Part shown: positions 1 to 64,000 of the stretch, piece by piece | Layout of the letters: each line of letters begins with the position of its first letter | Numbering within the stretch: the stretch's first letter is position 1 | NCBI GenBank assembly: GCA_963719495.1 | Contig: CAVRCI010000001.1 | Location: 224,001 to 288,000 of the forward strand | Length of the DNA: 64,000 bases | Direction: 5' to 3' | Source of the DNA: an uncultured Verrucomicrobiae bacterium | GTDB lineage: Bacteria; Verrucomicrobiota; Verrucomicrobiia; Chthoniobacterales; JAATET01 | Position numbers and translations under genes: made by a program | Notes under the pieces: model-generated | Told to the model about the DNA's origin: nothing | Databases searched by the model: none | Seen by the model: only the letters and a program-made list of their open reading frames with translations

Positions 1-213
1 GATGGCCTCAAGCACGGCGGCGAAATGCTCGCGCAATTCGGCCCGCTCCCGCTCATCCTCGGCCTCATCGCCGCCTGGATCAGCGCCTTTTTCGCGGTCA
101 AATGGATGGTCGACTACCTGAACCGCCACAGCCTCGCCGTCTTCGGTTACTACCGCATCGGATTGGCGATCGTCGTCACCGCCCTCATTCTCACCGGAAC
201 GCTCACCTTCTAG
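1..213 (+). CDS. uppP: Undecaprenyl-diphosphate phosphatase (BacA/UppP), 3' end only
   Basis: Frame is open from position 1; C-terminal TM pattern '[26 protein letters not shown]' matches the BacA 'F..YR' terminus. Confidence 0.85.
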
Positions 214-277
214 AGCAATCCAAAATCGGAAAACGAAAATCCAAAATTCAACCATCCTCCCCGACCTCCAAGCCTGC

Positions 278-640
278 GTGCTCTGCGAGGACGTCCGCGC
301 CGAGGCCAGCGGTCAGCAAACCCTCGTCGGCGTCATTACGGCGATCCCCGCGCAGACGCTCCCGATCGCTTTCTTCAAGCTCTGCCTCTGGGCACGCTGG
401 TCCGGCGGCGAGGGCCGTTTCCGTCAGCGGGCCGCCATCATCGCCCCCGACGACCAGACGAAACTCGCCGAGTTCCAGGTCGACTTCCAACTCCAGGAAA
501 TGAGCGCCAACGCCACGAACGTGCACGTTTTCGGCGGTCTGCGCTTCGAGGAAGCGGGCCTCCATTCCATCGAGGTCTACCTCGACGACGAACTTCAGCT
601 CCGCATCCCGCTGGCGGTCATTCTCGTCCAAGGGAACTGA
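278..640 (+). CDS. Small beta-rich hypothetical protein (DUF6941-like); true start may lie a few codons upstream
   Basis: 'LCEDVRAEASGQQTLVGV...FEEAGLHSIEVYLDD' pattern; typical coding codon usage. Confidence 0.65.
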   Translation: MLCEDVRAEASGQQTLVGVITAIPAQTLPIAFFKLCLWARWSGGEGRFRQRAAIIAPDDQTKLAEFQVDFQLQEMSANATNVHVFGGLRFEEAGLHSIEVYLDDELQLRIPLAVILVQGN

Positions 641-702
641 CGCCGCTCCTTGTTGCCACCGCGCTTGCAGGGCCGAAAACCACCGGGTAAAGTTTCCGTC
701 CC

Positions 703-1470
703 ATGCGTAAGTCGCCGTTCTGGATCATTCTCCTCGCACTCGTCGCAGTGTTGATCGGAGCGCCGACCGAACAAAAGGCCCGCGTCCGTCTCGCCGACGG
801 GTTCGATTTCCCCGTCGGCAAGCCCAACGCCGACAAATACTACAAAGCCCGCGGCATGCGCCCCAATGGCCACCTTGGCGAGGATTGGAACGGCATCCGC
901 GGCGGGAATTCCGACCTCGGCGATCCCGTCTGGTCCGTCGCCCACGGCATGGTGCTCCTCGCCAAGGACATGCGCAAAGGCTGGGGCAACTCCGTCATCG
1001 TCCGCCACGTCTACCTCGAAGGGAACAATCTCGTCGCCCTCGACGCGATGTACACTCACCTCGACGCCATCAACGTCAAGGTCGGTCAGCAGGTCGAACG
1101 CGGCGAGCAAATCGGCACCATCGGATCGAATCGCGGCATGTACACCGCCCACCTCCACTTCGAGATGCGAAAAAATCTCAACATCGGCATGAACCGGTCC
1201 GCCTTCAGCCGGGGCTACGAAAATTACTACAACCCCACCGAGTTCATCACCAAACACCGCCAGACCCCCGGCGGCAAACGCAGCGAGCTGATCGCCATCA
1301 ACACCTTCGGCGACGGCCAGGTCGTCAGCGAAGACCGCAGCGATGAATCCGAGGTCAGCACCGCCAAAAACGAAGACCGCGCCCCCTCGCCCCCCAGCAG
1401 CGTCCGCCCCAGCGGCAAACGCAAAAGTACCTTCCGAGTCGACCGCTTCGACGAGGTCGACTCGCTTTAA
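703..1470 (+). CDS. M23 family metallopeptidase (peptidoglycan endopeptidase)
   Basis: Signal peptide, HLGED (HxxxD), YTHL and HLHFE (HxH) motifs. Confidence 0.9.
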   Translation: MRKSPFWIILLALVAVLIGAPTEQKARVRLADGFDFPVGKPNADKYYKARGMRPNGHLGEDWNGIRGGNSDLGDPVWSVAHGMVLLAKDMRKGWGNSVIVRHVYLEGNNLVALDAMYTHLDAINVKVGQQVERGEQIGTIGSNRGMYTAHLHFEMRKNLNIGMNRSAFSRGYENYYNPTEFITKHRQTPGGKRSELIAINTFGDGQVVSEDRSDESEVSTAKNEDRAPSPPSSVRPSGKRKSTFRVDRFDEVDSL

Positions 1471-1540
1471 GGCGATACGCAACCGAGCCACAACCCGTTC
1501 CCGCTCGACCAGGCAGACCCCCGCCGCAACGAATCCAAAC

Positions 1541-1570
1541 CTGTCATGCTGAGCGAAGCGAAGCATCTCT
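1541..1570 (+). repeat. REP-like repeat family D (ctgtcatNNtgagcgaagcgaa..atctct)
   Basis: Near-identical copy at 11092-11121; related copies at 45344-45370, 45490-45519 (inverted) and 61674-61693. Confidence 0.8.
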
Positions 1571-1642
1571 GGCTGGCACCGCACCCCGACGCGACCGCAC
1601 GGACACAAGCCGCGCCTCACCCGCCGCCAGTCAGCGGAGCCT

Positions 1643-2941
1643 TTAAGCCCGACCGATCGAGTGATAGGTGAAGCCGTGGCCACGAACGGTCGCCGGATCG
1701 AATAGATTCCGTCCATCGAAGATCAACGGCGTGTGCATCCGCTTCTTCAACTCATCGAAATTCGCGGTGGCAAATTCGTGCCACTCGGTCGCGATGATCA
1801 ACGCCTCGGCACCCTCGGCTGCCGCCATCGCGGATTCCGCGAGCTTCGCGCCCTCGATCATCTTGTATTCCCGCGACTTCTCCATGCCCTTCGGATCGTA
1901 GGCGGTCACGTCCGCGCCTTCCTTGATCAGATCGTTGATCACGTCGACGGCGACCGATGTGCGGACGTCATCCGTGTCGGGCTTGAAGGTGATTCCCCAC
2001 ACCGCGATTTTCTTGTCGCGAAGCACCCAGAGGGCCTCGCGGATTTTCGCCAGAAAACGGTCCCGCTGATCCCGATTGATCTTCTCGACCTCCTTGAGCA
2101 GCGTGAACGGCACGCCGAGTTGATCGCTGATCGCGATGAACGCCGCGATGTCCTTCGGAAAACACGAGCCGCCGTAGCCGATGCCGGCGTTGAGGAAATT
2201 CCGTCCGATCCGCTTGTCGGACCCGATGCCGTCGGCCACCTTCTCGACGTCGGCTCCGCTGGCCTCGCAGATCTTCGACACCGCGTTGATGTAGGAGATC
2301 TTGAGCGCGAGGAACGAATTCGCCGCGTGCTTGATCAGCTCCGCGCTGTTGACGTCGGTCACGATGATCGGGGCCATGAAGGGCTCGTAGATCTGGCGCA
2401 TCAGGTTGGTCGCCCGGTCGCTCGACGAGCCGATCACGACGCGGTCGGGATTCATGAGATCGGGCACGGCGCAGCCTTCGCGGAGAAATTCCGGATTGCT
2501 CACAACGTCAAAGTCGGCACCGGCCTGGTTGTAGCGACGAATCGTCTCGGCCACCTTCTCGCCGGTCTTCACCGGAACGGTGCTCTTGTCGACGATCACG
2601 CGATACTCCTTGAGCACGCCGGCGATCTCGCGAGCGACCCGCTCGATGTAGGAGAGATCCACGCTGCCGTCGGGCTGTGGCGGCGTCGGCACCGCGATGA
2701 AGACGACCTCGGACTCGTCGACTCCCTCTTCGATGCTGGCGGTAAATTTGAGACGGCCCGCACTCACGTTCTTCGTAACGATTTCCTCCAAACCGGGCTC
2801 GTAGATCGGAATCTGTCCGGAGCGCAGCATCTCGACCTTGCGACTGTCGTTGTCGACGCAGATGACGTGGTGGCCGACTTCCGCGAAGCAAGCGCCCGAG
2901 ACCAGGCCGACGTAACCAGAACCAATAATACAGAGTTTCAT
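1643..2941 (-). CDS. ugd: UDP-glucose 6-dehydrogenase
   Basis: MKLCIIGSGYVGL Rossmann start, SNPEFLREG, GYGGSCFPKD catalytic Cys, FKPDTDD. Confidence 0.95.
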   Translation of the reverse strand: MKLCIIGSGYVGLVSGACFAEVGHHVICVDNDSRKVEMLRSGQIPIYEPGLEEIVTKNVSAGRLKFTASIEEGVDESEVVFIAVPTPPQPDGSVDLSYIERVAREIAGVLKEYRVIVDKSTVPVKTGEKVAETIRRYNQAGADFDVVSNPEFLREGCAVPDLMNPDRVVIGSSSDRATNLMRQIYEPFMAPIIVTDVNSAELIKHAANSFLALKISYINAVSKICEASGADVEKVADGIGSDKRIGRNFLNAGIGYGGSCFPKDIAAFIAISDQLGVPFTLLKEVEKINRDQRDRFLAKIREALWVLRDKKIAVWGITFKPDTDDVRTSVAVDVINDLIKEGADVTAYDPKGMEKSREYKMIEGAKLAESAMAAAEGAEALIIATEWHEFATANFDELKKRMHTPLIFDGRNLFDPATVRGHGFTYHSIGRA

Positions 2942-2984
2942 GTGAATGGAGTGAGTTGAGAGAAGGGAGAAGTCTCGAAATCGA

Positions 2985-5459
2985 TCACTGGGCACCGTCG
3001 CCACCCAGGGGCGTCGTGGCCGGATCGTACGCGAGGGGGAGAGAAATCTGCGGCGCGTCCTTGAGCGACATGGTCAACACGAGACCGTATTCCGTGTCGC
3101 CGCCCCGGTTTTCCCGGACCTCGCCGCCGAAGGACATGATCCACGCCGAAAGGTCCCGGTGGACGGAATACCGTTGGAAGAGCAGCAGATTGTCCTCGGC
3201 TTCGTAGGTGCCCTGCGCGCTCACGCCCCAATGCGGATTCACTTGGTAGTAACCGTAGGCGGAGAGCTGATTGCTGTCCTGGAAGAAAGGGTTGTCCTCG
3301 ATGTATCGGTTGCTGAACTGAAGCAACAGATCCCGCATCGGCATGAACAGGATGGACGTGTTGATGTCGGTGAACCCGTCGTCGGTGATCGGCGTTTGCG
3401 CGTCCATTCGGAACGACGCCCAGGGGAGCGGCTTGAACTCGATGCGGTTCACGACGTTCGAGACGTCACCCGCGCCGTTGTCGAGGTAGGGGTCGTTGAA
3501 ATTGATGTCGAAGAACGAGTCGATCACGAACCATTCCCAATTACTGTCCCCCCGGCGGGTCGTGAATCGGTTGCGGCTGCCCAGCCGCACGATGCTCCAA
3601 TCGTCGATCGAGTCGATCGCGACGAACTGCGGGAAATCGAGCGGCAGCGGCTCGGTCGAGGGTACGACGCGGTCGAACTGCAAAATCTGATCCCGCGAAT
3701 CGCCGAGGTTCTCGACGTAGGAAAAATTCACGTAGGGCTGATTCGTGTGCAGAACGCCGTCCAGGCCAAGCATCCGCGACTGGATCGCCTCGTATTTTTT
3801 CGACAGCTTGAACGACGCTTCGAGTCCAGCGTTGAAGACCGGGCGCAACGTAGCCCCTCCCGACTGCAGTTCGCGACCGCGCAGGTCGGTTCCGTTCTCG
3901 ATGAGCGAGGCCTGAGTATCCAGCGATTGGGCCGTCGCGAGCTGCGCCTGCTGGGAATTCGCCAACGCGGCGATCGACTGCTGCAGGCGGGCCCGCTGCA
4001 CCGGATTCTGCGAATTCTCCAGCGCGGCTTCCTGTTCCGAAAGCTTCGCCGCGGTCTGGGCCGCCAGCGAACGCTGACTGTCCGCACGCCCGCGGATGTT
4101 GTTGATCTGAACCTGCTGCTGATCGCTCAGCACCGCGACGGTGCGGCCGGTCTTGCTGTAATACGTCCCGCGAATACCCATCCGGGGGATCACCGAGAGC
4201 CAGCCGAAATACGTCCGGGCGTGGGAGATCTGGTGAAAGGTATCGAAGCGCGTCGCTTCGTAATCCGGGAAGATCGATCCATCCGCAAAGGCGCGCTTGT
4301 ATTGCCCGACGCTGGACTCGCCGTCGTAATAAATCGGCAGGCCAAAGAGCTGGTGCTGCTTGAAGTCGATCGCCAGCTCGGGGAGTCGCTCCGTCGTCTC
4401 GTAGAAATCGTTCACCTGGAAGCGCGTCAGCAGCGTGATCGTGTAGAATTCGTTCCACTTGGTCAGCGAAAGGAAGTTGTCCGGCTGCGGATCGGTTCGG
4501 AATTCGTTCGGGTAGTAGTCTTCGAGGAAATCGATGTCGCTCAGGGCGTTGATGTCCGCCGTCGCGTAGATGTCGTCGGTCACGAACAGCCGGTGCTGGA
4601 AGCTGATCCGATAGCGGTCGCTCTCACCTTCCTCCGGCGGCTCGCCCCGCCCACCGACTCGATCCTCCGGGTCGATGTCGTTCGCGTAGTAGGCGCGGAA
4701 AGTTCCGTAGCTCCGGTCGTCGAGACCGTATTTGAAGTCCGCGTCGAACCCGACGCCGAAGCCCAGCTCGGTGCGGTAATCCGTGTTCACCGTGCCGATG
4801 ATCGCCCCGCTCCGCCCAATCGGGAAGCTGTAGCCGACCAGAGTGTAATAGCCGACCCGCGAGTCGTAACCCGGCCGGATCGTGAACCCGGTGTTATTCG
4901 TGAAGGCGAACAGGTAAGGGAAGTAGAAGACCGGGACATTCCCGATGTAAAAGACCGAGTCCGTGAAAACGACCCGCGAGTCCGGGTAGATCCGCACCTT
5001 CTTCGCCTTGATCCGGAAATCCGGCTGGGACGAGTCGTCCGTCGTGAACGTCGCATTCGTGACGTTGAACTGATTCAACGACGGAGCCTGCAGACTGAGC
5101 GCCCGGAATTTGAGCGGAAAACTCTCGCCCGTCATCTCGAGCGCGCGGATCTGCTTGCTCTCGAGGTTGTAGAGCGCACGCTGACTCGTCAGCAGATTGT
5201 CCGCCGTGTAGATCCGGACGTCGCCAATGAGCAGGACGTCCCGCGTGTCGGGATTATACTCCGCGTAATCCGTGTAGATGCTGATGTCCTGATAGTGGAT
5301 CTGGACGTTGTCTTCGGCGACCGCGACGCCACCCTCGAACCGGGTCTCGCCATCCGCAGTGATCTCGACCGGCACATCGCCGAAGCTGCCAAACTGGGCC
5401 GACGCCGTCGACGACAGCCCGCCAAACACCAATACCAACAGCCAACGCAACCTCATCAT
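2985..5459 (-). CDS. lptD: LPS-assembly outer-membrane protein LptD
   Basis: Signal peptide, OstA-like N-terminus, 'FRIKAKKVRIYPD..GNVPVFYFPY', 'TERLPE' and beta-barrel periodicity. Confidence 0.85.
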   Translation of the reverse strand: MMRLRWLLVLVFGGLSSTASAQFGSFGDVPVEITADGETRFEGGVAVAEDNVQIHYQDISIYTDYAEYNPDTRDVLLIGDVRIYTADNLLTSQRALYNLESKQIRALEMTGESFPLKFRALSLQAPSLNQFNVTNATFTTDDSSQPDFRIKAKKVRIYPDSRVVFTDSVFYIGNVPVFYFPYLFAFTNNTGFTIRPGYDSRVGYYTLVGYSFPIGRSGAIIGTVNTDYRTELGFGVGFDADFKYGLDDRSYGTFRAYYANDIDPEDRVGGRGEPPEEGESDRYRISFQHRLFVTDDIYATADINALSDIDFLEDYYPNEFRTDPQPDNFLSLTKWNEFYTITLLTRFQVNDFYETTERLPELAIDFKQHQLFGLPIYYDGESSVGQYKRAFADGSIFPDYEATRFDTFHQISHARTYFGWLSVIPRMGIRGTYYSKTGRTVAVLSDQQQVQINNIRGRADSQRSLAAQTAAKLSEQEAALENSQNPVQRARLQQSIAALANSQQAQLATAQSLDTQASLIENGTDLRGRELQSGGATLRPVFNAGLEASFKLSKKYEAIQSRMLGLDGVLHTNQPYVNFSYVENLGDSRDQILQFDRVVPSTEPLPLDFPQFVAIDSIDDWSIVRLGSRNRFTTRRGDSNWEWFVIDSFFDINFNDPYLDNGAGDVSNVVNRIEFKPLPWASFRMDAQTPITDDGFTDINTSILFMPMRDLLLQFSNRYIEDNPFFQDSNQLSAYGYYQVNPHWGVSAQGTYEAEDNLLLFQRYSVHRDLSAWIMSFGGEVRENRGGDTEYGLVLTMSLKDAPQISLPLAYDPATTPLGGDGAQ

Positions 5460-5514
5460 TCGGAAGGGCGAGGCTACGGAGCAAAGAACCCCGCGCAAGG
5501 AAAATCCCGGCAAA

Positions 5515-6489
5515 TCAATCCCCGTATCCGGTCGGATTCTTCAAGTGCCACGCCCAGGCGCTTTCGATGATTTTCCGGATATCCTGATACTTGGGTTCCC
5601 ACCCGAGTTCGGCGCGGATTTTGTCCGAAGCGGCGATCAAGCGCGGCGGATCGCCAGCCCGGCGCGGCTTCTCCACGATCGGGATGTCCTTCCCGGAGAC
5701 CGCCCGGCACGTGTCGATGATCTCGCGCACCGACGTCCCACCACCGGTTCCCAGGTTGTAGAACGCGCTCTTCCCGGCATCGAGCGCCCGCATGTGCGCG
5801 TCGGCCAGATCGAAGATGTGAATGTAGTCGCGAATGCACGTCCCGTCGGGTGTGTCGTAATCCGTCCCGTAGATCTCCGCCGCCTGCTTCTGACCGAGCG
5901 CGACCTTGAGCACGTTCGGGATGAGGTGCGTCTCGATTCGGTGGTCCTCGCCAAATTTCTCGCTCGCCCCCGCCGCATTGAAATACCGCAACGCCACGAA
6001 CTTCAGATCGTGAATCTCGCCATACCAGCGCAGAATTTTTTCGAACAACAACTTCGACTCGCCGTAGGGATTGATCGGCACCTGCGGCAATGTCTCGTCG
6101 AGTGGCATCCGGTCCGGAATCCCGAAGGTCGCGCACGTCGACGAAAAGACGAGCCGCCGCACGTCGTTCGAGATCATGGCCTCGAGTAGATTGAGTCCGT
6201 GGCAGACGTTGTTGCGAAAATACTTCGCCGGATTCGTCATCGACTCACCGACCAGCGCGTTCGCCGCGAAGTGCATCACGGCGTCGGGCTTGTATTCCTG
6301 GATCGCGAGGCCGATCACCTTGGGGTCACTCAGGTCTCCCTCGAAAAAACGTGCCCGGGAATCGACCGCCTTCTGGTGACCTTCGGTGAGATTATCGAAG
6401 ACGCCGACCTTATGGCCCGCGTCTAGAAGCTGCTCCACGCAAATGCTACCAATGTAGCCCGCACCGCCCGTGACAAAAATTCTCTTCAT
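5515..6489 (-). CDS. galE: UDP-glucose 4-epimerase
   Basis: TGGAGYIGS, FSSTCA, YGESK (YxxxK), LRYFN, DGTCIRDYIH. Confidence 0.95.
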   Translation of the reverse strand: MKRIFVTGGAGYIGSICVEQLLDAGHKVGVFDNLTEGHQKAVDSRARFFEGDLSDPKVIGLAIQEYKPDAVMHFAANALVGESMTNPAKYFRNNVCHGLNLLEAMISNDVRRLVFSSTCATFGIPDRMPLDETLPQVPINPYGESKLLFEKILRWYGEIHDLKFVALRYFNAAGASEKFGEDHRIETHLIPNVLKVALGQKQAAEIYGTDYDTPDGTCIRDYIHIFDLADAHMRALDAGKSAFYNLGTGGGTSVREIIDTCRAVSGKDIPIVEKPRRAGDPPRLIAASDKIRAELGWEPKYQDIRKIIESAWAWHLKNPTGYGD

Positions 6490-6540
6490 GCGCCGCGCAC
6501 CATACCGGGACAAACCACCCGATCAAGCTCACCGTTCGCT

Positions 6541-8991
6541 ATGCAAACGCATCATCTCCTGCCAAAACTCCTCGCCGTGCGCATCCCGCCCCCCCTCCGG
6601 CTTCCGCTCGTCCTGGCCGTTACGGCAGTCGCGTTGTCGGATTTCGCTCGCGCCCAGGACTCGACAACCTTCCCGGCGGACGAAGCCAACGTCCGCGAAC
6701 TCCTCCGCACCGGATCCTACCCGGAAGCCCTCGCCGCCGCCGAACGCTCCGCCCGCTTCCCCGATCATCCGATCCAGCGGGCGCTGTTGCTCCACCACGC
6801 GATGACTCCCCTCCGTCCGCGCGACCGAGCCCTCGGCCAACTCTACGCCGCCGTCCGCAACCCGACCGACCTCGCCAACGCGACGCCCGACTCCCTCATC
6901 GCGCTCGGCCGAGCCCGCCTCCTCCTCGGCGACGACCCGCGCGAGATCATCCGCCAATGCTACGATCCCGCCAAAGCCGCGGCCCCGAAAGATCCCGCCC
7001 CGCTGATCGCCATCGGCGACCTCGCTCTCGCCAAGCGGGACGACCACCTCGCCGCGACCCACTACCGCGCGGCCCTCGCCCTGCTTCCCGCCAACGCACC
7101 CGACCCCGACGTCCTCGCCCGCCTCGCCCGCGCCCTCTCGCCGACCAACCCCCGCGCCACCGACGACACCCTCGCCGCCGCGCTCACCGCCGATCCGACC
7201 AACCTCCCCGCCCTTCAGCTCCAGGCCGAAACTCTCATCGCCCGCGACCAATTCGACGAAGCCCGCGCGGCCATCGCCAGAATCCTCGCCGTCAATCCCC
7301 ACCACGTCGCCGCCCACGCCCTCACCGCCGCCATCGCCCAACTCACCGGCGACTCCGCCGCCATGGCCGCCGCCCGCGCCCGCGCCCTCGCGCCCTGGCC
7401 GGGCAGCCCCGAACCCGACCTCCTCATCGGCCGCACCCTCGCCGCCCAGATCCGCCCCGCCGAAGCCATCGAATTCCTCCGCCTCGCCCTCCGCGCCGAC
7501 CCCAACAATCTCGAAACCAACTTCCTCCTCGGCTCCACCCTCCTCCGCTTCGGTCGCGAGCCGGAAGGCTGGCCCTTCATCGAAGCCACCTTCGACGCCG
7601 ACCCCTACCACGTCGCCGCCTTCAACCTGCTCGAACTCCGCGACCGCACCGACCGCCACACCACCCTCGAACGCGACGGCATCCGCCTCCGCATGGACCC
7701 GACCCAGGCCACCGTCTACGGCCAACGCGCCCTCGACCTCCTCGCCCGCGCCCGCGACACGCTCACGGCAAAATACCGCACCGCCGTCCCGAATCCCGTC
7801 ACCGTCGAGATCTACGCCGACCAGCGTGACTTCGCCATCCGCACCTTCGGCGTCCCCGGGGGCGAGGGCTTCCTCGGCGTCTGCTTCGGCCCCCTGATCA
7901 CCGCCAGCGGCCCCGGCACCAACCTCGGCCGCGCGAACTGGGAAGCCGTCCTCTGGCACGAATTCGCCCACACCGTCACGCTCACCCACACCCACCACCG
8001 CATCCCCCGTTGGCTGTCCGAAGGCATCTCCGTCCACGAGGAACGCCGGGCCGACCCCCGCTGGGGCTTCGCCCTCACGCCCCGCCTTCGCCAGGCCATC
8101 GTCGAGGATAAAATCCCGCCCATCGACAAGCTCGACGCCGCCTTCCGCACCGGCGACTTCCCGCTCGCCTACTACGTCTCCTCACTCGCCGTCGACTACA
8201 TCGTCGCCACCCACGGTTTCGATTCCCTCCGCGCCGTCCTCGACGACCTCCGCGCCCGCCGCCCGCTCGCCGAGTCCCTCGCCGCCCGCCTCGCCCCGCT
8301 CCCCGACCTCCGCGCCGGCTTCACCGCCTACGCCAAAGAAATCACCACCGCCGCCGGCCCCAACCTCGATTGGACGCCCCTCACCGAATCCGACCAGGAC
8401 GCCATCGTCAACAACCCGGACGCCTGGCTCCAATCCCATCCCACCAACTACTGGGGCCTCACCGCCCACGCCCGCCACCTCGTCGAAAACGCCGACCACA
8501 CCACCGCCCGCCCCCTCCTCGAGCGCCTCGTCGACCTCTACCCCGGCAACCACGACGACCCCAATCCCCGCGCCCTCCTGGCCACCGTCTACAAACACCT
8601 CGACCAACCCGACCGCGAGCGCCGGACGCTCGCCGACCTCAACGCCCTCGACGCCGGCAACCTCCCCGCCCTCCACCGCCAACTCGAACTCACCACCGAT
8701 CCCGTCGAAACCGCCAAAATCACCGAAGCCCTCCTCGCCATCGACCCGCTCAACCCATTGACCCACGCCTCCCGTGCCGCCAACGCAACCCTCACCCCGA
8801 CCCAGCGGGATTCCGCCTTCACCGCCCTCCTCGCCCTCGGCCCACCCGACGAAGCCCGCACCCGCTACGACTACGCGCAATTCCTCCGCCCCACCGACCC
8901 GGAGCGATCCCGCCGCCAAGTCCTGAAGGCCCTCGAACAAACCCCCAGATACCGAGCCGCCCAAACCCTTCTCTTAGATCTCCAAAAATGA
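6541..8991 (+). CDS. Secreted TPR-repeat protein with clan MA (gluzincin-like) zinc peptidase domain
   Basis: Signal-like N-terminus, many TPR helices, HEFAH followed by 'PRWLSEGIS' (third-ligand Glu). Confidence 0.8.
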   Translation: MQTHHLLPKLLAVRIPPPLRLPLVLAVTAVALSDFARAQDSTTFPADEANVRELLRTGSYPEALAAAERSARFPDHPIQRALLLHHAMTPLRPRDRALGQLYAAVRNPTDLANATPDSLIALGRARLLLGDDPREIIRQCYDPAKAAAPKDPAPLIAIGDLALAKRDDHLAATHYRAALALLPANAPDPDVLARLARALSPTNPRATDDTLAAALTADPTNLPALQLQAETLIARDQFDEARAAIARILAVNPHHVAAHALTAAIAQLTGDSAAMAAARARALAPWPGSPEPDLLIGRTLAAQIRPAEAIEFLRLALRADPNNLETNFLLGSTLLRFGREPEGWPFIEATFDADPYHVAAFNLLELRDRTDRHTTLERDGIRLRMDPTQATVYGQRALDLLARARDTLTAKYRTAVPNPVTVEIYADQRDFAIRTFGVPGGEGFLGVCFGPLITASGPGTNLGRANWEAVLWHEFAHTVTLTHTHHRIPRWLSEGISVHEERRADPRWGFALTPRLRQAIVEDKIPPIDKLDAAFRTGDFPLAYYVSSLAVDYIVATHGFDSLRAVLDDLRARRPLAESLAARLAPLPDLRAGFTAYAKEITTAAGPNLDWTPLTESDQDAIVNNPDAWLQSHPTNYWGLTAHARHLVENADHTTARPLLERLVDLYPGNHDDPNPRALLATVYKHLDQPDRERRTLADLNALDAGNLPALHRQLELTTDPVETAKITEALLAIDPLNPLTHASRAANATLTPTQRDSAFTALLALGPPDEARTRYDYAQFLRPTDPERSRRQVLKALEQTPRYRAAQTLLLDLQK

Positions 8992-9872
8992 ACGCCAAGC
9001 GTGAACCGGGGGAAAACAGGCATCCTGCCTGTCGCGTCGGGGTTGCCTTCGGCGGTCTCCGCTCCGCTACGGCTCCAGCCCGACGCCTCGCCCAAACCGG
9101 CGCAGCCGCACTCCTCCTTCTCACGACCCTCCCCCCAAAAACCACCCAAGCCACCCCGGAAATCACCACCGACCGAGGCGGCACCCCCACTTGGAAGATC
9201 GACCCCCAATTCCTCGGCGAAGCCTTCACCTTCGTCCGCCTCCGCCCCCGCAACCACTCCGCGTGGCGCACCGACTTCCCCGACGCCGACATCAACTTTC
9301 CCTACCGCCTCCATCAACTCACCACCATCCTCGTCAACCCCGACCCCGTCGTCATCGAGGTCACCGACCCCGCCCTCCGCGACTACCCCTTCGTCTACAC
9401 CGCCGAACCAAGGACCCTCGACCTCCAACCCGACGAAGTCGAAATCCTCCGCGACTATCTTCTCAACGGCGGATTCCTCCTCGTCGACGACTTCTGGGGC
9501 GAATCCGAATGGGCCAACGCCTACCGCAACCTCGAGCTCATTTTCCCCAACCGCGAGCCCGTCGATCTCCCCCTCGACCACCCGATCTTTCACTCCGTCT
9601 TCGACCTCGAACGCAAACCCCAGATCCCGGACATCGAGACCGCCATCCAGGGCCGCTCGCAAGGCATCACCTGGGAAAAAGACGGACGCGATCCGCATTA
9701 CCAAGCCTGGTTCGACGACGAAGGCCGCATGATGGCCCTCCTCTGCCACAACACCGACCTCGGCGACGGCTGGGAACGCGAGGGCGAGAACGAATGGTTC
9801 TTCCACGAATTCTCCGAGAAGCAAGCCTACCCCATGGGCATCAACATCGTCTTCTACGTCCTAACCCATTAG
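8988..9872 (+). CDS. DUF4159 family protein
   Basis: ATGA overlap with upstream stop; 'WRTDFPDAD', 'YLLNGGFLLVDDFWG', 'DHPIFH', 'NTDLGDGWE', 'MGINIVFY'. Confidence 0.85.
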   Translation: MNAKREPGENRHPACRVGVAFGGLRSATAPARRLAQTGAAALLLLTTLPPKTTQATPEITTDRGGTPTWKIDPQFLGEAFTFVRLRPRNHSAWRTDFPDADINFPYRLHQLTTILVNPDPVVIEVTDPALRDYPFVYTAEPRTLDLQPDEVEILRDYLLNGGFLLVDDFWGESEWANAYRNLELIFPNREPVDLPLDHPIFHSVFDLERKPQIPDIETAIQGRSQGITWEKDGRDPHYQAWFDDEGRMMALLCHNTDLGDGWEREGENEWFFHEFSEKQAYPMGINIVFYVLTH

Positions 9873-10040
9873 CCGCTCTTTCTCTTAATCCTAATCTTTA
9901 TCGCTCTCCCAAACGCACCGCCGCCGGACATTCAATAACGAGACGAAGACAAAAAATAAGATTATGGGAAAGAGGGTGAAAATCCGAATTCCCGCATCCC
10001 AATTTCGAATTCCTCATTTCAAATTTCCCATTCATCCAAA

Positions 10041-11027
10041 ATGACCACCGACCAACAAACCCTCGAACGCCTCCTCCACGGCCGCACCCAGATCCGCGCC
10101 GAACTCGCCAAGGTCATCGTCGGCCAGCACGACGTCATCCATCAGCTCCTCATCGCGCTCCTCTCCGGCGGCAACTGCCTCATCACCGGAGCCCCCGGCC
10201 TCGCCAAGACCCTCGTCATCCGCACCCTCGCCCGGGTTTTTCACCTGAAGTTCCAGCGCATCCAATTCACCCCCGACCTCATGCCCGCCGACATCACCGG
10301 CACCGAGATCCTCCGCGAGACCCCCGACGGCCAGCGCGAACTCACCTTCGTCCCCGGCCCCATCTTCGCGAACATCATTCTCGCCGACGAAATCAACCGC
10401 ACCCCGCCAAAAACCCAGTCCGCCCTCCTCGAAGCCATGCAGGAACGCCAGGTCACCGTCGGCGGACGCACCCACCCCCTCGACCCACCCTTCTTCGTCC
10501 TTGCGACCAAGAACCCCATCGAGATGGAAGGCACCTACCCCCTCCCCGAAGCCCAGCTCGACCGCTTCATGTTCGACGTCCTCATCGACTACCTCCCCGA
10601 AGACGACGAAGTCACCGTCGTCGCCCAGACCACCTCCACCCGCCCGGAACCCGTCCAGGCCCTCTTCACCGGCGAGGACCTCCTCGCCTTCCAGAATCTC
10701 GTCCGCCGCGTCCCCATCGCCTCCGACGTCATCCGCTATGCCGTCCGCCTCGCCGCCGCCAGCCGCCCCCACCAACCCGGCACCCCCGCCTTCATCAACG
10801 ACTGGGTCAGCTGGGGAGCCGGCCTCCGCGCTGCCCAATTCCTCGTCCTCGGAGCCAAAGCCCACGTCCTCCTCGAAGACCGCACCCACGTCACCCCCGC
10901 CGACATCCGCCACTTAGCGCTCCCCACCCTCCGCCACCGCATCCTCCCCAACTACCGAGCCGAAGCCGAAGGCATCACCCCCGAAAACATCATCACCCGC
11001 CTAACCGCCGAAATCAAACCAACCTAA
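10041..11027 (+). CDS. MoxR family AAA+ ATPase
   Basis: GAPGLAKT Walker A, RIQFTPDLMPAD, LADEINR Walker B, LPEAQLDRF. Confidence 0.95.
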   Translation: MTTDQQTLERLLHGRTQIRAELAKVIVGQHDVIHQLLIALLSGGNCLITGAPGLAKTLVIRTLARVFHLKFQRIQFTPDLMPADITGTEILRETPDGQRELTFVPGPIFANIILADEINRTPPKTQSALLEAMQERQVTVGGRTHPLDPPFFVLATKNPIEMEGTYPLPEAQLDRFMFDVLIDYLPEDDEVTVVAQTTSTRPEPVQALFTGEDLLAFQNLVRRVPIASDVIRYAVRLAAASRPHQPGTPAFINDWVSWGAGLRAAQFLVLGAKAHVLLEDRTHVTPADIRHLALPTLRHRILPNYRAEAEGITPENIITRLTAEIKPT

Positions 11028-11091
11028 CTCCACCCTAAATCCACAGCCACCACCCAACGGCCGCGCCCCACGAAACCCCCCATCCAAAACC

Positions 11092-11121
11092 CTGTCATGT
11101 TGAGCGAAGCGAAACATCTCT
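11092..11121 (+). repeat. REP-like repeat family D copy
   Basis: ctgtcatgttgagcgaagcgaaacatctct, 28/30 identical to 1541-1570. Confidence 0.8.
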
Positions 11122-11183
11122 GACTTACACTCCTCACCTCACCTTCACGTAACGAACCCACCAACCCACCCAAACCCAATCAA

Positions 11184-12095
11184 GTGCCCGCCGCCCACGA
11201 CCCCGCCACCCTGATGCGCATCCGCAATCTGGAACTCCGCGCGCGCACCGTCATCGACGGCCTCTGGACCGGCATCCACCGCAGCGACACGCACGGCTTC
11301 TCCGCCGAATTCGCCGAATACCGCCACTACCAACCCGGCGACGACATCCGCACCCTCGACTGGAAACTCTACGCCCGCTCCGACCGCACCTACGTCCGCC
11401 GCTACGAAGAAGACACCTCCCTCAGCTGCACCCTCCTCGTCGACCGCAGCCGCTCGATGAACTTCACGTCTCTCACCTACACCAAAGCCGACCTCGCCCG
11501 CACTCTCGCCGCCACCTTCGCCCTCTACCTCCGCGGCCAGGGCGACGCCACCGGCCTCCTCACCTTCTCCGACCAGGTCCACGATTACCTCCCCCCCTCC
11601 ACCCGCCCCGCCCAGATCCACGCCCTCATCCTCGCGTTGGAAAGCGCCAACTCCGGCACCTCCACCGACCTCACCCAACCCCTCGAGCGCATCGCCGCCC
11701 TCATCCGCCGCCGCAGCCTCGTCATCATCCTCTCCGACCTCCTCGTCCCCACCGAAGCGCTCGAACACCGCCTCTCCCTCCTCGCGGCCCGGGGCCACGA
11801 AGTCGTCCTCTTTCAAATCCTCGACCCCGCCGAAATCAACTTCACCTTCGCCGACGCCACCATCTTCGAAGACCTCGAGACCGGCACCCACCACCCCACC
11901 GACCCCACCACCGTCCGCGACGCCTACCTAAAAAACTTCAACACCCACCAAACCACCCTAAGCCAACTCTGCCAACGCATCGGCATCACCCACCACCTCT
12001 TCCCCACCGACCAACCCTTGGCGACCGCCCTCTACCAATACCTAAAAACCCGCCAAACCCACCGAAGGATCCGCCGAACGTCCAACAAAGCCTAG
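11184..12095 (+). CDS. DUF58 family (vWA-like) protein
   Basis: 'GIHRS...EFAEYRHYQPGDDIRTLDWK', 'DRSRSM', 'ILSD'; directly follows moxR. Confidence 0.92.
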   Translation: MPAAHDPATLMRIRNLELRARTVIDGLWTGIHRSDTHGFSAEFAEYRHYQPGDDIRTLDWKLYARSDRTYVRRYEEDTSLSCTLLVDRSRSMNFTSLTYTKADLARTLAATFALYLRGQGDATGLLTFSDQVHDYLPPSTRPAQIHALILALESANSGTSTDLTQPLERIAALIRRRSLVIILSDLLVPTEALEHRLSLLAARGHEVVLFQILDPAEINFTFADATIFEDLETGTHHPTDPTTVRDAYLKNFNTHQTTLSQLCQRIGITHHLFPTDQPLATALYQYLKTRQTHRRIRRTSNKA

Positions 12096-12104
12096 CCAGC
12101 CGCC

Positions 12105-12154
12105 CTCGAGGAGCGGCGATTTGCAATCGCCGAACCAACCCAACGGCGAAGCCG
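12105..12154 (+). repeat. REP-like family B (GGAG + CGGCGATT-TGC-AATCGCCG hairpin)
   Basis: Other copies at 17620-17670, 20182-20215 and 39131-39182. Confidence 0.85.
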
Positions 12155-12179
12155 CAAACCAAAAGCCTAAACACCCCCC

Positions 12180-14207
12180 GTGTCCTTCCTAACCCCATTC
12201 TTCCTCCTGGCAGGGATCGCAATAGCGATCCCCCTCATCCTCCATTTCACCCGTCACCGCCCAAAAAACGTCACCCCCTTCTCCGCGTCGATCTTCCTCC
12301 CCCCCGACCGCCCCACCCTCCGCAAGCGGCGTCACCTCGAGAATTGGCCCCTCCTCCTGCTCCGCTGCCTCATCCTCCTCCTGCTAGCCGCGGCCTTCGC
12401 CCGCCCCTTCTTCAACGACCCCATCACCACCCTCGACCCAAGAGCCAACCAGCGAGTCATCATCCTCCTCGACACCTCCGCCAGCATGACCGCCGGGGAA
12501 CGCACGCGTCCCCGCGTTCGGGATGCGACGTCCCGCCGCATCACTCGGCAAAGCGCCAGCGAGCCGTCCCTCGAAGCCGTCCGCCAAATCACAACCAACC
12601 TCCCGCCAACCACCGACCTAGCCCTCATCACCTTCGCCCGCCGCCCCACCACCCACCTCGACTTCGAGCAATGGCGCGCCATCCCGCCCCCCGACCGCGC
12701 CGCCCATCTCGAATCCCTCCTCGCCAACCTCGAAGCCACCGACGCCGCCACCAACCCCGGCGAAGCCCTCGTCGCCGCCAACGACCTCCTCGCCGCCTCC
12801 GCCAGCCCCGACCCCGCGACGATCCACCTGATCAGCGATTTCCAACAAACCGCCGACTTCGAAGCCGTCACGACCATCGACTGGCCCGAAAACGTCACCG
12901 TCCACCCCATCCGCGTCCCCCACGACACCGACGCCATCCCAACCCTCACCCTGGCCAGCGCCACCGAAACCGAGATCACCCTCATCGCCACCAACCCCGG
13001 CCCCGCAAACACCGCGACCCTCACCCCCACCAATCACCAGTCACCAATCACCTCTCACCAGCTCCCCATCCCCCCCGGAACCACCCCCATCACCTTCCCG
13101 GCGGACCTCACCACCGCCTCCTACACCGCCACCCTCACCGGCACCGACTCCCCCTTCGCCACCGTCTACGTCGCCCAGTCTCGCCCACCGACAATCGCCG
13201 TCGACTACCTCGGCACCGACGACCCCACGGACACCACCGCCCTCCTCTTCTTCCTCACCCGCGCCCTCGCCAATCCCACCCGCTTCACCACCAACCTCGC
13301 AATCAATCAACCCCGCGACGACGCCTTCACCATCATCGCCACCGACTTCACCGAACCCACCGCCGCCCCCCTGCGCACCCAGCTCCTCGCCGGTTCCCAC
13401 GCTCTCCTGCTCCTCCGCAATCGCGCCGACGCCCGTTGGATCGAGGCCCTCACCGGCGACTCCGCCACCGCCCGCGAAGCCGCCACACCCCAGTTCGCCC
13501 TCCTCACCGCCCTCGACTATACCGACCCCATCATCGCCCCCTTCGCCGACCCGAGATTCAGCGACTTCTCGAAAATCCACGTCTGGAAACACCGCGCCCT
13601 CACCGGCCCCGCCCTCATCGAAGCCACCACCCTCGCCAGCTTCGACGACGGCACCCCCGCCCTCCTCCGCATCCCGGTCGGAGAAGGCAGCCTCCTCGTC
13701 CTCACCACCACCTGGACCCCCGCCGACAGCCAGCTAGCCGTCTCCTCCAAATTCGTTCCCCTCCTCCTCTCCATCCTGGAAACCACCGCCACCCTCCCCC
13801 CCACCCAGCGCCAGTATCTCGTCGGGGAACGCACGCCTCCCGGCGTGCGAGATGCGGCGTCCCGCCGCATCACCCGGCAAAGCGCCGCCGAGCCGAACAC
13901 CGACACCCCCGGCCTCCACGAAACCCCCTCCTTCACCTACGCCGTCAACGTCGATCCCCGCGAATCCGACCTCACCCCCCTCCCCGAAGCCGCCCTCCTC
14001 GCCCTCGACCTCCCCACCGCCGAAAAGCAACCCGCCGCCACCAAATCCACCCCCGACCGCACCCGCCAACTCGCCCTTCAGGAGCTCGAAGCCCGCCACC
14101 CCCTTTGGCCCACTCTCCTCATCGCCACCCTCGCCGTCATCTTCGCCGAAACCACCCTCGCCACCCGCATTCAATCCGCAATCCGCAATCCGCAATCCGC
14201 AATCTAA
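12180..14207 (+). CDS. BatA N-terminal domain + vWA membrane protein
   Basis: 'MSFLTPFFLLAGIAIAIPLILHF...LLLLRCLILLLLAAAFARP' (BatA N-terminus), DTSAS MIDAS, ISDFQ, 'AVNVDPRESDL', C-terminal TM. Confidence 0.88.
   Translation: MSFLTPFFLLAGIAIAIPLILHFTRHRPKNVTPFSASIFLPPDRPTLRKRRHLENWPLLLLRCLILLLLAAAFARPFFNDPITTLDPRANQRVIILLDTSASMTAGERTRPRVRDATSRRITRQSASEPSLEAVRQITTNLPPTTDLALITFARRPTTHLDFEQWRAIPPPDRAAHLESLLANLEATDAATNPGEALVAANDLLAASASPDPATIHLISDFQQTADFEAVTTIDWPENVTVHPIRVPHDTDAIPTLTLASATETEITLIATNPGPANTATLTPTNHQSPITSHQLPIPPGTTPITFPADLTTASYTATLTGTDSPFATVYVAQSRPPTIAVDYLGTDDPTDTTALLFFLTRALANPTRFTTNLAINQPRDDAFTIIATDFTEPTAAPLRTQLLAGSHALLLLRNRADARWIEALTGDSATAREAATPQFALLTALDYTDPIIAPFADPRFSDFSKIHVWKHRALTGPALIEATTLASFDDGTPALLRIPVGEGSLLVLTTTWTPADSQLAVSSKFVPLLLSILETTATLPPTQRQYLVGERTPPGVRDAASRRITRQSAAEPNTDTPGLHETPSFTYAVNVDPRESDLTPLPEAALLALDLPTAEKQPAATKSTPDRTRQLALQELEARHPLWPTLLIATLAVIFAETTLATRIQSAIRNPQSAI
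12495..12566 (+). repeat. REP-like family A double-hairpin element, in frame within CDS
   Basis: 72 bp encoding GERTRPRVRDATSRRITRQSASEP; homologous to intergenic copies at 21206, 53431 and 58397. Confidence 0.9.
13824..13895 (+). repeat. REP-like family A double-hairpin element, in frame within CDS
   Basis: 72 bp encoding GERTPPGVRDAASRRITRQSAAEP. Confidence 0.9.
14173..14204 (+). repeat. Heptamer tandem repeat (AATCCGC)x4.5 forming the C-terminus of the BatA/vWA gene
   Basis: Directly visible; ends at the TAA stop. Confidence 0.9.
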
Positions 14208-14209
14208 CG

Positions 14210-17200
14210 ATGCTCCCCGCCCTCCAAGCCCAACTTGCCGCCATCACCGCCCGCGCCCGCCTGCGCGCCCGCCGCACCACCGCCGCCCTCTGCGGCCTCG
14301 TCCTCGTCGCCATCGGCGTCGGCGGCCTTGCCCTCACCCTCACCACCGGCCTTCACCCCGGCTGGCTCCTCCTCACCCTCCTCGTTCTCGCCGCCGCCAG
14401 TTTCCTCGTCGTCCACCTCCACTCGAAAGCCCCCCCCACCGCCCGCGTCGTCCGCGAGATCGAGCGCAACCACCCCGAACTCCAAACCGCCCTCCTCGCC
14501 GCCACCGAAAACCGTCCCCAACCCGGCCAACCCCCCGACGACGACTTCCTCCGTCACCGCCTCGAACTCGCCCTCAGCTACGAAGCCGCCCACGGCGGCT
14601 GGGACGACACCGCCTCCCCCGGCCAACTCGCCCGCCTCTCCGTCGCCCTCTGGATCACCGCCGCCATCACCGCCGCGCTTTTCCTGACCTTCCTCGCCCT
14701 CGGTCTCCGGCGCACCATCCTCCCGTCCACCACCACGACCGCCGCCGACACCGGCCTCACCGTCGAACCCGGCAGCATCGAGATCGAACGCGGCACCCCC
14801 GTCGCCGTCCTCGCCCGCTTCGCCACCACCCCACCCGACCGCGTCACCCTCGAGATCGGCCCCGACGCCGACCACCTCACCCCCACCCGCCTCGACCGCA
14901 ACCTCGACGACCCCGTCTTCGCCACCACCGTTCCCCCCGTTCAAACCGACCTCGTCTACCGCGTCACCACCGACGCCGGACTCACCAGCCAGGTCCACAC
15001 CATCAGCGTCTTCGAATTCCCAAAAATCACCCGCCTCGACGCCACCCTCCAGCCCCCCGGCAATCCCGAATCCAATCCGCCCAAAACGATCGAAAACACC
15101 CGTGCCATCACCGCGCCCGAGGGCACCCTCCTCACCCTCACCATCACCACGAACCAACCCATCGCCGCCGCCGATCTCACGCCCGAAAAAGGCACCGCCA
15201 TCCCCCTCACCGTCGACCCCACCGCCCCCACCCGCCTCACCACCACCTTCGTCCTCACCCAATCCACCCGCTACACGATCGACCTCACCGACCCCGCCGA
15301 CCGCCGCAACCAGAAGCCCGAACGCTTCGACGTCAAAGTCACCAAAGCCGTCGTCCCGAAATTTGAAATCGCCCTCCCCCAGCGAGACGCCCGCGTCACC
15401 CCCATCGAGGAAGTCGCCTTCCAGATCGACGTCAAACACCGCGCCCCCCTCGCCGACCGCGGCCTCACGATCACCGTCGCCGACTCGCCCCCCGAGACCA
15501 TCGCCCTCGGCCCCGCCCCATCCGCGAAAACCCCCACCCCCATCCGCCACCTCCTCCGGCTCGAACCCCGCCACGTCCAGCCCAACGACCTCATCACCTG
15601 GTTCGCCTGGGCCGAAGACACCGCCCCCGACGGCACCCCCCGACGCACCGAGGGCGAACTCCAATTCACATCCGTCCGCCACTTCGAGGAAACCTTCCGC
15701 CGCCTCGAAGCCAACTCCCAGCCCGGCGAAAACCTCTGCGTCAAACTCATCAAGACCCAGAAGGAAATCGTCACCTCGACCTGGAACCTCCACCGCAACC
15801 CCACCCCGCCCCGCATCGACTCCGACGCCCCCCTCATCCGCGATTCCGAGCAGATCGCCATCGACATCGTCGACGAGCTCCAAACCATCCTCACCGACCC
15901 CCACGACCTCGTCATCCTCCGCGAAGCCCGCGAGGACATGACCGCCGCCCTCGCCACCCTCGGCTCCCTCATCGAAAGAACCGACCCCGACCTCATCTCC
16001 CTCGCGCTCGAATCCGAGACCCAGGCCCTCGCCAAGCTCCTCCAACTCTCTGGCAAGGATTGGCTCATGCTCGTCTCGAAAGACTCCGCCCCCGGCGACC
16101 CTCCCGGCCCCAGCCAATTCGACATCGACGTCGCCCCCATCGACGACCGCTACGAGGCCAACCAGGCCGCCACCGCCGAAGCCGATCCCGAAGGAGCCGC
16201 CGCCCGCCAGATCCTCAGCCGCCTCCGCGACCTCGCCAACCGCCAGAAAGACCTCAACGCCGCCATCAACGAACTCCTCATCGCCCTGCAACGAGCAAAC
16301 GACGAGACCGAACGCGAAGACCTCCAACGCCAGCTCGCCAAGCTCCGCCAGGAACAACTCGAAAACCTCGCCGAACTCGACCGACTCACCCAACCCCGCC
16401 CCGAACTCCGGGAGCAACCCCCAAAAACCGCCCAGCAATCCGAAATGGAATCCGCCCGCCGCGACCTCAACGCCGCCGCCGAAGCCCTCGAAAAATCCAA
16501 CCCCGCCGAGGCCCTCGCCAACGGCCGCCGAGCCGAGGAAAAACTCGAAGACCTCCGCCGCGACCTCGAAGCCCAGGCCGCCAACGCCTTCGCCGACGAA
16601 CTCCGCAACCTCCGCACCGCCGCCCGCGACCTCGCCGAAGAACAGCGCGCCATCTCCCAAGCCCTCACCGACACCCCGCCCCAATCCAGCCCGACCGAAC
16701 GCCAGCGCCCCGACCTCACCGACACCACCCCAGCCCCCACCGACCTCCCCGGTCGCCTCACCCGCCAGCGCGAGCAGCTCGCGAAAACCACCGCCGCCCT
16801 CGAATCCTTGGCTGAAGAAACGGCCCCCACCGAACCCCTCCTCGCCGACAACCTCACCGACGCCCTCCGCGAAACCGCCCGCGCCGGCACCGAGCAAACC
16901 CTCGAGCGAGCCAGCCGATTCAGCCAAGCCGGCAGCCCCACCTTCGCGAAAACCGCCTCCGACCAAGCCGCCGAATCCCTCGACCAACTCGCCGCCGACA
17001 TCGCGACCGCCGCCGCCAGCATCCTCGGCAGCGAAGAAAAAGCCCTCCGCTTCGCCCAATCCGAACTCGACCAACTCACCCAGCAAATCACCGAAAACAA
17101 TCCCAGCCCCCCCACACCCGGAGAGTCCCCCTCCCCCGGCCAATCCCCCGGCCCACCCGCCACCGCGTCCAACCCAGGCCAAGCTCCCTCCACCTCACCC

Positions 17201-17560
17201 CCACCAATCACCAATCACCAATCACCAATCACCGGCCCCACCTCCACCCACTCCGCCTGGTCCGACCGTCTCCGCAACGTCGAGGAACTCATCGACCTCC
17301 CCGAGGTCCGCGACTCCATCGCCCAAGCCCGCGAATTCGTCCGCTCCACCCGCCGAGACGCCATCCGGGGAAGCCGCGACCCGCAATGGGACCTCGTGGC
17401 GACCGAAATCCTCGCCCCGCTGGCCGAAGCGCAAACCCGCCTCCGAGAACAACTCGCCCGCCTAACCAAAGAAGACCCCCTCGTCCCCATCGAAAGAGAC
17501 CCCGTCCCAGCTCAATACACCGAAAGCGTAAAAACCTACTACGAACAGCTAGCGCGCTAA
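14210..17560 (+). CDS. Large membrane-anchored protein with Ig-like domains and long coiled coil (DUF4175-like)
   Basis: ATG 2 nt after upstream stop; N-terminal TMs, beta-rich middle, heptad-rich C-terminus ending 'PVPAQYTESVKTYYEQL'. Confidence 0.75.
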   Translation: MLPALQAQLAAITARARLRARRTTAALCGLVLVAIGVGGLALTLTTGLHPGWLLLTLLVLAAASFLVVHLHSKAPPTARVVREIERNHPELQTALLAATENRPQPGQPPDDDFLRHRLELALSYEAAHGGWDDTASPGQLARLSVALWITAAITAALFLTFLALGLRRTILPSTTTTAADTGLTVEPGSIEIERGTPVAVLARFATTPPDRVTLEIGPDADHLTPTRLDRNLDDPVFATTVPPVQTDLVYRVTTDAGLTSQVHTISVFEFPKITRLDATLQPPGNPESNPPKTIENTRAITAPEGTLLTLTITTNQPIAAADLTPEKGTAIPLTVDPTAPTRLTTTFVLTQSTRYTIDLTDPADRRNQKPERFDVKVTKAVVPKFEIALPQRDARVTPIEEVAFQIDVKHRAPLADRGLTITVADSPPETIALGPAPSAKTPTPIRHLLRLEPRHVQPNDLITWFAWAEDTAPDGTPRRTEGELQFTSVRHFEETFRRLEANSQPGENLCVKLIKTQKEIVTSTWNLHRNPTPPRIDSDAPLIRDSEQIAIDIVDELQTILTDPHDLVILREAREDMTAALATLGSLIERTDPDLISLALESETQALAKLLQLSGKDWLMLVSKDSAPGDPPGPSQFDIDVAPIDDRYEANQAATAEADPEGAAARQILSRLRDLANRQKDLNAAINELLIALQRANDETEREDLQRQLAKLRQEQLENLAELDRLTQPRPELREQPPKTAQQSEMESARRDLNAAAEALEKSNPAEALANGRRAEEKLEDLRRDLEAQAANAFADELRNLRTAARDLAEEQRAISQALTDTPPQSSPTERQRPDLTDTTPAPTDLPGRLTRQREQLAKTTAALESLAEETAPTEPLLADNLTDALRETARAGTEQTLERASRFSQAGSPTFAKTASDQAAESLDQLAADIATAAASILGSEEKALRFAQSELDQLTQQITENNPSPPTPGESPSPGQSPGPPATASNPGQAPSTSPPPITNHQSPITGPTSTHSAWSDRLRNVEELIDLPEVRDSIAQAREFVRSTRRDAIRGSRDPQWDLVATEILAPLAEAQTRLREQLARLTKEDPLVPIERDPVPAQYTESVKTYYEQLAR
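17205..17232 (+). repeat. Heptamer tandem repeat (CAATCAC)x4 inside CDS
   Basis: Encodes PITNHQSPIT; degenerate copies at 13031-13065, 42815-42830 and 58487-58516. Confidence 0.9.
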
Positions 17561-17575
17561 AAAAGTCTAATTCAA

Positions 17576-17670
17576 GGAGCGGCGGCTTCCAGCCGCCGAA
17601 CCGGCCAAGCGAAGCGAGCCTCGAGGAGCGGCGATTTGCAATCGCCGACCCAACCAAAACGGCAAAGCCG
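17576..17670 (+). repeat. Composite REP cluster (GGAG-CGGCGGCT-TCC-AGCCGCCG plus family B)
   Basis: First hairpin recurs at 20071-20093 and 53520-53542. Confidence 0.85.
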
Positions 17671-17733
17671 TCATTCCGCATCCCCATCCCCCACCCAGCC
17701 ACCCCAGGCACCCCGCCGAAAACCCACCCCCAC

Positions 17734-20055
17734 ATGACCCTCACCCTAGGCAACCCCACCTGGCTCCTCCCAGCCACCCTCGCGCTCCTCGCCTTCGCCC
17801 TCCTCCTCGCGTGGACCTACGCCCGCCTCCCCCACATCCCCGTCACCACCCGCCTCGCCTGCTTCATCCTCAAATTCCTCGGCACCGCCGCCCTCATTTT
17901 CTTCCTCCTCGACCCCCGTCTCGAGCGCCAGATCGCCAAGCCCGGAGCCAACCACGTCGCCATCCTCGTCGACCGCAGCGCCAGCCTCGAGATCCCCGAC
18001 CCCACCACCGGCCGACCCCGCTCCGAGGAAATCCGCGACCTCCTCGCCCCCGACGCCCCCTGGCTCACCAACCTCGCCGCCACCCACACCGTCCACCGCC
18101 ACGTCTTCGACTCCCGCGTCCGAGCCGTCCCCGACTTCACCACCCTCACCTTCGACGGCCACCTCACCTCCCTCCACCAAGCCCTCGCGGATCTCGCCGA
18201 CCGCACCACCAACCTCCCCCTCTCCGGCCTCATCCTCCTCACCGACGGCAACGCCACCGACCCCACCACCCTGGCGCAGCCGCAAACCATTTCTCATTCC
18301 CCATTTCAAATTTCAAATTCACCCCCAATCTACCCCGTCCTCCTCGGACCCGACACCGCCCCCCCCGACCTCCGAATCGTCCACACCACCGCCACCGAAT
18401 CCGCCTTCGAGGACACCCCCGTCACCATCGAAGTCGAGATCGAAGCCACCGGCTTCCAGACCCGCGACGTCAAGGTCCAGCTCCTCGACCCAGCGACCCG
18501 GCAAGTCCTCACCACCGAAAAACGCCGCATCGCCACCGACTCCGCCCGCCTCCCCATCCGCTTCGAAATCCGCCCAAAAAACCCCGGCCTCTTCACCGCC
18601 ATCGCCCGCGTCGAGTCCACCACCGGCGTCCCCGAAGCCACCCTCGCCAACAACGAACGCCTCATCGCCCTCCCCCGCCGCTCCGACCCCATCCGCGTCC
18701 TCTACGTCGGCGGACGCCCAAATTGGGAACACAAATTCCTCAAGCGTGCCCTCGACCACGACGACCTCGTCCAACTCGTCAGCCTCATCCGCATCTCCGA
18801 CCGCACCCCCCGCTTCGCCTGGCGCGACGCCACCGCCGCCACCACCAACCCGCTCTACCAAGGCTTCGAAGCCGCCGAAGACGAGGCCGAGCGCTTCGAC
18901 GAACCCGTCCTCGTCCGACTCGACACCCGCGACGCCGCCGAGCTCCGCGGCGGTTTCCCGACCGCCGCCGCCGACCTCAACGCCTACGACGCCCTCATCC
19001 TCGACGACCTGCCAGCCACCTTCTTCACCCGCGACCAGCAACGCCTCATCGAGAGTTACGTCGCCGATCGCGGCGGCAGCCTCCTCGCCCTCGGCGGCAA
19101 CGAATCCTTCCGCCGCGGCCACTTCGAACGCACTCCCCTCGCCGACCTCCTCCCCGTCTACCTCGACCGCGCCCAGCGTCCGCCCCCCCGCGGCCCCGTC
19201 CGCCTCGACCTCACTCGAGAAGGTCTCCTCGCCCCCTGGACCCGCCTCCTCCCCACCGCCGAAGCCGAAAGCGCCCGCCTTGCCGCCCTCCCCCCGCTCC
19301 GCGTTCTCAACGACACCGGCGACGCCAAACCCGGAGCCACCACCCTCGCCACCGCCACCGAAGCCGACGGCACCATCCACCCCGCCCTCATCGCCCAATC
19401 CTACGGCCAGGGCCGCGTCGCCGCCCTCACCACCGGAGACCTCTGGCGCACCGGAATGGAATCCCCCGCCGCCCGCCGCGACCTCGAACGCACCTGGCGC
19501 CAGCTGCTCCGCTGGCTCGTCACCGACGTCCCCACCCGCGCCACCCTCACCGTCCGCCCCGACCCAGCCGCCCCCGACCAATCCACCGAACTCCGCGCCA
19601 CCCTCCGCGACGAAGATTTCAATCCAAAAATCCAACCCGACGTTCCCCTCGAAATCACCAACCCAGACGGCACCACCACCCTCCGCACCGCCCAACCCGA
19701 CCCCGCCACCCCCGCCACCCCCGGCACCCACACCCTCACCACCACCGCCCCCGGCCTCCACCGCGCCAACCTCGAGGGTGCCCCCGAAATCGCCTGGACC
19801 CTCGACCCCGAAGCCAAAGAATTCGAAACCCTCGGCATCAACAGATCCCTCCTCCAAACCCTCGCCACCGCAAGCCAGGGCGAACTCCTCAACCCAGCCG
19901 ACTTGAAAACGATCTCCGAGCGCCTCACCAAAAACGCCCAGACCATCCTGGAAACCCAATCCACCCCCCTCTGGCACCAATGGCCCTTCCTCTTGGGCGC
20001 AATCGCCTGCTTCGCCGCGGAATGGACCCTCCGAAGAAAAAAGAACCTCCCATGA
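17734..20055 (+). CDS. Membrane protein with vWA-like and class-I glutamine-amidotransferase-like domains
   Basis: N-terminal TMs, DRSASL, LLTDG, 'NWEHKFLKRAL', 'YDALILDD', 'GGSLLALGG', C-terminal 'AEWTLRRKKNL'. Confidence 0.8.
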   Translation: MTLTLGNPTWLLPATLALLAFALLLAWTYARLPHIPVTTRLACFILKFLGTAALIFFLLDPRLERQIAKPGANHVAILVDRSASLEIPDPTTGRPRSEEIRDLLAPDAPWLTNLAATHTVHRHVFDSRVRAVPDFTTLTFDGHLTSLHQALADLADRTTNLPLSGLILLTDGNATDPTTLAQPQTISHSPFQISNSPPIYPVLLGPDTAPPDLRIVHTTATESAFEDTPVTIEVEIEATGFQTRDVKVQLLDPATRQVLTTEKRRIATDSARLPIRFEIRPKNPGLFTAIARVESTTGVPEATLANNERLIALPRRSDPIRVLYVGGRPNWEHKFLKRALDHDDLVQLVSLIRISDRTPRFAWRDATAATTNPLYQGFEAAEDEAERFDEPVLVRLDTRDAAELRGGFPTAAADLNAYDALILDDLPATFFTRDQQRLIESYVADRGGSLLALGGNESFRRGHFERTPLADLLPVYLDRAQRPPPRGPVRLDLTREGLLAPWTRLLPTAEAESARLAALPPLRVLNDTGDAKPGATTLATATEADGTIHPALIAQSYGQGRVAALTTGDLWRTGMESPAARRDLERTWRQLLRWLVTDVPTRATLTVRPDPAAPDQSTELRATLRDEDFNPKIQPDVPLEITNPDGTTTLRTAQPDPATPATPGTHTLTTTAPGLHRANLEGAPEIAWTLDPEAKEFETLGINRSLLQTLATASQGELLNPADLKTISERLTKNAQTILETQSTPLWHQWPFLLGAIACFAAEWTLRRKKNLP

Positions 20056-21206
20056 AAAAAACTAAATCAAGGAGCGACGGCTTCCAGCCGCCGGGGAGCG
20101 CACGCGTCCCCGCGTGCGAGATGCGGCGTCCCGCCGCATCGCAAGGCAAATCGAGCAAAGCGAGAGAGCCGAAGTCCACAAAGAGCGGCGATTTGCAATC
20201 GCCGAACCAACCCAACCGCGACCGAAGGTCGCCACTCCCCCTCCGCATCCTCACCGCCGCCGCAACCCTCATCGCCGCAACCCTCGCCCCCCTCCAAGCC
20301 ACCACCCCCCGCCAAATTCTCATCCTGGTCGGCACCCCCGGCGAAGACTCCTACGCCGAGCGATTCGCCACCTGGACCGCCAACGTCACCATCACCGCAA
20401 CCCGCGCCGGAATCACCCCAACCGTCATCGACGCCGAGACGCCCGACCCCCGCGAGGCCCTCACCGAATTCCTAAAACCGCTCGCCACCCCATCCGACCC
20501 AGCCACCCCACCCCCCAGCGAACTCTGGATCATCCTCATCGGCCACGGCACCGACGACGGCAAAACCGCCAACTTCAACCTCCAAGGCGACGACATCAGC
20601 CAGCACGAATTCGCCAAGCTCCTCGCCCCCATCCAGCGCCCCATCGTTTTCGCCAACCTCACCGCATCCAGCGGCCCCTTCCTCGAAGCGCTCTCCGGCC
20701 CCGACCGCACGATCATCACCGCCACCCGCGGCGGAAAACAGCGCGACTTCGCCCACTTCGGCGAATTCTTCACCAAGTCCCTCGCCGACCCCGTCGCCGA
20801 CCTCGACAAAGACGGCCAGACCTCCCTCCTCGAAGCCTTCCTCGCCGCCTCGACCGCCACCACCGCCTCCTACGAAGCCGACCAACGCCTCCCCGCCGAA
20901 AACGCCCTCATCGACGACAACGGCGACAAAAGAGGCACCCCCGCCGAAGCCTTCCAAGGCCTCACCCCAAAAATCGCCCCAATGTCCACCGAACTCCCCG
21001 ACGGCGAAATCGCCACCCGCATCGTCCTCATCCCATCCCCCGAAGAAGCCGCCATCCCGGAAAATCTCAAAACCCAACGCACCGCCATCGAACTCCAAAT
21101 CGCCCGCCTAAAAACCCAAAAACCAACCCTGGACGAGGACACGTTCTACGCCCGCCTGGAAATTCTCCTAATCGACCTCGCCCACCTCTACCAAAAAATC
21201 GACTAG
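20052..21206 (+). CDS. Secreted hypothetical protein, caspase/C13 (CHF)-fold-like; N-terminal ~60 aa are repeat-derived
   Basis: ATGA coupling; 'WIILIGHG', 'IITAT', 'DLDKDGQTSLLEAF'. Confidence 0.7.
   Translation: MKKTKSRSDGFQPPGSARVPACEMRRPAASQGKSSKAREPKSTKSGDLQSPNQPNRDRRSPLPLRILTAAATLIAATLAPLQATTPRQILILVGTPGEDSYAERFATWTANVTITATRAGITPTVIDAETPDPREALTEFLKPLATPSDPATPPPSELWIILIGHGTDDGKTANFNLQGDDISQHEFAKLLAPIQRPIVFANLTASSGPFLEALSGPDRTIITATRGGKQRDFAHFGEFFTKSLADPVADLDKDGQTSLLEAFLAASTATTASYEADQRLPAENALIDDNGDKRGTPAEAFQGLTPKIAPMSTELPDGEIATRIVLIPSPEEAAIPENLKTQRTAIELQIARLKTQKPTLDEDTFYARLEILLIDLAHLYQKID
20071..20238 (+). repeat. Composite REP cluster (four hairpin units, last one inverted) in frame at the 5' end of the 20052 CDS
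   Basis: Units at 20071-20093, 20093-20171 (family A), 20182-20204 (family B) and 20218-20238 (inverted GGAG-hairpin). Confidence 0.85.
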
Positions 21207-21285
21207 GGGAACGCACGCGTCCCCGCGTGCGAGATGCGGCGTCCCGCCGCATCACCCCGGCAAATCGAGCAAAGCGAGAGAGCCG
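21206..21285 (+). repeat. REP-like family A element, intergenic, overlapping the TAG stop
   Basis: ggggaacgcacgcgtccccgcgtgcgagatgcggcgtcccgccgcatc...gagagagccg. Confidence 0.9.
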
Positions 21286-21291
21286 CCGACC

Positions 21292-21975
21292 TCACCCACC
21301 CCGCCCAGCCAGCACCGCCTCCGCCAGCCCCACATCCCGTGGAATCGTCACCTTGAAATTCCAATCCAAATTCTCCACCAACCGCGCCGCCACCCCGATC
21401 CGCAGCACCGCCGAAGTTTCATCCGTCACCGCCACTCCGTCCCGCGCCACCGCCCCCAGCGCCCGCCGCAGCAACCCCGTCTCGAAAACCTGCGGAGTCT
21501 GAATCCGCCAAAGCTCCTCCCGGTCCACCACCTCGCCACCGCATCCATCCACCTCACGCTGCAGCGTATCCGTCACCCGCTCCGCCGCCGTCGCCGCACC
21601 GCCTTCCCGCGCCGCCGCCAAACACCGCGAGATCAGTTCCTTCGTCACAAGCGGCCGCGCCGCATCGTGCACCGCCACAAAATCCCCGGAAACCACCGCC
21701 ACCCCGCGCGCCACCGACTCCTGACGCGATTCCCCACCCTCCACAAACCGCACACTCATCACCCCAGAATCCATCCCAACCAGCGCCGCCCTCACCGCCG
21801 CCTCCCGCCCAGCCCCGACGACAACCACGACCTCGCCAACCTCCTCACACCTCGCAAACGCCCCCACCGACCACCGCACCAACGGCACTCCCGCCACCGG
21901 CACCATCACCTTATCAAACCCCATCCGGCGGCTCCCGCCGCCAGCCACGATCACCGCCGAGCAGTCACCCCTCAT
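21292..21975 (-). CDS. ispD: 2-C-methyl-D-erythritol 4-phosphate cytidylyltransferase
   Basis: AGGGSRRMG..K, GGESRQESV, VHDAARPL, QTPQVF, TDE, NFKVT. Confidence 0.93.
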   Translation of the reverse strand: MRGDCSAVIVAGGGSRRMGFDKVMVPVAGVPLVRWSVGAFARCEEVGEVVVVVGAGREAAVRAALVGMDSGVMSVRFVEGGESRQESVARGVAVVSGDFVAVHDAARPLVTKELISRCLAAAREGGAATAAERVTDTLQREVDGCGGEVVDREELWRIQTPQVFETGLLRRALGAVARDGVAVTDETSAVLRIGVAARLVENLDWNFKVTIPRDVGLAEAVLAGRGG

Positions 21976-22010
21976 TCAGCATTCAGCATTCAGCATTTCA
22001 AATTTCCCAT

Positions 22011-22463
22011 TTAAGAAAGCTGCCGCTGCACTTCCGCACTCAACGCCTTCCCATCCACCCGCCCCTCCGCCTTCGCGTTCGCCACCTTCATCACCGCGCC
22101 CATCTCTTTCCGCGAAGTCGCCCCGACCTCCGCAATCGCCGCCGCCACCATCGACGTGAGGTCCTCGGCGCTCATCGCCGCCGGCAGATACTCGTTGAGA
22201 ATCACGATCTCCGCGCACTCCTTGTCCGCCAGCTCCGGCCGTCCCCCCTTTTCGAAACCCTCGATCGAATCCTGCCGTTTCTTCACTTCCTTGCGCACCA
22301 CCGCCATCGACTCCGCGTCCTCGAGTTCCGTCCCCGCGCCCCCTTTTTCAATCGCCGCGTTCATCAACGCGCTCTTCAGCATCCGCAACACCCCCAGCCG
22401 GTCCGCCGCCTTCGCCCGCATCGCATCCTTGATCTCCGAGTCAATCCGTTCCTTCAAATTCAT
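22011..22463 (-). CDS. GatB/YqeY domain protein
   Basis: 'KDAMRAK...LRMLKSA', 'KKRQDSIE.F..GGR.ELA', 'MGAVMK', 'GRVDGK'. Confidence 0.92.
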   Translation of the reverse strand: MNLKERIDSEIKDAMRAKAADRLGVLRMLKSALMNAAIEKGGAGTELEDAESMAVVRKEVKKRQDSIEGFEKGGRPELADKECAEIVILNEYLPAAMSAEDLTSMVAAAIAEVGATSRKEMGAVMKVANAKAEGRVDGKALSAEVQRQLS

Positions 22464-22475
22464 CTGCGGAAAATA

Positions 22476-22552
22476 GACAGGATTAACAGGATTGACAGGA
22501 TTTCTCCCGAGACCCGCTATTCCCTAATCCTGTAAATCCTGTAAATCCTGTC
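22476..22552. repeat. Inverted pair of 9-mer tandem arrays, (ACAGGATTN)x3 ... (AATCCTGTN)x3
   Basis: Directly visible in the 98-bp divergent yqeY/gltX intergenic region. Confidence 0.9.
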
Positions 22553-22561
22553 CTCCACATC

Positions 22562-23914
22562 ATGTCCGTTCGCACCCGCTTCGCCCCATCGCCCACCGGT
22601 TTCCTCCACGTCGGAGGCGCCCGCACCGCCCTCTTCAACTGGCTCTACGCCCGCAAACACAACGGCACCTTCGTCCTCCGAGTCGAGGACACCGACGCCG
22701 CCCGCAACACCGACGAAGCCTACCAGGTCATCTACGACGGCCTCCGCTGGCTCGGTCTCGAGTGGGACGAAGGCCCGGAAATCGGCGGCGACTACGGCCC
22801 GTATTTCCAGAGTCAGCGCAACGAAATCTACGAAAAACACTTCGCCGTCCTCCGCGACGCCGGCCACCTCTACGAAGACGGCGGCTCCTTCCGCTTCCGT
22901 TCTCCGCGCGAGACCGTCACCGTCAACGACCTCGTCTGCGGCAAGATCGACTTCGACCTGTCGAACCCCGGCACCCACCCCGACCTCACCATTCGCCGCC
23001 CCGATGGCTCCTGGATTTTCCACTTCGTCAACGTCGTCGACGACATCGAGATGAAGATGACCCACGTCATCCGCGGCGAAGACCACCTCTCCAACACCCC
23101 CAAACACGTCGAGCTCTACCAGGCCCTCGGCGCCACCCCACCCGCCTTCGCCCACATCCCCCTCATCCTCAACCAAGCCGGAAAAAAGCTCAGCAAGCGC
23201 GACGGCGGCTCCTCCATCACCAAATACATCGACGAAGGCTACGTCCCCGAGGCCGTGGCAAACTATCTCTCGCTCCTCGGCTGGTCGCCCAAGGAAAACC
23301 GCGAATTTCTCCACCTCGCCGAGATTCTCGAGCTCTTCACCCTCGACAACGTCAACCGCCGCAACGCCATCTTCGACCTCGACAAGTGCTTCTGGCTCAA
23401 TGGCCAGCACCTCATCGAAATGACCCTCGACCGCTTCGCCGAGCTGGCCCTCCCCTACGTCGACAAAGCCGGCGTCCCCCACGGCACGACGGAAGCCCTT
23501 CTCCCCGCCCTCGCCATCGTCAAACCCAAGGTCAAGCACCTCTCCGACGTCCCCGACTGGATCGGCTACCTCTTCACCGAAGACTACGAATACGAAGAAG
23601 CCGCCGCGGCCAAAGCCCTCGGAAAACCCGACGCCCTCACCCACCTCGCCACCCTCCGCGCCGCCTACTCCACCGTCGACCCCGCCAATTGGAACCACGA
23701 AAACCTCGAAGCCGTCCTCAAAAGCACCGCCGAGTCCGCCAGCGCCAAAACCGGAGCCTTCATTCACCCAGCCCGCTTAGCCGTCAGTGGCCGAGACGTC
23801 GGCCCCGGCCTCTACGAAATGCTCGAAGTCCTCGGAAAAGACCGCACCATCACCCGAATCAACCGAACCATCGAGCGTTTCTCCCAACTTGGCGAACCGC
23901 CAGCCGCGGAGTAG
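22562..23914 (+). CDS. gltX: Glutamate--tRNA ligase
   Basis: RFAPSPTG.LHVGG (HIGH), RVEDTD, VIRGEDH, KLSKR (KMSKS). Confidence 0.95.
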   Translation: MSVRTRFAPSPTGFLHVGGARTALFNWLYARKHNGTFVLRVEDTDAARNTDEAYQVIYDGLRWLGLEWDEGPEIGGDYGPYFQSQRNEIYEKHFAVLRDAGHLYEDGGSFRFRSPRETVTVNDLVCGKIDFDLSNPGTHPDLTIRRPDGSWIFHFVNVVDDIEMKMTHVIRGEDHLSNTPKHVELYQALGATPPAFAHIPLILNQAGKKLSKRDGGSSITKYIDEGYVPEAVANYLSLLGWSPKENREFLHLAEILELFTLDNVNRRNAIFDLDKCFWLNGQHLIEMTLDRFAELALPYVDKAGVPHGTTEALLPALAIVKPKVKHLSDVPDWIGYLFTEDYEYEEAAAAKALGKPDALTHLATLRAAYSTVDPANWNHENLEAVLKSTAESASAKTGAFIHPARLAVSGRDVGPGLYEMLEVLGKDRTITRINRTIERFSQLGEPPAAE

Positions 23915-23922
23915 ATTTCAAC

Positions 23923-24459
23923 ATGCCGCTGACCATCGAACTTCCCGAGCGCGAATCTCTCACGGAGTTCAACCTCCGTCGCTGGGAGGAAATTCTTGCC
24001 GACCCGCCCTTCCCCGACCACCCGGGCCGGGTCGAAACCGATCGGCATGGCCACCTCATCATGACCCCTTTCGCGTCTAGTTTTCACGGCGGTTTCCAAG
24101 CCGATCTCATCACCCTCCTCGCGGCCCACCTCTCGACCGGACGCACCAGCGTCGAATGCCCCGTCTCGACTTCGGATGGGGTGAAAATCGCCGACGTCGT
24201 TTGGTGCTCGTCCGACCGCTACGAACACCTTCGCCATGAAGTCTGCTACTCCATCGCTCCGGAAATTTGCGTCGAAGTGGTGTCCCCCTCCAACACCAAG
24301 CGCGAACTAACCGAGAAAACCGCCCTCTACCTCGAAGCCGGAGCCATCGAAGTTTGGCTCTGCGAAGCCGACGGTCGGATGATTTTTCAGAAAGCTACGG
24401 GTGTCATTTCCCGCTCCGAAATCTGCCCCGCTTTCCCGGCTCACATTCCGCAGCCATAA
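23923..24459 (+). CDS. Uma2 family PD-(D/E)XK endonuclease-like protein
   Basis: 'KIADVVW', 'APEICVEVVSPSN', 'K..LYLEAGAIEVW'. Confidence 0.9.
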   Translation: MPLTIELPERESLTEFNLRRWEEILADPPFPDHPGRVETDRHGHLIMTPFASSFHGGFQADLITLLAAHLSTGRTSVECPVSTSDGVKIADVVWCSSDRYEHLRHEVCYSIAPEICVEVVSPSNTKRELTEKTALYLEAGAIEVWLCEADGRMIFQKATGVISRSEICPAFPAHIPQP

Positions 24460-24463
24460 CTTG

Positions 24464-25384
24464 ATGGCCACCACCACCCACACCCTCGACGACCTCACCT
24501 CCGGCAAACTTGCCGCACTCACCCCACCCGCCCGCCTCGCCGTCATCGGTGACCCCATCGCCCACACCCGCTCCCCCGCCTTTCAAAACGCCGCGCTCAA
24601 AGCCGCGGGCATCGAAGCCCAATACGTCGCCATCCACGTCACCCCCGCCGAACTCGAAACCGCCCTCCGCGCCCTCCCCGACCAAGGCTTCGTCGGCGCC
24701 AACGTCACCGTCCCCCACAAAACCGCCACCCGCGCCCTCGTGGACGACCTCGACCCCGCCGTCGCTCTCGCCGGCGGAGTCAACACCGTCGTCGTCCGCG
24801 ACGACCACACCCTCCAGGGCTTCAGCACCGACGGCCCCGGCTTCGCCCGCGCCATCCGCGAGCAATTCTCCGTCGACCTCCGCGACCTCCGCATCCTCGT
24901 CCTGGGAGCCGGCGGCGGAGCCGGCCGCGCCATCGCCGCCCAGTGCGCCCTCGCCCACTGCGAACGCCTCGTCCTCGTCAACCGCACGGTTCAGAAAGCC
25001 CGGGAGCTCGCCGCCGAGCTCGCCCCCCACTTCCGCTCCGACCGCCTCGAAGGCCCCGTCGACCGCCTCGAAGCCATCCCCCACGACCCCGACGCCCTCG
25101 CCCGCCACCTCGATTACGTCGACCTCGTCGTCAACGCGACCACTCTCGGCATGAAGCGCTCCGACCCGCCCGCGCTCCCATCCTCCCTCCTTACCCCCAA
25201 TCTCATGGTCTACGACACCGTCTACGCGAACGGCCAAAGCCGCCTCGTCGAAGACGCCCGCGCCGCCGGAGCCCGCGCCGCCGACGGCCTTTCCATGCTC
25301 CTGCACCAAGGAGCCCTCAGTTTCGAAATCTGGTTCAACCGCGACGCCCCCCTCGCCGCCATGCGCACCGCGCTCGAAACCTGA
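24464..25384 (+). CDS. aroE: Shikimate dehydrogenase
   Basis: GDPIAHTRSP, GANVTVPHK, VNT, TDG.GF, GAGGG, NRT, MLLHQG. Confidence 0.93.
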   Translation: MATTTHTLDDLTSGKLAALTPPARLAVIGDPIAHTRSPAFQNAALKAAGIEAQYVAIHVTPAELETALRALPDQGFVGANVTVPHKTATRALVDDLDPAVALAGGVNTVVVRDDHTLQGFSTDGPGFARAIREQFSVDLRDLRILVLGAGGGAGRAIAAQCALAHCERLVLVNRTVQKARELAAELAPHFRSDRLEGPVDRLEAIPHDPDALARHLDYVDLVVNATTLGMKRSDPPALPSSLLTPNLMVYDTVYANGQSRLVEDARAAGARAADGLSMLLHQGALSFEIWFNRDAPLAAMRTALET

Positions 25385-25437
25385 CTCCGGACATTTATCC
25401 TATTGACTACGGCCATCTGACCCGCGACGTTCCTTCC

Positions 25438-25842
25438 ATGATCGTCGCCGAACAACCCGCCCGTTACTTCACCCGCGATCGCGAGATCCTCGACCGCATC
25501 GCGGCGATCCGCGAGGGCATGCCCGTCGCCGATCTCGCCAACCTCGCCACCCGCACCGGCCTCCCAATCAGCGCCCTCGCCGAGAGCCTCCGCCTCAACA
25601 CCCGCACCCTCCGCCGCCGCACCGACCGCCTCAACGCCGAAGAGACCGAGAAATTCCTCCGCGTCACCCGCGTTCTCGACCGCGCCGAAGAGCTCATGGA
25701 TCCCGAAGCCGCCCGTCAGTGGCTCACCGAGCCAGCGATCGCCCTCGGTCGCCGCACCCCGATCAGCCTCCTCGACACCGACCTCGGCACCGCCCAGGTC
25801 TTCACCGTCCTCGGCGCCATCGATTGGTGCATGGGCGTATGA
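25438..25842 (+). CDS. Type II antitoxin, Xre/MbcA/ParS family
   Basis: HTH-like N-half, 'ARQWLTEPAIALGRRTPISLLDT..G...V'; overlaps RES gene. Confidence 0.9.
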   Translation: MIVAEQPARYFTRDREILDRIAAIREGMPVADLANLATRTGLPISALAESLRLNTRTLRRRTDRLNAEETEKFLRVTRVLDRAEELMDPEAARQWLTEPAIALGRRTPISLLDTDLGTAQVFTVLGAIDWCMGV

Positions 25843-26303
25843 CGATCTATCGAATCGACCGCGCAACCCGTTCCGACCCGACCGAGTCCTTCTCCGGCCA
25901 AGGCGGCCTCTTCGTGGCCCACCGCTGGAACGAACTCGGAACGCGTATCGTCTACGCGGCCTCGTCCCTCCCGCTCGCCTGCCTGGAAATCCTCGTCAAT
26001 CTCCCCACGCCCCGAACCCTCCCGCCCCTCGTCTACTTCCGCGCCGAGGTCCCCGACCGACTCGTCGAAGACACCCCAAAACTCCCCGCCGACTGGTCGA
26101 GCTTCCCACCCACTCCGGCCACCCAGCGCCTTGGCAGTCAATGGATCACCGGTGCCCGCACCCCCGCCCTCCGCGTCCCCTCAGCGCTCCTCCCCACCAA
26201 CGAACCCGGCAATATCCTCCTGAACCCAAGCCACCCCACGTTCGACCTCTCGTGGGTCGGCGGTCCCTGGCCCCTCCCATTCGACACCCGCCTCCAAAAA
26301 TGA
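25839..26303 (+). CDS. RES-domain toxin (NAD+-consuming, ParT/MbcT-like)
   Basis: 'SGQGG...RWN', 'YAASS..LA.LE', 'LRVPS', 'NILLNPSHP'; ATGA overlap. Confidence 0.92.
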   Translation: MTIYRIDRATRSDPTESFSGQGGLFVAHRWNELGTRIVYAASSLPLACLEILVNLPTPRTLPPLVYFRAEVPDRLVEDTPKLPADWSSFPPTPATQRLGSQWITGARTPALRVPSALLPTNEPGNILLNPSHPTFDLSWVGGPWPLPFDTRLQK

Positions 26304-26442
26304 CCGCCCGAGGAGCCGCGACTTGCAACTCGCTTCGCCCGTCTCCGCTTCGTAGCGGCTGCCAAACCGACCCAGGCTCCAAAGCCGCCGCTTCACTCCC
26401 TTTCTAATTCCTCCCCGCCAAGATCTGGACTACCTCTTCCCC

Positions 26443-26637
26443 ATGATCCGTTACGCCGCCGCCCTCCTCGCCACCAGCACGCTCTTCACTGCCTGTTCCA
26501 CCACCCCGACTGTCGACGACGACGACGACGCGGCCGCGGTCATCCGCGCCCAAGGCGAACCCCAGCCGCCCATCGACGCCCCGTTCGCCGACACCAGCTA
26601 CGAGGAAGCCGAAACCAGCCCCTTCGCAATGGACTGA
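26443..26637 (+). CDS. Small acidic lipoprotein
   Basis: Lipobox LFTA-C after hydrophobic stretch. Confidence 0.6.
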
Positions 26638-26713
26638 CTCCATTCGGCTTCGCCTGTCTCCAATCCGTTCCATTTCTAATTCCGCATTTCAAATTTCTCA
26701 TTCCAAAAAGAAG

Positions 26714-27892
26714 ATGCCCACGCTCAACAAACAATTCCCGCGCCTCCTCCCGACCCCGGTCACCAGAAACCAGACCGCCGCCGACCTCATCGACGGCACG
26801 TTCAAAGCCTACAACGGCGCCCGCCTCGCCGAAGCCTGCCGACTCTTCTCCGACAAAATGCTCGAAGGCGACGGCACCGTCGGCATGTCGCTCACCGGTG
26901 CCCTCACCCCCGCTGGCCTCGGCAAATCCTGCCTCGTCCCGCTGCTCAAAGCCGGCTTCGTCGACTGGATCATCTCGACCGGCGCGAATCTCTACCACGA
27001 CCTCCACTACGGCCTCGGCATGGAACTCTTCGCCGGATCGCCCAACCTCGACGACATCGACCTCCGCCACGCCGGCGTCATCCGGATTTACGACGTCCTT
27101 TTCGATTACGACGTCCTCCTCGACACCGACGCCTTCGTCCGCCAGGTCATTCAAGGCCCCGAATTCCAACGCCCCCTGGGCACCGACGAATTCCACTTCC
27201 TCCTCGGCAAATACGTCCACGAGCGCGAGAAGACCCTCGGCATCTCCGAGCACAGCCTCCTCGCCGCCGCCTACAAATACCGCGTCCCCATCTTCACCAG
27301 CAGCCCCGGCGATTCCTCCATCGGAATGAACGTCGCCGCCATGTCGCTGCGCGATTCCAAGCTCAGCTTCGACGTCAACCGCGACGTCAACCAGACCGCC
27401 GCCATCGTCTACGACGCCAAATCCACCGGCGGCAAATCCAGCGTCTTCATCCTCGGCGGCGGCAGCCCAAAAAATTTCATGCTCCAGACCGAGCCCCAGA
27501 TCCAAGAGGTCATGGGCATCGAGGAGCGCGGCCACGACTACTTCCTCCAGTGCACCGACGCCCGCCCCGACACCGGCGGCCTCAGCGGAGCCACCCCCGG
27601 CGAAGCCGTCAGTTGGGGCAAGATCGACCCCGACTCCCTCCCCGACTGCGTCGTCTGCTACCTCGACAGCACCGTAGCCCTCCCCCTCATCACCTCCTAC
27701 GCCCTCAGCCGAACCAAGCCCCGCAAGCCCAAAAAACTCTACGACCGCCGCGACGCGATGCTCGAAGAGGTCCGCAAACAATACCTCAAAGTCGGCCAAG
27801 TCGACAAAGTCGCCCACCGCACGGACCTCAACAAAAAGAAAAAGCCCGCCCGCAACCTCGCCAAGCGAGCCAGCAGCGTCGGCGTCAAGTAA
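26714..27892 (+). CDS. Deoxyhypusine synthase-like protein (probable homospermidine synthase, SpeY type)
   Basis: [34 protein letters not shown] with catalytic Lys. Confidence 0.88.
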
Positions 27893-27967
27893 CCCAGGGG
27901 ACCGCGAGCATCCTGCTCGCCGTGCCGGGCTGCCAGCCCGGCACCCCAACCCCAAAATGCGAAGCAT

Positions 27968-28840
27968 TCACTTCCCCCCAGCAGGATCGCAGACCTCCCG
28001 CAACGAATCCCCCACCACGTTCAGTGCCAGCAAAGTCGCCGTGAAAAAGAACGCCGGAAACAGCAGCAGCCAAGGGTAGATCTCCATCATCTCCGCCCCC
28101 TCCTTGATCAACGTCCCCCAGGAACTCAGCGGCGGCTGCGCCCCCAGTCCCAAAAAGCTCAAAAACGACTCGAGTAAAATAATCGAAGGCACGTTCAGCG
28201 TCGTGTAAGCGATCACCGGCCCAGCGATGTTCGGCAGGATTCCGCGCAGAAAAATCCGCGCCCGCCCCGCCCCCAGCGCCCGCGAAGCCAGCACGTAATC
28301 CAGCTTCCGCACCGCCATCACCTGCGACCGCACGATCCGCGCCGTCGTCATCCATTCCAGCGCGCCAATCGCCACGAACAGCAGGAAAAAACTCCGCCCG
28401 AACACCACCATCAGCAGGATCACGACCACCGCGAACGGCAGCGCGTAAAGCAGATCCACCACCCGCATCATCGCCGCGTCCACCCGACCGCCCGCGTATC
28501 CCGCCACCCCGCCGTAGATCACCCCGATCACCAACGACACCAGCGCCGCGCACACCCCGACCCCCAGCGAGATCCGTCCGCCCTCCAGCATCCGCGCCAG
28601 CTGATCCCGCCCCAGCACGTCCGTTCCCAACCAGTGATCCCACCGCGGCCCGACCGCCCCCAGTTCCAGGGTCTGCAACTTCGCCGCCTCCGGCAACCAC
28701 CACGGCCCGACGAGACAAGCCACGATCAACACCACCAGAAAACTCACCGACAGCGCAACCGTCGGCTGACGCAATGACCTCGCCCAGCCCGTCCAATTCT
28801 CACGATCCCGCGCCGCTTCCACCGCCACCCCCTCACCCAT
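27968..28840 (-). CDS. oppC: Oligopeptide ABC permease OppC-like
   Basis: HWLGTDVLGRD, ARIVRSQV, EAA-like loop, ESFLSFLGLG. Confidence 0.9.
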   Translation of the reverse strand: MGEGVAVEAARDRENWTGWARSLRQPTVALSVSFLVVLIVACLVGPWWLPEAAKLQTLELGAVGPRWDHWLGTDVLGRDQLARMLEGGRISLGVGVCAALVSLVIGVIYGGVAGYAGGRVDAAMMRVVDLLYALPFAVVVILLMVVFGRSFFLLFVAIGALEWMTTARIVRSQVMAVRKLDYVLASRALGAGRARIFLRGILPNIAGPVIAYTTLNVPSIILLESFLSFLGLGAQPPLSSWGTLIKEGAEMMEIYPWLLLFPAFFFTATLLALNVVGDSLREVCDPAGGK

Positions 28841-29747
28841 GACGCACGCGCGGGTTCAGCCCCGCCTGCGCGAGGTCGGCCAGAAAATTGAAGATCGAGA
28901 TCAGCGCCGCGTAAAAAAGCACCATCCCCAGCACCAGGGTGTAGTCCCGGTTCAGCGAAGCCGTGACGAAAAACCGCCCCAACCCCGGCACCTGAAAGAT
29001 CGACTCCACCACGAACGACCCCGTCAAGATTCCCGCCATCGCGGGCCCGAGATAAGCCACCACCGGCGACACCGCGAGCCGCATCGCGTGCTTCCAGACG
29101 AGCGTTCCCTCGCCGACCCCTTTCGCCCGCCCGCTCCGCACGTAGTTCTTCTTCAACTCCTCGACCAGCCCGCTCCGCATCAACCGCGCGACGTAGGCGA
29201 CGTAAGCCGCCGCCAGCGTGATCGACGGCAGAATCCGGTCCGCCGCGCTCCCCCAACCCGACGAATTCACGACCCCCAGCCAAAGCGCGAAAATCAAAAT
29301 CAGGACCGGCCCCACCACGAACGTCGGCAGACAAACCCCCAACGCCGACACCCCCATCGCCAGCCGATCCTTCCACGATCCCCGTCGAGTCGCCGCCCAG
29401 ATCCCCAGCGGAATCCCCACCCCCATCGCAATTAAGAGCGCCCACAGCCCCAACTCCAGCGACACCGGCAGCGCCTCCAGAATGATCTCGTTCACCGTCC
29501 GCCCCGGATATTTGAACGACGGCCCGAGATCGCCGCGCAGCAGATTCCCGAGGTATTGCCCGTATTGCGTGAGCAGCGGCTGATCCAATCCGTAGTGCGC
29601 CTCCAACTCCGCCAGTACCTCCGGCCGCACCGACCGGTCGTCGTCGAAGGGACCGCCCGGCGCCAGGCGAATGATGAAAAACGTGACCGTTGCCACGCCC
29701 CACAGCACCAGCAACATCGACGCAAAGCGTGCAACGAACATCCTCAT
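28833..29747 (-). CDS. oppB: Oligopeptide ABC permease OppB-like
   Basis: APGGPF, YGLDQP, GDLGPSF, RAKG, GSFVVESIF.VPGLG. Confidence 0.92.
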   Translation of the reverse strand: MRMFVARFASMLLVLWGVATVTFFIIRLAPGGPFDDDRSVRPEVLAELEAHYGLDQPLLTQYGQYLGNLLRGDLGPSFKYPGRTVNEIILEALPVSLELGLWALLIAMGVGIPLGIWAATRRGSWKDRLAMGVSALGVCLPTFVVGPVLILIFALWLGVVNSSGWGSAADRILPSITLAAAYVAYVARLMRSGLVEELKKNYVRSGRAKGVGEGTLVWKHAMRLAVSPVVAYLGPAMAGILTGSFVVESIFQVPGLGRFFVTASLNRDYTLVLGMVLFYAALISIFNFLADLAQAGLNPRVRHG

Positions 29748-29814
29748 GACCGCCATCCACCTTCGACTATCCGTCCCGCGTCGGACGACGCAAATCGCCG
29801 ACCCCACCCGCCGC

Positions 29815-31083
29815 TCACCGCCCGGCCCGCCGCCCGACGACCTCGCCCCGGCTCAGCTTGAGCAGCAGCATCGCGCTCATCTTCGCCCGCTCGGTCAAGC
29901 TCGGGACGAGCATGAACTCCTCGTCGCTGTGCAGATTCGCTCCCACCACGCCCAGACTGTCCAAAGTCGGCAACCCGACCGCCTGCAGCCGATTCCCGTC
30001 GCACGCCCCGCCCGTCGGAGCCCACGAGAGATCGACGCCGAACTCCCCACCGATCTCCGCCATCGCCTCGAGCAGCAGCCGCGTCCCCGCCGTCTCCGGC
30101 TTCGGCGAGCTCGAGAACTGCCCCAGCATTTCCACCCGACACCCGTCCGCTTCGTTGAGCACCCGCACGACCTCCGCCGCCCTCACCCGGAACCAATCCT
30201 CGTCCTCCGCCACCACCGTCCGCACGTTCACCAGACACGACGCCAACGCCGGCACGATGTTCGCCGCGCCGCCGCCCTGGATCTGCCCGACGTTCACCGT
30301 GAGTCCGTCCCGCCTCCCGTTGAGCCCGTCCAGCGCCGACACCAAGTGCGACAACAGACAAATCGCGTTCCGGCCCTTGTCGAAATCCCGCCCCGCGTGC
30401 GCCGCCTTCCCGTGCACGCGAAAGGTGAACGTCCCCGACCCTTTCCGCGCGCTCACCAACCCGCCGTCCGGCATCGAAGGCTCAAACACCAGCGCGACAT
30501 CGTGCCCCTCCGCGTGCCGCACCAACGACGGCTCGCTCCAAATCGACCCGATCTCCTCGTCGGGATTGAGAAAAACCGTCCACCCCAGCCCGCAGTCCGG
30601 CTCCACCATTCGCTCGAACGCTTCCAGCGCCGATAGCATTACCATCAGCCCCCCCTTCATGTCCGCCGTGCCCGGACCACGCAGCGTCTCACTCGTTCGC
30701 TCGGGCAGCTGAAACGGATCATCGGCTCCGAAAACCGTGTCGTAGTGTCCCACGAGCATCACCTGCAGGTCGGCGTCGGGCCGTTTGCGCACGGTCACGA
30801 TCCGCCGACTCCCCGCCGACAGCCGATCCCCCGATTCCTCCGACACCGCCGCCCCCATCTCTTCCTCCGCGACGACGCCTCCGAGCCGGTCGAAGCTCGC
30901 GGTCAATCGCCCGCGCATCGCGGCCAGCCCCGCCTCGTTCCAGCTGCCGGAATTGGTCCCGACCCACTCAGCCAACAGCTCGGCCCGCTCCGGTTCGACG
31001 GCTTCGAGCCGTCGAAGCTCACCAGCAAACACCCGCCCGGATAACGTTTCAGCCGTCGGCTCGGCGAGAGACTGCAACGACAC
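29815..31083 (-). CDS. M20 family amidohydrolase (carboxypeptidase G2/ArgE/DapE-like)
   Basis: GHYDTV, GPGTADMKGG, PDEEIGS, GKAAHAG, GGACDGN, G.NLHSDEE. Confidence 0.9.
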   Translation of the reverse strand: MSLQSLAEPTAETLSGRVFAGELRRLEAVEPERAELLAEWVGTNSGSWNEAGLAAMRGRLTASFDRLGGVVAEEEMGAAVSEESGDRLSAGSRRIVTVRKRPDADLQVMLVGHYDTVFGADDPFQLPERTSETLRGPGTADMKGGLMVMLSALEAFERMVEPDCGLGWTVFLNPDEEIGSIWSEPSLVRHAEGHDVALVFEPSMPDGGLVSARKGSGTFTFRVHGKAAHAGRDFDKGRNAICLLSHLVSALDGLNGRRDGLTVNVGQIQGGGAANIVPALASCLVNVRTVVAEDEDWFRVRAAEVVRVLNEADGCRVEMLGQFSSSPKPETAGTRLLLEAMAEIGGEFGVDLSWAPTGGACDGNRLQAVGLPTLDSLGVVGANLHSDEEFMLVPSLTERAKMSAMLLLKLSRGEVVGRRAGR

Positions 31084-31094
31084 CGCTCGAAACC

Positions 31095-31805
31095 TTAGTT
31101 CCCGCGTTGATCGGCGTTCGCCGGACGATCCGAGTCCTTCAAAAACGCACCGTGCCCGTCGAAGAAGACGTAGACCCGCCCGCCATTCACCGGCGCGTAT
31201 TCCTTGCCGTTCGGGAGTCCATTGTAATTCAGATTGTCGACGTCCGAAATCATCCAGATCTTGCTCAATCCCGAGGCGCTGAATCCGCGAGTCCCCTTCT
31301 CGTAATCCGCCGCAATGATCTGGATCGGATTCTTCGGCGGCGTTGTCGACCGCGACGAAGGGTAGCCGAAAAACCGCGCGGGTTCGGTCGTCGTCCGATT
31401 ATTCAACGCGAGCACGACCATATCCTTACTCACCTCCGCGGTCTTCGGGTTGCTCCCGATCCAGACGTTTTTCCGTTCTGGAATGTAGTCCGCAAGGAGA
31501 CGCCGCAGGTTTTTCTGCTGCTCCGACTCGGGTAGCAGACGCTCGTATTCGGGGGAGCTGATGAACGTCCAAGTCGGCCCAGGCAAGTGTCCGTTGTCGT
31601 TGGCGTACATCAGACACGCACCCGCAATGGTTCTTTGATTACTCAACGAACGCGTGATGTTTGCCGACGTGTTCATCTTGCCCACGACCGGGACCGCGAT
31701 CGCGGCCAGGATCGAGACAATGGACACGACGACCAGAATCTCGATGAGCGTGAAACCCCGGCTTGATGTCTCCACAGTTCGATTCCTTGGTTCGGCGATT
31801 CCCAT
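31095..31805 (-). CDS. Prepilin-type N-terminal cleavage/methylation protein with C-terminal H-X9-DG-like motif
   Basis: G|FTLIEILVVVSIVSILAAIAVP; C-terminal 'NGGRVYVFFDGH'. Confidence 0.9.
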   Translation of the reverse strand: MGIAEPRNRTVETSSRGFTLIEILVVVSIVSILAAIAVPVVGKMNTSANITRSLSNQRTIAGACLMYANDNGHLPGPTWTFISSPEYERLLPESEQQKNLRRLLADYIPERKNVWIGSNPKTAEVSKDMVVLALNNRTTTEPARFFGYPSSRSTTPPKNPIQIIAADYEKGTRGFSASGLSKIWMISDVDNLNYNGLPNGKEYAPVNGGRVYVFFDGHGAFLKDSDRPANADQRGN

Positions 31806-32623
31806 CAGGCAACCGTGATCCTCCGACGCATGACGAAGAATGCCAACAGCCCCAGCAGGCAGAGGGCGACCGTCCCGGGTTCCGGCACTGGCGCGGTCGT
31901 CAGCGTGATCGAGTCGATGTCCACGAAGCCGCCCGTTCCGTCGAAGCGCGTGGCGAGCTGGATCTCGCGGATCAGCAGATTGTCCTCGAACGCCGGATCA
32001 TCGATACTGAGAACCGATCCGATCGCGGTGAAGCCACTGCCATCGTCGAATTCCAACCCGTAAGTCTTGGCGTCCAGATTCACGGTGAGCCGGAAGACGA
32101 TGGGCGACGACAGGGTCAGCCCGAGAATCAGATCATCCGCGCTCGAATTATCGAACCCGGTGTCCGAGAAAGACCCCACTCCCACGTCCGCGCTCCCGAC
32201 GTCGAATTGGAAACCCGCGATGATCACCGCGGCGGGGTCGTCGTTGATGAGCGTAAAGCCCAATCGCGGACTCGACGTGCCGAAGTCCCAGCTACTCACG
32301 GTCACGTCCAGCGTGACGAAGCCGCTTGTGATGTCGGAGCCACCGTTCACCAGCGCGTAGGATCGGATCCCCCCCGTGCCGAAATCAACACCGCCGATCG
32401 TCAAACTCCCGATCCCGTCCGTCGCGACCCCCGTGATGTCGGAATCGAATCCGATTCCGCCGGGTGCGCTGTTGGTCACGCTCGTCAGCCCCGTCCCACT
32501 CGCTTCGTCGAATTGAAAACTGTCGACGACGGTCTGCGCCCGCGCCCCGTGAGTCGCCAGCCCGAGAGCCAGGGTGGCGATACCGAGAATCCCGGCGGCC
32601 ATTCGATTGATTGAATTCTTCAT
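31805..32623 (-). CDS. PEP-CTERM sorting domain surface protein
   Basis: Signal peptide; C-terminal VPEP + TM + RRR. Confidence 0.93.
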   Translation of the reverse strand: MKNSINRMAAGILGIATLALGLATHGARAQTVVDSFQFDEASGTGLTSVTNSAPGGIGFDSDITGVATDGIGSLTIGGVDFGTGGIRSYALVNGGSDITSGFVTLDVTVSSWDFGTSSPRLGFTLINDDPAAVIIAGFQFDVGSADVGVGSFSDTGFDNSSADDLILGLTLSSPIVFRLTVNLDAKTYGLEFDDGSGFTAIGSVLSIDDPAFEDNLLIREIQLATRFDGTGGFVDIDSITLTTAPVPEPGTVALCLLGLLAFFVMRRRITVA

Positions 32624-32718
32624 GATGTGTTGGTTGGTATTTTTTTGTCCCCAGCCCGCGAACGATTGACCCGCCCCCGGTTTTGATGCCGCGAGTCTCG
32701 CCGATCAGCGAGATTCGT

Positions 32719-32740
32719 CCATACGCCGAAGGTCGTATAT
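32719..32740. promoter_or_regulatory. Candidate operator ccATACGccgaaggtCGTATat
   Basis: ATACG-N8-CGTAT dyad between divergent PEP-CTERM and LuxR genes; 19/22 match to 38002-38023. Confidence 0.7.
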
Positions 32741-32782
32741 GGGCGGCTGACAGATCCGACCCTCGTTGCTAGGCTTCCCGCG

Positions 32783-33931
32783 ATGAAGCGCGCGGCGGCA
32801 GCTCACGAGTCCTTCGACCGACTCTACGATCACCTGCTCGCCCTGCACGGGGCGAACGACGTTCGTCCGCTCTGGAAAGCGATGCGCGACCTCCTCCTCG
32901 CCGCCGCCCCCAGCCACCGGGTCACCCTCTTCCTCGGCCACATCGGCATGGGCGACGCCCGCATGGTCTTCACCGACCCGCCCATCGAGAACGCCGCCAA
33001 ATGGTACGCCGACCGCGGCAAAGACAGTCCCTTCAACGGCTTCATCATCAAAAACCGGAAGCTCAAGCACTACCTGTTCAGCGACATTCTCCCGCCGCGC
33101 GCCGAGTTCCTCAAAACCCCTTTCGCCCGCCGCGTCGCGAAAGCCGAAGGCTGGGACAAGGGCGCCTCCTTCCTCTTCTGGGACAAAACCGGCGTGAAGG
33201 CGATGTTCAGCCTCTACCGATCCGCCCGCCAACCCGAGTTCACCGAAGGTGAGATCGCCCTCCTCCGTCGGCTCTACCCCTTCCTCGAGATCGCCATCGA
33301 CCGCGTCGCGCACACCCAAAGCGAACGCCAACACCGCCGCGGCCTCGAGGACTTCAACAAACGCATTCCCATCGGCCTCATCCTCCTCGACTGGGAACTC
33401 CGCCCACTCTTCGCCAACGAGGAAGCCCAGCAAAAGTGCCTCCTCTGGCAGCAGGGCTCGGACGATTCCCGCGCCTTCAATGCCCGGGAAGTGTTCGCCG
33501 TCCCCGACGAACTCGTCTCCGCCTGCGAGCAAGTGAAAGACCGCTTCATCGTCGAGGCGATGAAAGCCAGCCCCGACGCCGACTCCGTCCAATCCAGCGT
33601 CATGCACCCGACCGTCCCCGGCCTCAAAGCCACCGTCTCGATGGTCAGCCGCGCCGCCTCCAGCATCGCAAAACCCCGCCTCCTCATCCTCATCGAACAC
33701 CGCGCGACCTCCGCCGAACTCCGCGGCCGCGACGATGCCAAGGTCGCCCTCCTCGCCCGGCTCACGCCCTCGGAGAAGGAACTCGTCGAACACGTCTGCC
33801 GCGGCCTCAGCAACCAGGAACTCGCCGACCACCTCCACAAAAGCATCCTCACCGTGAAGACGCAGCTCACCAGCATCTTCCAGAAACTCAACGTCCCCAA
33901 CCGGGGCCGCCTCATCTCGCTGCTCAAATAA
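32783..33931 (+). CDS. LuxR-type C-terminal HTH transcriptional regulator with N-terminal sensor domains
   Basis: 'LTPSEKELVEHVCRGLSNQELA..L.KSILTVKTQLTSIFQKLNV.NR'; no receiver domain. Confidence 0.9.
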   Translation: MKRAAAAHESFDRLYDHLLALHGANDVRPLWKAMRDLLLAAAPSHRVTLFLGHIGMGDARMVFTDPPIENAAKWYADRGKDSPFNGFIIKNRKLKHYLFSDILPPRAEFLKTPFARRVAKAEGWDKGASFLFWDKTGVKAMFSLYRSARQPEFTEGEIALLRRLYPFLEIAIDRVAHTQSERQHRRGLEDFNKRIPIGLILLDWELRPLFANEEAQQKCLLWQQGSDDSRAFNAREVFAVPDELVSACEQVKDRFIVEAMKASPDADSVQSSVMHPTVPGLKATVSMVSRAASSIAKPRLLILIEHRATSAELRGRDDAKVALLARLTPSEKELVEHVCRGLSNQELADHLHKSILTVKTQLTSIFQKLNVPNRGRLISLLK

Positions 33932-35246
33932 ATTCGAACAACTCCCCGAGCTGCAGGATACCACCCAGCTCGACCAGCGCCCGCCGCGATTCCTCGCCCA
34001 ACGCCGGGTCCGCCAAGTCCGCCGGCCGCAATTCCTCACGGTAATTCCGCGTCACCCAATCGACCAACTCCCCGTCGAGCGCCGGATTGAAAAGCACCCG
34101 CCCACGCACGCGGTTCAACTCCTTTTCAGTCAGAACGACCCGCAGCCGCAGACAAGCCGGCCCGCCCCCGTTCGACATGCTCTGCCGCAAATCCAGGTAG
34201 CGGACTTCCGCCAGCGGGCAAGCCGGATCCGCCACCAACCGCTCGATCAGCGACCGCACGGAATCCGATTCCCGGCATTCCATCGGAGCAATGAGCGCCA
34301 TCCCCGCTTCATCGCGAAGGTCGACGATCTGACCATTGAACAAATAACTCGCCACCGCCTCCTCCAGCGACACCTCCGCGTTCGCCACGACCCGCACCCG
34401 CAAGTCGTCGCACGTCGCCCGCTCGCCAAAGACGGTCCGCAATTCCGTGCACACCGCGTGCGTCCCCTCGAACGCGCTCTCGTGACACAGGAAAAAAGAC
34501 CGGTTGCCCGTCGAGATCACGTCGTTGTGAAAAACCCCAGCGCCGATCGCCGAAGCATTCTGCCGCGCCAGGACGACGGTTTCTGGATCCAACCGATGCA
34601 AACGCGCCACGGCCAGACTCGCCTCCCGACCCTGCCGCGCCCCGGCGAGCCCGCCTCCGTGCACGAAAAGATGAATCCCCCGCTCCCCGTGCGCGTCCCC
34701 GTGCCCGCACAGCCTCACGTGATTCGCCGCCCCCTCGTCGCCAAATTCCGCGCACGCCGGCAGCGCGTCGTGAACCACGAAACACTCACCGTCCGCAAAG
34801 ATCGCCCGCAACACCCGGGTCGAAAACTCCGTCTCCAACGACCGATGCAGGTGCGACGCCAGGTTGGCCGGCGTCAGATGCACCCGCCCGTCCGCCGTGT
34901 CCGCCGACGGCGCGACCGTCGCGAGATTCGCCGCCCACATCGCCGATGCCGACGAGGCCGCCGCGAGAACATGAGGGGCAACGTCCGCCGCTTCCGCCGC
35001 CGAGCCAAAACCCAACCGCCGCAGCGCCTCCAGCGACGGCCGCGGGTGCGGCGGCAGCACCGCCTGCCGCACCCCCATCCCGTGCAGCAGCCTCATCTTC
35101 GCCAATCCCTCGAGCGCCGCCGCCCTTGGATGCGAGACCTGCCGCCGATGCGCCCGCGAGGCGTTGTTCCCCGCCGACAACCCCGCGAAATTATGCGTCG
35201 GCCCCGGCAGCCCGTCGAAGTTCACCTCGTAAGACCGCTCGATCAT
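33924..35246 (-). CDS. astB: N-succinylarginine dihydrolase
   Basis: EVNFDGL.GPTHN.AGLS.GN.AS, SSASAMWAAN, GDEGAANH, GVFHNDVI, SMSNGGGPACLRLRV. Confidence 0.95.
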   Translation of the reverse strand: MIERSYEVNFDGLPGPTHNFAGLSAGNNASRAHRRQVSHPRAAALEGLAKMRLLHGMGVRQAVLPPHPRPSLEALRRLGFGSAAEAADVAPHVLAAASSASAMWAANLATVAPSADTADGRVHLTPANLASHLHRSLETEFSTRVLRAIFADGECFVVHDALPACAEFGDEGAANHVRLCGHGDAHGERGIHLFVHGGGLAGARQGREASLAVARLHRLDPETVVLARQNASAIGAGVFHNDVISTGNRSFFLCHESAFEGTHAVCTELRTVFGERATCDDLRVRVVANAEVSLEEAVASYLFNGQIVDLRDEAGMALIAPMECRESDSVRSLIERLVADPACPLAEVRYLDLRQSMSNGGGPACLRLRVVLTEKELNRVRGRVLFNPALDGELVDWVTRNYREELRPADLADPALGEESRRALVELGGILQLGELFEFI

Positions 35247-36256
35247 CGCAACGCCACCCAGCTCACCACGTCGCCCACCCCGACCTCCAGCGCCGCCGCC
35301 GTCGGACCGTCCAACCACACGTCCGCCCCGTCCACCTCGAGCAACCCCGTCGTCACGCGGAAATCCAGCCGCCCGTTCGCCACCATCCATTCGCTCCCGC
35401 CCGCGATCTCCCTCACCCCAGCCAGTCGTCCACACCGCCGCTCCCGCACCGTCCGAACCTCGTCCACCTTCGCCGACAGCAACGGACCACCGTCGAAGAT
35501 ATCCACCCGCTCCCAAAACCGAAATCCCTCCCACTCCAACAAAGACCGCGCCGGCCGCGTTTCCACGTGCACCTGCCCAATGGCCGCCCGCGCGTCGTCC
35601 GGCAACAAAAACGCGTACACCGGATGCTGCGGCATCAGATCCGCGATGAACGTCTTGTTCCCGATCCCGCTCTGAAAATCCGCGGACCGAAAATCCGAAT
35701 TGAAAAAATGCGACCCCACCGCGTTCCAAAACGGCGCGCCCGTCTCCCGGTCCGACACCCCCCGCATCTCCGAGATCACCACCCCCTCGAACCGCTCGCG
35801 AAACGCCGCCAGGAACAAAAACCGCCCCAGCGACAGCAACCGCCCGCGCCCCCCGCCCCGCGACTTCGGCCGCAGATACAGCGAACAAATTTCCGAAGGC
35901 CCGCTGTGCTCCCGCACCAGATGCAGCACCTCGAAGTCCCGCGCCACCGCGAGCGCGTCGTGCCGGTGCGTCTCCCGCCGGATCTCGTAGGTGTAGAACG
36001 GATCGAATCCCCCGACCTTCGCCGCGATCCCCGACACCCCGAGCAACTCCCCCGACCCCGCGTCCTCCAGCCCGAAGAGATAGACCTGATCCCCCGGCCG
36101 CGTCACCCCCCGGCGGAACGCGTGCACCGACTCCGCCACCCGTCCCGCCAGAAAATCCTCGTCGTCCGGCAGGCTCGTCAGCGCGCACGGCTCCCGCCGC
36201 ACCATCTCCACGATCCCCCCCAGATCGCTTTCGCAAACCGGCCTCACGACCCCCAT
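35243..36256 (-). CDS. astA: Arginine N-succinyltransferase
   Basis: LTSLP, EICSLYL, GRLLS.GRFLF, SEMRG, PFW, F.ADLMP.HP.Y, DIFDGGP; overlaps astB start. Confidence 0.93.
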   Translation of the reverse strand: MGVVRPVCESDLGGIVEMVRREPCALTSLPDDEDFLAGRVAESVHAFRRGVTRPGDQVYLFGLEDAGSGELLGVSGIAAKVGGFDPFYTYEIRRETHRHDALAVARDFEVLHLVREHSGPSEICSLYLRPKSRGGGRGRLLSLGRFLFLAAFRERFEGVVISEMRGVSDRETGAPFWNAVGSHFFNSDFRSADFQSGIGNKTFIADLMPQHPVYAFLLPDDARAAIGQVHVETRPARSLLEWEGFRFWERVDIFDGGPLLSAKVDEVRTVRERRCGRLAGVREIAGGSEWMVANGRLDFRVTTGLLEVDGADVWLDGPTAAALEVGVGDVVSWVALR

Positions 36257-36257
36257 T

Positions 36258-36346
36258 GTAGCGGCGCGTCTAGGACCGCCGCTGGCTCCGCGACGATCGA
36301 TCCCCGCCTCCCCGTCCCCCGTCCGGCGGTCACGGACCGCCGCTAC
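36258..36346. repeat. REPIN-like inverted pair of GTAG-foot hairpins (family C)
   Basis: gtagcggcgcgtctaggaccgccg ... cggcggtcacggaccgccgctac; second pair at 41529-41614. Confidence 0.8.
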
Positions 36347-36366
36347 AGCCACGCCCTCCACCGACT

Positions 36367-37968
36367 TCATCGCGCAAACGGCACTGGCACCAGACTCAGC
36401 TGCTTCAGCCGCCGGTCGTTGTAAGGCGTCCCCCGCCACCCCGCGACCGCCGGTTGTTTGAGGATCACCTGCGTCGTGTAGAAAATCGGGATCGCCGGCA
36501 GTTCCCGTAAAAATTCCCGCTCCGCCTCGATAAAAAACTCCGCCCGCTCCCCCGCGTTCCCCTCCGCCTGCGCCTTCGCAATCCACCCGTCGAACGTCGC
36601 GTCGCTCCACCCCGCCTCGTTGAAATGATTCCCCGTCGTCCACGCCCCCAGAAAAAATTGCGGATCCTGAAACGTCGCCGCGTTCCAGCTCCCCCGCGCC
36701 AGGTCGAACCGCCCCGCGTTCTTCGTCGCGATCAGCACGCGCGTCTCCTGACTCGATATCTCGACCTCGATCCCCAGATTCTTCCGCCACATCTCCTGCA
36801 CCACCTCCGCGATCAACCGGTGCGGCGCCCGCCCGTCCACCAGGATCTCCACCGACCTCAGCCCCTTCCCGCCCGGATACCCCGCCTCCGCCAGCAACCG
36901 CCGCCCCTCCGCCACGTCATACCGCAGCACCCGCGGCGGGTCGTAACCCGGCATCCCCGGCGGACTGAACGACTCCGCCGCCCGCTTCCCACCCCGCAGC
37001 ACGTATTTCACCAGCGCCGCCCGGTCAATCGTCAGCGACAACGCCCGCCGCAACCGCACGTCGTCGAACGGCGGCCGCGTCACGTTCACCGTGTAAAAAT
37101 AAATCCCGAAATCCTCCAGCGTCTGGATCCACTCCGGATACTTCTCCTCGTAGAGCGCGATCTTCTGCGGCGGCACCGAACTCGTCAGATGCAGCTGCCC
37201 GCTCCGAAACGCCGATTCCTCGGTCGTCGAATTCTCGATCGGCAAAAACGTCACCCCGTCCAGCGCGACGTTCGCCGCGTCCCAATACTCCGCGTTCTTC
37301 GTCACGATCACGTGCTTGTTCGGCGTCCACTCGCTCAGCCCGAACGGCCCGTTCCCCACCAGGGTCCCCGCCCGCGCCCACCCCGTCCCCCGCTCGTCGA
37401 TCCGCCCATACGCCTCGATGTTCGCCCGCTGCACCGGATAGAATTGCATCAGCGCCGACAGAAAAAACGGCGCGGGTTGCGTCAGCTCCATCTCCACGAT
37501 CCCCGGCTCCGGCGACCGAATCCCCACCTCGCCAAAATCCGTGACCGTCCCCTCCTGATAAGCCGAAGCGTTCCGCACGAACGCCAGAGTGTCCTCCACT
37601 TGATACGACCCCAGCTTCGGCGACAAAATCCGCCGCGCCGAATAGAGAATGTCCTCCGCCGTCAACGGCGACCCGTCGCTCCACCGCGCGTCCTCCCGGA
37701 TGTGAAACCGATACGTCAACCCGTCCGCCGACACCGTCCACCGATCCGCCACCCCCGGAGCCGGTTCCAAGGTCACCGGATCCGCCACCACCAAACCCTC
37801 GAAGAGCGCGCCGATGATCGTCCACTCCGCCGCTCCGCGAACGAGATAAGGGTCCAGCGACTCCGGCTCCGTCGAGTTCCCCTTGATCAGCATTTGCTCC
37901 CCCGCCAAACCCCACGACCCCGCCCCCGCGATCAGCAGAACACCAAGCCATTGCGAAACGAACTTCAT
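36367..37968 (-). CDS. oppA: Peptide ABC substrate-binding protein (family 5, OppA-like)
   Basis: EPESLDP, LFEGL, WSDG.PLTAED, GNGPF, PPFDDVRLRRALS. Confidence 0.92.
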   Translation of the reverse strand: MKFVSQWLGVLLIAGAGSWGLAGEQMLIKGNSTEPESLDPYLVRGAAEWTIIGALFEGLVVADPVTLEPAPGVADRWTVSADGLTYRFHIREDARWSDGSPLTAEDILYSARRILSPKLGSYQVEDTLAFVRNASAYQEGTVTDFGEVGIRSPEPGIVEMELTQPAPFFLSALMQFYPVQRANIEAYGRIDERGTGWARAGTLVGNGPFGLSEWTPNKHVIVTKNAEYWDAANVALDGVTFLPIENSTTEESAFRSGQLHLTSSVPPQKIALYEEKYPEWIQTLEDFGIYFYTVNVTRPPFDDVRLRRALSLTIDRAALVKYVLRGGKRAAESFSPPGMPGYDPPRVLRYDVAEGRRLLAEAGYPGGKGLRSVEILVDGRAPHRLIAEVVQEMWRKNLGIEVEISSQETRVLIATKNAGRFDLARGSWNAATFQDPQFFLGAWTTGNHFNEAGWSDATFDGWIAKAQAEGNAGERAEFFIEAEREFLRELPAIPIFYTTQVILKQPAVAGWRGTPYNDRRLKQLSLVPVPFAR

Positions 37969-38001
37969 CCGCCCCGACCCTACCCGATCCCGAGCCCCCG
38001 C

Positions 38002-38023
38002 CCATACACCGAAGGTCTGATAT
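38002..38023. promoter_or_regulatory. Candidate operator ccatacaccgaaggtctgatat
   Basis: Lies between divergent oppA and cyanophycinase genes; 19/22 match to 32719-32740. Confidence 0.7.
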
Positions 38024-38081
38024 CCCACCCCCACCGCCGAATATCTTCGCTCCCCCCGCACCCCCCGCCAAAGATCATCGC

Positions 38082-39065
38082 GTGAAATCCACTCTCATCC
38101 TCGTGCTCACCACCGGACTCGCCACCATGAACGCTATGACCGCCCGCACCGCCACCTCAACCGAATCGACCGGCCCCGACTACACCCTCTTCGAACTCGG
38201 TAATCCCGACGTCACCACGCCGACCACACCCGGCCTCCTCCTCATGGGCGGCGGCGGCGATGTCGACGAAGCCATCCGGTGGTTCATTCAGCAAGCCGGC
38301 GGCGGCGACATCGTCGTCCTTCGAGCCGGCGGCGGCGACGGCTACCAGGATTACTTCCACTCCGAAATCGGCGGCATCAATTCCGTCACCAGCATCGTCT
38401 TCGATTCCGAAAAACCTTCCTCCGACCCCGCCATCCTCGACCGCGTCGCCAAGGCGGAGGGCATCTTCATCGCCGGCGGCGACCAGGCCCGTTACTACCG
38501 ATTCTGGGCCGAAACCCCCCTCGCCGCCGCCATCACCAAACACCACGCCGACGGCAAACCCCTCGGCGGCACCAGCGCCGGCCTCGCCGTCCTCGGCGGC
38601 CAGTGCTACTCCGCCCGCAACGACACCGTCATCTCCAAGGAAGCCCTCGCCGACCCCTTCGACGACCGCGTCACCCTCGACCCCGGCATGTTCGACATCC
38701 CGATCATCGATCACCTCCTCACCGACTCCCATTTCAGCCAACGCGATCGCCTCGGCCGCCTCGTCACCTTCGTAGGCCGCCTCCGCGCCCAGACCCCGCC
38801 CATCGAGCTCATCGGAGTCGGCGTCGACGAGCGCACCGCCCTCTGCGTCGAAGCCGACGGCACCGCCAAAATCATCAGCCCGGACGAAGGCACCGTCACA
38901 CTGGTCAAGCTCACCACCCCCCCAAAGACCGTCGAACCCCAAAAGCCCCTGGAAGCCGAAGGCATCCAGATCCAAGTCCTCCCCACCGGCACCACCCTCG
39001 ACGTCGAAAGCCTCGACCAGCAATTCGAGAACACCCCCACCCAGACAGAAGCCGACCTGCAATAG
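38082..39065 (+). CDS. Secreted cyanophycinase-family serine peptidase (S51)
   Basis: Signal peptide, LMGGG, IAGGDQ, GGTSAG (Ser), DSHFSQRDRLGRL (His), GVDE (Glu). Confidence 0.85.
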   Translation: MKSTLILVLTTGLATMNAMTARTATSTESTGPDYTLFELGNPDVTTPTTPGLLLMGGGGDVDEAIRWFIQQAGGGDIVVLRAGGGDGYQDYFHSEIGGINSVTSIVFDSEKPSSDPAILDRVAKAEGIFIAGGDQARYYRFWAETPLAAAITKHHADGKPLGGTSAGLAVLGGQCYSARNDTVISKEALADPFDDRVTLDPGMFDIPIIDHLLTDSHFSQRDRLGRLVTFVGRLRAQTPPIELIGVGVDERTALCVEADGTAKIISPDEGTVTLVKLTTPPKTVEPQKPLEAEGIQIQVLPTGTTLDVESLDQQFENTPTQTEADLQ

Positions 39066-39070
39066 TCCAA

Positions 39071-39182
39071 GGAACGGCGGCATCCCGCCGCCGAAGTCCG
39101 GCAAATCGAGCAAAGCGAGAGAGCCGACCCCTCGAGGAGCGGCGATTTACAATCGCCGAACCAACCCAATCCGGCGAAGCCG
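39071..39182 (+). repeat. Composite REP cluster (partial family A + family B)
   Basis: Shares ggcaaatcgagcaaagcgagagagccg and ggagcggcgattt.caatcgccgaaccaacccaa with other copies. Confidence 0.85.
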
Positions 39183-39266
39183 GACACTTGCCGAAGCTTC
39201 ACCATCCGCGCAATCCGCGTAATCTGCGGTCAAAACTCACCTCACCTTACCCCAGCGCCCACCCCA

Positions 39267-40655
39267 GTGACCCTCCTCGCCGCCGCCACCAGCACCGCCG
39301 CAGCCGCCAGCACCGCCGCCCCCCCCGCGCTCCCGATGATCCTCATCGGCGGAGTCCTCATTCTCACGTTCATTGCCATCGCGTTCGAGCTCGTCCACAA
39401 AAGCCTCGCCGCCCTCGCCGGAGCCATCGTCGCCGTCATTCTCGCCCTCTCGCTCGGCGTCTTCCCGGGAGAAAAGCCCTACGAGACCGTCTACAACTTC
39501 ATCGGCCACGACCTCGGCGTGATCGGCGTCATCGTGGGCACCAGCATCCTCGTCGGCATCACCGCGAAGTCCGGCCTCTTCCACTTTATCGCCATCAAGC
39601 TCGTCAAGCTCACCCACGGCAAACCCGCCCTCCTCCTCCCCGCTGTGATGGTCGCCACCATCGGCTTCGTCACCTTTCTCACCATCGCGCCCGGCGTCCT
39701 CATCATGACGTCCCTCGTCCTCGTCATCACCAAATCACTCGGCTACAAGCCCGTGCCCTACATCATGGTCGTCGCCATCGGCGCGAACTCCGGCGCGCTC
39801 ATGACCTTCGCCTCCGGCATCCCGACGCTCATGATCGGCACCAGCGCCGGCATCCCCTACGTCGACTTCCTCCTCGTCTCCACCCCGCTCGCCATCCTCT
39901 CCGCCGTCCTCGCGTTCTTCGTCATCCGCTTCTCCTACCGCAAGGACCTCGTCGCTCTCGGAGATCCGATCGAGCGCCGCGAGAAGGTCGCGCAGTTCGA
40001 CGAATGGGCGCTCGTGAAAGACCGCTCCATTTTTGCCCGCTGCGCGGTCATCCTCGGCTTCACCATCCTCGGATTCGCCTTCGCCCAGCAGCTCGGCGTC
40101 GGCCTCGACTTCATCGCCTTCTGCGGAGCCGCCGCCGCCCTCCTCTTCTCCGGCTTCGACACCGAGGACGCCATCCGCGCCGTCAAGTGGCCGATCATTC
40201 TCTTCTTCGTCGGCCTCTTCGTCCTCATCGGCGCCGTCCGCGAGACCGGGCTCCTCGAGATCCTCGCCCAACAAATTTTCCTCATCTCCGGCACCAACGT
40301 CTTCATCGCCATCGTCATCCTCGTTCCGTTCGTTTTCATCACCGCCGGCATCGTCGACAACATCCCCGTCGCCGCCACGATGATCCCCATCACCAAGTCC
40401 ATGATCGCCTCCGGCCTTCCCGCCGAGCCGCTCTGGTGGGCTCTCATCGCCGCCAGCAACCTCGGTGGCAATCCAACCCCGGTCGGTTCCATCGCCGCCG
40501 TCATCGCCCTCCACGCCCTCGAAAAAGAGCGCGGCATCACGATCGGCTGGGGTGAATACCTCAAGGTCGGCGGCCTCGTCACCCTCCTCCAGATCCCCCT
40601 CGTCGTCGGCTACTTGGAACTCTATCGCTGGCTCGACCTCTTCCCAAAACTGTAA
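39267..40655 (+). CDS. ArsB/NhaD/SLC13-like ion transporter (IT superfamily)
   Basis: About 11-12 TMs, 'GIVDNIP', 'NLGGNPTPVGSIA'. Confidence 0.85.
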   Translation: MTLLAAATSTAAAASTAAPPALPMILIGGVLILTFIAIAFELVHKSLAALAGAIVAVILALSLGVFPGEKPYETVYNFIGHDLGVIGVIVGTSILVGITAKSGLFHFIAIKLVKLTHGKPALLLPAVMVATIGFVTFLTIAPGVLIMTSLVLVITKSLGYKPVPYIMVVAIGANSGALMTFASGIPTLMIGTSAGIPYVDFLLVSTPLAILSAVLAFFVIRFSYRKDLVALGDPIERREKVAQFDEWALVKDRSIFARCAVILGFTILGFAFAQQLGVGLDFIAFCGAAAALLFSGFDTEDAIRAVKWPIILFFVGLFVLIGAVRETGLLEILAQQIFLISGTNVFIAIVILVPFVFITAGIVDNIPVAATMIPITKSMIASGLPAEPLWWALIAASNLGGNPTPVGSIAAVIALHALEKERGITIGWGEYLKVGGLVTLLQIPLVVGYLELYRWLDLFPKL

Positions 40656-40685
40656 CGCGAGCTTCCCGCTTGCACCCATCCGCTC

Positions 40686-41516
40686 ATGAACGACGCCAAC
40701 GACCGCGACATCGACGACAACATGGACCGCTTCGAGGCCGCCTCGTCGGCCCGTGCCATCACCCTGCCCACCATCGACCTGACCCGCATCCTCCTCGCTC
40801 TCGACGGGTCCAATCAGGACACCCCCGCCCGCGATCTCGCCGAGCGTTTCGAAGCAACGATCTCAACCGCCAGCCTCGACTCCGACGACTCACCCCACCG
40901 CCAGATCCTCGATCAGTGCCGCGAATCCGGCAGCGACCTTATCGTCGTCCCCGCCCCCTTCCGCGAGGACTTCGCCGAGCTCGGAGCCGCCAGCATCGGG
41001 TCGAATCTCGACCGCCTCCTCAGCCAACGCGACACCCCCCTCCTCGTCGTGCGCGACCCCGACCGCGCCAGCGAGAACCTCACCCGCGAGATCGTCCTCC
41101 CGCTTTCCTTCGTCGCCGCCGAAGACATCCGCGCCGCGGCCTGGGCCTTCCGCACCCTCGCCCCCGGTGGGCGCATCCGCATCCTTGCCGTCGTCGACAC
41201 CGAACATCTCGTCCGCGACCACAGGCTCGAAGGCGGTGCCCTCGACGTCGAGGACCTTGAGGAATTCGACCTCGCCGGACTCGATCAACCCGGGATGGCC
41301 GGCCTCATCGCCGCCGTCCAACGTCACGCCGCCGAGAACGACGTCGGCTGCCGGGTCAGCATCCGCGTCGGTGCCACGGTCAAAGCCACCGCCGAATTCG
41401 CCAACGCCCAGCCCTGCATCCTGGCCGTCACCTGCCCCCTCGACGACACCGACCCCGCCTACGCCGACGTCCACAGCCTCACCCGCCAAAGCCGCAATCC
41501 GGTCCTGATCGTTTGA
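40686..41516 (+). CDS. Tandem universal stress protein-like protein
   Basis: 'RILLALDGS', 'DLIVV', 'IGSNLDRLL...TPLLVV', C-terminal 'NPVLIV'. Confidence 0.75.
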   Translation: MNDANDRDIDDNMDRFEAASSARAITLPTIDLTRILLALDGSNQDTPARDLAERFEATISTASLDSDDSPHRQILDQCRESGSDLIVVPAPFREDFAELGAASIGSNLDRLLSQRDTPLLVVRDPDRASENLTREIVLPLSFVAAEDIRAAAWAFRTLAPGGRIRILAVVDTEHLVRDHRLEGGALDVEDLEEFDLAGLDQPGMAGLIAAVQRHAAENDVGCRVSIRVGATVKATAEFANAQPCILAVTCPLDDTDPAYADVHSLTRQSRNPVLIV

Positions 41517-41528
41517 TCCCAAAGATCT

Positions 41529-41614
41529 GTAGCGTCGGTCTGTGACCGTCGCTGACTTCATCCGAAACACATCCGCGGCCAAACCACCCCCCGGCGGTCA
41601 CAGACCGCCGCTAC
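41529..41614. repeat. REPIN-like inverted pair of GTAG-foot hairpins (family C)
   Basis: gtagcgtcggtctgtgaccgtcg ... cggcggtcacagaccgccgctac between convergent genes. Confidence 0.85.
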
Positions 41615-41642
41615 AGCGCCGCGCCCTCCGTCGCATCCTCCC

Positions 41643-42749
41643 CTACGCCGCCACCGGCGAGTCCACCGCCCGATACCAATTATCCCGCCTCCGCGGCTCA
41701 TACCCGGCCTCGCGGATCAGCCGCTCGATCTCGTCCGAATTCAGCCGGAAGCTCGTCCCCGCGCTGCTCACCACGTTTTCCTCCATCATCACGCTGCCAA
41801 AATCGTTCGCCCCGTATTTCAAAGCAACCTGCCCGATCCGCGGCCCCTGGGTCACCCACGAGCTCTGCACGTTCTCGAAATTATCGAGGTAGATCCGCGA
41901 CAGCGCCTGCATCCGCAGATACTCCGCCGAGCCCACCGGCTCCGCCTTGAGCTTCGTGTTCTCCGGCTGAAACGTCCAACAGATGAACGCCGTGAAGCCC
42001 CCGGTCTCGTCCTGCAAATCCCGCAAACGCCGCAGATGCTCGACCCGCTCCTCGAACGTCTCGACGTGGCCAAACATCATCGTCGCGCTGGAGTTCATCC
42101 CCTGACCGTGCGCGATCCGCATCACCTCCAGCCACTGATCCGAATTGCACTTCAACGGCGCGATGCGGTCCCGCACCCGGTCGACGAGAATCTCGCCCCC
42201 ACCCCCCGGAATCGACCCCAACCCGGCTTCACGGAATTGCCGAATCACCTCCCCGATCGACATCTGGAAGACCTCGGCGAAATGATTGAACTCCGGCGGA
42301 CTGAACGCGTGAATGTTGATGTGCGGGTAGTTGTCCCGAATGTGCGAGAGCAACGTCAGATAATAGTCGATCCCGAGCTTCGGATGATGCCCACCCTGCA
42401 TGAGAATCTGAATCCCATCGACCGCCGTCAGCTCATCCAGTTTCCGATCAATTTCATCGAGCGAGAGAACGTAGGAATCCGCGTCCTTCTCGGTCCGGTA
42501 GAAGGCGCAGAATTTGCAGTAGACGTTGCAGATGTTCGTGTAATTGATGTTTCGGTCGATGATGTAGGTCACCACGTCATTCCCCCGCCCCCCAAGCGCA
42601 TCCGCCTTTGCAATCTGACGACGGGCATCCGCCAGCGCTCCCAGTTCATTCAGAGGCAGTTGGTAAAGCGCCGCCGCATCCGCCGCGTCGATCCGCTCCC
42701 CGTCGAGCACCTTGTCCATCACCGACTCGCTATCAATCGCAGCAACCAT
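41643..42749 (-). CDS. mqnC: Cyclic dehypoxanthinyl futalosine synthase (radical SAM, CofH/MqnC family)
   Basis: DRNINYTNICNVYCKFCAF, MQGGHHP, SIPGGGGEIL, QSSWVTQG, MEENVVS. Confidence 0.88.
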   Translation of the reverse strand: MVAAIDSESVMDKVLDGERIDAADAAALYQLPLNELGALADARRQIAKADALGGRGNDVVTYIIDRNINYTNICNVYCKFCAFYRTEKDADSYVLSLDEIDRKLDELTAVDGIQILMQGGHHPKLGIDYYLTLLSHIRDNYPHINIHAFSPPEFNHFAEVFQMSIGEVIRQFREAGLGSIPGGGGEILVDRVRDRIAPLKCNSDQWLEVMRIAHGQGMNSSATMMFGHVETFEERVEHLRRLRDLQDETGGFTAFICWTFQPENTKLKAEPVGSAEYLRMQALSRIYLDNFENVQSSWVTQGPRIGQVALKYGANDFGSVMMEENVVSSAGTSFRLNSDEIERLIREAGYEPRRRDNWYRAVDSPVAA

Positions 42750-42842
42750 AAATCCTCAAAGTAAAAGAAACGCCCCACACTGCAAACCAGACTCACCCGC
42801 ATTCCCCACCATTCACCAGTCACCAATCACGGCGAAGCCAAC

Positions 42843-43943
42843 CTAGCTCACCGTCCGCCGGTGGATCCACACGCTCTGCAACAGCCCGAAGCTGATCAAA
42901 ATAATCAACAAAAACGACCCGCCGTAGCTCACCAGCGGCAGCGGCAGGCCGGTGATCGGCGTCACCGCGACCGTCATCCCGATGTTCATGAAAATGTGCG
43001 CAAACAGCAGCATGGTCACCCCGGCAGCCAATAATCGCCCCAGATCGTCCCCGGCCGTCATCACCACGTAAAGGCACACCAGCAGCAAAAACGCGAAGAC
43101 CGCGATCAGAATCGCCCCGCCGAGGAACCCATGCTGCTCCCCGAGCACCGAAAAAATAAAATCGTTGTGAACGATCGTGCTCGGCAGGAAGCCGAGTTCA
43201 TTCTGCGTATTCTCCGCGCGAAAACCCTTGCCGCCCCAGCCGCCGGACCCAATCGCTATGAGCGATTGATTGATCGTCCAACCCGCGCCCTGCGGGTCCA
43301 GATCGGGATCGAGGAACACCAGAATCCGGTCCTTCTGGTAGGGCTTCAGCCCGAAGTTCACGATCAGCGGCACCATCGCCACCCCGAGCAGAATCATGCT
43401 GACCAAATACCGCAGCGGCACCGCGCCAATGAAGAGCATCCCGAAGATCACCGGGATCCAGACCAGCGCCGAACCCAGATCCGGCTGAATGAGGATAAGC
43501 ACCCAAGGCGCGCCCACGATGGCCCCGCACGCCGCAATCCGGAAAAACGGGTGCAGCGCCTTGAATTGACTCAGAAACAACGCCAGCACCAGAATCCCCG
43601 CCAGGATCGCCAACTGCGAAGGCTGGAAGTTCATCACCCCGAGATCCAGCCAACTCCGCGCCCCGTAGCGCTTCTCACCGATGAACATCGTCGCCAACAG
43701 CGTCCCCAAGCCGACGACGTAGATCGGCAGCGCCCCCCAGCGCACCCAACGATAGTCGATCATCGAAACCACAAAAAAGACCGGTAGACAGATGAACATC
43801 CACTGGATCTGCGACTCCCAGAAGGTGTCCGTCCGCGACCACGTCGCGCTGTAGATCGCGTAGATTCCGAAGACCATCAGGCCCAGCATCATGCCGAGCA
43901 GGATCCAATTGAAGCCGAGCAGTTTTCTGAGGTAAGGGTGCAT
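42843..43943 (-). CDS. rodA: SEDS family peptidoglycan polymerase RodA
   Basis: GARSW..G...FQPS, QPDLG, SLIAIGSGG, DFIFS, PITGLPLPLVSYGGS. Confidence 0.9.
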   Translation of the reverse strand: MHPYLRKLLGFNWILLGMMLGLMVFGIYAIYSATWSRTDTFWESQIQWMFICLPVFFVVSMIDYRWVRWGALPIYVVGLGTLLATMFIGEKRYGARSWLDLGVMNFQPSQLAILAGILVLALFLSQFKALHPFFRIAACGAIVGAPWVLILIQPDLGSALVWIPVIFGMLFIGAVPLRYLVSMILLGVAMVPLIVNFGLKPYQKDRILVFLDPDLDPQGAGWTINQSLIAIGSGGWGGKGFRAENTQNELGFLPSTIVHNDFIFSVLGEQHGFLGGAILIAVFAFLLLVCLYVVMTAGDDLGRLLAAGVTMLLFAHIFMNIGMTVAVTPITGLPLPLVSYGGSFLLIILISFGLLQSVWIHRRTVS

Positions 43944-43985
43944 TCGCGTCGGCGACTGTCGGCTATGGGATCGCCACTGGCAACC

Positions 43986-44783
43986 TCACAAAGTCGGCAC
44001 CGCGGCCAGCAATTTGCGGGTGTATTCGTCCTTCGGATCCCGGTAAATCTCCTCCGCCGAAGCGCTCTCCACCACCCGGCCCCGGTTCATCACCAGCACG
44101 TGATCGCTGATGTGCTCCACGACGGCGAGGTCGTGCGCGATGAACAAATACGCGATCCCGTATTGCTCCTGGAGGTCCTGAAGAAGATTCACGATCTGCG
44201 CCTGCACGCTCACGTCCAACGCGCTCACCGGTTCGTCGCACACGATGAACTTTGGCTCCACGGCCAGCGCCCGGGCGATCCCGATCCGCTGCCGTTGTCC
44301 GCCGCTGAACTCGTGCGGATACCGTGCCATCATTTCGCCCTTGAGCCCCACCTTCTCGAGCAACTCCGCGACCCGCGCCCGGCGATCCTTCGCCTTCATC
44401 GATCGAAAATGCACCTCCAACGCTTCGCCCACGATCGTCCCGATCGTCATCCGCGGATTCAGCGATCCAAACGGATCCTGAAAAATCATCTGCATCTCCC
44501 GCCGCAGCGGCCGGAACGCGCTCTCGCTCAGCGGCAGGATCTCGCGTCCCTGGTATCGGACGGAACCCGACGTCACCTCGTTCAGCTTGAGCACGGCCCG
44601 CCCCACGGTCGTCTTCCCGCTCCCGCTCTCGCCGACCAGCCCGACCGTCTGCCCCGGCTTCACGACAAAACTCACGCCGTCGACGGCCTTCACCTCACCG
44701 ATCCGACGCCGCAGCAGCCCACCAAGCACCGGGAACCACACCCGCAGGTCGGTCACTTCCAAAAGAGGCGTCGCGTCGTCCAT
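43986..44783 (-). CDS. Peptide ABC transporter ATP-binding protein (OppF/DppF-like)
   Basis: [36 protein letters not shown]. Confidence 0.93.
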
Positions 44784-45025
44784 CGGAGAAAGAGCTAAGT
44801 CGCGACGCCCCGAAAACGCAAGCCACCCGCTTGCGCGTCCCCCATCGGGTGTGATCGAAAGCGGGTCCGGACCGGAAGAAGAATCTCGTGAACGCCACGA
44901 ACGTCTGACCGAGGGGACGACAGGAGGCTGTCGACGAGTCCGTGGGAGATCGCCACGGTCCAAGGCCTCGCAGCATCGGGTCTCCCGCCTCATCTAGACG
45001 CCCCCCCCAATTCCCGCGGAGTCTC

Positions 45026-45059
45026 CCGATAAAACGTAACGGCCGTTACGTTTTATCGG
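45026..45059. repeat. Perfect 34-bp palindrome
   Basis: ccgataaaacgtaacgg|ccgttacgttttatcgg. Confidence 0.95.
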
Positions 45060-45343
45060 TGGCGGAATCATTCATTCATCCGTTCGTTCGCTCGCCACTC
45101 CCCGTCCCGGGACCCCCGGATCCGCGGCCTTCCGACGGGCAAGCTCCGGCTCGCCAGCGGTAAGGCCCGGGCTCTGCCGCCAACACCGAGGTTAGCGGGA
45201 GATTTGCTTCTCCGCGCGGGTGATATCGTGGCCACCCGAGGGAGGGTTTACTCGCGGCTCGACGCGGCCTGGCTCGTTGATCCCAATCTCGCTCGCACCT
45301 TAGGGCTCAGCCTTGAACGCACTTTTAATCACATCCCCCCCAT

Positions 45344-45519
45344 CTGTGATTTCGAGCGAAGCGAAGAGCCGAAGGCCGCCTTTCACTTCTTCATCAGATA
45401 AAAAAGGCAATCTCTGGCTTACACTCCTCTCCGTCCGCAGTCCGCACCGCCCGCCACCCCCCCCCGCAACCCGTCGAATCCAAGAAGCCAGAGATCTTTC
45501 GCTCCGCTCAAGATGACAG
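45344..45519. repeat. Inverted pair of family D REP-like repeats
   Basis: ctgtgatttcgagcgaagcgaa ... agagatctttcgctccgctcaagatgacag. Confidence 0.7.
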
Positions 45520-45585
45520 GTTTTGGAAGGAGAGCACCCGCGCGCCGAGCATCCTCGAACCTCGACCGCCCTCGACCCTCGACCC

Positions 45586-46044
45586 CTAAAGCTTCTCCGC
45601 CGCCCGCGCCAGCGCGGCCACGAAATCTTCGCCGGTCTCCGCCGCGAGTAATTTCTCGAACGCAGCCGGGTCGCGGCAGACCCGCGCAATCGCTCCCACG
45701 ACCTGCAGATACACCGAATCAAACGCCGCTGGAATCCCGACCACGAAATACAGCCGCACCGGCTCGCCGATCTCCGGCACCACCGTGCCCGGAACCGCCC
45801 GGCCCGCCGCCATCACGAGTTCGGTGACCCCGGCCGTCCGGCCGTGCGCGATGCAGATGCCCGATTCGCCCTCGCAGATCGCCGTGGCATCGCGCTGCAG
45901 CACCGCCGCGCCGAGCGCGTCCCAATCCTTCACCCGCGCGTCGCCCCGCAGCTTGCCGAGCAATTCGGTGACCGCCGCGCGCTTGTCCGTGGGCTTGAGG
46001 GCGAGATTCACGTCGCTCGCGAGCAGGATTTCTTGGATGTCCAT
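45586..46044 (-). CDS. PTS EIIA (Ntr/Fru-type) domain protein
   Basis: 'R....T....GICIAHGR' phospho-His region, 'EPVRLYFV'. Confidence 0.85.
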   Translation of the reverse strand: MDIQEILLASDVNLALKPTDKRAAVTELLGKLRGDARVKDWDALGAAVLQRDATAICEGESGICIAHGRTAGVTELVMAAGRAVPGTVVPEIGEPVRLYFVVGIPAAFDSVYLQVVGAIARVCRDPAAFEKLLAAETGEDFVAALARAAEKL

Positions 46045-46071
46045 GGATTTGTTCTACGCCCCAAAGGCCGG

Positions 46072-46926
46072 TTAGACGTTGCTGCCGCTCCACTTGAGCT
46101 TCTGCCGAAGCACGTCGGTGAACGGGCGCTCGGGCAGCATCGCCAGCGGCAGACAACGCGAGGATTTCGTCACACGCAAGGTTTCGTCCGCATCCATCGG
46201 CACGGAAGCCTGCCCATCCACGGTCACGAAAACCAATTGATCCGGCACCACCATCCGCGCCTCGAGCGTCGACTCGTCGCTCACGACCACGGTTCGGTTC
46301 GTCAGCACGTGCGGGCAGATCGGCGTCACGACCGTCACGCCCGAACTCGGCAGCAGAATCGGTCCGCCCGCCGACAACGAGTAGGCGGTCGAACCCGTGG
46401 GCGTCGCGATGATCAGCCCATCGGCGTTGTAATCCGTGAGCGTCTCACCATCGACTTCGACGTGAATCCGCACCAGCCGCGAAGGCTCGCCGCCCGTCAG
46501 AACGACGTCGTTCAGTCCGAAAAACGACCGCACCGATCCGTCGCCCGCGATCAATTCGACCTTGAGAAGATGCCGCCGACTCAGCACGAAATCCTTCGCC
46601 AGGATCGACTCCACGGCCCGCCCCGCCTCCTGCGGCCCGAGACACGTCAGAAAACCCAGCGATCCGATGTTGATCCCGAACACGGGCCGCAATTGCTCCC
46701 GCACCCGATGCACCGCGCGCAGGATCGTCCCGTCGCCGCCCATGATCACCAGGAGCTCGCAGCGGGTCGCGAGTTCGTACTCGTCGAGGTCCGATTCGCG
46801 CCCGATCAGGGAAGCCGTGTGCGCCTCCAACTCGTAGGACGCTCCCCGGGAATCGAGTTCGGCGCAGAGGGTCGTAACCAGCTCTCGCGCGTCGGCTTTC
46901 TCGGAATGGGCGAGCAGTCCGATCAT
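46072..46926 (-). CDS. nadK: NAD kinase
   Basis: GGDGTILR, GSLGFL, LND, DGLIIATPTGSTAYSLSAGGP. Confidence 0.95.
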   Translation of the reverse strand: MIGLLAHSEKADARELVTTLCAELDSRGASYELEAHTASLIGRESDLDEYELATRCELLVIMGGDGTILRAVHRVREQLRPVFGINIGSLGFLTCLGPQEAGRAVESILAKDFVLSRRHLLKVELIAGDGSVRSFFGLNDVVLTGGEPSRLVRIHVEVDGETLTDYNADGLIIATPTGSTAYSLSAGGPILLPSSGVTVVTPICPHVLTNRTVVVSDESTLEARMVVPDQLVFVTVDGQASVPMDADETLRVTKSSRCLPLAMLPERPFTDVLRQKLKWSGSNV

Positions 46927-47666
46927 GGCCGGATGCAGGCAAGGTATTCGACGTTGCCGTTCGTTCCGGTGATCGGCGACTCGATCACGCCGGCCCAGGT
47001 CCGCCCCATCGTCTCCTCGACGAAGCGCTCGATCTTCTCGACCGCCGAGTAGCGCACGACGGGATCCGTCACGATCCCGCCCCGCCCGACCTGGTCGCGC
47101 GAAAGTTCAAATTGAGGTTTTACCAGCACCACCATCACTCCGTCCGGCTCGATCAACTCAAACGCGGGCGGCACAATCAAGGTCAACGAGATAAAACTCA
47201 CGTCCGCCACCGCGATCGCGACCCGCTCGCCGATGTCGTCGAATCCCAGATTGCGGCAGTTGATTTTCTCCCGCTCCCGCACGCGCTCGTCGCTGCGGAT
47301 CCGCCAATGCAGCTGCCCGTGACCGACGTCCAGCGCGTGGACGCGAACCGCCCCGCGCTGCAGCAGACAGTCGGTGAATCCCCCGGTCGACGCCCCGACG
47401 TCGAGGCAGACTTTCCCGGTGGGATCGACCCCGAACGCGTCCAGCGCCGCCTCGAGCTTGAGCCCGCCTCGGCTCACGTATTTCTCCCCACCGCGGACCT
47501 CGACCTCCGAATCGACGGGCACGCGAGTCCCGGGTTTTTCCAATCTCTGACCCGCCACGAACACCCGCCCAGCCATGAGCGCCCGCTGCGCGCGCTCGCG
47601 GGATTCGCTCAATCCACGGGCGACCAGCAGGGCGTCGAGCCGCATTTTTTCGGAGTTGTGGGCCAT
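46923..47666 (-). CDS. tlyA: TlyA family rRNA 2'-O-methyltransferase
   Basis: S4 domain, YVSRGGLKL, DVGASTGGFTD, DVSFISL, KPQFE. Confidence 0.95.
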   Translation of the reverse strand: MAHNSEKMRLDALLVARGLSESRERAQRALMAGRVFVAGQRLEKPGTRVPVDSEVEVRGGEKYVSRGGLKLEAALDAFGVDPTGKVCLDVGASTGGFTDCLLQRGAVRVHALDVGHGQLHWRIRSDERVREREKINCRNLGFDDIGERVAIAVADVSFISLTLIVPPAFELIEPDGVMVVLVKPQFELSRDQVGRGGIVTDPVVRYSAVEKIERFVEETMGRTWAGVIESPITGTNGNVEYLACIRP

Positions 47667-47715
47667 TGGAATTGAATTAAAGTCCTCGGTCTTTCACGCC
47701 AGCCCGCCTTCCCGC

Positions 47716-47973
47716 ATGTCCGATTCCGATCTCAATCTCCGCATCAAACAAATGATGGTCGAAAATCTGATGTTGAAGATGCAACCCGAAGAGATTGCCG
47801 ACGACACGCCTCTTTTTTCCCCCGAAGGCCTCGCCCTCGACTCCATCGACGCCCTCGAGCTCGCCGTCGGTCTCGAGAAACACTTCGGAGTCGCCACCCC
47901 CAGCGCCGAAGTCGCCCGCACCGCCTTCGAAAGCGTCAACACGATCGCAACCTACGTGCGGGAAAATGCGTGA
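47716..47973 (+). CDS. Acyl carrier protein
   Basis: 'GLALDSIDALEL' phosphopantetheine Ser motif. Confidence 0.9.
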   Translation: MSDSDLNLRIKQMMVENLMLKMQPEEIADDTPLFSPEGLALDSIDALELAVGLEKHFGVATPSAEVARTAFESVNTIATYVRENA

Positions 47974-48090
47974 GTGGGTCCAAAGTCCAAGGTCGGAAAG
48001 TCATTTTTGAATCGCTGGTGCGATTTTCGAAAATGCACTCTTCGACCTTCTGACCTCTCGACCTTGGACCTTCCGACCTTCCGACCTTCC

Positions 48091-49152
48091 TCAATCCCCA
48101 AAGGTAATCCCAACGGCCCGCGCCGCCGCCACCATTTGACCGTCCACCGGCACCCGCCGGAGCCGGTGCACCGCGTGCGAGATCGGCACGCTCTCGACCT
48201 CGTGATTCTGGTAGCTGACCATCGTCCCGAAGCTCTCGGCGGCGATCAGTTGCACCGCCTTCACCCCGAAGCGCGTCCCCAGGATCCGGTCCATTGGCGT
48301 CGGCGCGCCGCCCCGCTGCAGGTGCCCGAGCACGCACGCCCGCGACTCCTTCCCGGTGCGTTTCCCCACCTCGTGCGCGACGTATTCCCCGATCCCGCCC
48401 AGCCGGGACTCACCGTCGACCGTCGTCTGCCGGTGCTGTCGCCCCTCGCGCCCACCCGCTCCTTCGGCCACCACGATCATCGTGCTCCGCCTCCCCGCCG
48501 CGTCCCGGCGCATTACCTCGGCGACCACGGCGTCGAGATCGAAGGCGATCTCCGGGATGAGAATGATGTCCGCGCCTCCCGCCATGCCGCCGTGCAGCGC
48601 GATCCAACCGGTGTGCCTCCCCATCACCTCGACCACCATCAGGCGTTTGTGGCTCGTCGCCGTCGTGTGCAATCGATCCATCGCTTCCGTCACGCAGGTC
48701 AGCGCCGAATCGAAACCGAACGTGATCGCCGTCGCCTCGAGATCGTTGTCGATTGTCTTCGGCACGCCCACGACCGGAAAACCCGCCTCGAACAACCGCA
48801 GTCCCGTGGACAGCGAGCCATCCCCGCCGATCACGATCAGTCCCGACAGACCCCATTCATCGAAGGTCCGCCGCGCTTTCTCGATCACCTCGCCCGAGAC
48901 CCCACCCCGGGCGACGAAATGCCCGCGGTTTGTCGTCCCGAGGATCGTCCCCCCCAGATGCATGATCCCAGCCGTCGAGGCCCGGTCCAGCCCGACATGA
49001 TCGCCCGGAGGCAGCAGGCCCTCGAATCCATCCCGGATGCCCACGACCTCCCAGTCGAGGCCCTCGGCCGCCCGGACCACGCCGCGCAGCACGGCATTCA
49101 AGCCGGGGCAATCCCCGCCACTCGTCAGGACCCCGATCCGCTTTGCCGCCAT
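48091..49152 (-). CDS. pfkA: 6-phosphofructokinase (PfkA family, group III-like)
   Basis: TSGGDCPGLN, GGTILGT, GGDGS, PKTIDND, EVMGR, LGHLQRGG. Confidence 0.93.
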   Translation of the reverse strand: MAAKRIGVLTSGGDCPGLNAVLRGVVRAAEGLDWEVVGIRDGFEGLLPPGDHVGLDRASTAGIMHLGGTILGTTNRGHFVARGGVSGEVIEKARRTFDEWGLSGLIVIGGDGSLSTGLRLFEAGFPVVGVPKTIDNDLEATAITFGFDSALTCVTEAMDRLHTTATSHKRLMVVEVMGRHTGWIALHGGMAGGADIILIPEIAFDLDAVVAEVMRRDAAGRRSTMIVVAEGAGGREGRQHRQTTVDGESRLGGIGEYVAHEVGKRTGKESRACVLGHLQRGGAPTPMDRILGTRFGVKAVQLIAAESFGTMVSYQNHEVESVPISHAVHRLRRVPVDGQMVAAARAVGITFGD

Positions 49153-49170
49153 GAAAAAACTTCCCGCGCT

Positions 49171-50088
49171 CTAGAGAGTGTCCGATTTGGTAATCTGCCG
49201 CCCTCCGGCGACCCACGCATCGTGCAGCTGCCAGGCCTTCCGCATCATCATGGAGCCCTCCGCCGAACGATCCTGGACGCCGAGCAGCACCACGATCACG
49301 CGCCGCGGAATGACGGTCAGCTGATCGCCCTCCTGCCGCGATTCGGCAACCCGGTCGGCTGAGAGAATGATGCAATCCCCGGCCTTCGCCGTGCGCCCCG
49401 TTTTGACCCCATCGATTCCATCTTGGTCGAGCAGCGGATTGGTGTTCCGCAACGCCACCGGGAAGACCTGACCCTGCCGATCGATCCGGATATCCCGCGT
49501 CTTCTGCGAAACGTAAAACTGAAACGAAGGCTTCCGATAAGCGTAGCGCGTCAACCTCGCGAGGTCCTCGGCCGTGGAATGGGGGAGGCTCCCTTCCACG
49601 TTATCCAGTCCGCTCGGATTCCGGAAGCGCGTCCGGGTCATGAGCAGGCTCTCGGCGAGCCCGTTCATGTGAGCGACAAAGTTCTGCTCCGGATCCAGCC
49701 CCTTCGGATTGGGGAGCCGCCGTCCGACGTGATCCGCCAGGGTGTGCGCCGCAATGTTGTCCGACGACATCAGAGCTGCGTAGAGCAGATCGCGCAGCGA
49801 CACCAGATCCCCCGGCTGAAAGCCCGTTGGATTCACCCCGCCGACCTGCACAGCCCGCGCGGGCACCGACACCATCTCGCCGAGATCCGCCGACTTCAGC
49901 TTCGCCCAATCGAGGACGACCATCGCCGTCGCGACCTTGGTCAGACTCGCGATCTGCCGTTTGTCGTCGCGGTCCTCGGACGCCAGCACGTAGCCCGTGA
50001 GTTCATCGACGATGGCGTAGCTCTCCACCGCCCGGAGCCCCGAAGTCGCGCAGAGGAGGGTGGCAAGAAATAGAAATCCGTTTCGCAT
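49171..50088 (-). CDS. D-alanyl-D-alanine carboxypeptidase (S11)
   Basis: SLTK (SxxK), SDN (SxN), KTG. Confidence 0.92.
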   Translation of the reverse strand: MRNGFLFLATLLCATSGLRAVESYAIVDELTGYVLASEDRDDKRQIASLTKVATAMVVLDWAKLKSADLGEMVSVPARAVQVGGVNPTGFQPGDLVSLRDLLYAALMSSDNIAAHTLADHVGRRLPNPKGLDPEQNFVAHMNGLAESLLMTRTRFRNPSGLDNVEGSLPHSTAEDLARLTRYAYRKPSFQFYVSQKTRDIRIDRQGQVFPVALRNTNPLLDQDGIDGVKTGRTAKAGDCIILSADRVAESRQEGDQLTVIPRRVIVVLLGVQDRSAEGSMMMRKAWQLHDAWVAGGRQITKSDTL

Positions 50089-50185
50089 GATTGGTGCCGC
50101 GAAAAATAGGGCCGGGGTCCCAATTAGCAATCCCGAAACCAAACCCGCCGCCCGCCCACCCATCCAGATCCCGCGGTTCGGGCGA

Positions 50186-50926
50186 CTACTTCAACTCGTC
50201 CGCCGGAAAGGCCGCCCGATCCGCCAGCCGCAACACCCGTTCCTGCCTCCGCCGCACCCGCGCCGACGGGTTCCCCACCGACCATTCCTTCGGATTCGGC
50301 ATCACCGCGACCATCATCGCCATCTGGCCGCGCGTCAGCTCGTCCAGCCCTTTGCCGTAAAACGTCTCCGCCGCCGCGCCGACCCCGTAGACCCCATCGC
50401 CAAGCTCGATGACGTTGAGATACAACTCGAGAATCCGCCGCTTGGGCAACAGCGCCTCCATCAGCACGGTATAATAAGCCTCCAGCCCCTTGCGAATCCA
50501 CGACCGCCCCTGCCAGAGAAACACCGAGCGCGCGCACTGCATCGAGATCGTCGAGGCTCCCCGCGGCGCCCCGCCGCTCTTCTTCGCCTCCCGCAACGCC
50601 ATCCGGATCTCCTCGAAATCGATCCCGTCGTGCTCGAAAAAACGCTGATCCTCCGAAGCCCACACCAGCTTGATCTGCTCACGCGGGATCTCCGAGATTG
50701 GCAGCCATTCGTAGCGCAAGCCCCGCTCCTTCGCCGCCCCCTCCGCCCCGAGCCGAAACCTCACCATCTCCGGCGTCAGCGGCGGATCGACCACCCGCAC
50801 GCACCCCACCTCCAGCACCGGCACCACCACGACGAGCAGAATTCCAATCGCACCCCAGCGCAGGCAACGCCCAAGCCACGACCGCTGGCGCGCCGGTTTT
50901 TTCTTTCGCTTCAACCTCCCCATCAT
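50186..50926 (-). CDS. mtgA: Monofunctional biosynthetic peptidoglycan transglycosylase
   Basis: SEDQRFFEHDG.D, RGASTISMQ, RKGLE, KRRILELYLN. Confidence 0.93.
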   Translation of the reverse strand: MMGRLKRKKKPARQRSWLGRCLRWGAIGILLVVVVPVLEVGCVRVVDPPLTPEMVRFRLGAEGAAKERGLRYEWLPISEIPREQIKLVWASEDQRFFEHDGIDFEEIRMALREAKKSGGAPRGASTISMQCARSVFLWQGRSWIRKGLEAYYTVLMEALLPKRRILELYLNVIELGDGVYGVGAAAETFYGKGLDELTRGQMAMMVAVMPNPKEWSVGNPSARVRRRQERVLRLADRAAFPADELK

Positions 50927-51042
50927 CCAGCGACTCGCGGACGACGGATCAACCAAAAAATCGAACCAAAAAATCGCACAGGCCATCGGAAACTGAAAAT
51001 GCCTAGAAATAAACCGCCCGTGCTCTTAGGCTGGATCGATTG

Positions 51043-53427
51043 ATGGTCCCCTCCGAAGCACCACTCCCCGCTCCCCCAAGGCCCGCGCCACCGCCCCGTC
51101 CTCCGGACTTGTCGGCCTACGCGACCGCCTTCGAACACGCCCCGATCGGCATCGCCCTCGTCGGGCTCGACGGTGGCTGGATCCACGTGAATCGAGCGCT
51201 TTGCGAGCTCTTCGGCTACCGGAACGCGGAGCTCCGAGCCTTCGATTTTCAAAAGATCACCCATCCCGACGATCTCGACGCCGACCTCGCTCTCGTCCGC
51301 GAGACCGTAGCCGGCACCCGCTCCGGCTACGAGATGGAGAAACGCTACGTCCACCGCGACGGCCACATCATCTGGACCCAGCTCAGCGTGACGCTCCTCC
51401 GCGAAGCCGACGGTCAGCCGGTCCACTTCATTTCGCACATTCAAGACATCTCCGACCGCAAGACCTTCGAATCCCGCCTTCTCGCGAGCGAAAATAATTT
51501 CCGCCGCCTCGCCGACGAAGCCTCCGTGATGCTTTGGACCGCCGACGCCACCCAATCGTCCGGCCATTTCAACCAAGCCTACCTCGACTTCACCGGGTTC
51601 ACTCTGGCGGACACCAAAAACGGAGGCTGGAAGGATGCCCTCCACCCCGATGATCTCCCGGGCTACCTCCGCGTCCTCGACCAGGCCTACGCCGACCGCC
51701 AGCCCTTCCGCCACCGCCACCGCCTCCGCCACGCCGACGCCAGCTATCGGAACGTCGAAGACGTCGGCTCCCCCACCCACGCGTCGGACGGTTCCTTCGA
51801 AGGATTTGTCGGGGTCTACACCGACCTCACCGCGACCGTCGTCGCCCAGGAACGCGCCGACGAACTCGCCGAACGTCTCGGACTCGCCACCGAAGCCGCC
51901 AAAGTCGGGGTCTGGGATTGGGACATCACGAACGGCCTCGCCTTCTGGGACAGCCTCATGGGCGACATCTTCGGCATCGACCTGCCCGCCGACGGACTCG
52001 TCACTTTCGAAGTCTGGCGCGACTCCCTCCACCCGGACGACGTCGCCGAGGCGGTCGCCACTTTCGAGAGCGCCGTCCGCGGCGAGATGGAATTCAACAC
52101 CCGCTTTCGCATCAACCATCCCAAGAGCGGCGTCCGCCACATCCGCGCAAACGGCCACGTCGTGCACGACGGAAGCGGCAAGCCGACCCGCGTCGTCGGC
52201 GTCAACTGGGACGTCACCGAGCAATTCGAGCGCGAAAACGACATCCGCGCCGCCATGGAGGCCGCCGAGCGCGCCAACCTCGCCAAGAGCACCTTCCTGG
52301 CCACCATGAGCCACGAGATCCGCACCCCCCTCAACGGCATCATCGGTTTCACCCACCTCCTGCTCGACAGCCATCTGCCGGACGACCTCAAGCCCCTCGC
52401 CCACCCCATCCTCGCCGGCGGCGAGAGCCTCCTCACCATCATCAACGACATCCTCGACTACTCCAAGATCGAGGCCGGCCACGTCGACCTCGAGCGGCTC
52501 GAATTCTCCGTCGACACCCTGCTCCGCGAGATCGTCGAGCTCCTCGCCCCCAAGGCCTCCGAAAAAGACCTCACCATCGAGTTGCAGATCAGCTCCTCCC
52601 TCCCGAAGGACGTCATCGGCGACCCCCACCGACTCCGCCAGATCGTCGTCAACCTCCTCTCCAACGCCATCAAATTCACCGGCGGAGGCACCGTCACCGT
52701 CGACGCCCGCGCCCGTCCCCTCCAGGGCGGTCGATCCAGCGTCACCATCACCGTCGCCGACACCGGCATCGGCATTCCCGACGACAAACTCACCGCACTC
52801 TTCGAGCCATTCAACCAACTCGACGCCTCCACCAATCGCCGCTTCGGCGGCACCGGCCTCGGACTCGCCATCTCGAAACGGCTCGTCGAGGCGATGCGGG
52901 GCGACATCACGGTCAAAAGTGAGGTCGACGCCGGCACCAGCTTCCAAGTCTCGATCCCCTTCACCATCGCCTCCTCCGCGACCGAAGCCGCCGCCCGCGC
53001 CAAGTCGATTTCCCAACGCATCATCCCCATCCAACCGGTCTCGACCGGCGCCCGTCGCCTCCGACTCCTCGTCGCCGAAGACAACGAGATCAATCAGCGC
53101 CTCATCCGCCAGATCCTCGGGCGCATGGGATTCAATCAGCTCCGCGTCGTCGACAACGGCCGCGAAGCCGTCGACGCCGCCCTCGCCGAAGACTTCGACG
53201 GCATCCTCATGGATTGCCAGATGCCCGTCATGGACGGTTACGAAGCCACCGCCGAGCTCCGCGCCCGCGGCTGCAAGATCCCCATTGTCGCCCTTACCGC
53301 CGCCGCCCTCAGCGGAGACAAGGAGCGCGCCCTGGCTGTCGGCATGACCGACTACGTCTCCAAGCCCATCCGCCCCGACCTCCTCGCCGAAGCCGTCGAG
53401 CGCCTGGCCGAAGCCTCCGGCAAATAA
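51043..53427 (+). CDS. Cytoplasmic hybrid histidine kinase (3 PAS, HisKA, HATPase, receiver)
   Basis: Three HPDD PAS repeats, MSHEIRTP, NAIKFT, DTGIG, GGTGLGL, MDCQMP. Confidence 0.95.
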   Translation: MVPSEAPLPAPPRPAPPPRPPDLSAYATAFEHAPIGIALVGLDGGWIHVNRALCELFGYRNAELRAFDFQKITHPDDLDADLALVRETVAGTRSGYEMEKRYVHRDGHIIWTQLSVTLLREADGQPVHFISHIQDISDRKTFESRLLASENNFRRLADEASVMLWTADATQSSGHFNQAYLDFTGFTLADTKNGGWKDALHPDDLPGYLRVLDQAYADRQPFRHRHRLRHADASYRNVEDVGSPTHASDGSFEGFVGVYTDLTATVVAQERADELAERLGLATEAAKVGVWDWDITNGLAFWDSLMGDIFGIDLPADGLVTFEVWRDSLHPDDVAEAVATFESAVRGEMEFNTRFRINHPKSGVRHIRANGHVVHDGSGKPTRVVGVNWDVTEQFERENDIRAAMEAAERANLAKSTFLATMSHEIRTPLNGIIGFTHLLLDSHLPDDLKPLAHPILAGGESLLTIINDILDYSKIEAGHVDLERLEFSVDTLLREIVELLAPKASEKDLTIELQISSSLPKDVIGDPHRLRQIVVNLLSNAIKFTGGGTVTVDARARPLQGGRSSVTITVADTGIGIPDDKLTALFEPFNQLDASTNRRFGGTGLGLAISKRLVEAMRGDITVKSEVDAGTSFQVSIPFTIASSATEAAARAKSISQRIIPIQPVSTGARRLRLLVAEDNEINQRLIRQILGRMGFNQLRVVDNGREAVDAALAEDFDGILMDCQMPVMDGYEATAELRARGCKIPIVALTAAALSGDKERALAVGMTDYVSKPIRPDLLAEAVERLAEASGK

Positions 53428-53430
53428 CCC

Positions 53431-53542
53431 GGGGAACGCACGCGTCCCGCGTGCGAGCTGCGGCGTCCCGCCGCAGCGCACCCGGCAAGTCGAGCGAAGC
53501 GAGAGAGCCGAAGTAACCCGGAGCGGCGGCTTCCAGCCGCCC
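53431..53542 (+). repeat. REP-like family A element plus GGAG hairpin
   Basis: Homologous to 21206-21285 and 17576-17598; between convergent genes. Confidence 0.9.
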
Positions 53543-53577
53543 ACCAAATCAATTCGGCGAAGCCGAACACTCCCAAC

Positions 53578-54342
53578 TCACCAAAGCCGCTTCCGCTCCT
53601 CCGCCGAATCCCCTCCGTCCGACCGCCCACCCCGAGTCACCCGCACCTCCACCCGATACCGCACGCGCACCAGCAGATCACCCCGCCCGCCCCGCGCCTT
53701 CGGCAGCCCCTCGCCCGCCACGCGCAGCACCGCATTCCGCGCCACCCCCGCCGGGATCTCCACCCGCACCATCCCGCCCGCCGGCCCCGGCACCATCTCC
53801 GTCCCCCCGCCCTTCGCCCGCTCACCACTAATCCGCAGATCCATCCGCAGATCCGATCCCTTCGCCCGAAAGAGCCCCCCCGGCCGCACCTTCACCCGAA
53901 CCGCCACCACCCCACCAGCCATCGCCCCAGCGCGCGCGATTTTGAAACGCTCCCCCGGTGCCGTCCCTTCCGGCAGCTCCAGCTGATAACACTCCGGCCC
54001 ATCCGGATTCGCCGGATCGTCCACCCGCACCTCCAGCGACACCCCGCGAATCAGCTCCTCCGCCGACACGAACACATCCTGCTTCACGTCCCGCGCCGCC
54101 CGCCCCACCGGTGACCGCGGCACCGGCTCGTCGATCCCAAGCTCCTCGTCGTGAGCCCGTCGCCGGGCCGGATCCGTCAGCGTCTCGTAAGCCTCGTTCA
54201 ACTCCCGGGCCCGCTCCTCCGCCTCCACCGCATCCCGGCAAACGTCCGGATGCCAGCGCTTGATCAAAGCCCGAAACGCCCCCCGCACCTCCTTCACCGC
54301 GCACCCGCGCTCCACTCCGAGCACCTCGTAATAATCCTTCAT
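53578..54342 (-). CDS. DnaJ-class co-chaperone without Zn finger (CbpA-like)
   Basis: DYYEVLGV, HPD, EAYETL.D, C-terminal 'GEGLP...GRGDLLV'. Confidence 0.88.
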   Translation of the reverse strand: MKDYYEVLGVERGCAVKEVRGAFRALIKRWHPDVCRDAVEAEERARELNEAYETLTDPARRRAHDEELGIDEPVPRSPVGRAARDVKQDVFVSAEELIRGVSLEVRVDDPANPDGPECYQLELPEGTAPGERFKIARAGAMAGGVVAVRVKVRPGGLFRAKGSDLRMDLRISGERAKGGGTEMVPGPAGGMVRVEIPAGVARNAVLRVAGEGLPKARGGRGDLLVRVRYRVEVRVTRGGRSDGGDSAEERKRLW

Positions 54343-54832
54343 CTCTTAACCATCCTGCCCCCCGTCGGCCTACCGAGCGAACCGAAACCTCGATCGCGAA
54401 ACCCAAACGAAGCAGCGGTAAGCGCAACCCCGATCCCAGTCGTGATCGACGGGAAAAATTCTCGGGACGTGAAAGGGAGTGATGGGGCTCGGAGAGCTAG
54501 GAAAACGAGATTTTTATGGTGGGAAAGTGGCGCATCGGCGGGCCAGACGAAGACAAGCGCGCACCCCGACCAACGGGGAGCGATCCGCTCACCGCCCTCC
54601 CCGGTCACCGCCGCCAGTTGCCGCCGAAATGTCTGGTGCTCCGGACGCGATCCCCCGAATCGCAGCGGTCCGTCGGTGAGGCACTCCCCACCGACCCGGA
54701 ATTTCAACCAATGCGCTCCCCGAACCTCGAACGTGAAGTCGCCCTCATCGGACAAGCCGAATTCCGCCCGCGGCACCACGCGGCGATCCACCGGATCGAC
54801 GCCCGGCAAGCACACCGCTGACGTTTCGCGGC

Positions 54833-55636
54833 TCACGCCTCCATCGTCACCGGATTGGTGAGCTGGCCGATGCCATCGACCTCGATCGTCACCTCGTCGC
54901 CGTCGCGCAGCCACCGTGGCGGATTGGCCGCCATGCCGACGCCGTGCGGCGTGCCGGTCAGGATCACCGTTCCCGGGACAAGCGTCGTGCTGCCGCTGAG
55001 GAATTCGATGAGCGTCGGAACGTCGAAGATCATGTCGTCGGTGTTCCAGTCCTGAACGCGCTCGCCGTTGAGCATCGTGCGGATTCCGAGCGCGTTCGGA
55101 TTCGGGATTTCGTCCGGCGTCACGAAGCACGGACCGAGCGGCGCGAAGGTGTCGAAAGATTTCCCGCGCGACCACTGCCCGCCGCCGAACTCGATCTGCC
55201 AGTCGCGCGCGCTCACGTCGTTCGCGCAGGTGTAACCCGCGACGTGGTCGAGCGCGTCGTCCCGCGACACGTTCTTGCAGGCGCGGCCGATGACGACGGC
55301 CAGTTCGCATTCGTAATCGACCTTGTGGCTCGCGAGATGCGTCGGAATCTCAATCGCGTCTCCGGGATTCTGAAGCGCGTTGACGCCTTTGACGAAGAGC
55401 ACCGGCTGCTTCGGAGCGGGCAGATTGCTCTCGTCCGCGTGGTGCAAGTAGTTGAGGCCAATGCAGAGAATCTGCGCCGGGTGGACGGGCGCGAGGAGCT
55501 TAACCACGTCCGCGGTCTCGTCGGTCGGTCGAAGCCCGGAAAAAGGATCGCCCGCCGCGCGCACGGTGCGTCCGTCGGGTTGGATGATTCCGTGGGCAAC
55601 GACGCCCGCGGCGTTCTGATATCGAATAATTTTCAC
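54833..55636 (-). CDS. Fumarylacetoacetate hydrolase family protein
   Basis: CIGLNY..H, DYECEL, NDVSARD.Q, GKSFDTF.PLGP, TGTP.GVG. Confidence 0.93.
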   Translation of the reverse strand: MKIIRYQNAAGVVAHGIIQPDGRTVRAAGDPFSGLRPTDETADVVKLLAPVHPAQILCIGLNYLHHADESNLPAPKQPVLFVKGVNALQNPGDAIEIPTHLASHKVDYECELAVVIGRACKNVSRDDALDHVAGYTCANDVSARDWQIEFGGGQWSRGKSFDTFAPLGPCFVTPDEIPNPNALGIRTMLNGERVQDWNTDDMIFDVPTLIEFLSGSTTLVPGTVILTGTPHGVGMAANPPRWLRDGDEVTIEVDGIGQLTNPVTMEA

Positions 55637-55639
55637 AAG

Positions 55640-55800
55640 CTAATAAACCGCCCGCCCGCCGGCGAGGTCGAACGTAAAGCCGGTGTTGAAGCTGGCTTCC
55701 GGCGAGACGATCCACGTGGCGAGCGAGGCGATTCCGTCCAGGATCCCGCAGCGCTTAGGTGGGATCCTGTCGGTCCTGAGTTTGACCTGCCCGGCGGGCG
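55640..55800 (-). pseudogene. 3' remnant of a short-chain dehydrogenase/reductase
   Basis: 'RIPPKRCG.LD.IA.L..WIVSPEASFNTGFTFDLAGGRAVY*' is an SDR C-terminus; no recognisable Rossmann or YxxxK region upstream. Confidence 0.65.
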
Positions 55801-56069
55801 TCGCGGGTTCGACATTGGCAATGCGTCTCAGATCGAAGACGAACTGGAAACACACTTCAGAAATCGTGCGGAATCCCCGCCCCCCCAGAATCATGATCGA
55901 TCAGTTCGCCGCGTCGTTGATGTCGACCGCCAGACGGCTGTCGACCGCGCAGCTTTTCGGTGGACCCGAAAGGATCGCGCCGCCTTGCTCGGTAAAATCT
56001 CCGCTCGTCCGCACTCGTCCGCATCGATTCCGCATTCCTTACGCCCGCCATCCCGGCGTAAGCTGGGGA

Positions 56070-56744
56070 ATGCACGCCCCGTCCGCCTACCTCGATCTGT
56101 CCCACTCGGAGCACCGCGTCATCTTCGAAAAGGTCTCCGCTGTCTGGGACGCGCTGCCCGAGATTAGAACCTACCTCAAGTTCCGCCTCAAGCCCGCCAT
56201 CCTCGGCAAAATGGTCGGACGCCCCTTCGTCAGCGACAACGTCCACGTCGGCAAGGGCACCGTCATCGAGCACGGCGCCATGATCAAAGGCCCCGCCTGG
56301 ATCGGCGAAAACTGCGAGATCCGCAACGGCTGCTACATCCGCGAAAACGTCATCCTCGGCAACGGCGTCGTCGCCGGTAACTCGTGCGAATTCAAGAACT
56401 GCCTCGTCTTCGACGAAGCCCAGATCCCGCACTTCAACTACGTCGGCGATTCCATCCTCGGCCACAAAGCCCACCTCGGCGCCGGCGTCATTCTCTCCAA
56501 CGTCCGCCTCGACCACGCCAACATCACCGTCCCCGGCGATGAAGCCATCCTCGACACCGGCCTCCGCAAATTCGGCGCCATCCTCGGCGACCACGCCGAG
56601 ATCGGCTGCAACGCCGTCCTGAGCCCCGGATCCATCATCGGCCGCCGCGGCATCGTCTACCCCGGAGCCCACTGGCGCGGCATCCTCCCCGCCGACAGCA
56701 TCGCCCACGTCCGCACGAACCAAACCATCCGCCCCCGCCGCTAA
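56070..56744 (+). CDS. Hexapeptide-repeat (left-handed beta-helix) GlmU-like acyltransferase
   Basis: 'IKGPAWIGENCEIR', 'NSCEFKN', 'HFNYVGDSILG', 'KFGAILGD'. Confidence 0.88.
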   Translation: MHAPSAYLDLSHSEHRVIFEKVSAVWDALPEIRTYLKFRLKPAILGKMVGRPFVSDNVHVGKGTVIEHGAMIKGPAWIGENCEIRNGCYIRENVILGNGVVAGNSCEFKNCLVFDEAQIPHFNYVGDSILGHKAHLGAGVILSNVRLDHANITVPGDEAILDTGLRKFGAILGDHAEIGCNAVLSPGSIIGRRGIVYPGAHWRGILPADSIAHVRTNQTIRPRR

Positions 56745-56750
56745 ATCGCC

Positions 56751-56798
56751 CGCCAATGCAAAACTTCGATGCGGCCGCATCGAAGTTTTGCATTGGCG
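56751..56798. repeat. Perfect 48-bp palindrome
   Basis: cgccaatgcaaaacttcgatgcgg|ccgcatcgaagttttgcattggcg. Confidence 0.95.
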
Positions 56799-56858
56799 AT
56801 TCGGCGGAAGCGTCTCCAGGTGCCTTTCGGCGAATTTCTGCTAATCTAAACGTCCGAG

Positions 56859-58397
56859 ATGCCCGCCGAGAAAGTCGACCTCCAAGCCAAGCTCCACGAC
56901 GTCCCGCACAAGCCAGGGTGCTACGTCATGCGCGACCGCTTCAAGCACGTCATCTACGTCGGCAAGGCCCGCGACCTCCGCAAACGCGTCAGCAATTACT
57001 TCATGCCGTCGCGCAAAATGACGGCCGACCTCAAGACCCGCGCGCTCATCGACAGCATCTGGGATTTCGAGTGGCACGTCGTCCGCAGCGAAGCCGAAGC
57101 CGTCCTTTACGAAGGCAAACTCATCAAAGAGTTTCGACCCAAATACAACATCTCCTTCAAGGACGACAAACGCTTCCTCCTCGTCCGCGTCAACGTCGAC
57201 GACCCCTACCCCCGCTTCGGCCTCACCCGCCTCAAAAAAGACGACGGCGCCCGCTACTACGGCCCCTTCGCCAACTCCGGCGCCCTCCGCACCACCCTCA
57301 ACGCCATCCGCAAACGCTTCGGCCTCCGCACCTGCCGCCCCCACGTCCCCACCGAGCGCGACTACAAACATTGCCTCAACGACATCATCAAAAACTGCAC
57401 CGCCCCGTGCATCGGCAAGATCGCCCAGGAAGAATACCGAGCCCGCGTCCTGCAGGCCTGCGAACTCCTCGAAGGAGAATCCAAGCAAATGATCGAGCAG
57501 GTCGAATCCGAAATGCAGGCCGCCGCCACCAAGCTCGACTTCGAAAAAGCCGCCCAACTCCGCAACCTCCTGGACGACCTGCGCACCACGACGAAGCCGA
57601 TGACCCGCTTCACGCGCAAAACCCTCCCCTCCGCCATCGACCCCGGAGCCGACCTCCTCGCCCTCAAAGACGCCCTCGCCCTCGAGTCCGAGCCCCGCAT
57701 CATGGAGTGCTTCGACATCTCCAACATCAGCAACACCCACATCGTCGCCTCGATGGTCCGCTTCAAAAACGGCGTCCCCGACCGCGCCGGCTACCGCCGC
57801 TTCCGCATCTCGATCAAACAACAGAACGATTTCGCCTCCATGGCCGAAGTCGTCCGCCGCCGCTACACGAGAATCCTCAAAGAAGCCGCCGAAAAGGACC
57901 CCGACGCCGACACCAACCAACTCCCCCCCGACGAAGCCGTCGACAGAGCATCCACTGCCACCGGCTTGCCGGATCTCATCATCGTCGACGGCGGCAAAGG
58001 CCAACTCTCCAGCGCCTGCAAGGAGCTCCAGCGCCTCGGTCTCCACAATCAGACCATCATCGGCCTGGCGAAAGAATTCGAAGAAATCTACCGCCCCGGC
58101 CGCGCCCTTCCCACCCGCCTCCCCGAAACCAGCGGAGCCCTCCGCCTCCTCCAGCGCATCCGCGACGAAGCCCACCGCTTCGCCAACGGCTACCACAGTC
58201 TCCTCCTCAAAAAGAGAATCAGCGAAAGCGTCCTCGACGACATCGAAGGCGTCAGCGAAAGCCGAAAAAAAGCCCTCCTCACCGAGTTCGGCAGCCTCGA
58301 CCGCCTCAGAAAAGCCACCCCCGAAAAGATCGCCGAGGTCAAAGGCATCAGCCCCCGCCTGGCCACCGAAATTGCCACCAGAATCAAAACCCGCTAG
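56859..58397 (+). CDS. uvrC: Excinuclease ABC subunit C
   Basis: GIY-YIG (PGCY..YVGKA), 4-Cys region, UVR, ECFDISN, VDGGKGQL, RDEAHRFA, HhH. Confidence 0.95.
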   Translation: MPAEKVDLQAKLHDVPHKPGCYVMRDRFKHVIYVGKARDLRKRVSNYFMPSRKMTADLKTRALIDSIWDFEWHVVRSEAEAVLYEGKLIKEFRPKYNISFKDDKRFLLVRVNVDDPYPRFGLTRLKKDDGARYYGPFANSGALRTTLNAIRKRFGLRTCRPHVPTERDYKHCLNDIIKNCTAPCIGKIAQEEYRARVLQACELLEGESKQMIEQVESEMQAAATKLDFEKAAQLRNLLDDLRTTTKPMTRFTRKTLPSAIDPGADLLALKDALALESEPRIMECFDISNISNTHIVASMVRFKNGVPDRAGYRRFRISIKQQNDFASMAEVVRRRYTRILKEAAEKDPDADTNQLPPDEAVDRASTATGLPDLIIVDGGKGQLSSACKELQRLGLHNQTIIGLAKEFEEIYRPGRALPTRLPETSGALRLLQRIRDEAHRFANGYHSLLLKKRISESVLDDIEGVSESRKKALLTEFGSLDRLRKATPEKIAEVKGISPRLATEIATRIKTR

Positions 58398-58475
58398 GGG
58401 AGCGCACGCGTCCCCGCGTGCGAGCCGCGGCGTCCCGCCGCGGCACCCGGCAAGTCGAGCGAAGCGAGAGAGCCG
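58397..58475 (+). repeat. REP-like family A element overlapping the uvrC TAG stop
   Basis: Same TAG-GGGA junction as 21204-21210. Confidence 0.9.
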
Positions 58476-58511
58476 GACTCAACCCACCATTCACCATTCA
58501 CGATTCACCAA

Positions 58512-59126
58512 TCACGCGGTAATCCGCTCCCGCGCCACCGTCACGCAAGCCGGCTTCAAATAAAACGGCACCACCTCCGCGGCACCAGCCTCCCCGCAAG
58601 CCACCTCCGCCAGCACCCCCGCGTCCGGCGTCACGACCTCGAAGTCCCCCAACGCTCCCACCGAAAAAACCGGCACCGCACCAACCGCCGCCAACCGCTC
58701 TTCCAGCGCCTCCCGCCGGATCAGTTCCACTTCCCCAACGACCCGCCGATCCCGCACCCGCGCAAAAAACACCGACCCACCCCGCGCATCCCCGACCGCC
58801 ACGTATTCCGAAATCGCATCTCCCGCTGCCGCCCCCATCGGCAGACACCGCACCGACTCCACCCCCACCAGCTCCGCCCCCGTCGTCAGCCGCAAACCCG
58901 CCGCCGCCGCGACCGACGACCGCAGTCCATTGTAAGATCCCGGCCCAACCCCCACCGCCACGCGCTCAACCCCCCCCACCGCCCGCACCGCCGCCGCCAG
59001 CACCGGAAAAAACCGCCCACCCCGCCCCCGCGGCGAGTCGAAATCCTCCCGAAAAACCACCTCCCCAGCCACCGTCGCCGCCACGCTCCCCCGCGCCGTC
59101 GAGCAATCGAAAGCCACCACCCTCAC
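58512..59126 (-). CDS. tsaB: tRNA threonylcarbamoyladenosine biosynthesis protein TsaB
   Basis: AFDCST, AVGVGPGSYNGLR, DAR, P.Y; GTGA overlap with tsaE. Confidence 0.88.
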   Translation of the reverse strand: MRVVAFDCSTARGSVAATVAGEVVFREDFDSPRGRGGRFFPVLAAAVRAVGGVERVAVGVGPGSYNGLRSSVAAAAGLRLTTGAELVGVESVRCLPMGAAAGDAISEYVAVGDARGGSVFFARVRDRRVVGEVELIRREALEERLAAVGAVPVFSVGALGDFEVVTPDAGVLAEVACGEAGAAEVVPFYLKPACVTVARERITA

Positions 59127-59584
59127 GCCGCCGCCACCGCCTCCACGCGCCGCGCCGACCCAGCCACCGCGATCCGCACCCGCAGCGTATCCTCGGGCAG
59201 CGCCCCCGCCCCAAACCGATCCCCCCACTCCACGAGCACCACCCCGCTCCCGTCCAGGTAATCGTCGAACCCCAAGTTCACCAAATCCTCCACGGCCCCC
59301 AACCGGTAAAAATCGAAGTGATAAACCGGCAGCCGCCCCCCGAGATATTCCTGCACCAAGGTAAAAGTCGGACTACTCACCTCGCCCGCCCACCCCAGCC
59401 CCCGCGCGACCCCCTTCGCAAAGTGCGTCTTCCCCGCCCCGAGCGGCCCCTCCAGCGACACCGTCACGCCCGCCACCAAATCTTGCCCAAATTCAGCCCC
59501 CAGCTCCACCATCTCCTCCACCGTCGCGCAGACCACCGTCCCCCCAGCCCTGAGGCCCTCCGACGACGGTTTTCGATTTGCCAT
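59123..59584 (-). CDS. tsaE: tRNA threonylcarbamoyladenosine biosynthesis ATPase TsaE
   Basis: GPLGAGKT, VSSPTF, YHFDFYRL, VEW. Confidence 0.95.
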   Translation of the reverse strand: MANRKPSSEGLRAGGTVVCATVEEMVELGAEFGQDLVAGVTVSLEGPLGAGKTHFAKGVARGLGWAGEVSSPTFTLVQEYLGGRLPVYHFDFYRLGAVEDLVNLGFDDYLDGSGVVLVEWGDRFGAGALPEDTLRVRIAVAGSARRVEAVAAA

Positions 59585-59613
59585 TGCCCGGCGAATCTAG
59601 AACCTTCGCCCCC

Positions 59614-61194
59614 ATGGACTCAACCTCCCTCTGGCCCCGCTTTCAGAAGTATTTTCTCCGTTACGACGACCTCGGATTTTCCGTCGACGTCTCCCGCATG
59701 CACTTCGGCGACGACTTCTTCGCGTCGATGGAGGCCAAATCCAACACCGCCTTTGCCGCCATGGACGCCCTCGAGGCCGGCGGGATCGCCAACCCCGACG
59801 AGAACCGCATGGTCGGCCATTATTGGCTCCGCAACGCCTCGCTCGCACCCAGCGCCGAGCTCACCGCCGACGTCGAGACCACCCGCGACGACATCCTCGA
59901 ATTCGCCCGGGCCGTCCACGCCGGCGAGGTCAAAGCCGCCAACGGCGCGAAATTCACCGACTTCCTCTCCATCGGCATCGGCGGCTCCGCCCTCGGTCCC
60001 GAACTCGTCGCCGACGCCCTCTGGGAGCCATCGAATCCCATTCGCCTCCACTTCCTCGACAACACCGACCCCGACGGGTTCCAGAAGGTCCTCGCCCAGG
60101 TTGGCCCGAACCTTGCAACCACCCTCGTCGCCGTCATTTCGAAATCCGGCGGCACCCAGGAGCCTCGCAACGCCATGCTCGCCACCCAGGCCGCGTTCGA
60201 ATCCGCAAACATCCCGTTCGCCCCGCACGCCGTCGCCATCACCGGCAAGGACAGCCTCCTCGACCGCACCGCCCGAAGCGAAGGCTGGCTTCGCCGCTTC
60301 CCGATGTTCGACTGGATTGGCGGCCGCACCTCCATCATGAGCGCCGTCGGCCTTCTCCCCATGGCCATCCAGGGCCTCGACGTCCCCGCCTTCCTTGAAG
60401 GAGCCAAATCCATGGACGCGAAGACGCGCGTCCACGACCAGACCGGCAACGCCGCCATGCTCCTCGCCCTCATGTGGTTCGCCTCCGGCGACGGCCAAGG
60501 CAAAAAAGACATGGTCGTCCTGCCCTACAAGGACCGCCTCCTCCTCTTCAGCCGTTACCTCCAGCAGCTCGTCATGGAATCCCTCGGCAAACGTCTCGAC
60601 CTCGACGGCAACGTCGTGAATCAGGGTATCGCCGTCTACGGCAACAAAGGCTCGACCGACCAGCACGCCTACGTCCAGCAGCTCCGCGACGGCGTGAACA
60701 ATTTCTTCGCCACCTTCATCGAGACCCACGAGTCCGCCCCGGGTGCCGACCCCGAAGTCGCTCCCGGCGCGACCTCCGGCGACTTCCTCCAGGGCTTCCT
60801 CCGCGGCACCCGCAAAGCCCTCGCCGAGAGCGACCGCGAATCCATCACCGTCAGCATCCCCCGCGTCGACGCCTTCAACCTCGGAGCCCTCATCGCCCTC
60901 TACGAGCGCGCCGTCGGGTTCTACGGCACCCTCGTCAACGTGAACGCCTACCACCAGCCCGGCGTCGAAGCCGGCAAAAAAGCCGCCGCGGAAGTGATCG
61001 ACCTCCAGGCCAAAGTCATCGCCGAGCTCGAGTCCCACGCGGGCCAGGTGCTGACCGCCGAAGACATCGCCACCGCCGTCGCCGCCGACCCCGAGGAGGT
61101 CTACCACATCGGGCGTCACCTCGCCGCCAACCGCGCCACCATCACGACCGCGGTCGGCACCAGCCCCGCCGAAGACACCTTCCAATCCAGCTAA
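59614..61194 (+). CDS. pgi: Glucose-6-phosphate isomerase
   Basis: GIGGSALG, ISKSGGT.E, DWIGGRTS, QQLVMESLGK, QPGVEAGK. Confidence 0.96.
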   Translation: MDSTSLWPRFQKYFLRYDDLGFSVDVSRMHFGDDFFASMEAKSNTAFAAMDALEAGGIANPDENRMVGHYWLRNASLAPSAELTADVETTRDDILEFARAVHAGEVKAANGAKFTDFLSIGIGGSALGPELVADALWEPSNPIRLHFLDNTDPDGFQKVLAQVGPNLATTLVAVISKSGGTQEPRNAMLATQAAFESANIPFAPHAVAITGKDSLLDRTARSEGWLRRFPMFDWIGGRTSIMSAVGLLPMAIQGLDVPAFLEGAKSMDAKTRVHDQTGNAAMLLALMWFASGDGQGKKDMVVLPYKDRLLLFSRYLQQLVMESLGKRLDLDGNVVNQGIAVYGNKGSTDQHAYVQQLRDGVNNFFATFIETHESAPGADPEVAPGATSGDFLQGFLRGTRKALAESDRESITVSIPRVDAFNLGALIALYERAVGFYGTLVNVNAYHQPGVEAGKKAAAEVIDLQAKVIAELESHAGQVLTAEDIATAVAADPEEVYHIGRHLAANRATITTAVGTSPAEDTFQSS

Positions 61195-61208
61195 CCGACC
61201 TTCGTCCC

Positions 61209-61613
61209 ATGCGCCGCCTGTCCTCCGCCCTCCTCGCCGTCGCGCTCACCGTCGTTCTTTCATCCTGCGGCGAAAGCCCGAAGACGACCATCGAACTCAC
61301 GCGCCAGCAACTCGCGGAATACAAAGCCGACCCGACCGAGGCCAACCGCGCCGAAGTCGAAACCAGCCTCGCCAAGCTCGACGCGCAGATCAACGACCTC
61401 GAAGTCCGCAACAAGACGACGGACGCGAAGATCTTCCGAGCCAGCGAAGAGAGCCTTCGGGCCGATTTCCGTTCCGCCCGAATGACCAATTCCCTCCGCG
61501 ACGCCCAGGACGCCGTCGAAGGAGTCGGCAGCGCCTTCAAAGACGCCGGCCGCACCATCGGCGACGCCTTCCGGGAAGTCACCGGCCGAAACAACCCCAC
61601 CCCCGAACCGTAA
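61209..61613 (+). CDS. Helical lipoprotein, hypothetical
   Basis: Lipobox LSS-C after signal peptide. Confidence 0.75.
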   Translation: MRRLSSALLAVALTVVLSSCGESPKTTIELTRQQLAEYKADPTEANRAEVETSLAKLDAQINDLEVRNKTTDAKIFRASEESLRADFRSARMTNSLRDAQDAVEGVGSAFKDAGRTIGDAFREVTGRNNPTPEP

Positions 61614-61978
61614 GCCAAACTTCGCAACAGCGAAGTCCCAAGGCGGCAACACCGCCCCCTCCCCCAAACCCAATCATCCTGAGCGACGCGAACTTACGAG
61701 CGGATCGAGCAGCCGGTGATAAACCGATCTACGGCAGCGAAACCCTTTCTTCCAAGTCTTTGCGATCTTTGCGGCCTTCTGTTCGAAGCCTCATTGCATT
61801 TTCCTTCGTTCCCTGGGTCCCTTCTGTTCAGGGCAACCTTTGTTATCCGGCGGCCTTCTCCCGGCCCCATCCAACCCGGATCGCCACGTCCCGGCAAAGA
61901 GTCCGTCCCGTATCCTTCGCGCTCTCCGCGTTCTCGGCGGTCAAAGCACAGACCCCTAATCCCGCAAACGAGTTCGCG

Positions 61979-63859
61979 TCACCGTCCCAGCAACTCGCCA
62001 ACTTTCCGCACCAGCGCCACCGCATCCACCGGCTTCGCCAAATGGTCGTCGAACCCCGCCTGGATCGCCTGATCCCGATCCCGCTCCCGAGCAAACGCCG
62101 TGATCGCCACCGTCTTCAAAACCCGCACCTCTTCCGAAGAATGGTTCCGCAGTTTGCGAATGAAAGAATACCCATCCTCATTCGGCATCCCAATGTCCGA
62201 CAAGACACCGTCCGGCAGCCAGCCCCCGTCGAGCACCGCCATCGCCTCGGCCACGTGAGCCGCCGTTCGCACCTCCGCCCCGGCGCGGGACAACACCCGT
62301 GACATCACGGTCGTCGTGTCTCGCTGGTCGTCCACGACCAACAACTTGACGCCGGTCAAAGCCAGCGCTGGCCCCTTCGCCGGCGCGGTCGACGTCGGCA
62401 ACACGGGCACCGAATATTGATCGCCTTCGAGCACTCCCGTCGCCCGTTGCAGATCGCGCACGGCCAGCACCGGAATCTCGACCACGAACTTCGCGCCCGA
62501 TCCGTCCGTTCGATTGTTCGCCGCAATGGAACCGCCGTGAAGCTCGACCAAGTGCCGCGTGATCGACAACCCAAGACCCAAGCCGCTTTTCCCCCGGGCC
62601 GAACCCCCATCCTGTTGAGCAAATCGCTCGAAGATGCGCGACAGGAATTCGTTCGAAATCCCCGGCCCGTCGTCGACGACCTCCAGCACGACGCTCGATC
62701 CCACAATCTCCAGCGACGCCTTCACCCGCCCATTTTTGGCAGCGAACTTGATCGCGTTCGCGAGCAAATTCCAAACAACCTGCTGCAAACGATCCACGTC
62801 ACCCAGCACCCAACACGAATCTCCGCTCGAAACCGCCGTCAATTCCACCCCGCGAGCCCGGGCGGTCGGACGCAACCCATCGGCGACGCCCACCAGAACA
62901 ACGCGCAAATCCACCTGCCGGATCTGCAACCGAACCTTCCCGGTGATGATCCGCGACACGTCGAGCAGATCGTCGATCAAATGAGCCTGAGCCCGCGCGT
63001 TTCGATCGATCGTCTCGAGCGCCTCGTCGAGCTCGCCCGGATTCTCCACCCCCTGCCGCAACAAACTCGTCCAGCCCAGAATCGCGTTCAGCGGCGTGCG
63101 CAACTCGTGCGACACGACGGCGAGAAATTCGTCCTTCAGCTGATTCGCGTGCGCGACCTCGCTGTGGGCCGCCCGCTCGGATGCGAGGGACCTCTGCAAC
63201 TGATCCCGGGCCGCGGCGGCTTCCTTCAAGGAAAGATCGCGTTGCACCAGGTATCGCCGGACGAGGATGAAGAAGAAGACAACCCCGAGCCCGAGGATGA
63301 GCGCAAAGATCAGCCGCAGCCACTCGTTGAAAGCCCGCCGCTGCGTCTCGGCGGCGAGCACCTCGCGGGATTGCGCGGCGAGCTCGGTGTCGGCGTCCTC
63401 CAATTCGCGGCGCAGTTCCGCCATGCTCTCCCGCCCCTCGTCGGTGTTGACGAGGGCGATCGCCGCCGCCGCGCCTTCCTGTTCATTCAGGCGCAGCACC
63501 TCGGCCATCTCGGCCAGCTTAGCCGATTCGAAGGGTCGCATCCGGGTTCGAAGATCCCGCAGGAATGCTCGCGGGGCCAGACTGCCCGCCTCCTCGACCT
63601 CCCGATCCGCCAACTGGGCGGCGGCCCGCCGGTAGGGCTCCAGATAGGCTTCGTTGCCCGTAAGCAGAAAGCCGCGCTGACCCATCTCGGCGTCGAGGTA
63701 AAGCGCCAGTAACGACTTCACGTCGATCCGCAGACCCTGAATCTCCGCCAGCCGCTGCTGGTCGGCCCGCAGCACGCCCACGGAATACCGTTGGACGAAA
63801 TAATTCGTCGCCAGCAAGAGCAGAATGACCGCAAACACGGCGTTGATGGACCATTTCAT
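61979..63859 (-). CDS. CHASE3 hybrid sensor histidine kinase with receiver domain
   Basis: TM-'DAEMGQRGFLLTG..YLEPY'-TM, SHELRTP, NAIKF, GLGLGL, SDIGMP. Confidence 0.93.
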   Translation of the reverse strand: MKWSINAVFAVILLLLATNYFVQRYSVGVLRADQQRLAEIQGLRIDVKSLLALYLDAEMGQRGFLLTGNEAYLEPYRRAAAQLADREVEEAGSLAPRAFLRDLRTRMRPFESAKLAEMAEVLRLNEQEGAAAAIALVNTDEGRESMAELRRELEDADTELAAQSREVLAAETQRRAFNEWLRLIFALILGLGVVFFFILVRRYLVQRDLSLKEAAAARDQLQRSLASERAAHSEVAHANQLKDEFLAVVSHELRTPLNAILGWTSLLRQGVENPGELDEALETIDRNARAQAHLIDDLLDVSRIITGKVRLQIRQVDLRVVLVGVADGLRPTARARGVELTAVSSGDSCWVLGDVDRLQQVVWNLLANAIKFAAKNGRVKASLEIVGSSVVLEVVDDGPGISNEFLSRIFERFAQQDGGSARGKSGLGLGLSITRHLVELHGGSIAANNRTDGSGAKFVVEIPVLAVRDLQRATGVLEGDQYSVPVLPTSTAPAKGPALALTGVKLLVVDDQRDTTTVMSRVLSRAGAEVRTAAHVAEAMAVLDGGWLPDGVLSDIGMPNEDGYSFIRKLRNHSSEEVRVLKTVAITAFARERDRDQAIQAGFDDHLAKPVDAVALVRKVGELLGR

Positions 63860-63906
63860 GGTGAGCGTCGTGAACAAACGACGCTCACGGCTCCGATGGT
63901 CGTCTT

Positions 63907-63999
63907 TCAATTCGGAACCTCCCTGGCGAACCGGGGGCCGGCCACGGCTCTCCGCGCTCCCAGATACCGCGCCACGACCGCGCAGGCCAGCGCCCACCC
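63907..63999 (-). CDS. Possible 3' end of an upstream membrane protein
   Basis: Frame reads GWALACAVVARYLG...* from the window edge; very short. Confidence 0.3.
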   Translation of the reverse strand, partial: GWALACAVVARYLGARRAVAGPRFAREVPN

Positions 64000-64000
64000 G

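Follow-up and report, generated by a model that had tools for sequence, protein, structure and literature searches.

The window, the 64,000-nucleotide stretch analysed here, corresponds to C1:224001-288000 in the genome of an uncultured Verrucomicrobiae bacterium (G000; 4.54 Mb in 16 contigs). It contains an operon in which a gene for a BatA/vWA protein follows genes assigned by Pfam to a MoxR AAA ATPase and a DUF58 protein, and the BatA/vWA reading frame carries two copies of a palindromic repeat:

10041-11027, + strand: MoxR AAA ATPase gene, upstream in the batA operon
11184-12095, + strand: DUF58 gene, between moxR and batA in the same operon
12180-14207, + strand: BatA/vWA gene, an open reading frame of 675 aa with both in-frame repeat copies
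12471-12485, + strand: intact DxSxS motif (D98, S100, S102), in invariant alignment columns
12495-12566, + strand: coding copy 1, 72 bp, residues 106-129; net gain of 21 aa over both same-genus orthologues
13824-13895, + strand: coding copy 2, 72 bp, residues 549-572; net gain of 16 aa over the orthologue in genome G004

Pfam places a BatA domain at residues 1-76 of the 675-residue product and a VWA_2 domain at residues 93-222. A search matched 635 homologues; the listing covered the best 120, and 12 were placed in an alignment beside the query. D98, S100, S102, T191 and D220 are invariant in 13/13 aligned sequences, and the DxSxS motif formed by the first three is that of a MIDAS. The structure predicted from this 13-sequence alignment has a mean pLDDT of 75, with about 90 in the vWA core, beside which both inserts are predicted to be low-confidence loops (pLDDT below 50 over residues 109-115 and 117-126 of insert 1, and over residues 556-573 of insert 2). 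Tandem repeats of a 7-base unit also lie inside reading frames of the operon (13020-13058, 14172-14205 and 17194-17232) and give runs like IRNPQSAI. One contig of run X1 is identical over 12430-12585, spanning the left junction of copy 1 and reaching 19 letters beyond the right one; this run may be the source sample.

The first-pass annotation had described two 72-bp copies in one common frame of this gene, and both their positions and their translated peptides hold. It had copy 1 directly after the DTSAS sequence; the copy does adjoin the motif, with three residues (MTA) standing between. It also expected 24-residue gaps in orthologues, where the alignment instead gives the net differences of 21 and 16 residues listed above. 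The two same-genus orthologues, in G003 and G004, are 68% and 66% identical to the protein. Both are without copy 1 and go straight into the first helix via MTALP or MSNST, so about three codons at site 1 were lost or replaced. Neither orthologue thus has the segment at this site, so the refutation named in the first-pass annotation does not apply there, which bears out the claim that a non-autonomous palindromic element put peptide segments into an intact gene. At site 2, G003 has a related copy with the same junction and the same rarer arm type but a different tail (4 non-synonymous changes and 1 synonymous change in 17 shared codons); G004 has no copy, and 12 residues against 28 in this protein; and in the majority of distant homologues the place is taken by an unrelated stretch of 30-40 residues, about as long as copy 2 or longer. 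Trees built on host RecG gave no clear order for G000, G001, G003 and G004, so the difference at site 2 may be a gain or a loss. The broader claim of new protein sequence in this lineage is right in that segments were added, but copy 2 is common to G003, and intragenic REPs are already catalogued in Opitutus terrae, which, going by the source names of the homologues, belongs to the same order (Opitutales).

Both batA copies belong to a short-tailed subtype of 71-74 bp, most full copies measuring 78-81 bp. A 73-bp copy with the tail of copy 1 occurs outside batA at C9:118726, which means that the batA copies may have arrived short rather than being trimmed later. As RNA, copy 2 folds better than shuffled sequences (z -3.09) and copy 1 does not (z -1.16); the intergenic copies range from z -2.3 to -6.1.

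A profile search found 7 repeat copies in the window. Those outside batA, and the gene that carries one of them, are:

20052-21206, + strand: downstream gene whose likely start ATG overlaps the preceding stop
20093-20171, + strand: third, probably coding, full copy, in frame in gene 20052-21206; its frame differs from that of the batA copies
21206-21285, + strand: intergenic copy overlapping a TAG stop; the G003 copy at the same site is read as a C-terminal extension
39075-39126, + strand: partial copy, a tail common to the family behind a different hairpin
53431-53510, + strand: intergenic copy starting 4 nt past a stop
58397-58475, + strand: intergenic copy overlapping a stop

The intergenic copies reported earlier at 21206, 53431 and 58397 are real. 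A partial copy reported at 39071 is present at about 39075-39126, matching model positions 29-79 only, and the full copy at 20093-20171 had been missed. The N-terminal region of the gene at 20052-21206 holds three different REP types in frame; its ATGA junction is also found in G003, where the N-terminus is much shorter. Two more GGAG-footed hairpin families occur in the window, often in mosaics with the element (12104-12149, 17570-17664, 20065-20221, 39130-39175 and 53510-53555), and a hairpin of another type, starting GGGGA, sits in frame in the N-terminal part of a further operon gene (8988-9110). A perfect 48-bp palindrome stands between two genes at 56751-56798. Rfam gave no match at E<=0.1 over window positions 12000-22000.

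The element comprises, in order, GGGGA, two hairpins in the same orientation, head to tail (an 8-bp stem looped by TCC(C), then a 9-bp stem looped by TCC), and a conserved tail. Each stem is present in 67/68 full copies, and both show compensatory variants. Among 120 copies with a full start, the foot is GGAG in 79, GGAA in 30, GGAT in 6 and GGAC in 5, and no CT or other target consensus was found 5' of these copies. Set against GTAG-type REPs, the element has a palindrome of the right kind (6-13 bp stem with a small loop), a high copy number with mostly extragenic copies near gene ends, and, in the recG cassette described below, a RAYT gene flanked by copies; its foot departs from GTAG and from GYAG, GTRG and GTGG. 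Judged by sequence features, it has REP anatomy with a non-canonical foot, and by that foot belongs to no catalogued GTAG family. A REPIN or BIME, in which an inverted REP pair is the mobile unit, is ruled out by the head-to-tail dispersed unit and by a single inverted arm in 115. A MITE is likewise ruled out: the element has no terminal inverted repeats (2-4/10 terminal bases complementary in 60/60 full copies) and no target-site duplication beyond chance (none in 57/60 and 2 nt in 3/60, equal to shuffles, taking the profile ends as the true ends). Nor is it a Rickettsia RPE or CGTC REP, as no CGTC end tag is present and a flanked RAYT is. The Rickettsia palindromic elements had been proposed as the analogue; the GTAG-type REP/RAYT system is closer. 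The element here has a purine foot and a flanked RAYT.

The genome-wide search called for by the first-pass annotation, with an nhmmer profile built from 68 full-length blastn matches, returned 137 matches at E<=0.01 in the 4.54-Mb genome. The exact arm-1 pattern has 106 matches in G000 and 0 for a reversed control. Element matches occur in 5/5 same-genus genomes (in G002 by tail only) and, weakly, in 1/25 others; with 10 (G001), 9 (G003), 5, 1 and 0 (G002) exact arm-1 matches in the relatives against 106 in G000, the element has expanded in the G000 lineage. Genes were called by a purpose-built two-strand model (78% coding), so that intergenic and N-terminal classes are approximate; by these calls, 124/137 copies lie outside genes, and of the 94 intergenic copies whose upstream gene is in sense, 61 begin at most 12 nt from its stop. 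Six of the 137 are internal and coding, with coding signal to either side (two in batA, one in carB, one in a PMT-family gene and two in recG); all are in sense orientation and together they use all three frames. Of the 68 full copies, 0, 1 and 3 have a stop in the respective sense frames, and 17, 8 and 10 in the antisense frames. Ten copies are candidates for coding N-terminal regions (14 were listed, 4 of them internal copies); the check covered the window copy at 20093.

The carB copy (C1:172334) adds 45 aa in G000 at a site that is empty in G001, G003 and G004; in G002 and G027 the same site holds other hairpin-derived (REP) inserts (L102, L088). This carB loop is a recurrent landing site, with differing hairpin-derived inserts in three genomes and none in three. 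At the PMT-family site, compared without G004, where the gene is split, G002, G003 and G005 fall 15 aa short of G000, and G001 carries a related but decayed insert. Around another copy common to G000 and G003, a segment of about 0.9 kb (L125; C13:149744-150613 in G000) is 96-98% identical between these genomes, where 75-90% is usual, and is possibly a recent transfer. G000 also contains an abundant repeat of about 200 copies with overlapping 16-mers such as GCGCTGCAGCCAACCC, distributed 194 against 10 by strand; another group of 16-mers resembles a single CRISPR array.

PF01797 has 12 matches in G000, three of which lie in RAYT cassettes in frame within other genes:

C14:100566-103301: RAYT cassette in recG (L040), flanked by this element
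C10:1249-4494: RAYT cassette in leuS (L077), with its own hairpins
C13:378005-381415: RAYT cassette in alaS (L078), with its own hairpins

Six RAYT-like loci were scanned: recG alone is flanked by this element, three have hairpins of their own and two showed neither. The order in recG is direct copy, RAYT, direct copy, inverted copy; the insert begins with the GGGGA of a direct copy and ends, at the host junction, with an inverted copy, the sole one among 115 arm-1 matches. The gene reads as one 911-aa open frame in which RecG domains flank the RAYT, and the RAYT is not a free-standing gene with a start and stop of its own. The domain scores 85.1 bits against NF047646 (cut-off 80) and has the HUH motif DHVH and the tyrosine motif YICRNP; a single-sequence PDB search with the insert gave no match at E<=0.1. 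A RAYT is present at the same recG site in 4/5 same-genus genomes and three more distant ones, and the recG of G002 is empty. In-frame RAYT cassettes in relatives (L079-L091, L066, L063) lie in recG in at least 7 genomes, in alaS in at least 2 and in leuS in at least 2; by sequence reading, further hosts are valS (G024), carB (G027), a restriction-helicase-like gene (G001) and a cation-efflux-like C-terminus (G017).

Synonymous divergence between G000 and G003 is 0.13 in the insert and 0.43 and 0.34 in the two host halves, rising gradually away from the insert; between G001 and G004 it is 0.07 against 0.41 and 0.43. Hairpin constraint lowers dS at the insert ends, and the RAYT core by itself gives 0.16 and 0.06. 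Between the two pairs, the insert diverges more (0.65-0.80) than the host. As insert dS falls far below that of host recG within each pair, the cassette appears, from these alignments, to have been exchanged between species.

All 137 copies are read on the locally C-rich strand, as they are by third-position skew (local skew up to ~0.3), and so are 114 of the 115 arm-1 matches; the remaining match forms the right end of the recG cassette. Copy orientation flips at both assembled skew switches, C13 (646-710 kb) and C2 (797-825 kb), with one copy only beyond the latter. In G003, all 20 copies tested (of its 29 matches) have the same polarity, with weak skew in two regions. Genes are split nearly evenly by strand (1663 and 1769). 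Transcription is ruled out as the cause: 54/54 copies in convergent gaps are unreversed, and none of the 30 copies antisense to their upstream gene is reversed. Base composition is ruled out as well, the element not being C-rich as read (G 3612, C 3448). Other hairpin families are biased likewise (26/0, 61/1, 41/2 and 4/1; two of the exceptions flank RAYTs). The strand bias extends to many simple repeats, and part of it may therefore come from a mutational or deletion bias of a general kind. The GC skew of G000 is very strong for a 63% GC genome, third positions being 64% C on one strand and 50% G on the other, and most of the abundant repeats stand on the C-rich strand.

The G-rich strand, which carries the 16S gene, ribosomal L3 and 33/54 tRNA-type genes, is probably the leading strand; dnaA (C13:403,610) does not mark the skew switch (~665 kb), lying ~260 kb from the skew minimum. 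With the G-rich strand leading, the foot-bearing strand would be the leading-strand template, equally the newly made lagging-strand sequence. For IS608 the strand used is the lagging-strand template (PMC3333891), and the genes of IS200 are oriented along with the replication fork (PMC3971601). The sense here would then be opposite to that of IS608, and may mean that the target is nascent lagging-strand ends, that the other strand is the substrate, or that reversed copies are purged.

Taken as a whole, these observations are best explained, with a probability of roughly 70%, by a REP-type repeat that sits in predicted loops, is likely tolerated, and is likely spread by the recG RAYT. Of its parts, the reading of both batA inserts as tolerated REP-type copies is very probably correct, and the embedded RAYT is rather more probably than not the mobiliser of this element, the two forming a candidate enzyme-substrate pair identified by position. 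The RAYT would cut and join single-stranded copies of the repeat; tied to one arm of the replication fork, this action would give the fixed orientation. Copies just past stop codons would mostly be the ones to survive, and rare landings in a sense frame without a frameshift would be kept, since stops are all but absent from the three sense frames. A further-reaching version seems to us doubtful: the RAYT would act as a domain inside the fork-remodelling helicase RecG and copy the head-to-tail hairpin into one fixed fork arm, so that each replichore has one-way copies; the cassette would move between species by recG allele replacement, and the repeats would seed peptide loops in lagging-strand genes only.

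Several other explanations deserve weighing. The batA gene might be decaying or silent, its frame open by chance: pairwise dN/dS is 0.60 against G003, 0.48, and 0.44 between the two relatives, values high enough that relaxed selection is possible, a full-length orthologue was found in 2/5 same-genus genomes (assemblies 79-97% complete), and copy 1 adjoins the metal site. Set against this are 675 open codons with two frame-keeping insertions, the retention of all MIDAS residues, the intact operon and ratios below 1; on those ratios batA is under purifying selection, though not strong, and we consider decay very unlikely. That the peptides are adaptive, for instance by adjusting the MIDAS site or replacing a loop that the genus had lost, strikes us as highly improbable. 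Two species whose proteins are 68% identical both retain copy 2 in frame, and its region is a long segment in distant homologues that is missing in G004; yet the inserts are modelled as low-confidence loops, the changes in the 17 common codons are 4 to 1 in favour of non-synonymous ones (small numbers), G004 does without either insert, and frames and peptides vary among host genes. The inserts are therefore likely tolerated rather than selected, although the neutrality of the loops is something we infer.

The spread and polarity of the copies might also have other causes. Real REP copies could have been spread by another PF01797 gene or by a lost enzyme, recG having merely accumulated or converted the repeat. 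The 12 PF01797 matches leave room for this, and cassette type matches copy number weakly across six genomes: the G003 RAYT is 94% identical and has the same flanks, yet that genome has 9 exact arm-1 matches against 106, while G001, with 10, has a different recG cassette. Orthologous sites in G000 and G003 often hold differing REP variants, suggesting replacement in place. But the recG RAYT is closed off, right at the host junction, by the sole inverted copy, three other RAYT loci carry other hairpins, and G002, with its empty recG, has 0 arm-1 matches, so a different spreader looks unlikely. The orientation could instead be fixed by purging after two-way entry, copies with the foot on the G-rich strand being deleted or harmful in replication. 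The many unrelated repeat 16-mers biased to the same strand speak for this, as does a direction opposite to the IS608 rule; however, the 137 include no young inverted copy despite many near-identical ones, the RAYT flanks of G000 and G003 retain inverted copies, and the element is not C-rich in the reading direction. We regard purging as rather unlikely, and retain the reading of a tolerated REP-type repeat likely spread by the recG RAYT.

That repeat has its nearest known counterparts among the GTAG REPs of Opitutus terrae (Di Nocera et al. 2013, PMC3733652), which include GTAG-17/-18/-19 and are likewise short hairpins with a tetranucleotide foot found mostly just past genes. The covered sections of that paper describe about 70 intragenic cases in this species, REP dimers that yield 20-30 aa, and some ORFs that hold two. 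The GTAG-19 peptides GARASRP, GTGVPPV and GRDARAT resemble frames of our element, the comparison being by peptide products alone; the string GGAG is absent from the main text. In-frame palindromes that add peptide to functional genes are also a property of Rickettsia RPE-1, RPE-4 and RPE-6, of which, according to the same paper, RPE-4 and RPE-6 carry a CGTC tag and reportedly have no transposase of their own, and RPE-1 is longer; these are set apart by description. With the REPtron/RAYT (TnpA-REP) system, the element shares an HUH/Y1 transposase flanked by inverted hairpin copies, many dispersed copies and several RAYT-REP pairs per genome (PMC3333891, PMC8266576, PMC3337134, PMC5581495, PMC6006769, in the parts covered). 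Unlike REPtrons with a REPIN or BIME, its dispersed unit is not an inverted doublet, its RAYT is read inside RecG without a stop of its own, and the low synonymous divergence of the cassette points to interspecies exchange. Unexpectedly long proteins were dropped in PMC6006769 as fusions or annotation errors, and the covered part of PMC5581495 has no passage on RAYT fusions. With IS200/IS605 elements such as IS608, there is a likeness in single-strand HUH chemistry and fork-related orientation bias (PMC3971601, PMC3333891); in contrast to IS608, the bias here is complete (137/137), concerns a non-autonomous 80-bp repeat and is seemingly opposite, if the foot-bearing strand is the active one. 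A literature search of partial coverage, with some supplements of PMC3733652 and PMC6006769 outside it, found no paper that describes housekeeping genes with a RAYT domain in frame, and none on replichore-fixed REP orientation.

As intragenic REPs of O. terrae are already in print (PMC3733652), the in-gene copies are of a known kind and by themselves add one more case of a known phenomenon. Less ordinary are the complete one-way polarity and the likely mobiliser inside the recG frame. The spread of REPs in vivo is called unresolved in the covered part of PMC8266576, and canonical REP units, being inverted doublets, give no orientation signal; the complete polarity of this asymmetric unit is a natural record of insertion or survival tied to one fork arm. 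If the mobiliser works within RecG, it would show how a transposase thought immobile can persist and be exchanged.

Follow-up and report, generated by a model that had tools for sequence, protein, structure and literature searches.

A ten-gene locus of an uncultured Verrucomicrobiae bacterium predicted to scavenge cyanophycin nitrogen under a LuxR-type regulator

Background

Much environmental nitrogen is stored as cyanophycin. The question raised by the locus described here is whether ten adjoining genes of an uncultured Verrucomicrobiae bacterium serve together in its use. The window analysed is a stretch of 64,000 nucleotides (contig CAVRCI010000001.1, positions 224,001 to 288,000). A cyanophycin utilization locus has been described in 2017 for strain L21-Spi-D4 (Ben Hania et al., as cited in PMC10206079); the concept was thus already in print (PMC10206079) when the sequence-only reading of this DNA stated that it knew of no description of this architecture. 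Among genomes lacking cphA1, cyanophycinase genes are clustered with iaaA/iadA in 45 of 52, and for several phyla no enzyme splitting the dipeptide has yet been found (PMC10206079). Citromicrobium is noted to carry a TonB receptor next to its cyanophycinase (PMC3400609). In Pseudomonas aeruginosa the aotJQMOP-argR operon with CphZ/AotO combines ABC import of beta-Asp-Arg, arginine use and a local regulator, CphZ being a desuccinylase-related enzyme (AstE family) turned beta-Asp-Arg hydrolase (PMC9974463).

We consider, with a probability of about 0.7, that the ten genes form one LuxR-controlled regulon predicted from sequence to scavenge cyanophycin nitrogen. The catalytic residues and the gene order were observed, and the set S51, oppA, luxR, M20 and astA/B is conserved in relatives. 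The locus offers as candidates a hydrolase (the M20 of family PRK07338), a subfamily of OppA in which the site for the peptide N-terminus is altered, and a regulator together with a putative DNA site for it. No description of PRK07338 function, of the exchange of a PEP-CTERM/pilin pair for a TonB receptor or of this cluster was found in the literature searched, which covered few subscription journals.

Results and discussion

Organization of the locus

All ten genes proposed by the sequence-only reading are real (Table 1), and the divergent arrangement it had described was confirmed in both cases: S51 is separated by 113 bp from the oppA-astA-astB unit, and luxR by 159 bp from the unit PEP-CTERM/prepilin/M20/oppB/oppC. 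Inside the latter the spacing is -1 bp (pilin/PEP-CTERM), 11 bp (M20/pilin), 58 bp (oppB/M20) and -8 bp (oppC/oppB); in the former it is 110 bp (astA/oppA) and -4 bp (astB/astA), and the convergent luxR and astB overlap (-8 bp). A scan for promoters and terminators performed no better than chance.

Table 1 Features of the locus (positions in the window)
Feature	Coordinates	Strand	Basis
oppC, peptide ABC permease	27968..28840	-	PF00528; top NCBIfam match OppC, below cut-off
oppB, peptide ABC permease	28833..29756	-	PF00528 + PF19300
M20 metallo-amidohydrolase, family PRK07338	29815..31083	-	NF005602, 445 bits > cut-off 357
PVC-type prepilin-like protein, C-terminal F-x-DGH motif	31095..31805	-	PF07963, TIGR02532
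PEP-CTERM surface protein, predicted concanavalin-A-like beta-sandwich	31805..32623	-	PF07589
Operator-like near-palindrome, site 1 (PEP-CTERM/luxR)	32719..32741	.	19/23 identical to site 2
LuxR-type regulator, 382 aa, long N-terminal region	32783..33931	+	PF00196
astB, N-succinylarginine dihydrolase	33924..35246	-	NF009789, 550 > 452
astA, arginine N-succinyltransferase	35243..36256	-	PF04958; TIGR03243, 353 > 284
oppA, family-5 binding protein, cluster-specific subfamily	36367..37968	-	PF00496
Operator-like near-palindrome, site 2 (oppA/S51)	38002..38024	.	19/23 identical to site 1
S51 serine peptidase, cyanophycinase-like, hydrophobic leader	38082..39065	+	PF03575

Two neighbours were rejected as members. 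The homospermidine-biosynthesis gene (26714-27892), considered as an ornithine sink, was found in 6/6 genomes of the genus, four of which are without the cluster, and the CitMHS/Usp pair following S51 is missing at the same place in the congener G055.

The S51 peptidase resembles cyanophycinases

The claimed Ser-His-Glu set is indeed intact, S165, H217 and E250 being aligned with S132, H174 and E201 of Synechocystis CphB. The CphB pocket residues Q101, D172, R178, R180 and R183 are likewise all matched (Q135, D215, R221, R223 and R226), and Q173 is replaced by Ser (S216). These residues are listed as critical, and the assayed CphE is reported to have Thr at position 173 (PMC3235067); Ser or Thr occupies it in 120/120 homologues. 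In genome contigs a query with the single S51 protein gave nothing, and a query with the alignment gave hits. D202 of CphB is not kept and Arg stands in its place. The protein scores 103.5 bits with the cyanophycinase equivalog TIGR02069, below the cut-off of 126.6, and is just 23-27% identical to solved cyanophycinases; its fold is nearer to cyanophycinases (TM 0.75-0.79, best 7uqw/3en0) than to PepE-type peptidases (0.60-0.69). Pocket and fold together speak for a cyanophycinase-like protein when set against the possibility, raised earlier, of PepE-like activity only. With CphE (Pseudomonas alcaligenes/anguilliseptica, PMC3235067) and CphB (Synechocystis, 3en0, 7uqw) as references, the common features are the triad, the Gln, the Asp, three Arg, a hydroxyl residue at the Q173 position and a leader; the protein differs in length from CphE (327 aa versus ~420 aa), and the low identity given above is that to solved CphB.

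A single regulon could also serve some other arginine-containing or iso-aspartyl peptide, such as iso-peptides of damaged proteins or a cyanophycin-like polymer, with S51 a divergent peptidase and not a cyanophycinase. The score below the cut-off and the loss of the D202 position would suit this, as would the failure to find any assay of the S51 subfamily in the literature searched, a PEP-CTERM protein fold common among sugar binders and the promiscuity of IaaA, the usual partner (PMC10206079). Since every named cyanophycin-binding residue is present in the fashion of CphE, the fold lies nearer to CphB than to PepE, and the linkage to arginine catabolism suits beta-Asp-Arg, we regard such a substrate as improbable. 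With cyanophycin as the substrate, the exported enzyme would cut it to beta-Asp-Arg, acting either within the periplasm or on the surface. The cyanophycin synthetase gene cphA1 was not found in the genome, which fits a scavenger.

As to export, the hydrophobic N-terminal stretch behind the proposed signal peptide is there (9-residue Kyte-Doolittle mean 2.46), the signal peptide being judged from that stretch alone; a mean of 1.8 is reached by the N-termini of 99/120 S51 homologues. The depolymerisation had been placed outside the cell; the loci of relatives are linked to a TonB receptor and therefore point to the periplasm.

Gene content of related loci

The family context was taken from the best 80 of 587 genome loci with S51. 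IaaA directly follows S51 or is fused to it in 41 of these, M20 takes that position in 16, and a TonB receptor lies near S51 in 65. The 18 PVC loci contain M20 (16), oppA (15), luxR (14), astA (12) and astB (7). In Opitutaceae the gene set recurs rearranged, with M20 after S51 (16/18 PVC loci) and oppA adjoining S51 (15/18), and the same core is found in 7/80 metagenome loci. Co-occurrence in relatives, whose absence had been named in advance as a ground for refutation, is thus seen in Opitutaceae and in a single genome of Pirellulaceae; the Opitutaceae loci, being kin, represent only a few independent events. Across the phylum, 2/401 genomes have the S51 subfamily, which is therefore rare, and in genome G020 S51 and astAB lie unlinked on separate contigs. 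Genomes of the genus either have the entire block or lack it: G055 has the same gene order (the alignment of its oppC runs in two frames), and the spot beside the flanking gene is empty in 4/6 genomes. No genome locus among the best 80 has oppB/oppC, pilin or PEP-CTERM beside S51, so that this neighbourhood is confined to the genus.

The locus shares with known cyanophycin utilization loci the clustering of a cyanophycinase-like gene with a transporter and the lack of a cyanophycin synthetase. It differs in having no iadA/iaaA, a PRK07338 M20, a family-5 OppA and astA-astB standing instead or added, and in carrying LuxR with a palindromic site and PEP-CTERM plus pilin instead of a TonB receptor. 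The aot operon shares ABC import, arginine use and a local regulator, and offers a precedent for a desuccinylase-related enzyme turned beta-Asp-Arg hydrolase; it has an amino-acid ABC transporter, the M14-type CphZ, ArgR and no cyanophycinase, whereas here a peptide ABC transporter, M20, LuxR and S51 are found.

Uptake across the two membranes

No TonB receptor was found in this genome. Where relatives have one, this locus has the PEP-CTERM lectin-fold gene and the pilin-like gene, whose products would take over its part, binding the polymer or pieces of it or drawing them inwards. The PEP-CTERM protein model has a pLDDT of 92, and its best fold match (Z 15.6, rmsd 3.0, 182 aligned) leaves CBM, lectin and lyase folds tied. 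The prepilin-like protein falls into Atlas clusters N_methyl, some DUF1559, and only 3 relatives of its globular part were found. A PEP-CTERM gene lies upstream of 5/33 pilin-like genes in the genome, and such pairs mark nutrient-use loci there, in keeping with the surface components proposed earlier. A pair of the same kind heads haem-uptake operons across the order, where TonB receptors were sought by a length and C-terminus heuristic. Mucin utilisation loci of Akkermansia also carry pilin-like proteins, so that pilin-like genes in a nutrient-uptake locus are common to both Verrucomicrobiota; the substrate there is a glycoprotein, while here a PEP-CTERM gene and a single prepilin gene are paired and line up with a TonB receptor by position and operator.

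Import of beta-Asp-Arg would fall to OppBC and an OppA of its own, borrowing an ATPase encoded elsewhere. Of the ABC transporter said to be split over both units, oppA, oppB and oppC are present and an ATPase is not among the ten genes, the nearest OppF-like gene (~43986-44768) lying outside the cluster. OppC and OppB are 45% and 48% identical to housekeeping paralogues on contig C5. Two motifs are common to 24/24 cluster copies of OppA and missing from the housekeeping OppA; in the same 24/24 copies an Arg is added and the Asp at the position of Salmonella OppA D419, which binds the normal peptide N-terminus, is replaced.

The arginine route and the splitting of the dipeptide

The AST pathway of E. 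coli is encoded by astCADBE. Orthologues of AstA and AstB above the family cut-offs are present here; the cluster has no astC, astD or astE, and M20 travels with astAB instead. The genome search gave no AstD orthologue (the best match has 36% identity, versus 53-59% for cluster AstDs) and no full AstE; one aminotransferase, encoded away from the locus, shares 50% identity with a cluster AstC. As no orthologue of AstD was found, the route would probably take three steps, from arginine to N-succinylarginine (AstA), to N-succinylornithine, 2 NH3 and CO2 (AstB), and to ornithine and succinate (M20), with AstA-AstB freeing two ammonia per arginine.

M20 is likely the desuccinylase. Its closest solved structure is carboxypeptidase G2, with the two-metal motifs aligned, and it occurs in exactly the same 16/151 genomes of the order as AstB. 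That tracking, together with standalone loci (10/11 M20 loci chosen regardless of S51 have neither S51 nor astA/B nearby), implies that it is used outside cyanophycin too.

Between the import of the dipeptide and the release of arginine nitrogen proposed by the sequence-only reading lies a hydrolase gap that it had not flagged, for IaaA, IadA or CphZ-like enzymes are absent from the cluster and were not found in the 98.6% complete genome. The sole gene with an AstE/AspA domain (contig C7) was rejected as CphZ, no CphZ being among its seven structure matches. M20 is the best candidate in the cluster since it takes the position of IaaA in relatives. In chemical terms beta-Asp-Arg amounts to amino-succinyl-arginine, so that M20 may in addition release arginine from the dipeptide, the weakest step, to which we give somewhat less than even odds. 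The retention of S51-M20 in four genomes in which neither astA nor astB was found had been considered as proof of this role and is weakened by the standalone M20s.

The same four genomes count against another order of events, in which AstB would strip the guanidino group from beta-Asp-Arg first, M20 would split the resulting beta-Asp-Orn to Asp and Orn, and AstA would act on free arginine only. The dipeptide is, as a matter of chemistry, one amino group away from N-succinylarginine, and the genome search for a known dipeptide hydrolase was negative; yet astA stays beside astB in every locus having astB, and the AstB motifs (DEGAAN, FHND and GGGPAC, all present) resemble those of AST-only genomes, which makes this order very unlikely.

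Returning to M20 as desuccinylase, we tentatively suggest, as a doubtful but broader proposal, both that the M20 of family PRK07338 adds a fourth class, so far undescribed, to the beta-Asp-Arg hydrolases, doubling as desuccinylase of the three-step arginine-to-ornithine route and that the PEP-CTERM binding protein with its prepilin is a TonB-independent outer-membrane uptake module swapped for TonB receptors by Verrucomicrobiota. The second part draws on the pair holding the receptor's position and operator here and on its place at the head of haem-uptake operons across the order. The Opitutaceae receptor and the pair, under the same kind of operator, would represent a natural swap, bearing on polymer and haem uptake in TonB-poor Verrucomicrobiota.

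One regulon or neighbouring modules

The two divergent promoters each contain an operator-like palindrome of 23 bp, the sole such pair in the genome at up to four mismatches, kept in G055; the identity between the sites was reached by 1/1000 shuffles. This shared putative operator ties both units into one likely regulon, as the sequence-only reading had supposed from the split ABC transporter, and LuxR likely regulates both through it, as predicted from the DNA.

The locus might alternatively be a mosaic, in which a stock arginine module (astA-astB-M20), a second module made up of S51, oppA and luxR, and a PEP-CTERM/pilin cassette of generic kind lie together with no joint pathway. Indeed astA-astB-M20 is a mostly S51-free module in the order (14/15 relatives), the 5/33 pilin-like genes with an upstream PEP-CTERM gene indicate a recurring cassette, and the trees of M20 (44 rows) and AstA (35 rows) do not resolve the origin of the own copies or join them to the Opitutaceae cluster, the own M20 lying outside the clade of 22 S51-linked M20s (support 89/98). 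An accidental assembly is nevertheless very unlikely indeed, as the same operator-like site heads both units, Opitutaceae assemble the same gene set in a different order, and the block comes and goes as a whole within the genus.

The preferred single regulon finds a parallel in relatives. A related palindrome occurs in 15/15 Opitutales-type oppA/S51 gaps, and with a matrix derived from these 15 gaps only, the region ahead of the TonB receptor reaches 18.7-32.3 bits in 10/10 loci tested. The Opitutaceae matrix missed the two sites of our genome at 9 bits, the likeness being 9-14 of 18 bases, and a matrix of four own-genus sites gave no further convincing regulon member (next best 22 bits versus 37). 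LuxR relatives 44-55% identical are encoded in 14 of the best 80 S51 loci.

Organization and conservation of the cluster

All ten contiguous genes of the sequence-only reading are present in the source genome (G000; 4.54 Mb, completeness 98.6%) and arranged as it had stated. Named homologues and family matches suggest that G000 is a member of Verrucomicrobiota. The left unit comprises the genes for a PEP-CTERM protein, a prepilin-like protein and an M20 metallo-amidohydrolase followed by oppB and oppC, with successive gaps of -1, 11, 58 and -8 bases. The luxR gene is divergent from this unit and convergent with astB, and the oppA-astA-astB unit is divergent from the gene of the S51 peptidase. 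None of the ten genes encodes an ABC ATPase; an OppF-like gene adjoining rodA and mqnC lies about 5 kb to the right of the cluster. We consider the cluster a real, conserved and probably co-regulated candidate locus for cyanophycin scavenging, with a probability of roughly 0.7.

Location of the cluster, its operator-like sites and other features
Feature	Location	Remark
Ten-gene cluster	window 27968-39065	
Site 1	window 32719-32741	PEP-CTERM/luxR gap
Site 2	window 38002-38024	oppA/S51 gap
Homospermidine biosynthesis protein	window 26714-27892	flanks cluster; PRK00770, 584 > 450
Two small coupled ORFs	window 25384-26303	after shikimate-dehydrogenase-like gene; Xre/RES toxin-antitoxin look, judged by eye
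CitMHS/ArsB-type transporter and weak Usp-domain gene	window 39267-41516	after S51 in G000; not so in the congener G055
GC skew	window 1-64000	strongly, steadily negative, to -0.48 per 2 kb, independent of gene strand
oppC of G055	L005:5582-6363	alignment spread over two frames, from either a sequencing error or a genuine disruption
IaaA gene, Opitutaceae	L024:5769-6896	between TonB receptor and luxR; S51-M20-astA-astD-astB in same cluster
Haem-uptake operon (PEP-CTERM, prepilin-like, HemS, FecCD permease, ABC ATPase, AraC)	L199:1940-9354	G000 contig C9, ~176-184 kb

In the congener G055 all ten genes recur with their order unchanged (51-91% identity). The homospermidine-biosynthesis flank gene is a core gene, found in 6/6 genus genomes, and in four further congeners none of the ten genes adjoins it, so the block has been gained or lost as a whole. 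A close match to the cluster oppA is absent from 15 of the 17 family genomes. S51 was found in 4/151 order genomes and its profile matched in 2/401 phylum genomes; AstB was found in 16/151 order genomes. All 15 AstB-bearing order relatives have astA, astB and M20 clustered, and G055 is the only one with S51, opp, luxR, pilin or PEP-CTERM genes beside them. The astA-astB-M20 loci of the other relatives belong to three families (L009, L011, L012, L014-L016, L018 and L019 in f7; L006-L008 and L010 in f6; L013 and L017 in f5), one without astD nearby and the others with astD or astD-astC. Taken alone, the order and phylum sample would make the cluster look like a local accident; a wider search for S51 alters this picture.

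S51 loci in distant bacteria

A 50-sequence S51 alignment used as the query recovered at least 587 relatives in GTDB genomes, of which the best 80 were analyzed. Eighteen of these loci come from Opitutaceae, other Verrucomicrobiota or Pirellulaceae, with the usual order TonB receptor, luxR, oppA, then divergent S51, M20, astA, astD and astB. M20 lies immediately 3′ of S51 in 16/18; oppA (50-56% identical to that of G000) occurs in 15/18, luxR in 14, astA in 12, the TonB receptor in 11 and astB in 7, several loci stopping at contig edges. The Opitutaceae loci represent few independent events, since they are kin by descent (22 M20 rows fall in one clade). The remaining loci, mostly of Xanthomonadales and Sphingomonadales, have a TonB receptor near S51 in 54 cases and IaaA, a known beta-Asp-Arg hydrolase, directly after S51 or fused to it in 41. 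Over the best 80 loci, S51 is followed by IaaA in 41 and by M20 in 16; of the 23 loci with neither gene there, seven have less than 2 kb of DNA downstream. Among the best 80 of 390 metagenome S51 loci, oppA-S51-M20 was found in seven and none of the queried genes in the other 73, many of which are short. The co-occurrence proposed from the sequence therefore held for S51, oppA, luxR, M20, astA and astB in Opitutaceae-type loci and failed for oppB, oppC, pilin and PEP-CTERM, which had no matches in the best 80 genome loci.

Six Sphingomonas-type loci (L042, L065, L072, L078, L085 and L086) lack IaaA; right after the TonB receptor they carry a distant, carboxypeptidase-G2-like M20 with a leader peptide, a second candidate dipeptidase.

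Ben Hania et al. 2017 is cited in PMC10206079 for a cyanophycin utilization locus; PMC10206079 also reports clustering in 45/52 cphA1-less genomes and states that the dipeptidases of some phyla are still undiscovered; a TonB receptor adjoining a cyanophycinase has also been described (PMC3400609). The concept is thus already in print, and of the supposed novelty of the architecture there stands the part that our literature search found no description of the ten-gene cluster. The locus is probably a variant within known cyanophycin utilization loci, with M20 and the PEP-CTERM and pilin pair as the two new leads.

S51 peptidase, OppA and operator-like sites

S51 resembles cyanophycinase more than PepE in sequence (E 1e-16 for Synechocystis CphB vs 3.5e-4 for PepE) and in model fold. 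The predicted model (pLDDT 89) fits best to cyanophycinases, including the substrate-bound 7uqw (TM 0.75-0.79; PepE-type enzymes 0.60-0.69). The triad and pocket residues named in PMC3235067 are matched by Q135, S165, D215, H217, R221, R223, R226 and E250. Ser216 occupies the position of CphB Q173, where the assayed CphE has Thr (PMC3235067); across all 120 S51 homologues listed, the residue there is Ser in 100 and Thr in 20. The position of CphB D202, variable across the family, is Arg, and the score stays under the TIGR02069 cut-off. By every structural test run, the modelled S51 is cyanophycinase-like. Since S51 is linked to TonB receptors in relatives, it would more likely be a periplasmic than a freely secreted enzyme.

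Two motifs are common to 24/24 cluster OppAs and both are lacking in the housekeeping OppA of G000. Relative to Salmonella OppA, the cluster proteins retain R413 and lose D419 (residues which we take to bind the ligand C-terminus and N-terminus, respectively), and all of them have an additional Arg near E32. These changes would suit a ligand whose N-terminal residue is atypical in bearing an extra acid group, for example beta-Asp.

Each divergent gap holds one copy of a 23-bp near-palindrome, the two being identical at 19/23 positions. In a shuffle control on the two gaps 19 matches were reached in 1/1000; the whole G000 genome has no further site within 4 mismatches of either copy, and both sites are kept in G055. 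In Opitutales-type loci a de novo motif was found in 15/15 oppA/S51 gaps; it also occurs upstream of the TonB receptor (18.7-32.3 bits) in 10/10 loci tested, whose upstream regions had been left out when building the motif. The Opitutales-type matrix did not recover the G000 sites at 9 bits (likeness 9-14 of 18 bases), and these appear to be a diverged form of that motif. We infer that LuxR binds both.

The putative dipeptide-splitting step and arginine route

CphA, IaaA and IadA were not found in the G000 genome, and the matches of its sole AstE/AspA-domain protein included no CphZ structure. Nineteen other cluster genomes, mostly incomplete assemblies, have IaaA somewhere in eight and an AstE/AspA-domain match in 13 (full length in four). 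The cluster M20 passes PRK07338 and resembles carboxypeptidase G2 and desuccinylases. We regard it as a candidate dipeptide hydrolase because it holds the position of IaaA in relatives, because in 4/5 genomes tested an S51-M20 or S51 cluster is retained with neither astA nor astB being found (nor, in one of the four, IaaA), and because CphZ, descended from the AstE desuccinylase family (PMC9974463), sets a precedent. M20 is likely to be a desuccinylase, and this could be its plain function, or one within a broader role, in place of dipeptide cleavage: in the order it is present in exactly the 16 genomes with AstB and lies inside astA-astB-M20-astD-astC clusters that show no astE. The G000 protein also falls outside the S51-linked M20 clade, and 10/11 M20-selected loci (from 12 of 201 genomes, leaving out two rows already seen and two below the family cut-off) have neither S51 nor astA/B nearby. 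The dipeptidase candidacy is a fresh lead. The available text of PMC10206079 makes no mention of M20, and that of PMC9007349 and bioRxiv 10.1101/072470 contains nothing on a PRK07338-type cluster M20. PRK07338-type M20 genes stand alone in L187-L194, L196 and L197, one genome having two copies.

No AstD orthologue was found in G000; the arginine route therefore likely stops at ornithine, which would release two ammonia per arginine.

The PEP-CTERM and pilin pair

Searches of the G000 genome for a TonB-receptor barrel or plug gave no match; plug matches number only one or two in 13/17 family genomes (one in G055). In three relatives (L021, L028 and L029) luxR is divergent from a TonB receptor, and in G000 the PEP-CTERM and pilin genes take that position, preceded by a site of the same type. 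The domain model of the PEP-CTERM protein is a concanavalin-A-like sandwich, a common binding fold that points to no particular ligand.

The pairing is generic: by pattern search, 5 of the 33 prepilin-like genes of G000 have a PEP-CTERM gene directly upstream. Three of the four other pairs lie among genes for sugar transporters, LacI regulators, glycosidase, lyase or esterase; these sugar-use loci (L198, L200 and L201 on contigs C9, C11 and C13) include LacI, sodium-solute or MFS transporters, GH2, heparinase-like, sulfatase and GDSL genes. The fourth heads a pilin-hemS-permease-ATPase-AraC operon; the textbook first gene of a haem operon is a TonB receptor. Among 38 order genomes with HemS, 20 were examined with long flanks: a homologue of the haem-operon pilin lies near hemS in 18/20 loci and a PEP-CTERM gene within 9 kb in 16/20. 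These associations support a general uptake role, and the pair is a candidate stand-in for TonB receptors, a fresh lead.

Follow-up and report, generated by a model that had tools for sequence, protein, structure and literature searches.

An M20-family metallohydrolase as the predicted replacement for AstE beside astA and astB in an uncultured Verrucomicrobiae bacterium

Background

The last step of the arginine succinyltransferase (AST) pathway, conversion of N-succinyl-L-glutamate to glutamate and succinate, is catalysed in E. coli and Pseudomonas by AstE/AruE (TIGR03242), an enzyme of the M14-like AstE/AspA fold. Comparable chemistry occurs in the unrelated di-zinc aminoacylase/CPG2-like fold: carboxypeptidase G2 (CPG2; Pseudomonas sp., 1CG2), which cleaves folate and has no AST context, hydrolyses N-acyl-L-glutamates, a bond type that is also that of N-succinylglutamate, and the biosynthetic enzymes DapE (N-succinyl-LL-diaminopimelate desuccinylase) and ArgE (N-acetylornithine deacetylase) are N-acyl-amino-acid desuccinylases or deacylases. 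A relative of AstE has been described near an importer: according to PMC9974463, CphZ/AotO is a cyanophycin dipeptide hydrolase homologous to AstE, its gene adjoins an importer in bacteria that are not themselves cyanophycin producers, and it is inactive on N2-succinylarginine.

The window analysed here, 64,000 nucleotides of contig CAVRCI010000001.1 from an uncultured Verrucomicrobiae bacterium, contains astA and astB genes orthologous to those of the canonical astCADBE/aruCFGDBE operons, with the first two steps chemically the same as there. Unlike those operons, the cassette consists of astA, astB, and the gene of an M20 metallohydrolase, is split by an insert, and is flanked by a peptide importer. 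Like CphZ, the predicted product is an enzyme related in function to succinylglutamate desuccinylase and encoded beside an importer, but CphZ has the AstE/M14-like fold whereas this enzyme is an M20 protein, for which activity on beta-Asp-Arg is hypothetical. The M20 protein shares its fold and dimerisation domain, as well as the predicted type of chemistry, with DapE and ArgE, but its context is catabolic.

Gene content of the locus

The genes of the cassette and its surroundings are as follows:

27968..28840, minus strand: Opp/Dpp-type ABC permease, DppC/OppC-like (NF011935 257 bits, PF00528)
28833..29807, minus strand: Opp/Dpp-type ABC permease, DppB/OppB-like, the next gene downstream of M20 (NF007008 308 bits, PF00528)
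29815..31083, minus strand: 422-aa metallohydrolase of family M20, clade NF005602/PRK07338 (PF01546 and PF07687)
31095..31805, minus strand: prepilin-type N-methylation protein (TIGR02532/PF07963)
31805..32623, minus strand: PEP-CTERM protein (NF038129 28.8 bits)
32783..33931, plus strand: LuxR/GerE-type regulator (PF00196), with an EpsA-like (PEP-CTERM-associated regulator) C-terminus (51.7 bits)
33924..35246, minus strand: astB, N-succinylarginine dihydrolase, 440 aa (PF04996 553 bits; NF009789 550 bits, cut-off 452)
35243..36256, minus strand: astA, arginine N-succinyltransferase, 337 aa (PF04958 375 bits; TIGR03243 353 bits, cut-off 284)
36367..38061, minus strand: family-5 (Opp/Dpp-type) periplasmic substrate-binding protein (SBP), directly upstream of astA (PF00496 296 bits)
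38082..39065, plus strand: S51 peptidase, cyanophycinase-like, 327 aa (PF03575)
43986..44993, minus strand: lone OppF/DppF-like ABC ATPase (NF011659 328 bits)

The coupling of astA and astB proposed in the initial annotation is confirmed by an ATGA overlap, in which the start codon of astB lies on the TGA of astA; the translation of astB shows a GGGPAC motif. Only one congener (G008) also carries the cassette, and comparison of the window's genome (G000) with it, where AstA is 80% identical, gives dN/dS ratios of 0.24 for astA, 0.27 for astB, and 0.19 for the M20 gene: all three genes are intact and under purifying selection. Two features of the arrangement count against an AstE-like role for the M20 protein, namely that its gene is operonic with the Opp/Dpp permease genes rather than with astB, and that three unrelated genes are inserted between the two. 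The PEP-CTERM and prepilin-type genes of this insert share the direction of the M20 gene, lie 11 bp upstream of it, and are also found in G008, in the interval from the LuxR-type gene to the M20 gene; the regulator, likewise at an equivalent position in G008, is probably outside the AST pathway.

The cassette is embedded in an accessory island (S51, SBP, astAB, M20, dppBC) that is common to G000 and G008 only and missing from four congeners. The SBP, whose best NCBIfam match is OppA at 287 bits, far under the OppA cut-off, probably starts at the methionine of MKFVSQW... near 37968, and is 84% identical to a protein at the matching position in G008. For the DppB/OppB-like permease, G008 alone has an orthologue (91% identical); the other four congeners have nothing closer than paralogues of 47-49% identity. 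The OppF/DppF-like ATPase, 94% identical in G008 and in a similar neighbourhood there, may energise the importer. Divergent from the SBP-astA-astB unit across a gap of ~110 bp, the S51 gene encodes what looks like a secreted cyanophycinase: an N-terminal signal peptide was judged by eye from the translation; the best PDB matches are the cyanophycinases 3EN0, 7UQW, and 7UQV (E 1e-16 to 1e-12), with which GTSAG, D-x-H-F-x-x-R-x-R-x-x-R-L, and G-x-D-E align; and TIGR02069 scores 103.5 bits, under the cyanophycinase equivalog cut-off of 126.6.

The M20 protein and the genes missing from the genome

The M20 protein matches NF005602 at 445 bits (cut-off 357); the next-best model, the CPG2-like NF004788, gives 190 bits (cut-off 349), and the DapE and ArgE models give at most 89 bits, far under their cut-offs. 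Its closest solved structure is CPG2 (1CG2; E 2.7e-26, 26% identity), with which the di-zinc ligands H113, D141, E176/E177, E201, and H385 all align, and CPG2 is also the top Foldseek match (TM 0.77/0.83) of its AF2 model (pLDDT 94.7). Of 166 loci of the clade, 143 have Asn at residue 218, within the family's R-K-G-S-G-N motif, but G000 and G008 have Thr, which counts against the AstE-analogue reading. No published enzyme assay was found for any member of the NF005602/PRK07338 clade.

All absences were tested across the whole of G000 (4.54 Mb in 16 contigs, 98.62% complete), and those reported from the window by the initial annotation, of astC, astD, astE, and the isoaspartyl peptidases IadA, IaaA, and CphZ, hold genome-wide, none exceeding cut-off. 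PF04952 has no match; PF24827, the catalytic domain of AstE/AspA/CphZ, has one partial match of 37 bits (positions 5-69 of 192), which falls in an M14-like protein of 512 aa, rejected as AstE because its relatives in the PDB are uncharacterised metallopeptidases. The astC model reaches at most 340 bits (cut-off 610), in a protein that is instead an ArgD-family transaminase (TIGR00707 420 bits, cut-off 410). Neither IadA nor Asparaginase_2 (IaaA) has any match, CphZ was not found, and cyanophycin synthetase (CphA) has matches only at the level of Mur ligases. The best astD scores are 260 bits in G000 and 256 bits in G008 against a cut-off of 579; this loss of astD is unusual, and because of it the two middle steps of the pathway would need non-orthologous enzymes in both genomes, a further point against the AstE-analogue reading.

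Distribution of the clade with astA, astB, astD, and astE

In the window's order, from which 61 genomes were compared, the six genomes with AstB are also the six with the M20 protein, and astA-astB-M20 is contiguous in four relatives, so that the proposed tie of the M20 gene to astA-astB is borne out: the three genes are a cassette conserved across the order, and the M20 gene is no stray neighbour. Two relatives (G026 and G040) have a true astD directly after the M20 gene, followed in G026 by an ArgD-family transaminase gene, and the resulting order astA-astB-M20-astD-argD therefore represents a five-gene operon with the M20 protein as its only hydrolase. A full-length AstE/AspA domain is absent from all five cassette-bearing relatives.

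Elsewhere, astA is nearby in 69 and astB in 60 of 80 genome loci of the M20 clade, usually in the order M20-astA-astD-astB. Eight annotated loci include four with this order and two with M20-aminotransferase-astA-astD-astB, and none of the eight has AstE. The clade is nearly always accompanied by AstD: astA and astB are both present in 95 of 166 M20 loci, 89 of which have an AstD-like gene (counted when >300 bits), and AstD occurs in 38 of 41 M20-bearing genomes, AstE in 1 of 40. Of 201 genomes sampled evenly at the order level, 62 have AstB; these comprise 25 with the M20 protein only, 36 with AstE only, none with both, and one with neither, so that the clade and AstE are mutually exclusive among AstB-bearing genomes (Fisher p 2e-16, which overstates the significance because related genomes are not independent).

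Predicted pathway

Adjacency to astA, co-occurrence with AstB, and exclusivity with AstE together suggest that the NF005602 clade is most likely a non-orthologous succinylglutamate desuccinylase, occupying the pathway slot of AstE with the same predicted reaction. We accordingly favour, with a probability of roughly 0.6, the reading that the clade replaces AstE and that the window's M20 protein is a desuccinylase completing the arginine catabolism initiated by AstA and AstB. The initial annotation had proposed, as one of two options, a desuccinylase acting on N2-succinylornithine; the chemistry appears to be of the right kind, but AstE exclusivity and the presence of astD in 89 of 95 loci make N-succinylglutamate the likelier substrate. 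The M20 protein thus likely fills the last AST slot rather than opening a new shortcut.

In the predicted sequence of reactions, AstA would succinylate arginine and AstB would yield N2-succinylornithine, 2 NH3, and CO2; ArgD, plausibly providing AstC activity, would likely transaminate N2-succinylornithine; oxidation of the semialdehyde would fall to a non-orthologous aldehyde dehydrogenase; and the M20 protein would release glutamate and succinate from N-succinylglutamate by hydrolysis. The best candidate for the oxidation is a 466-aa aldehyde dehydrogenase (G000:C1:295176-296573) whose top family matches are AstD models (282 and 260 bits). The gene for it is family-wide and does not track the cassette, being present in 19 of the 61 relatives and in 14 of the 16 genomes from the same family (with the unpublished genome G021 counted), which counts against the AstE-analogue reading. 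Since the cassette lies within the island of S51, SBP, and Opp/Dpp permease genes, the arginine probably comes from imported arginine-containing peptides, plausibly beta-Asp-Arg from cyanophycin.

Alternative functions of the M20 protein

This setting also suggests that the M20 protein may itself cleave imported beta-Asp-Arg, alone or besides desuccinylation, in place of IadA, IaaA, or CphZ, none of which (nor any full AstE/CphZ domain) is found in G000. The S51 neighbour with its cyanophycinase matches, its aligned catalytic and arginine-rich motifs, and its secretion as judged by eye, fits such a role, as does the restriction of the island to G000 and G008; in two sister-clade metagenome contigs, moreover, an S51 gene with a signal peptide overlaps the M20 start by 4 bases, the coupled pair preceding astA-astD(-astB). 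PahZ2 (7LJH), an M20 enzyme that hydrolyses beta-aspartyl bonds, ranks 32nd among the structural neighbours, and according to PMC9974463 the dipeptidase CphZ is a homologue of AstE and beta-Asp-Arg closely resembles N2-succinylarginine. We nevertheless consider this function unlikely: S51 is near the M20 gene in just 4 of 166 loci, the AST operons with M20 in most lineages carry neither a cyanophycinase nor a peptide transporter, the S51 protein falls under its equivalog cut-off, and mutual exclusivity with AstE argues for desuccinylation as the ancestral role of the clade.

The direct release of ornithine from N2-succinylornithine, which the initial annotation had suggested, is disfavoured and appears rather improbable even for this astD-less genus. 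AstA, AstB, and the M20 protein would then consume one succinyl-CoA in turning arginine into ornithine, 2 NH3, and CO2, the net reaction that ArgZ/AgrE of cyanobacteria performs in one step without succinyl-CoA. It would suit the lack of astD in both cassette-bearing genomes of the genus and in an unrelated third genome with M20-astA-astB (G005, locus L071); purifying selection, from which it follows that the truncated gene set is in use; and the presence among the structural neighbours of M20 deacylases of N-acyl-ornithine such as ArgE. Position 218 is non-Asn in all three astD-less genomes (T, T, S), but does not discriminate, since 6 of 89 astD-holding operons are also non-Asn there (T, T, V, G, K, I), including that of the sister-clade contig L165. 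Coexistence with astD in 89 of 95 operons argues against the shortcut, as astD would be pointless if the clade desuccinylated succinylornithine. Nor does G000 have an evident catabolic outlet for ornithine among the families searched: ornithine cyclodeaminase and the arginase/agmatinase family are absent, no RocD exceeds cut-off among six class-III aminotransferases, and decarboxylases, searched within the PF02784 fold, are LysA and SpeA only. There is very little likelihood, finally, that the M20 protein is a general peptidase of the importer or an N-acyl-amino-acid hydrolase only incidentally near astAB. Its gene is operonic with dppB-dppC and three genes away from astB, and a deltaproteobacterial member of the clade (L098) follows SBP-dppBCDF and an enolase resembling OSBS/N-succinylamino-acid racemase, with no astAB nearby; against this stand the perfect co-occurrence with AstB (6/6 among the 61 relatives), the four contiguous cassettes, and the gene order flanking the three-gene insert, which fits a once-continuous SBP-astA-astB-M20-dppBC unit.

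Arginine succinyltransferase genes and their neighbourhood

The source genome (G000; a 4.54-Mb assembly, 98.62% complete, in which the window is C1:224001-288000) carries the first two genes of the arginine succinyltransferase (AST) pathway near a gene for an M20 metallohydrolase, to which we assign a probability of roughly 60% of being the terminal desuccinylase of that pathway. The following gene map, in window coordinates, is based on long open reading frames and family scans.

26714-27892, +, homospermidine synthase
27968-28840, -, OppC/DppC-like permease (dppC)
28833-29807, -, OppB/DppB-like permease (dppB)
29815-31083, -, M20 hydrolase
31095-31805, -, prepilin-type protein
31805-32623, -, PEP-CTERM protein
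32783-33931, +, LuxR-type regulator with an EpsA-like C-terminus
33924-35246, -, astB
35243-36256, -, astA
36367-38061, -, family-5 substrate-binding protein (SBP)
38082-39065, +, S51 peptidase
43986-44993, lone OppF-like ATPase

The initial annotation, whose interval runs exactly from the stop of the M20 gene to the start of astA, described astA and astB as coupled, and the start codon of astB indeed overlaps the stop codon of astA (ATGA); the M20 enzyme that it also reported is the gene at 29815-31083 (-), 2.8 kb from astB, with a three-gene insert intervening. AstA exceeds the cut-off of TIGR03243 (353 bits versus 284), matches PF04958 (375 bits) and lies below a stricter AstA equivalog cut-off (331 versus 391), and AstB exceeds that of NF009789 (550 bits versus 452), matches PF04996 (553 bits) and is marginally under that of TIGR03241 (518 bits versus 538). 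The absence of astC, astD, astE and isoaspartyl peptidases, noted initially for the window, extends to the whole genome, where none was found over cut-off. The best match to AstC (340 bits versus a cut-off of 610) is over the threshold of the more general ArgD acetyl/succinylornithine transaminase model (420 versus 410), the best match to AstD reaches 260 bits versus 579 (256 bits in the congener G008, which also lacks an orthologue), and AstE (PF04952), IadA (TIGR01975) and the Asparaginase_2 family of IaaA (PF01112) have no matches. The AstE/AspA catalytic domain (PF24827) gave a single partial match of 37 bits genome-wide (C7:112654), which was rejected as an AstE or CphZ because it belongs to a 512-residue M14-like protein, resembling the uncharacterised metallopeptidases 2QVP, 3IEH and 3B2Y in a PDB comparison; with no full domain of this type, G000 has no isoaspartyl dipeptidase of the CphZ/AotO kind.

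Classification and structure of the M20 hydrolase

The M20 protein belongs to the NF005602/PRK07338 clade (445.4 bits versus a cut-off of 357, with residues 34-415 of 422 covered), for which the current name is only "hydrolase" or "glutamate carboxypeptidase". It fails the DapE and ArgE models and the model of enzymes like carboxypeptidase G2 (CPG2; NF004788, 189.6 bits versus 349). CPG2 is its closest solved protein (E 2.7e-26), and every metal ligand has its equivalent in the alignment: H113, D141, E176/E177, E201 and H385 correspond to the HxD, D, EE, E and H positions, and the di-metal ligands and catalytic glutamate are invariant across 120 homologues. An AlphaFold model built with these homologues (pLDDT 94.7) retrieved CPG2 as the top Foldseek match (TM 0.77/0.83), followed by PepT and DapE, with the poly-aspartate hydrolase PahZ2 at rank 32. 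AstE hydrolyses N-succinyl-L-glutamate, and CPG2-like enzymes hydrolyse N-acyl-L-glutamates, so the fold would fit an N-succinylglutamate desuccinylase. A metagenome scan revealed no relative above 51% identity.

Conservation of the cassette within the order and genus

Among 61 genomes of the order, six (G000 included) possess the M20 gene, and AstB is found in exactly those six. Four relatives have contiguous astA-astB-M20 genes, with a true astD directly after M20 in two of them (G026 and G040) and elsewhere in the genome in the others (G027 and G065). An ArgD-family transaminase follows astD in G026, completing a five-gene operon, astA-astB-M20-astD-argD, of which M20 is the sole hydrolase. 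A full AstE/AspA domain is present in none of the five cassette-bearing relatives.

The fifth, G008, belongs to the genus of G000 and has the same layout: S51, SBP, astA, astB, LuxR, PEP-CTERM, prepilin, M20, dppB, dppC and homospermidine synthase. Neither M20 nor AstB was found in the four other congeners, which have only paralogues of the permease (47-49% identity), and the whole island is therefore accessory in the genus. The dN/dS values between G000 and G008 (astA 0.24, astB 0.27, M20 0.19, S51 0.48 and SBP 0.17), although rough owing to composition bias, indicate that its genes are maintained and not decaying. The gene order on either side of the LuxR, PEP-CTERM and prepilin genes suggests that SBP-astA-astB-M20-dppB-dppC was once a continuous unit. 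The intruding genes (31095-33931) are wedged identically between astB and M20 in both genomes; because the PEP-CTERM and prepilin-type genes are co-directional with M20, with gaps of 0-11 bp, M20-dppBC may be transcribed from their promoter.

AST operons and complementarity with AstE

Scanning one genome per species gave 80 loci that encode proteins 40-48% identical to the window M20; astA is near M20 in 69 and astB in 60, most commonly in the order M20-astA-(1.5 kb)-astB on one strand. Eight of these loci were annotated by family scan, and AstE is in none of them. Four have M20-astA-astD-astB (Caulobacter, Thalassospira, Kordiimonas and Marinobacterium), two deltaproteobacterial metagenome-assembled genomes (MAGs) have M20-aminotransferase-astA-astD-astB, and one locus has M20-astA-astB; at the eighth (L103) the annotation named only astA and astD, the earlier locus scan having also located M20 and astB. 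With 80 metagenome loci added, astA and astB are both present in 95 of 166 loci, and an AstD-like gene scoring above 300 bits accompanies them in 89 of the 95.

At the genome level, true AstD is present in 38 of 41 M20-bearing genomes and AstE in one of 40. A class-wide sample, with AstB in only 7 of 151 genomes, was replaced by a second, independent one: 201 genomes drawn evenly from the order around Marinobacterium, 62 of which have AstB. Scoring M20 as over cut-off and AstE at E 1e-20 or better, 25 of the 62 have M20 only, 36 have AstE only, the two never occur together, and a single genome (G317) lacks them both, a distribution for which relatedness among the sampled genomes inflates any p-value; one of the AstE genomes (G437) also has a sub-cut-off relative of M20 (289 bits). 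Zero overlap with a single gap is the pattern predicted by non-orthologous displacement of AstE by M20. From operon content and the exclusivity with AstE we infer that the clade probably consists of N-succinylglutamate desuccinylases, and mere adjacency of M20 and astAB is left with very little probability. The M20 enzyme is best read as a widespread non-orthologous replacement of AstE, one not found described in the literature, where the texts searched yielded neither an assignment of the NF005602/PRK07338 clade to the AST pathway nor an enzyme assay of any member. If this is true, recognition of the clade as the missing last AST enzyme would close a common annotation gap: in one large order 25 of the 62 genomes with AstB (about 40%) have M20, as do all six such genomes in the order of G000, and pathway tools that recognise only AstE would call AST incomplete in such organisms.

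The AstD gap and the fate of succinylornithine

The genus of G000 has two twists of its own, the loss of AstD and the placement of the cassette within an island that also encodes a cyanophycinase-like enzyme and an importer. The seven genes of the aldehyde dehydrogenase family in G000 encode GabD, a methylmalonate-semialdehyde dehydrogenase, three BADH/aminobutyraldehyde-like enzymes, an MdlD-like enzyme and a 466-residue enzyme (C1:295176-296573, about 7 kb past the window end). The last has the two AstD models as its top family matches (at 282 and 260 bits, neither of which reaches the cut-off) and is the best candidate, by sequence, for the missing AstD step. It is present in 19 of 61 relatives (a count that includes the unpublished genome G021) and, within the family, in 14 of 16 genomes, with or without the cassette; being independent of the cassette, it was rejected as a dedicated AstD replacement, the evidence being non-specific.

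Without AstD, M20 might act directly on succinylornithine and release ornithine, as the initial annotation proposed; a catabolic outlet for ornithine would then be expected. G000 has no ornithine cyclodeaminase, no member of the arginase/agmatinase family, and no RocD over cut-off among its six class-III aminotransferases; among decarboxylases of the PF02784 fold, to which the search was directed (SpeC-type enzymes belong to PF01276), the two matches are LysA and the biosynthetic arginine decarboxylase SpeA. The desuccinylase part of the proposal is supported, and the ornithine shunt, with none of these outlets found, is disfavoured and quite unlikely. The initial annotation is confirmed in what it observed and supported only in part in how it interpreted it. 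If terminal desuccinylation is the correct reading, the two congeners that lost astD while keeping astA, astB and M20 under selection offer a natural test of how AST can be shortened or re-wired.

Position 218 of M20, an asparagine in the R-K-G-S-G-N motif of the family, is threonine in G000 and G008, serine at another locus (L071), and tyrosine or aspartate in two other astD-less genomes, so that N218T at first appeared tied to the loss of astD. As a discriminating specificity switch it was rejected, because 6 of 89 astD-containing operons among the 166 loci also have a residue other than asparagine and, in the tree, an entire sister clade varies there. In polyamine metabolism, the homospermidine synthase gene (26714-27892) is convergent to dppC and 94% identical in G008, and with speA at C7:65672-69424, G000 presumably makes putrescine from arginine by an agmatine route.

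The S51 peptidase and cyanophycin

The S51 protein scores below the cyanophycinase equivalog TIGR02069 (103.5 bits versus 126.6), and its best PDB matches are the cyanophycinases 3EN0, 7UQW and 7UQV. Its nucleophile motif (GTSAG), its histidine motif with three arginines (D-S-H-F-x-x-R-x-R-x-x-R-L) and its glutamate motif (G-V-D-E) all align with CphB (3EN0), and we take them, from the roles in that structure, to be the Ser-His-Glu catalytic and arginine-rich substrate motifs. By eye, an apparent signal peptide is present at the N-terminus. The gene diverges from SBP-astA-astB across a region of about 110 bp, provided that the methionine opening its signal peptide is the true start of the SBP. 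No cyanophycin synthetase was found in the whole G000 genome.

These neighbours raise the question of whether M20 acts on beta-Asp-Arg, the other substrate named in the initial annotation. CphZ is a dedicated beta-Asp-Arg hydrolase homologous to AstE, and the authors who discovered it point out how similar beta-Asp-Arg is to N2-succinylarginine (PMC9974463). The M20 protein would be an AstE analogue of a different fold, and action of such an analogue on beta-Asp-Arg would be a reasonable extension, though as the role of this particular enzyme it is rather unlikely. The island as a whole might then be a dedicated cyanophycin-scavenging module with a cut-down AST route lacking AstD, in which one M20 enzyme replaces both CphZ and AstE, a scheme that we regard as rather unlikely. 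A secreted S51 cyanophycinase would free beta-Asp-Arg, the Opp/Dpp-type importer would take it up, and the single M20 enzyme would work on beta-aspartyl and succinyl amino acids, either splitting beta-Asp-Arg itself or cleaving the product formed by AstB from beta-Asp-Arg as a natural N2-acyl-arginine. If so, the island would tie extracellular cyanophycin breakdown to arginine catabolism in bacteria without cyanophycin synthesis or a known isoaspartyl dipeptidase, and would extend the idea of cyanophycin as a widely scavenged nitrogen source.

An S51 gene is near M20 in only 4 of the 166 loci. On two sister-clade contigs from metagenomes (L165:8844-14966 and L178:4176-7374), a cyanophycinase-like S51 gene with a signal peptide overlaps the start of M20 by four bases and is followed by astA-astD(-astB), a second architecture joining S51 to the AST/M20 cassette, which would represent the same tie between cyanophycin and arginine if that reading is true; the S51 gene of L178 is split by a contig frameshift.

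Other features of M20 loci and of the window

Three loci of MAGs have unusual arrangements. The otherwise complete M20-aminotransferase-astA-astD-astB operon of a deltaproteobacterium (L024:15264-16623) has astB split into two overlapping open reading frames (246 and 215 residues), owing either to a frameshift or to faulty assembly. In a member of the Desulfobacterales (L031:11290-13473), a 727-residue open reading frame, downstream of an M20 with tyrosine at position 218 and adjoining a histidine kinase, begins with an AstA domain that covers 250 of 336 model positions and continues into PAS sensor domains; it may be a sensor built on the AstA fold or a misassembly. Another deltaproteobacterial locus (L098:2345-11212) consists of a regulator, an SBP, dppB, dppC, dppD, dppF, an enolase-superfamily gene and a clade M20 with aspartate at position 218; that genome lacks AstD, and astAB is missing from the vicinity. 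The enolase-superfamily protein scores as a member of the low-GC/archaeal o-succinylbenzoate synthase family, to which N-succinylamino acid racemases also belong, and this context would suit an M20 clade whose chemistry is to desuccinylate N-succinyl amino acids in general.

Within the window, a CitMHS/ArsB-family transporter and a 276-residue protein (39267-41516) are encoded between the S51 and radical-SAM genes; no counterpart turned up at the equivalent place in G008, pointing to an insertion or deletion in the recent past. Across positions 6000-22000 the composition of the strands is very strongly biased (in 2-kb windows, GC skew runs from -0.30 to -0.48 and AT skew reaches +0.37), which gives rise to long spurious Pro/Arg/His-rich open reading frames in several frames.

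Follow-up and report, generated by a model that had tools for sequence, protein, structure and literature searches.

The locus studied here raises the question of whether a 22-bp sequence shared by two divergent intergenic regions is the operator of the LuxR-type regulator encoded between them, which would make both halves of the locus a single regulon. Verrucomicrobiota are heterotrophs that are common in lakes and in mats, habitats in which cyanobacteria keep nitrogen stores in the form of cyanophycin, and the window (the whole stretch of DNA that we analyzed, 64,000 nucleotides) belongs to one of them. On the plus strand, the 22-mers at 32719-32740 (copy A) and 38002-38023 (copy B) have the same orientation and are identical at 19 of 22 positions, as an earlier, sequence-only reading of this DNA had reported. 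The distances that it gave to the minus-strand starts also hold, with 95 nt from copy A to the ATG of a PEP-CTERM gene (32623) and 33 nt from copy B to the ATG of oppA (37968). The ATACG-N8-CGTAT dyad noted in copy A is real and forms the outer portion of a palindrome of 18 bp, ATACAACC-WW-GGTTGTAT, arranged 7-2-7 as in NarL/LuxR-type sites. While the sharing of the motif stands, the functional unit is not an oriented 22-mer but this palindrome, predicted to be the operator core, without strand, as box A (32721-32738) and box B (38004-38021). Box A fits the 7-2-7 inverted repeat, whereas in box B the fit is limited to the left arm and the inner part of the right one, the degenerate right arm reading TGAT for GTAT.

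In the whole genome of the window (G000; 4,541,636 bases), no further 22-mer reaches 19/22 to either copy, just as the window alone had suggested. The next-best match, 18/22 to copy B, is a single sequence that occurs on both C2 and C3, which share a duplicated 4-kb segment. The motif is rare in genome scans, rather than common as a repeat, and it is no dispersed repeat. There were no matches of such kind in 100 dinucleotide shuffles of the window, and shuffled versions of the two intergenic regions gave best 22-mer matches of 13-17 in 150 trials, compared to the 19 observed. Scanning the genus, we found the 22-mer pattern in two of six genomes, the same two that hold an orthologue of the regulator. 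At the orthologous locus of the same-genus genome G003, both copies are kept at 21/22, with drifted flanks and with the same TGAT deviation in box B. These boxes are intact although the regulator of G003 is frameshifted in its HTH, which may be an assembly error.

We extended the comparison to 88 loci of orthologues of the regulator, mostly from Opitutales. Cultured relatives that carry the locus include Pelagicoccus mobilis KCTC 13126 (L087) and Horticoccus 23ND18S-11 (L074). The palindrome accompanies the regulator, with a related site in 78 of the 88 loci and 140 sites of at least 13 bits in a matrix scan (122 non-redundant), counts which overstate independence because the loci are kin. Column-shuffled matrices gave 0-6 sites on the same loci, and none of the 140 lies within the 16 mapped gene families. 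All 47 divergent gaps between the cyanophycinase (S51) gene and oppA carry a site, in the slot that box B occupies in the window, and two long loci, L109 and L110, showed none with the matrix. From 82 distinct 18-mers we obtained the consensus TACAACC-WW-GGTTGTA, in which positions 2/17 are TA and positions 7/12 are CG in 82 of 82; as far as these sequences tell, the arms are conserved by identity, like a DNA site. With a matrix from Opitutales sites, box A scores 16.8 bits and ranks first among 4.54 million positions, and box B, with two near-invariant arm positions broken, scores 9.5 bits and ranks 43rd in the genome, a ranking that is only partly independent since the matrix seeds were first obtained by scanning with the window's own motif. 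A strict pattern placed 10 of its 14 sites in five Opitutales genomes within the locus (the reversed control gives 9). Among 251 genomes of the phylum it gave 21 matches, fewer than the reversed control (at least 41), a negative that is not sensitive because neither box B nor either of the G003 copies fits the strict pattern. No upstream box (best scores of -7.4 and -6.4) was present in two genomes that have the peptidase and lack a regulator orthologue.

The regulator (32783-33931, plus strand; 382 aa) consists of a GAF-like domain, a long helix, a PAS-like domain and a LuxR/GerE HTH, according to Pfam (GerE), an AlphaFold model (pLDDT 88.4) and Foldseek, which matched phytochrome, SdiA, RhlR, DhaR and VqsR. 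GerE (PF00196) is found in 44 of the 45 aligned family members, placing them among the LuxR/GerE HTH proteins. GAF/PAS profile matches are weak and occur in some members, and the PDB sequence matches (VraR, NarL and ComA) are confined to the HTH. No receiver family appears among the Pfam matches of the regulator or its family members, and the model shows the GAF-like and PAS-like domains, so the protein does not have the build of a NarL-type two-component response regulator. Regarding the autoinducer-binding family PF03472, it is absent from the window protein and matches three of 45 members at an E-value of 0.026 or weaker. The architecture is not that of quorum-sensing LuxR proteins, whose autoinducer domain is joined directly to the HTH, as a PAS-like domain intervenes here, although the fold is related. 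For quorum-sensing LuxR proteins, PMC4338825 lists nine invariant residues, in TraR W57, Y61, D70, P71, W85, G113, E178, L182 and G188. Neither is the box a lux box (20 bp, with a CT-N12-AG core), since it spans 18 bp and reads ATAC...GTAT.

In 54 of 59 sites, the side of the box that faces the TonB-receptor gene has a TANNNT -10 hexamer at 21-23 nt, compared to 1 of 59 on the opposite side and 7 of 1298 in the background. This spacing corresponds to an activator geometry, with the box centred at about -42.5 to -44.5 if the start site is taken to be 7 nt after the hexamer. In the window, the predicted -10 element of the oppA-astA-astB transcript (TAGGGT, 37977-37982, minus strand) is 21 nt from box B, as is an identical hexamer in G003, and 8 nt before the ATG, so that the mRNA would be near-leaderless given the start site assumed. 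At 21 nt from box A there is a weak candidate -10, GAGACT (32694-32699, minus strand), for the PEP-CTERM/prepilin/M20/oppB/oppC operon; its G003 counterpart is GAATCT at 22 nt, and only the A and the T of the consensus are kept. The minus-strand operons, named from the start as the targets, are therefore likely the main ones, having a -10 hexamer at activator distance on their side. To these we add the plus-strand cyanophycinase gene as a probable target, with a candidate -10 (AAAGAT, 38070-38075, plus strand) that lies 48 nt away from box B and precedes the GTG at 38082 by 6 nt. There were 34 matches to.ANNNT at 47-49 nt over 40 orthologous sites, and G003 gave no such match at the same cyanophycinase-side offset. 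Some observations count against the activator reading: in Opitutales, the oppA-side hexamer is found at 32-34 nt instead of 21, roughly an additional helical turn away, and within the window a gap of 110 nt precedes astA, which has a TACAAT hexamer to itself. The regulator has a predicted promoter, CTGACA-N17-TAGGCT (32747-32775, plus strand), 7 nt before its ATG; the one in G003, CTGACA-N17-GAGTCT, is 8 nt further from the box, so the spacing between this promoter and box A is not conserved.

The first gene behind box A encodes a PEP-CTERM surface protein (31805-32623; PF07589, TIGR02595), followed on the same minus strand by a prepilin-type N-terminal methylation protein (31095-31805; PF07963, TIGR02532), an M20 hydrolase of the PRK07338 family (29815-31083; NF005602, 445 bits with a cut-off of 357) and the peptide ABC permeases oppB and oppC (27968-29756; PF00528, with best NCBIfam matches to OppB/OppC below cut-off). 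Behind box B, also on the minus strand, come the peptide-binding protein gene oppA (36367-37968; PF00496), an astA-type arginine/ornithine succinyltransferase (35243-36256; PF04958, TIGR03243 above and TIGR03244 below cut-off) and the N-succinylarginine dihydrolase astB (33924-35246; PF04996, NF009789 above cut-off). Among the 61 relative loci that span at least 10 kb, 41 have a homologue of the M20 hydrolase, a candidate desuccinylase or beta-Asp-Arg dipeptidase, and 43 have one of oppA. Divergent from oppA lies a gene for an S51 cyanophycinase-like peptidase with a hydrophobic N-terminus (38082-39065, plus strand). It gives 103.5 bits with TIGR02069, below the cut-off of 126.6, and its best PDB match is the cyanophycinase 3EN0. 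The protein keeps the Ser-His-Glu triad and the equivalents of Q101, D172, R178, R180 and R183, the exception being Q173 (Ser here, Thr in CphE), and the pocket motif D-x-HF-xx-R-x-R-xx-R occurs in 54 of 55 S51 genes of the loci. The AST pathway (astCADBE) is represented by astA and astB and is not complete: in G000, astD stayed below cut-off in the profile search, the AstE family was not found and the aminotransferase linked to related loci has only a weak match. Besides, we found no beta-Asp-Arg dipeptidase (PF01112, TIGR01975, PF04952) in G000 and no CphZ/AotO family gene. Related loci add astD, a beta-aspartyl peptidase and a YfcC basic amino acid antiporter.

We consider the two copies likely operators for the GAF-PAS-LuxR protein encoded next to them; this protein would be a ligand-switched activator of a local cyanophycin and arginine-scavenging regulon, and we give this reading a probability of roughly 0.7. 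The proposal that the embedded regulator binds the motif is supported in that the box is rare, kept in the orthologous locus and found together with regulator orthologues. In such a system, a breakdown product (beta-Asp-Arg, arginine or N-succinyl-arginine) would bind the GAF domain, and the regulator dimer would occupy the predicted box, one arm per HTH. Centred near -42.5, the bound dimer would bring sigma70 RNA polymerase to promoters that lack a good -35. From -42.5, box B would drive the oppA-astA-astB mRNA and probably, from about -69.5, the cyanophycinase gene too, while box A would drive the operon that starts with the PEP-CTERM gene. Both halves could then serve one pathway, in which cyanophycinase frees beta-Asp-Arg, Opp imports it, and M20 and AstA/AstB release the nitrogen.

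One could argue that the same operator and regulator work by repression, or that box A mainly auto-represses the regulator promoter, with the ligand releasing it. There are 8 nt between the end of box A and the predicted -35 element of the regulator, many paralogues have a box just upstream of their own gene, and some LuxR solos repress, according to the portions of PMC4338825 consulted. We find this rather unlikely: the prevalent 21-23 nt spacing is expected of an activator touching polymerase, and the 8-nt difference between G000 and G003 in the spacing to the regulator's own promoter disfavors auto-repression. The arms starting with TAC resemble those of NarL, and LuxR/NarL-type HTHs are common, so the box could be read by another factor (a NarL-type response regulator, a nitrogen regulator or an alternative sigma factor) while the neighboring gene merely travels with the locus; the insensitivity of the phylum-wide scan would leave room for it. 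This appears improbable, given that the sites are confined to the locus, that strict matches across the phylum were outnumbered by those of the reversed control, that the box is absent in both genomes where the peptidase lacks the regulator, and that its sequence shifts with the recognition helix of the paralogue.

Accepting the two boxes as operators of the regulator, the signal and substrate might still be another Arg-containing or isoaspartyl peptide, not derived from cyanophycin. The S51 score below the cyanophycinase cut-off points that way, as do, in G000, the lack of a recognized beta-Asp-Arg dipeptidase and of AstD over its cut-off and the weak aminotransferase match. Against it, the substrate pocket retains the CphB residues apart from Gln173, which is Ser here and Thr in the secreted CphE, and related loci bring in the further genes listed above, which leads us to see it as an unlikely alternative to be taken seriously. 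Finally, the motif might have no protein partner and be an RNA hairpin (its minus strand contains CUUCGG) or a remnant of promoter duplication: copy A folds as a hairpin (z of -2.1 on the plus strand), and both copies share identical non-palindromic flanking bases. We give this very little credit, because copy B does not fold (z of +0.1 and +1.5), because positions 5/14 and 6/13 pair in just 32 and 34 of the 82 18-mers in spite of the identity of the arms, and because the box, being upstream of the predicted -10 elements, would fall outside the transcripts.

An activator with palindromic operators beside its targets is textbook architecture, and the kind of system is ordinary. In the literature that we searched, we did not find this regulator, its box or a link between cyanophycin scavenging and arginine catabolism through them described. 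The activator reading names a candidate regulator, DNA site and target set for cyanophycin scavenging in Verrucomicrobiota. Used as a handle, the box marks the genes behind it (TonB receptors, OppA, M20 hydrolase, PEP-CTERM and prepilin proteins) as candidate pathway parts, and therefore cyanophycin capture and beta-Asp-Arg splitting become directly testable in genomes without IaaA, IadA or CphZ. The PEP-CTERM and prepilin proteins may themselves capture cyanophycin, because their operon holds the promoter slot that drives the TonB receptor in Opitutales, in a genome, G000, where TonB-dependent receptors gave no match at all. As no known beta-Asp-Arg dipeptidase, AstD over its cut-off or AstE turned up in G000, AstB and M20 may act directly on beta-Asp-Arg, which is an amino-substituted N-succinyl-arginine; if true, ammonia, aspartate and ornithine would be reached by a short route.

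In some paralogue clades, a different recognition helix goes together with a different box. In the pair L158/L159, the recognition helix is another one and so is the 18-bp palindrome upstream of the paralogue gene itself, here too with a -10 hexamer 22 nt away. A clear upstream box was seen in just 4 of the 13 paralogue loci (L149-L161), and L152 has no hexamer at 21-23 nt from its box. The regulator could belong to an undescribed family in Verrucomicrobiota, in which every GAF-PAS-LuxR one-component activator has a helix-dependent 18-bp box to itself; that this holds jointly with cyanophycin capture by PEP-CTERM/prepilin proteins and with AstB/M20 acting on beta-Asp-Arg is a tentative idea that we think has perhaps a modest chance.

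Among known systems, NarL uses a 7-2-7 site at -43.5 or -44.5 to activate yeaR and ogt in E. coli, and one at -67.5 in an engineered promoter, in the sections available of PMC10853779 and PMC7419079. Like NarL sites as presented there, the boxes pair with a LuxR-type HTH and have two 7-bp arms beginning with TA around a 2-bp spacer. Unlike the phosphorylated two-component NarL with its global regulon, as those sections have it, the window regulator has GAF-like and PAS-like domains, no receiver, a local regulon and a different recognition helix (TVKTQLTS). The LuxR solos of the PipR/OryR group, in the excerpts of PMC4981722 and PMC4338825, are likewise one-component LuxR-HTH activators (putatively so here) encoded next to peptidases and a peptide ABC transporter, and each of the flanking operons is preceded by an inverted repeat. 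The N-terminal fold of our regulator is related to the ligand domains of SdiA, RhlR, QscR and VqsR. In contrast to these solos, as far as the excerpts go, it has about 380 aa, an extra PAS-like domain, no match to the autoinducer-binding Pfam family, a box without the CT-N12-AG core (given in PMC4338825) and, as predicted targets, cyanophycinase and AST genes.

No ArgR (PF01316) was found in G000 or G003. The ArgR of Pseudomonas is an AraC-type protein and that of E. coli a winged-helix hexamer. If true, the activator reading would add a further, non-orthologous control of arginine succinyltransferase genes, beside ArgR. The ArgR regulon of Pseudomonas aeruginosa with aotJQMOP, in the parts of PMC9974463 at hand, also joins an arginine-linked activator (putative in our case) to an ABC transporter and a beta-Asp-Arg pathway followed by the AST route. 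It differs, on the same partial basis, in that the window regulator is a non-orthologous LuxR-HTH protein and that the locus has its own cyanophycinase, with no CphZ/AotO counterpart. The S51 protein shares with the secreted CphE of Pseudomonas, as portrayed in extracts of PMC3235067, the S51 fold, the GxSxG serine, the His, the Glu, three pocket arginines and a hydroxyl residue replacing Gln173. Unlike CphE in that account, its gene, a putative cyanophycinase, lies within a predicted co-regulated uptake and catabolism locus.

The two 22-mers at 32719-32740 (box A, core 32721-32738) and 38002-38023 (box B, core 38004-38021) agree at 19 of 22 positions, as the sequence-only reading had claimed. 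We regard the box as real and, on sequence grounds, as the well supported predicted operator of the adjacent GAF-PAS-LuxR regulator (32783-33931, plus strand), with a probability of about 0.85. A degenerate pattern allowing up to three mismatches matched only these two copies in the window and nothing in 100 shuffles, and shuffled versions of both intergenic regions gave best matches of 13 to 17 (150 trials). The earlier impression that there is no further copy held for the whole genome (G000), where nothing else reached 19/22; the runner-up, at 18/22, is a single sequence inside a 4-kb segment that two contigs share. This segment (C2:1-4000 and C3:9742-13737, one copy at a contig end) spans at least 4 kb at 99% identity.

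Among the 61 genomes searched, a close regulator (84%) was found only in the same-genus genome G003, which has the same locus. The motif is conserved there, both copies being kept at 21/22, and the intergenic DNA around them has diverged, strongly near box A and less near box B. The 22-mer pattern is present in two of the six genus genomes, G000 and G003, the only ones among 401 genomes of the order to exceed 260 bits with the family profile. The G003 regulator gene (L031:9403-10547) carries a frameshift near codon 332, where the HTH begins, owing to pseudogenization or an assembly error.

An alignment of 45 homologues, out of 120 among the matches listed, led to 49 genome and 39 metagenome loci, mostly from Opitutales. 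Their regulators and the window protein form one clade (58 rows, 100/99) against six paralogues, in a tree of loci L040-L088, G003, P0001 and the window only, whose long branches meet near the root. Scanning the relatives' loci with the window's core retrieved related sites. A matrix seeded with 12 of the relatives' sites, and refined excluding window and G003 sequence, settled at 140 sites scoring 13 bits or more, all outside the 16 mapped gene families; 20 column-shuffled matrices gave 0 to 6 matches each. The site consensus is a palindrome, ATACAACC-WW-GGTTGTAT. The box accompanies the regulator's orthologues, with a site in 78 of 88 loci (eight of the ten site-less loci are under 4 kb; L109 and L110 are long) and in all 47 divergent S51/oppA gaps. 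When the 4.54 million positions of G000 were scored with the symmetrised matrix, box A came first, with 16.8 bits. Box B came 43rd, with 9.5 bits, because its right arm reads TGAT for GTAT, as in G003. The seeds came from a scan with the window's own motif, so this ranking is independent only in part. With a mixed matrix, the third most box-like site of G000 lies at C13:338144, close to where a minus-strand gene begins.

Many Opitutaceae carry two diverged regulator copies per locus (L040, L047, L052, L055, L056, L059 and L067), each near a large receptor-like gene of its own that has a box. The regulators of L045 and L055, records titled Akkermansia, branch among Opitutaceae, so these labels may be wrong.

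The position of the box resembles that of an activator site. The gene transcribed divergently from the regulator in Opitutales is almost always an ORF of roughly 1000 aa, and the five scanned are TonB-dependent receptors. At 54 of 59 non-redundant sites, a TANNNT hexamer is found on the side of this ORF, 21-23 nt from the box, against 1/59 on the opposite side and 7/1298 among background triplets; at 17 of the 54, an ATG follows within 9 nt. If transcription starts 7 nt after the hexamer, as we assume, the box centre would fall at -42.5 to -44.5. NarL is described as activating from 7-2-7 sites at -43.5 and -44.5 (PMC10853779, PMC7419079), and the box would work alike. In the S51/oppA gaps (40 sites),.ANNNT clusters at 32-34 nt on the oppA side (38 matches) and at 47-49 nt on the S51 side (34 matches). 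In the window, as in G003, box B is followed by TAGGGT at 21 nt and then by the oppA ATG, after 8 nt (7 nt in G003); on the other side, AAAGAT, a hexamer without a match in G003, lies at 48 nt and precedes the S51 GTG. Towards the PEP-CTERM gene, box A is followed only by GAGACT, at 21 nt (GAATCT at 22 nt in G003). In G003 the box and the regulator's own promoter are 8 nt further apart, which makes activation of this promoter from box A unlikely. Our literature search found no paper on frequent leaderless mRNAs in Verrucomicrobiota, to which the -10 hexamers 6-9 nt before start codons at 32783, 37968, 38082 and in many related loci point.

Several comparisons bear on whether the regulator itself reads the box. 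Of the 14 strict-pattern sites in five Opitutales genomes, 10 fall inside the locus, and the reversed control gave 9; across 251 phylum genomes, with an orthologue in G000 only, this insensitive pattern, which misses both G003 copies, gave 21 matches, fewer than the control. G035 and G635 hold the peptidase without the regulator, and the box is absent there. Among 13 loci of paralogues (26-33% identity), L156 and L152 combine a similar helix (LTIKTQL) with near-identical boxes, and in L158 and L159 (STVRTHL) the palindrome differs and TATGAT or TACAAT lies at 22 nt; a clear upstream box is absent from the other nine. L156 has TATGGT at 22 nt and L152 no such hexamer; the L156 regulator is divergent from hppD, which suggests an aromatic amino acid regulon. 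In 28 further paralogue loci, six regulators with a VKKHL helix have one 18-mer in common and five with ETVK/PTVKQ helices another, at -105 to -142, both chosen as best scores of our matrix, with none in at least six other VKKHL loci. Some paralogous GAF-PAS-LuxR regulators (L156:9409, L152:9295, L158:10577, L159:10765, L168-L195) have clade-specific 18-bp boxes ahead of their own genes. The predicted function parallels that of Pseudomonas ArgR/aot. Neither G000 nor G003 yielded an ArgR family gene.

In the AlphaFold model of the regulator (382 aa; pLDDT 88.4, pTM 0.64), two alpha/beta domains separated by a 40-residue helix are followed by the HTH. Foldseek matched phytochrome sensory modules, DhaR(N), SdiA, RhlR, QscR, CviR and VqsR with low whole-chain TM-scores, and Pfam recognised GerE in 44 of 45 family members, with weak GAF (7), PAS_4 (9) and autoinducer-binding (3) matches. 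R46, H53, R78, E122 and R146 of the first domain are invariant in orthologues and mostly differ in paralogues, suggesting a pocket for a charged ligand. Lacking a receiver domain, the protein is not a member of the NarL family; nor does it belong to the PipR/LuxR solos, having neither their direct autoinducer-domain/HTH layout nor the lux-box core, as far as PMC4338825 describes them. In its combination of regulator, peptidase and peptide transporter, the locus would work as the PipR circuit outlined in PMC4981722 does. A literature search at listing level found no paper on the regulator, box or regulon.

The minus-strand genes to the left of box A, which overlap or are separated by short junctions, encode a PEP-CTERM protein, a prepilin-type protein, an M20 hydrolase (PRK07338 family), OppB and OppC; the regulator gene lies to the right of this box. 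Box B has oppA, astA and astB (minus strand) on its left and the S51 peptidase gene (38082-39065) on its right. The peptidase scores below the TIGR02069 cut-off, and its closest solved relative is cyanophycinase, of which it keeps the triad and pocket residues (as listed in PMC3235067), with Ser replacing Gln173; the pocket motif is present in 54 of 55 S51 homologues from related loci. No cyanophycin synthetase exceeded the cut-off in G000, which fits scavenging of outside polymer. Cyanophycinase in acI Actinobacteria is treated in bioRxiv 10.1101/018465. The whole predicted mechanism, with the regulator as activator of cyanophycin scavenging, seems likely to us, if less so than the operator.

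G000 and G003 both have astA and astB, and neither has a recognised astD or astE. In G000 (98.6% complete), no AstD passed the cut-off, and PF01112, TIGR01975 and PF04952 gave no match; no IadA or CphZ family gene was found in either genome, and no IaaA in G000, the sole genome searched for it. The M20 hydrolase (29815-31083) is a candidate filler for the missing steps; beta-Asp-Arg is very similar to N2-succinyl-Arg according to Sharon et al. (PMC9974463). Among relatives, 61 long loci add astD (21), beta-aspartyl peptidase (7), YfcC (7) and aminotransferase (6). G000 yielded no TonB-dependent receptor barrel (PF00593), and the single one in G003 lies far from the locus; the PEP-CTERM and prepilin operon (31095-32623) takes the place of the relatives' receptor gene. 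Three Opitutales loci (L055, L061, L118) have PEP-CTERM homologues, two with a box upstream, one of these with TAAAAT at 23 nt. Pilin 'fishing rod' uptake has been put forward for Planctomycetota (PMC12078418), and a pilin-like MUL2 locus is described in Akkermansiaceae (PMC13174399). We hypothesize from these points a surface-capture and short-route reading.

The oppA-astA gap (36256-36366) measures 110 nt, with a TACAAT hexamer overlapping the astA ATG, and only about 20 nt in G003. Two small plus-strand ORFs (25400-26303) resemble an antitoxin/RES-domain toxin pair, and a deoxyhypusine synthase-family gene (PF01916; 26714-27892), convergent with oppC, is 94% identical to that of G003.
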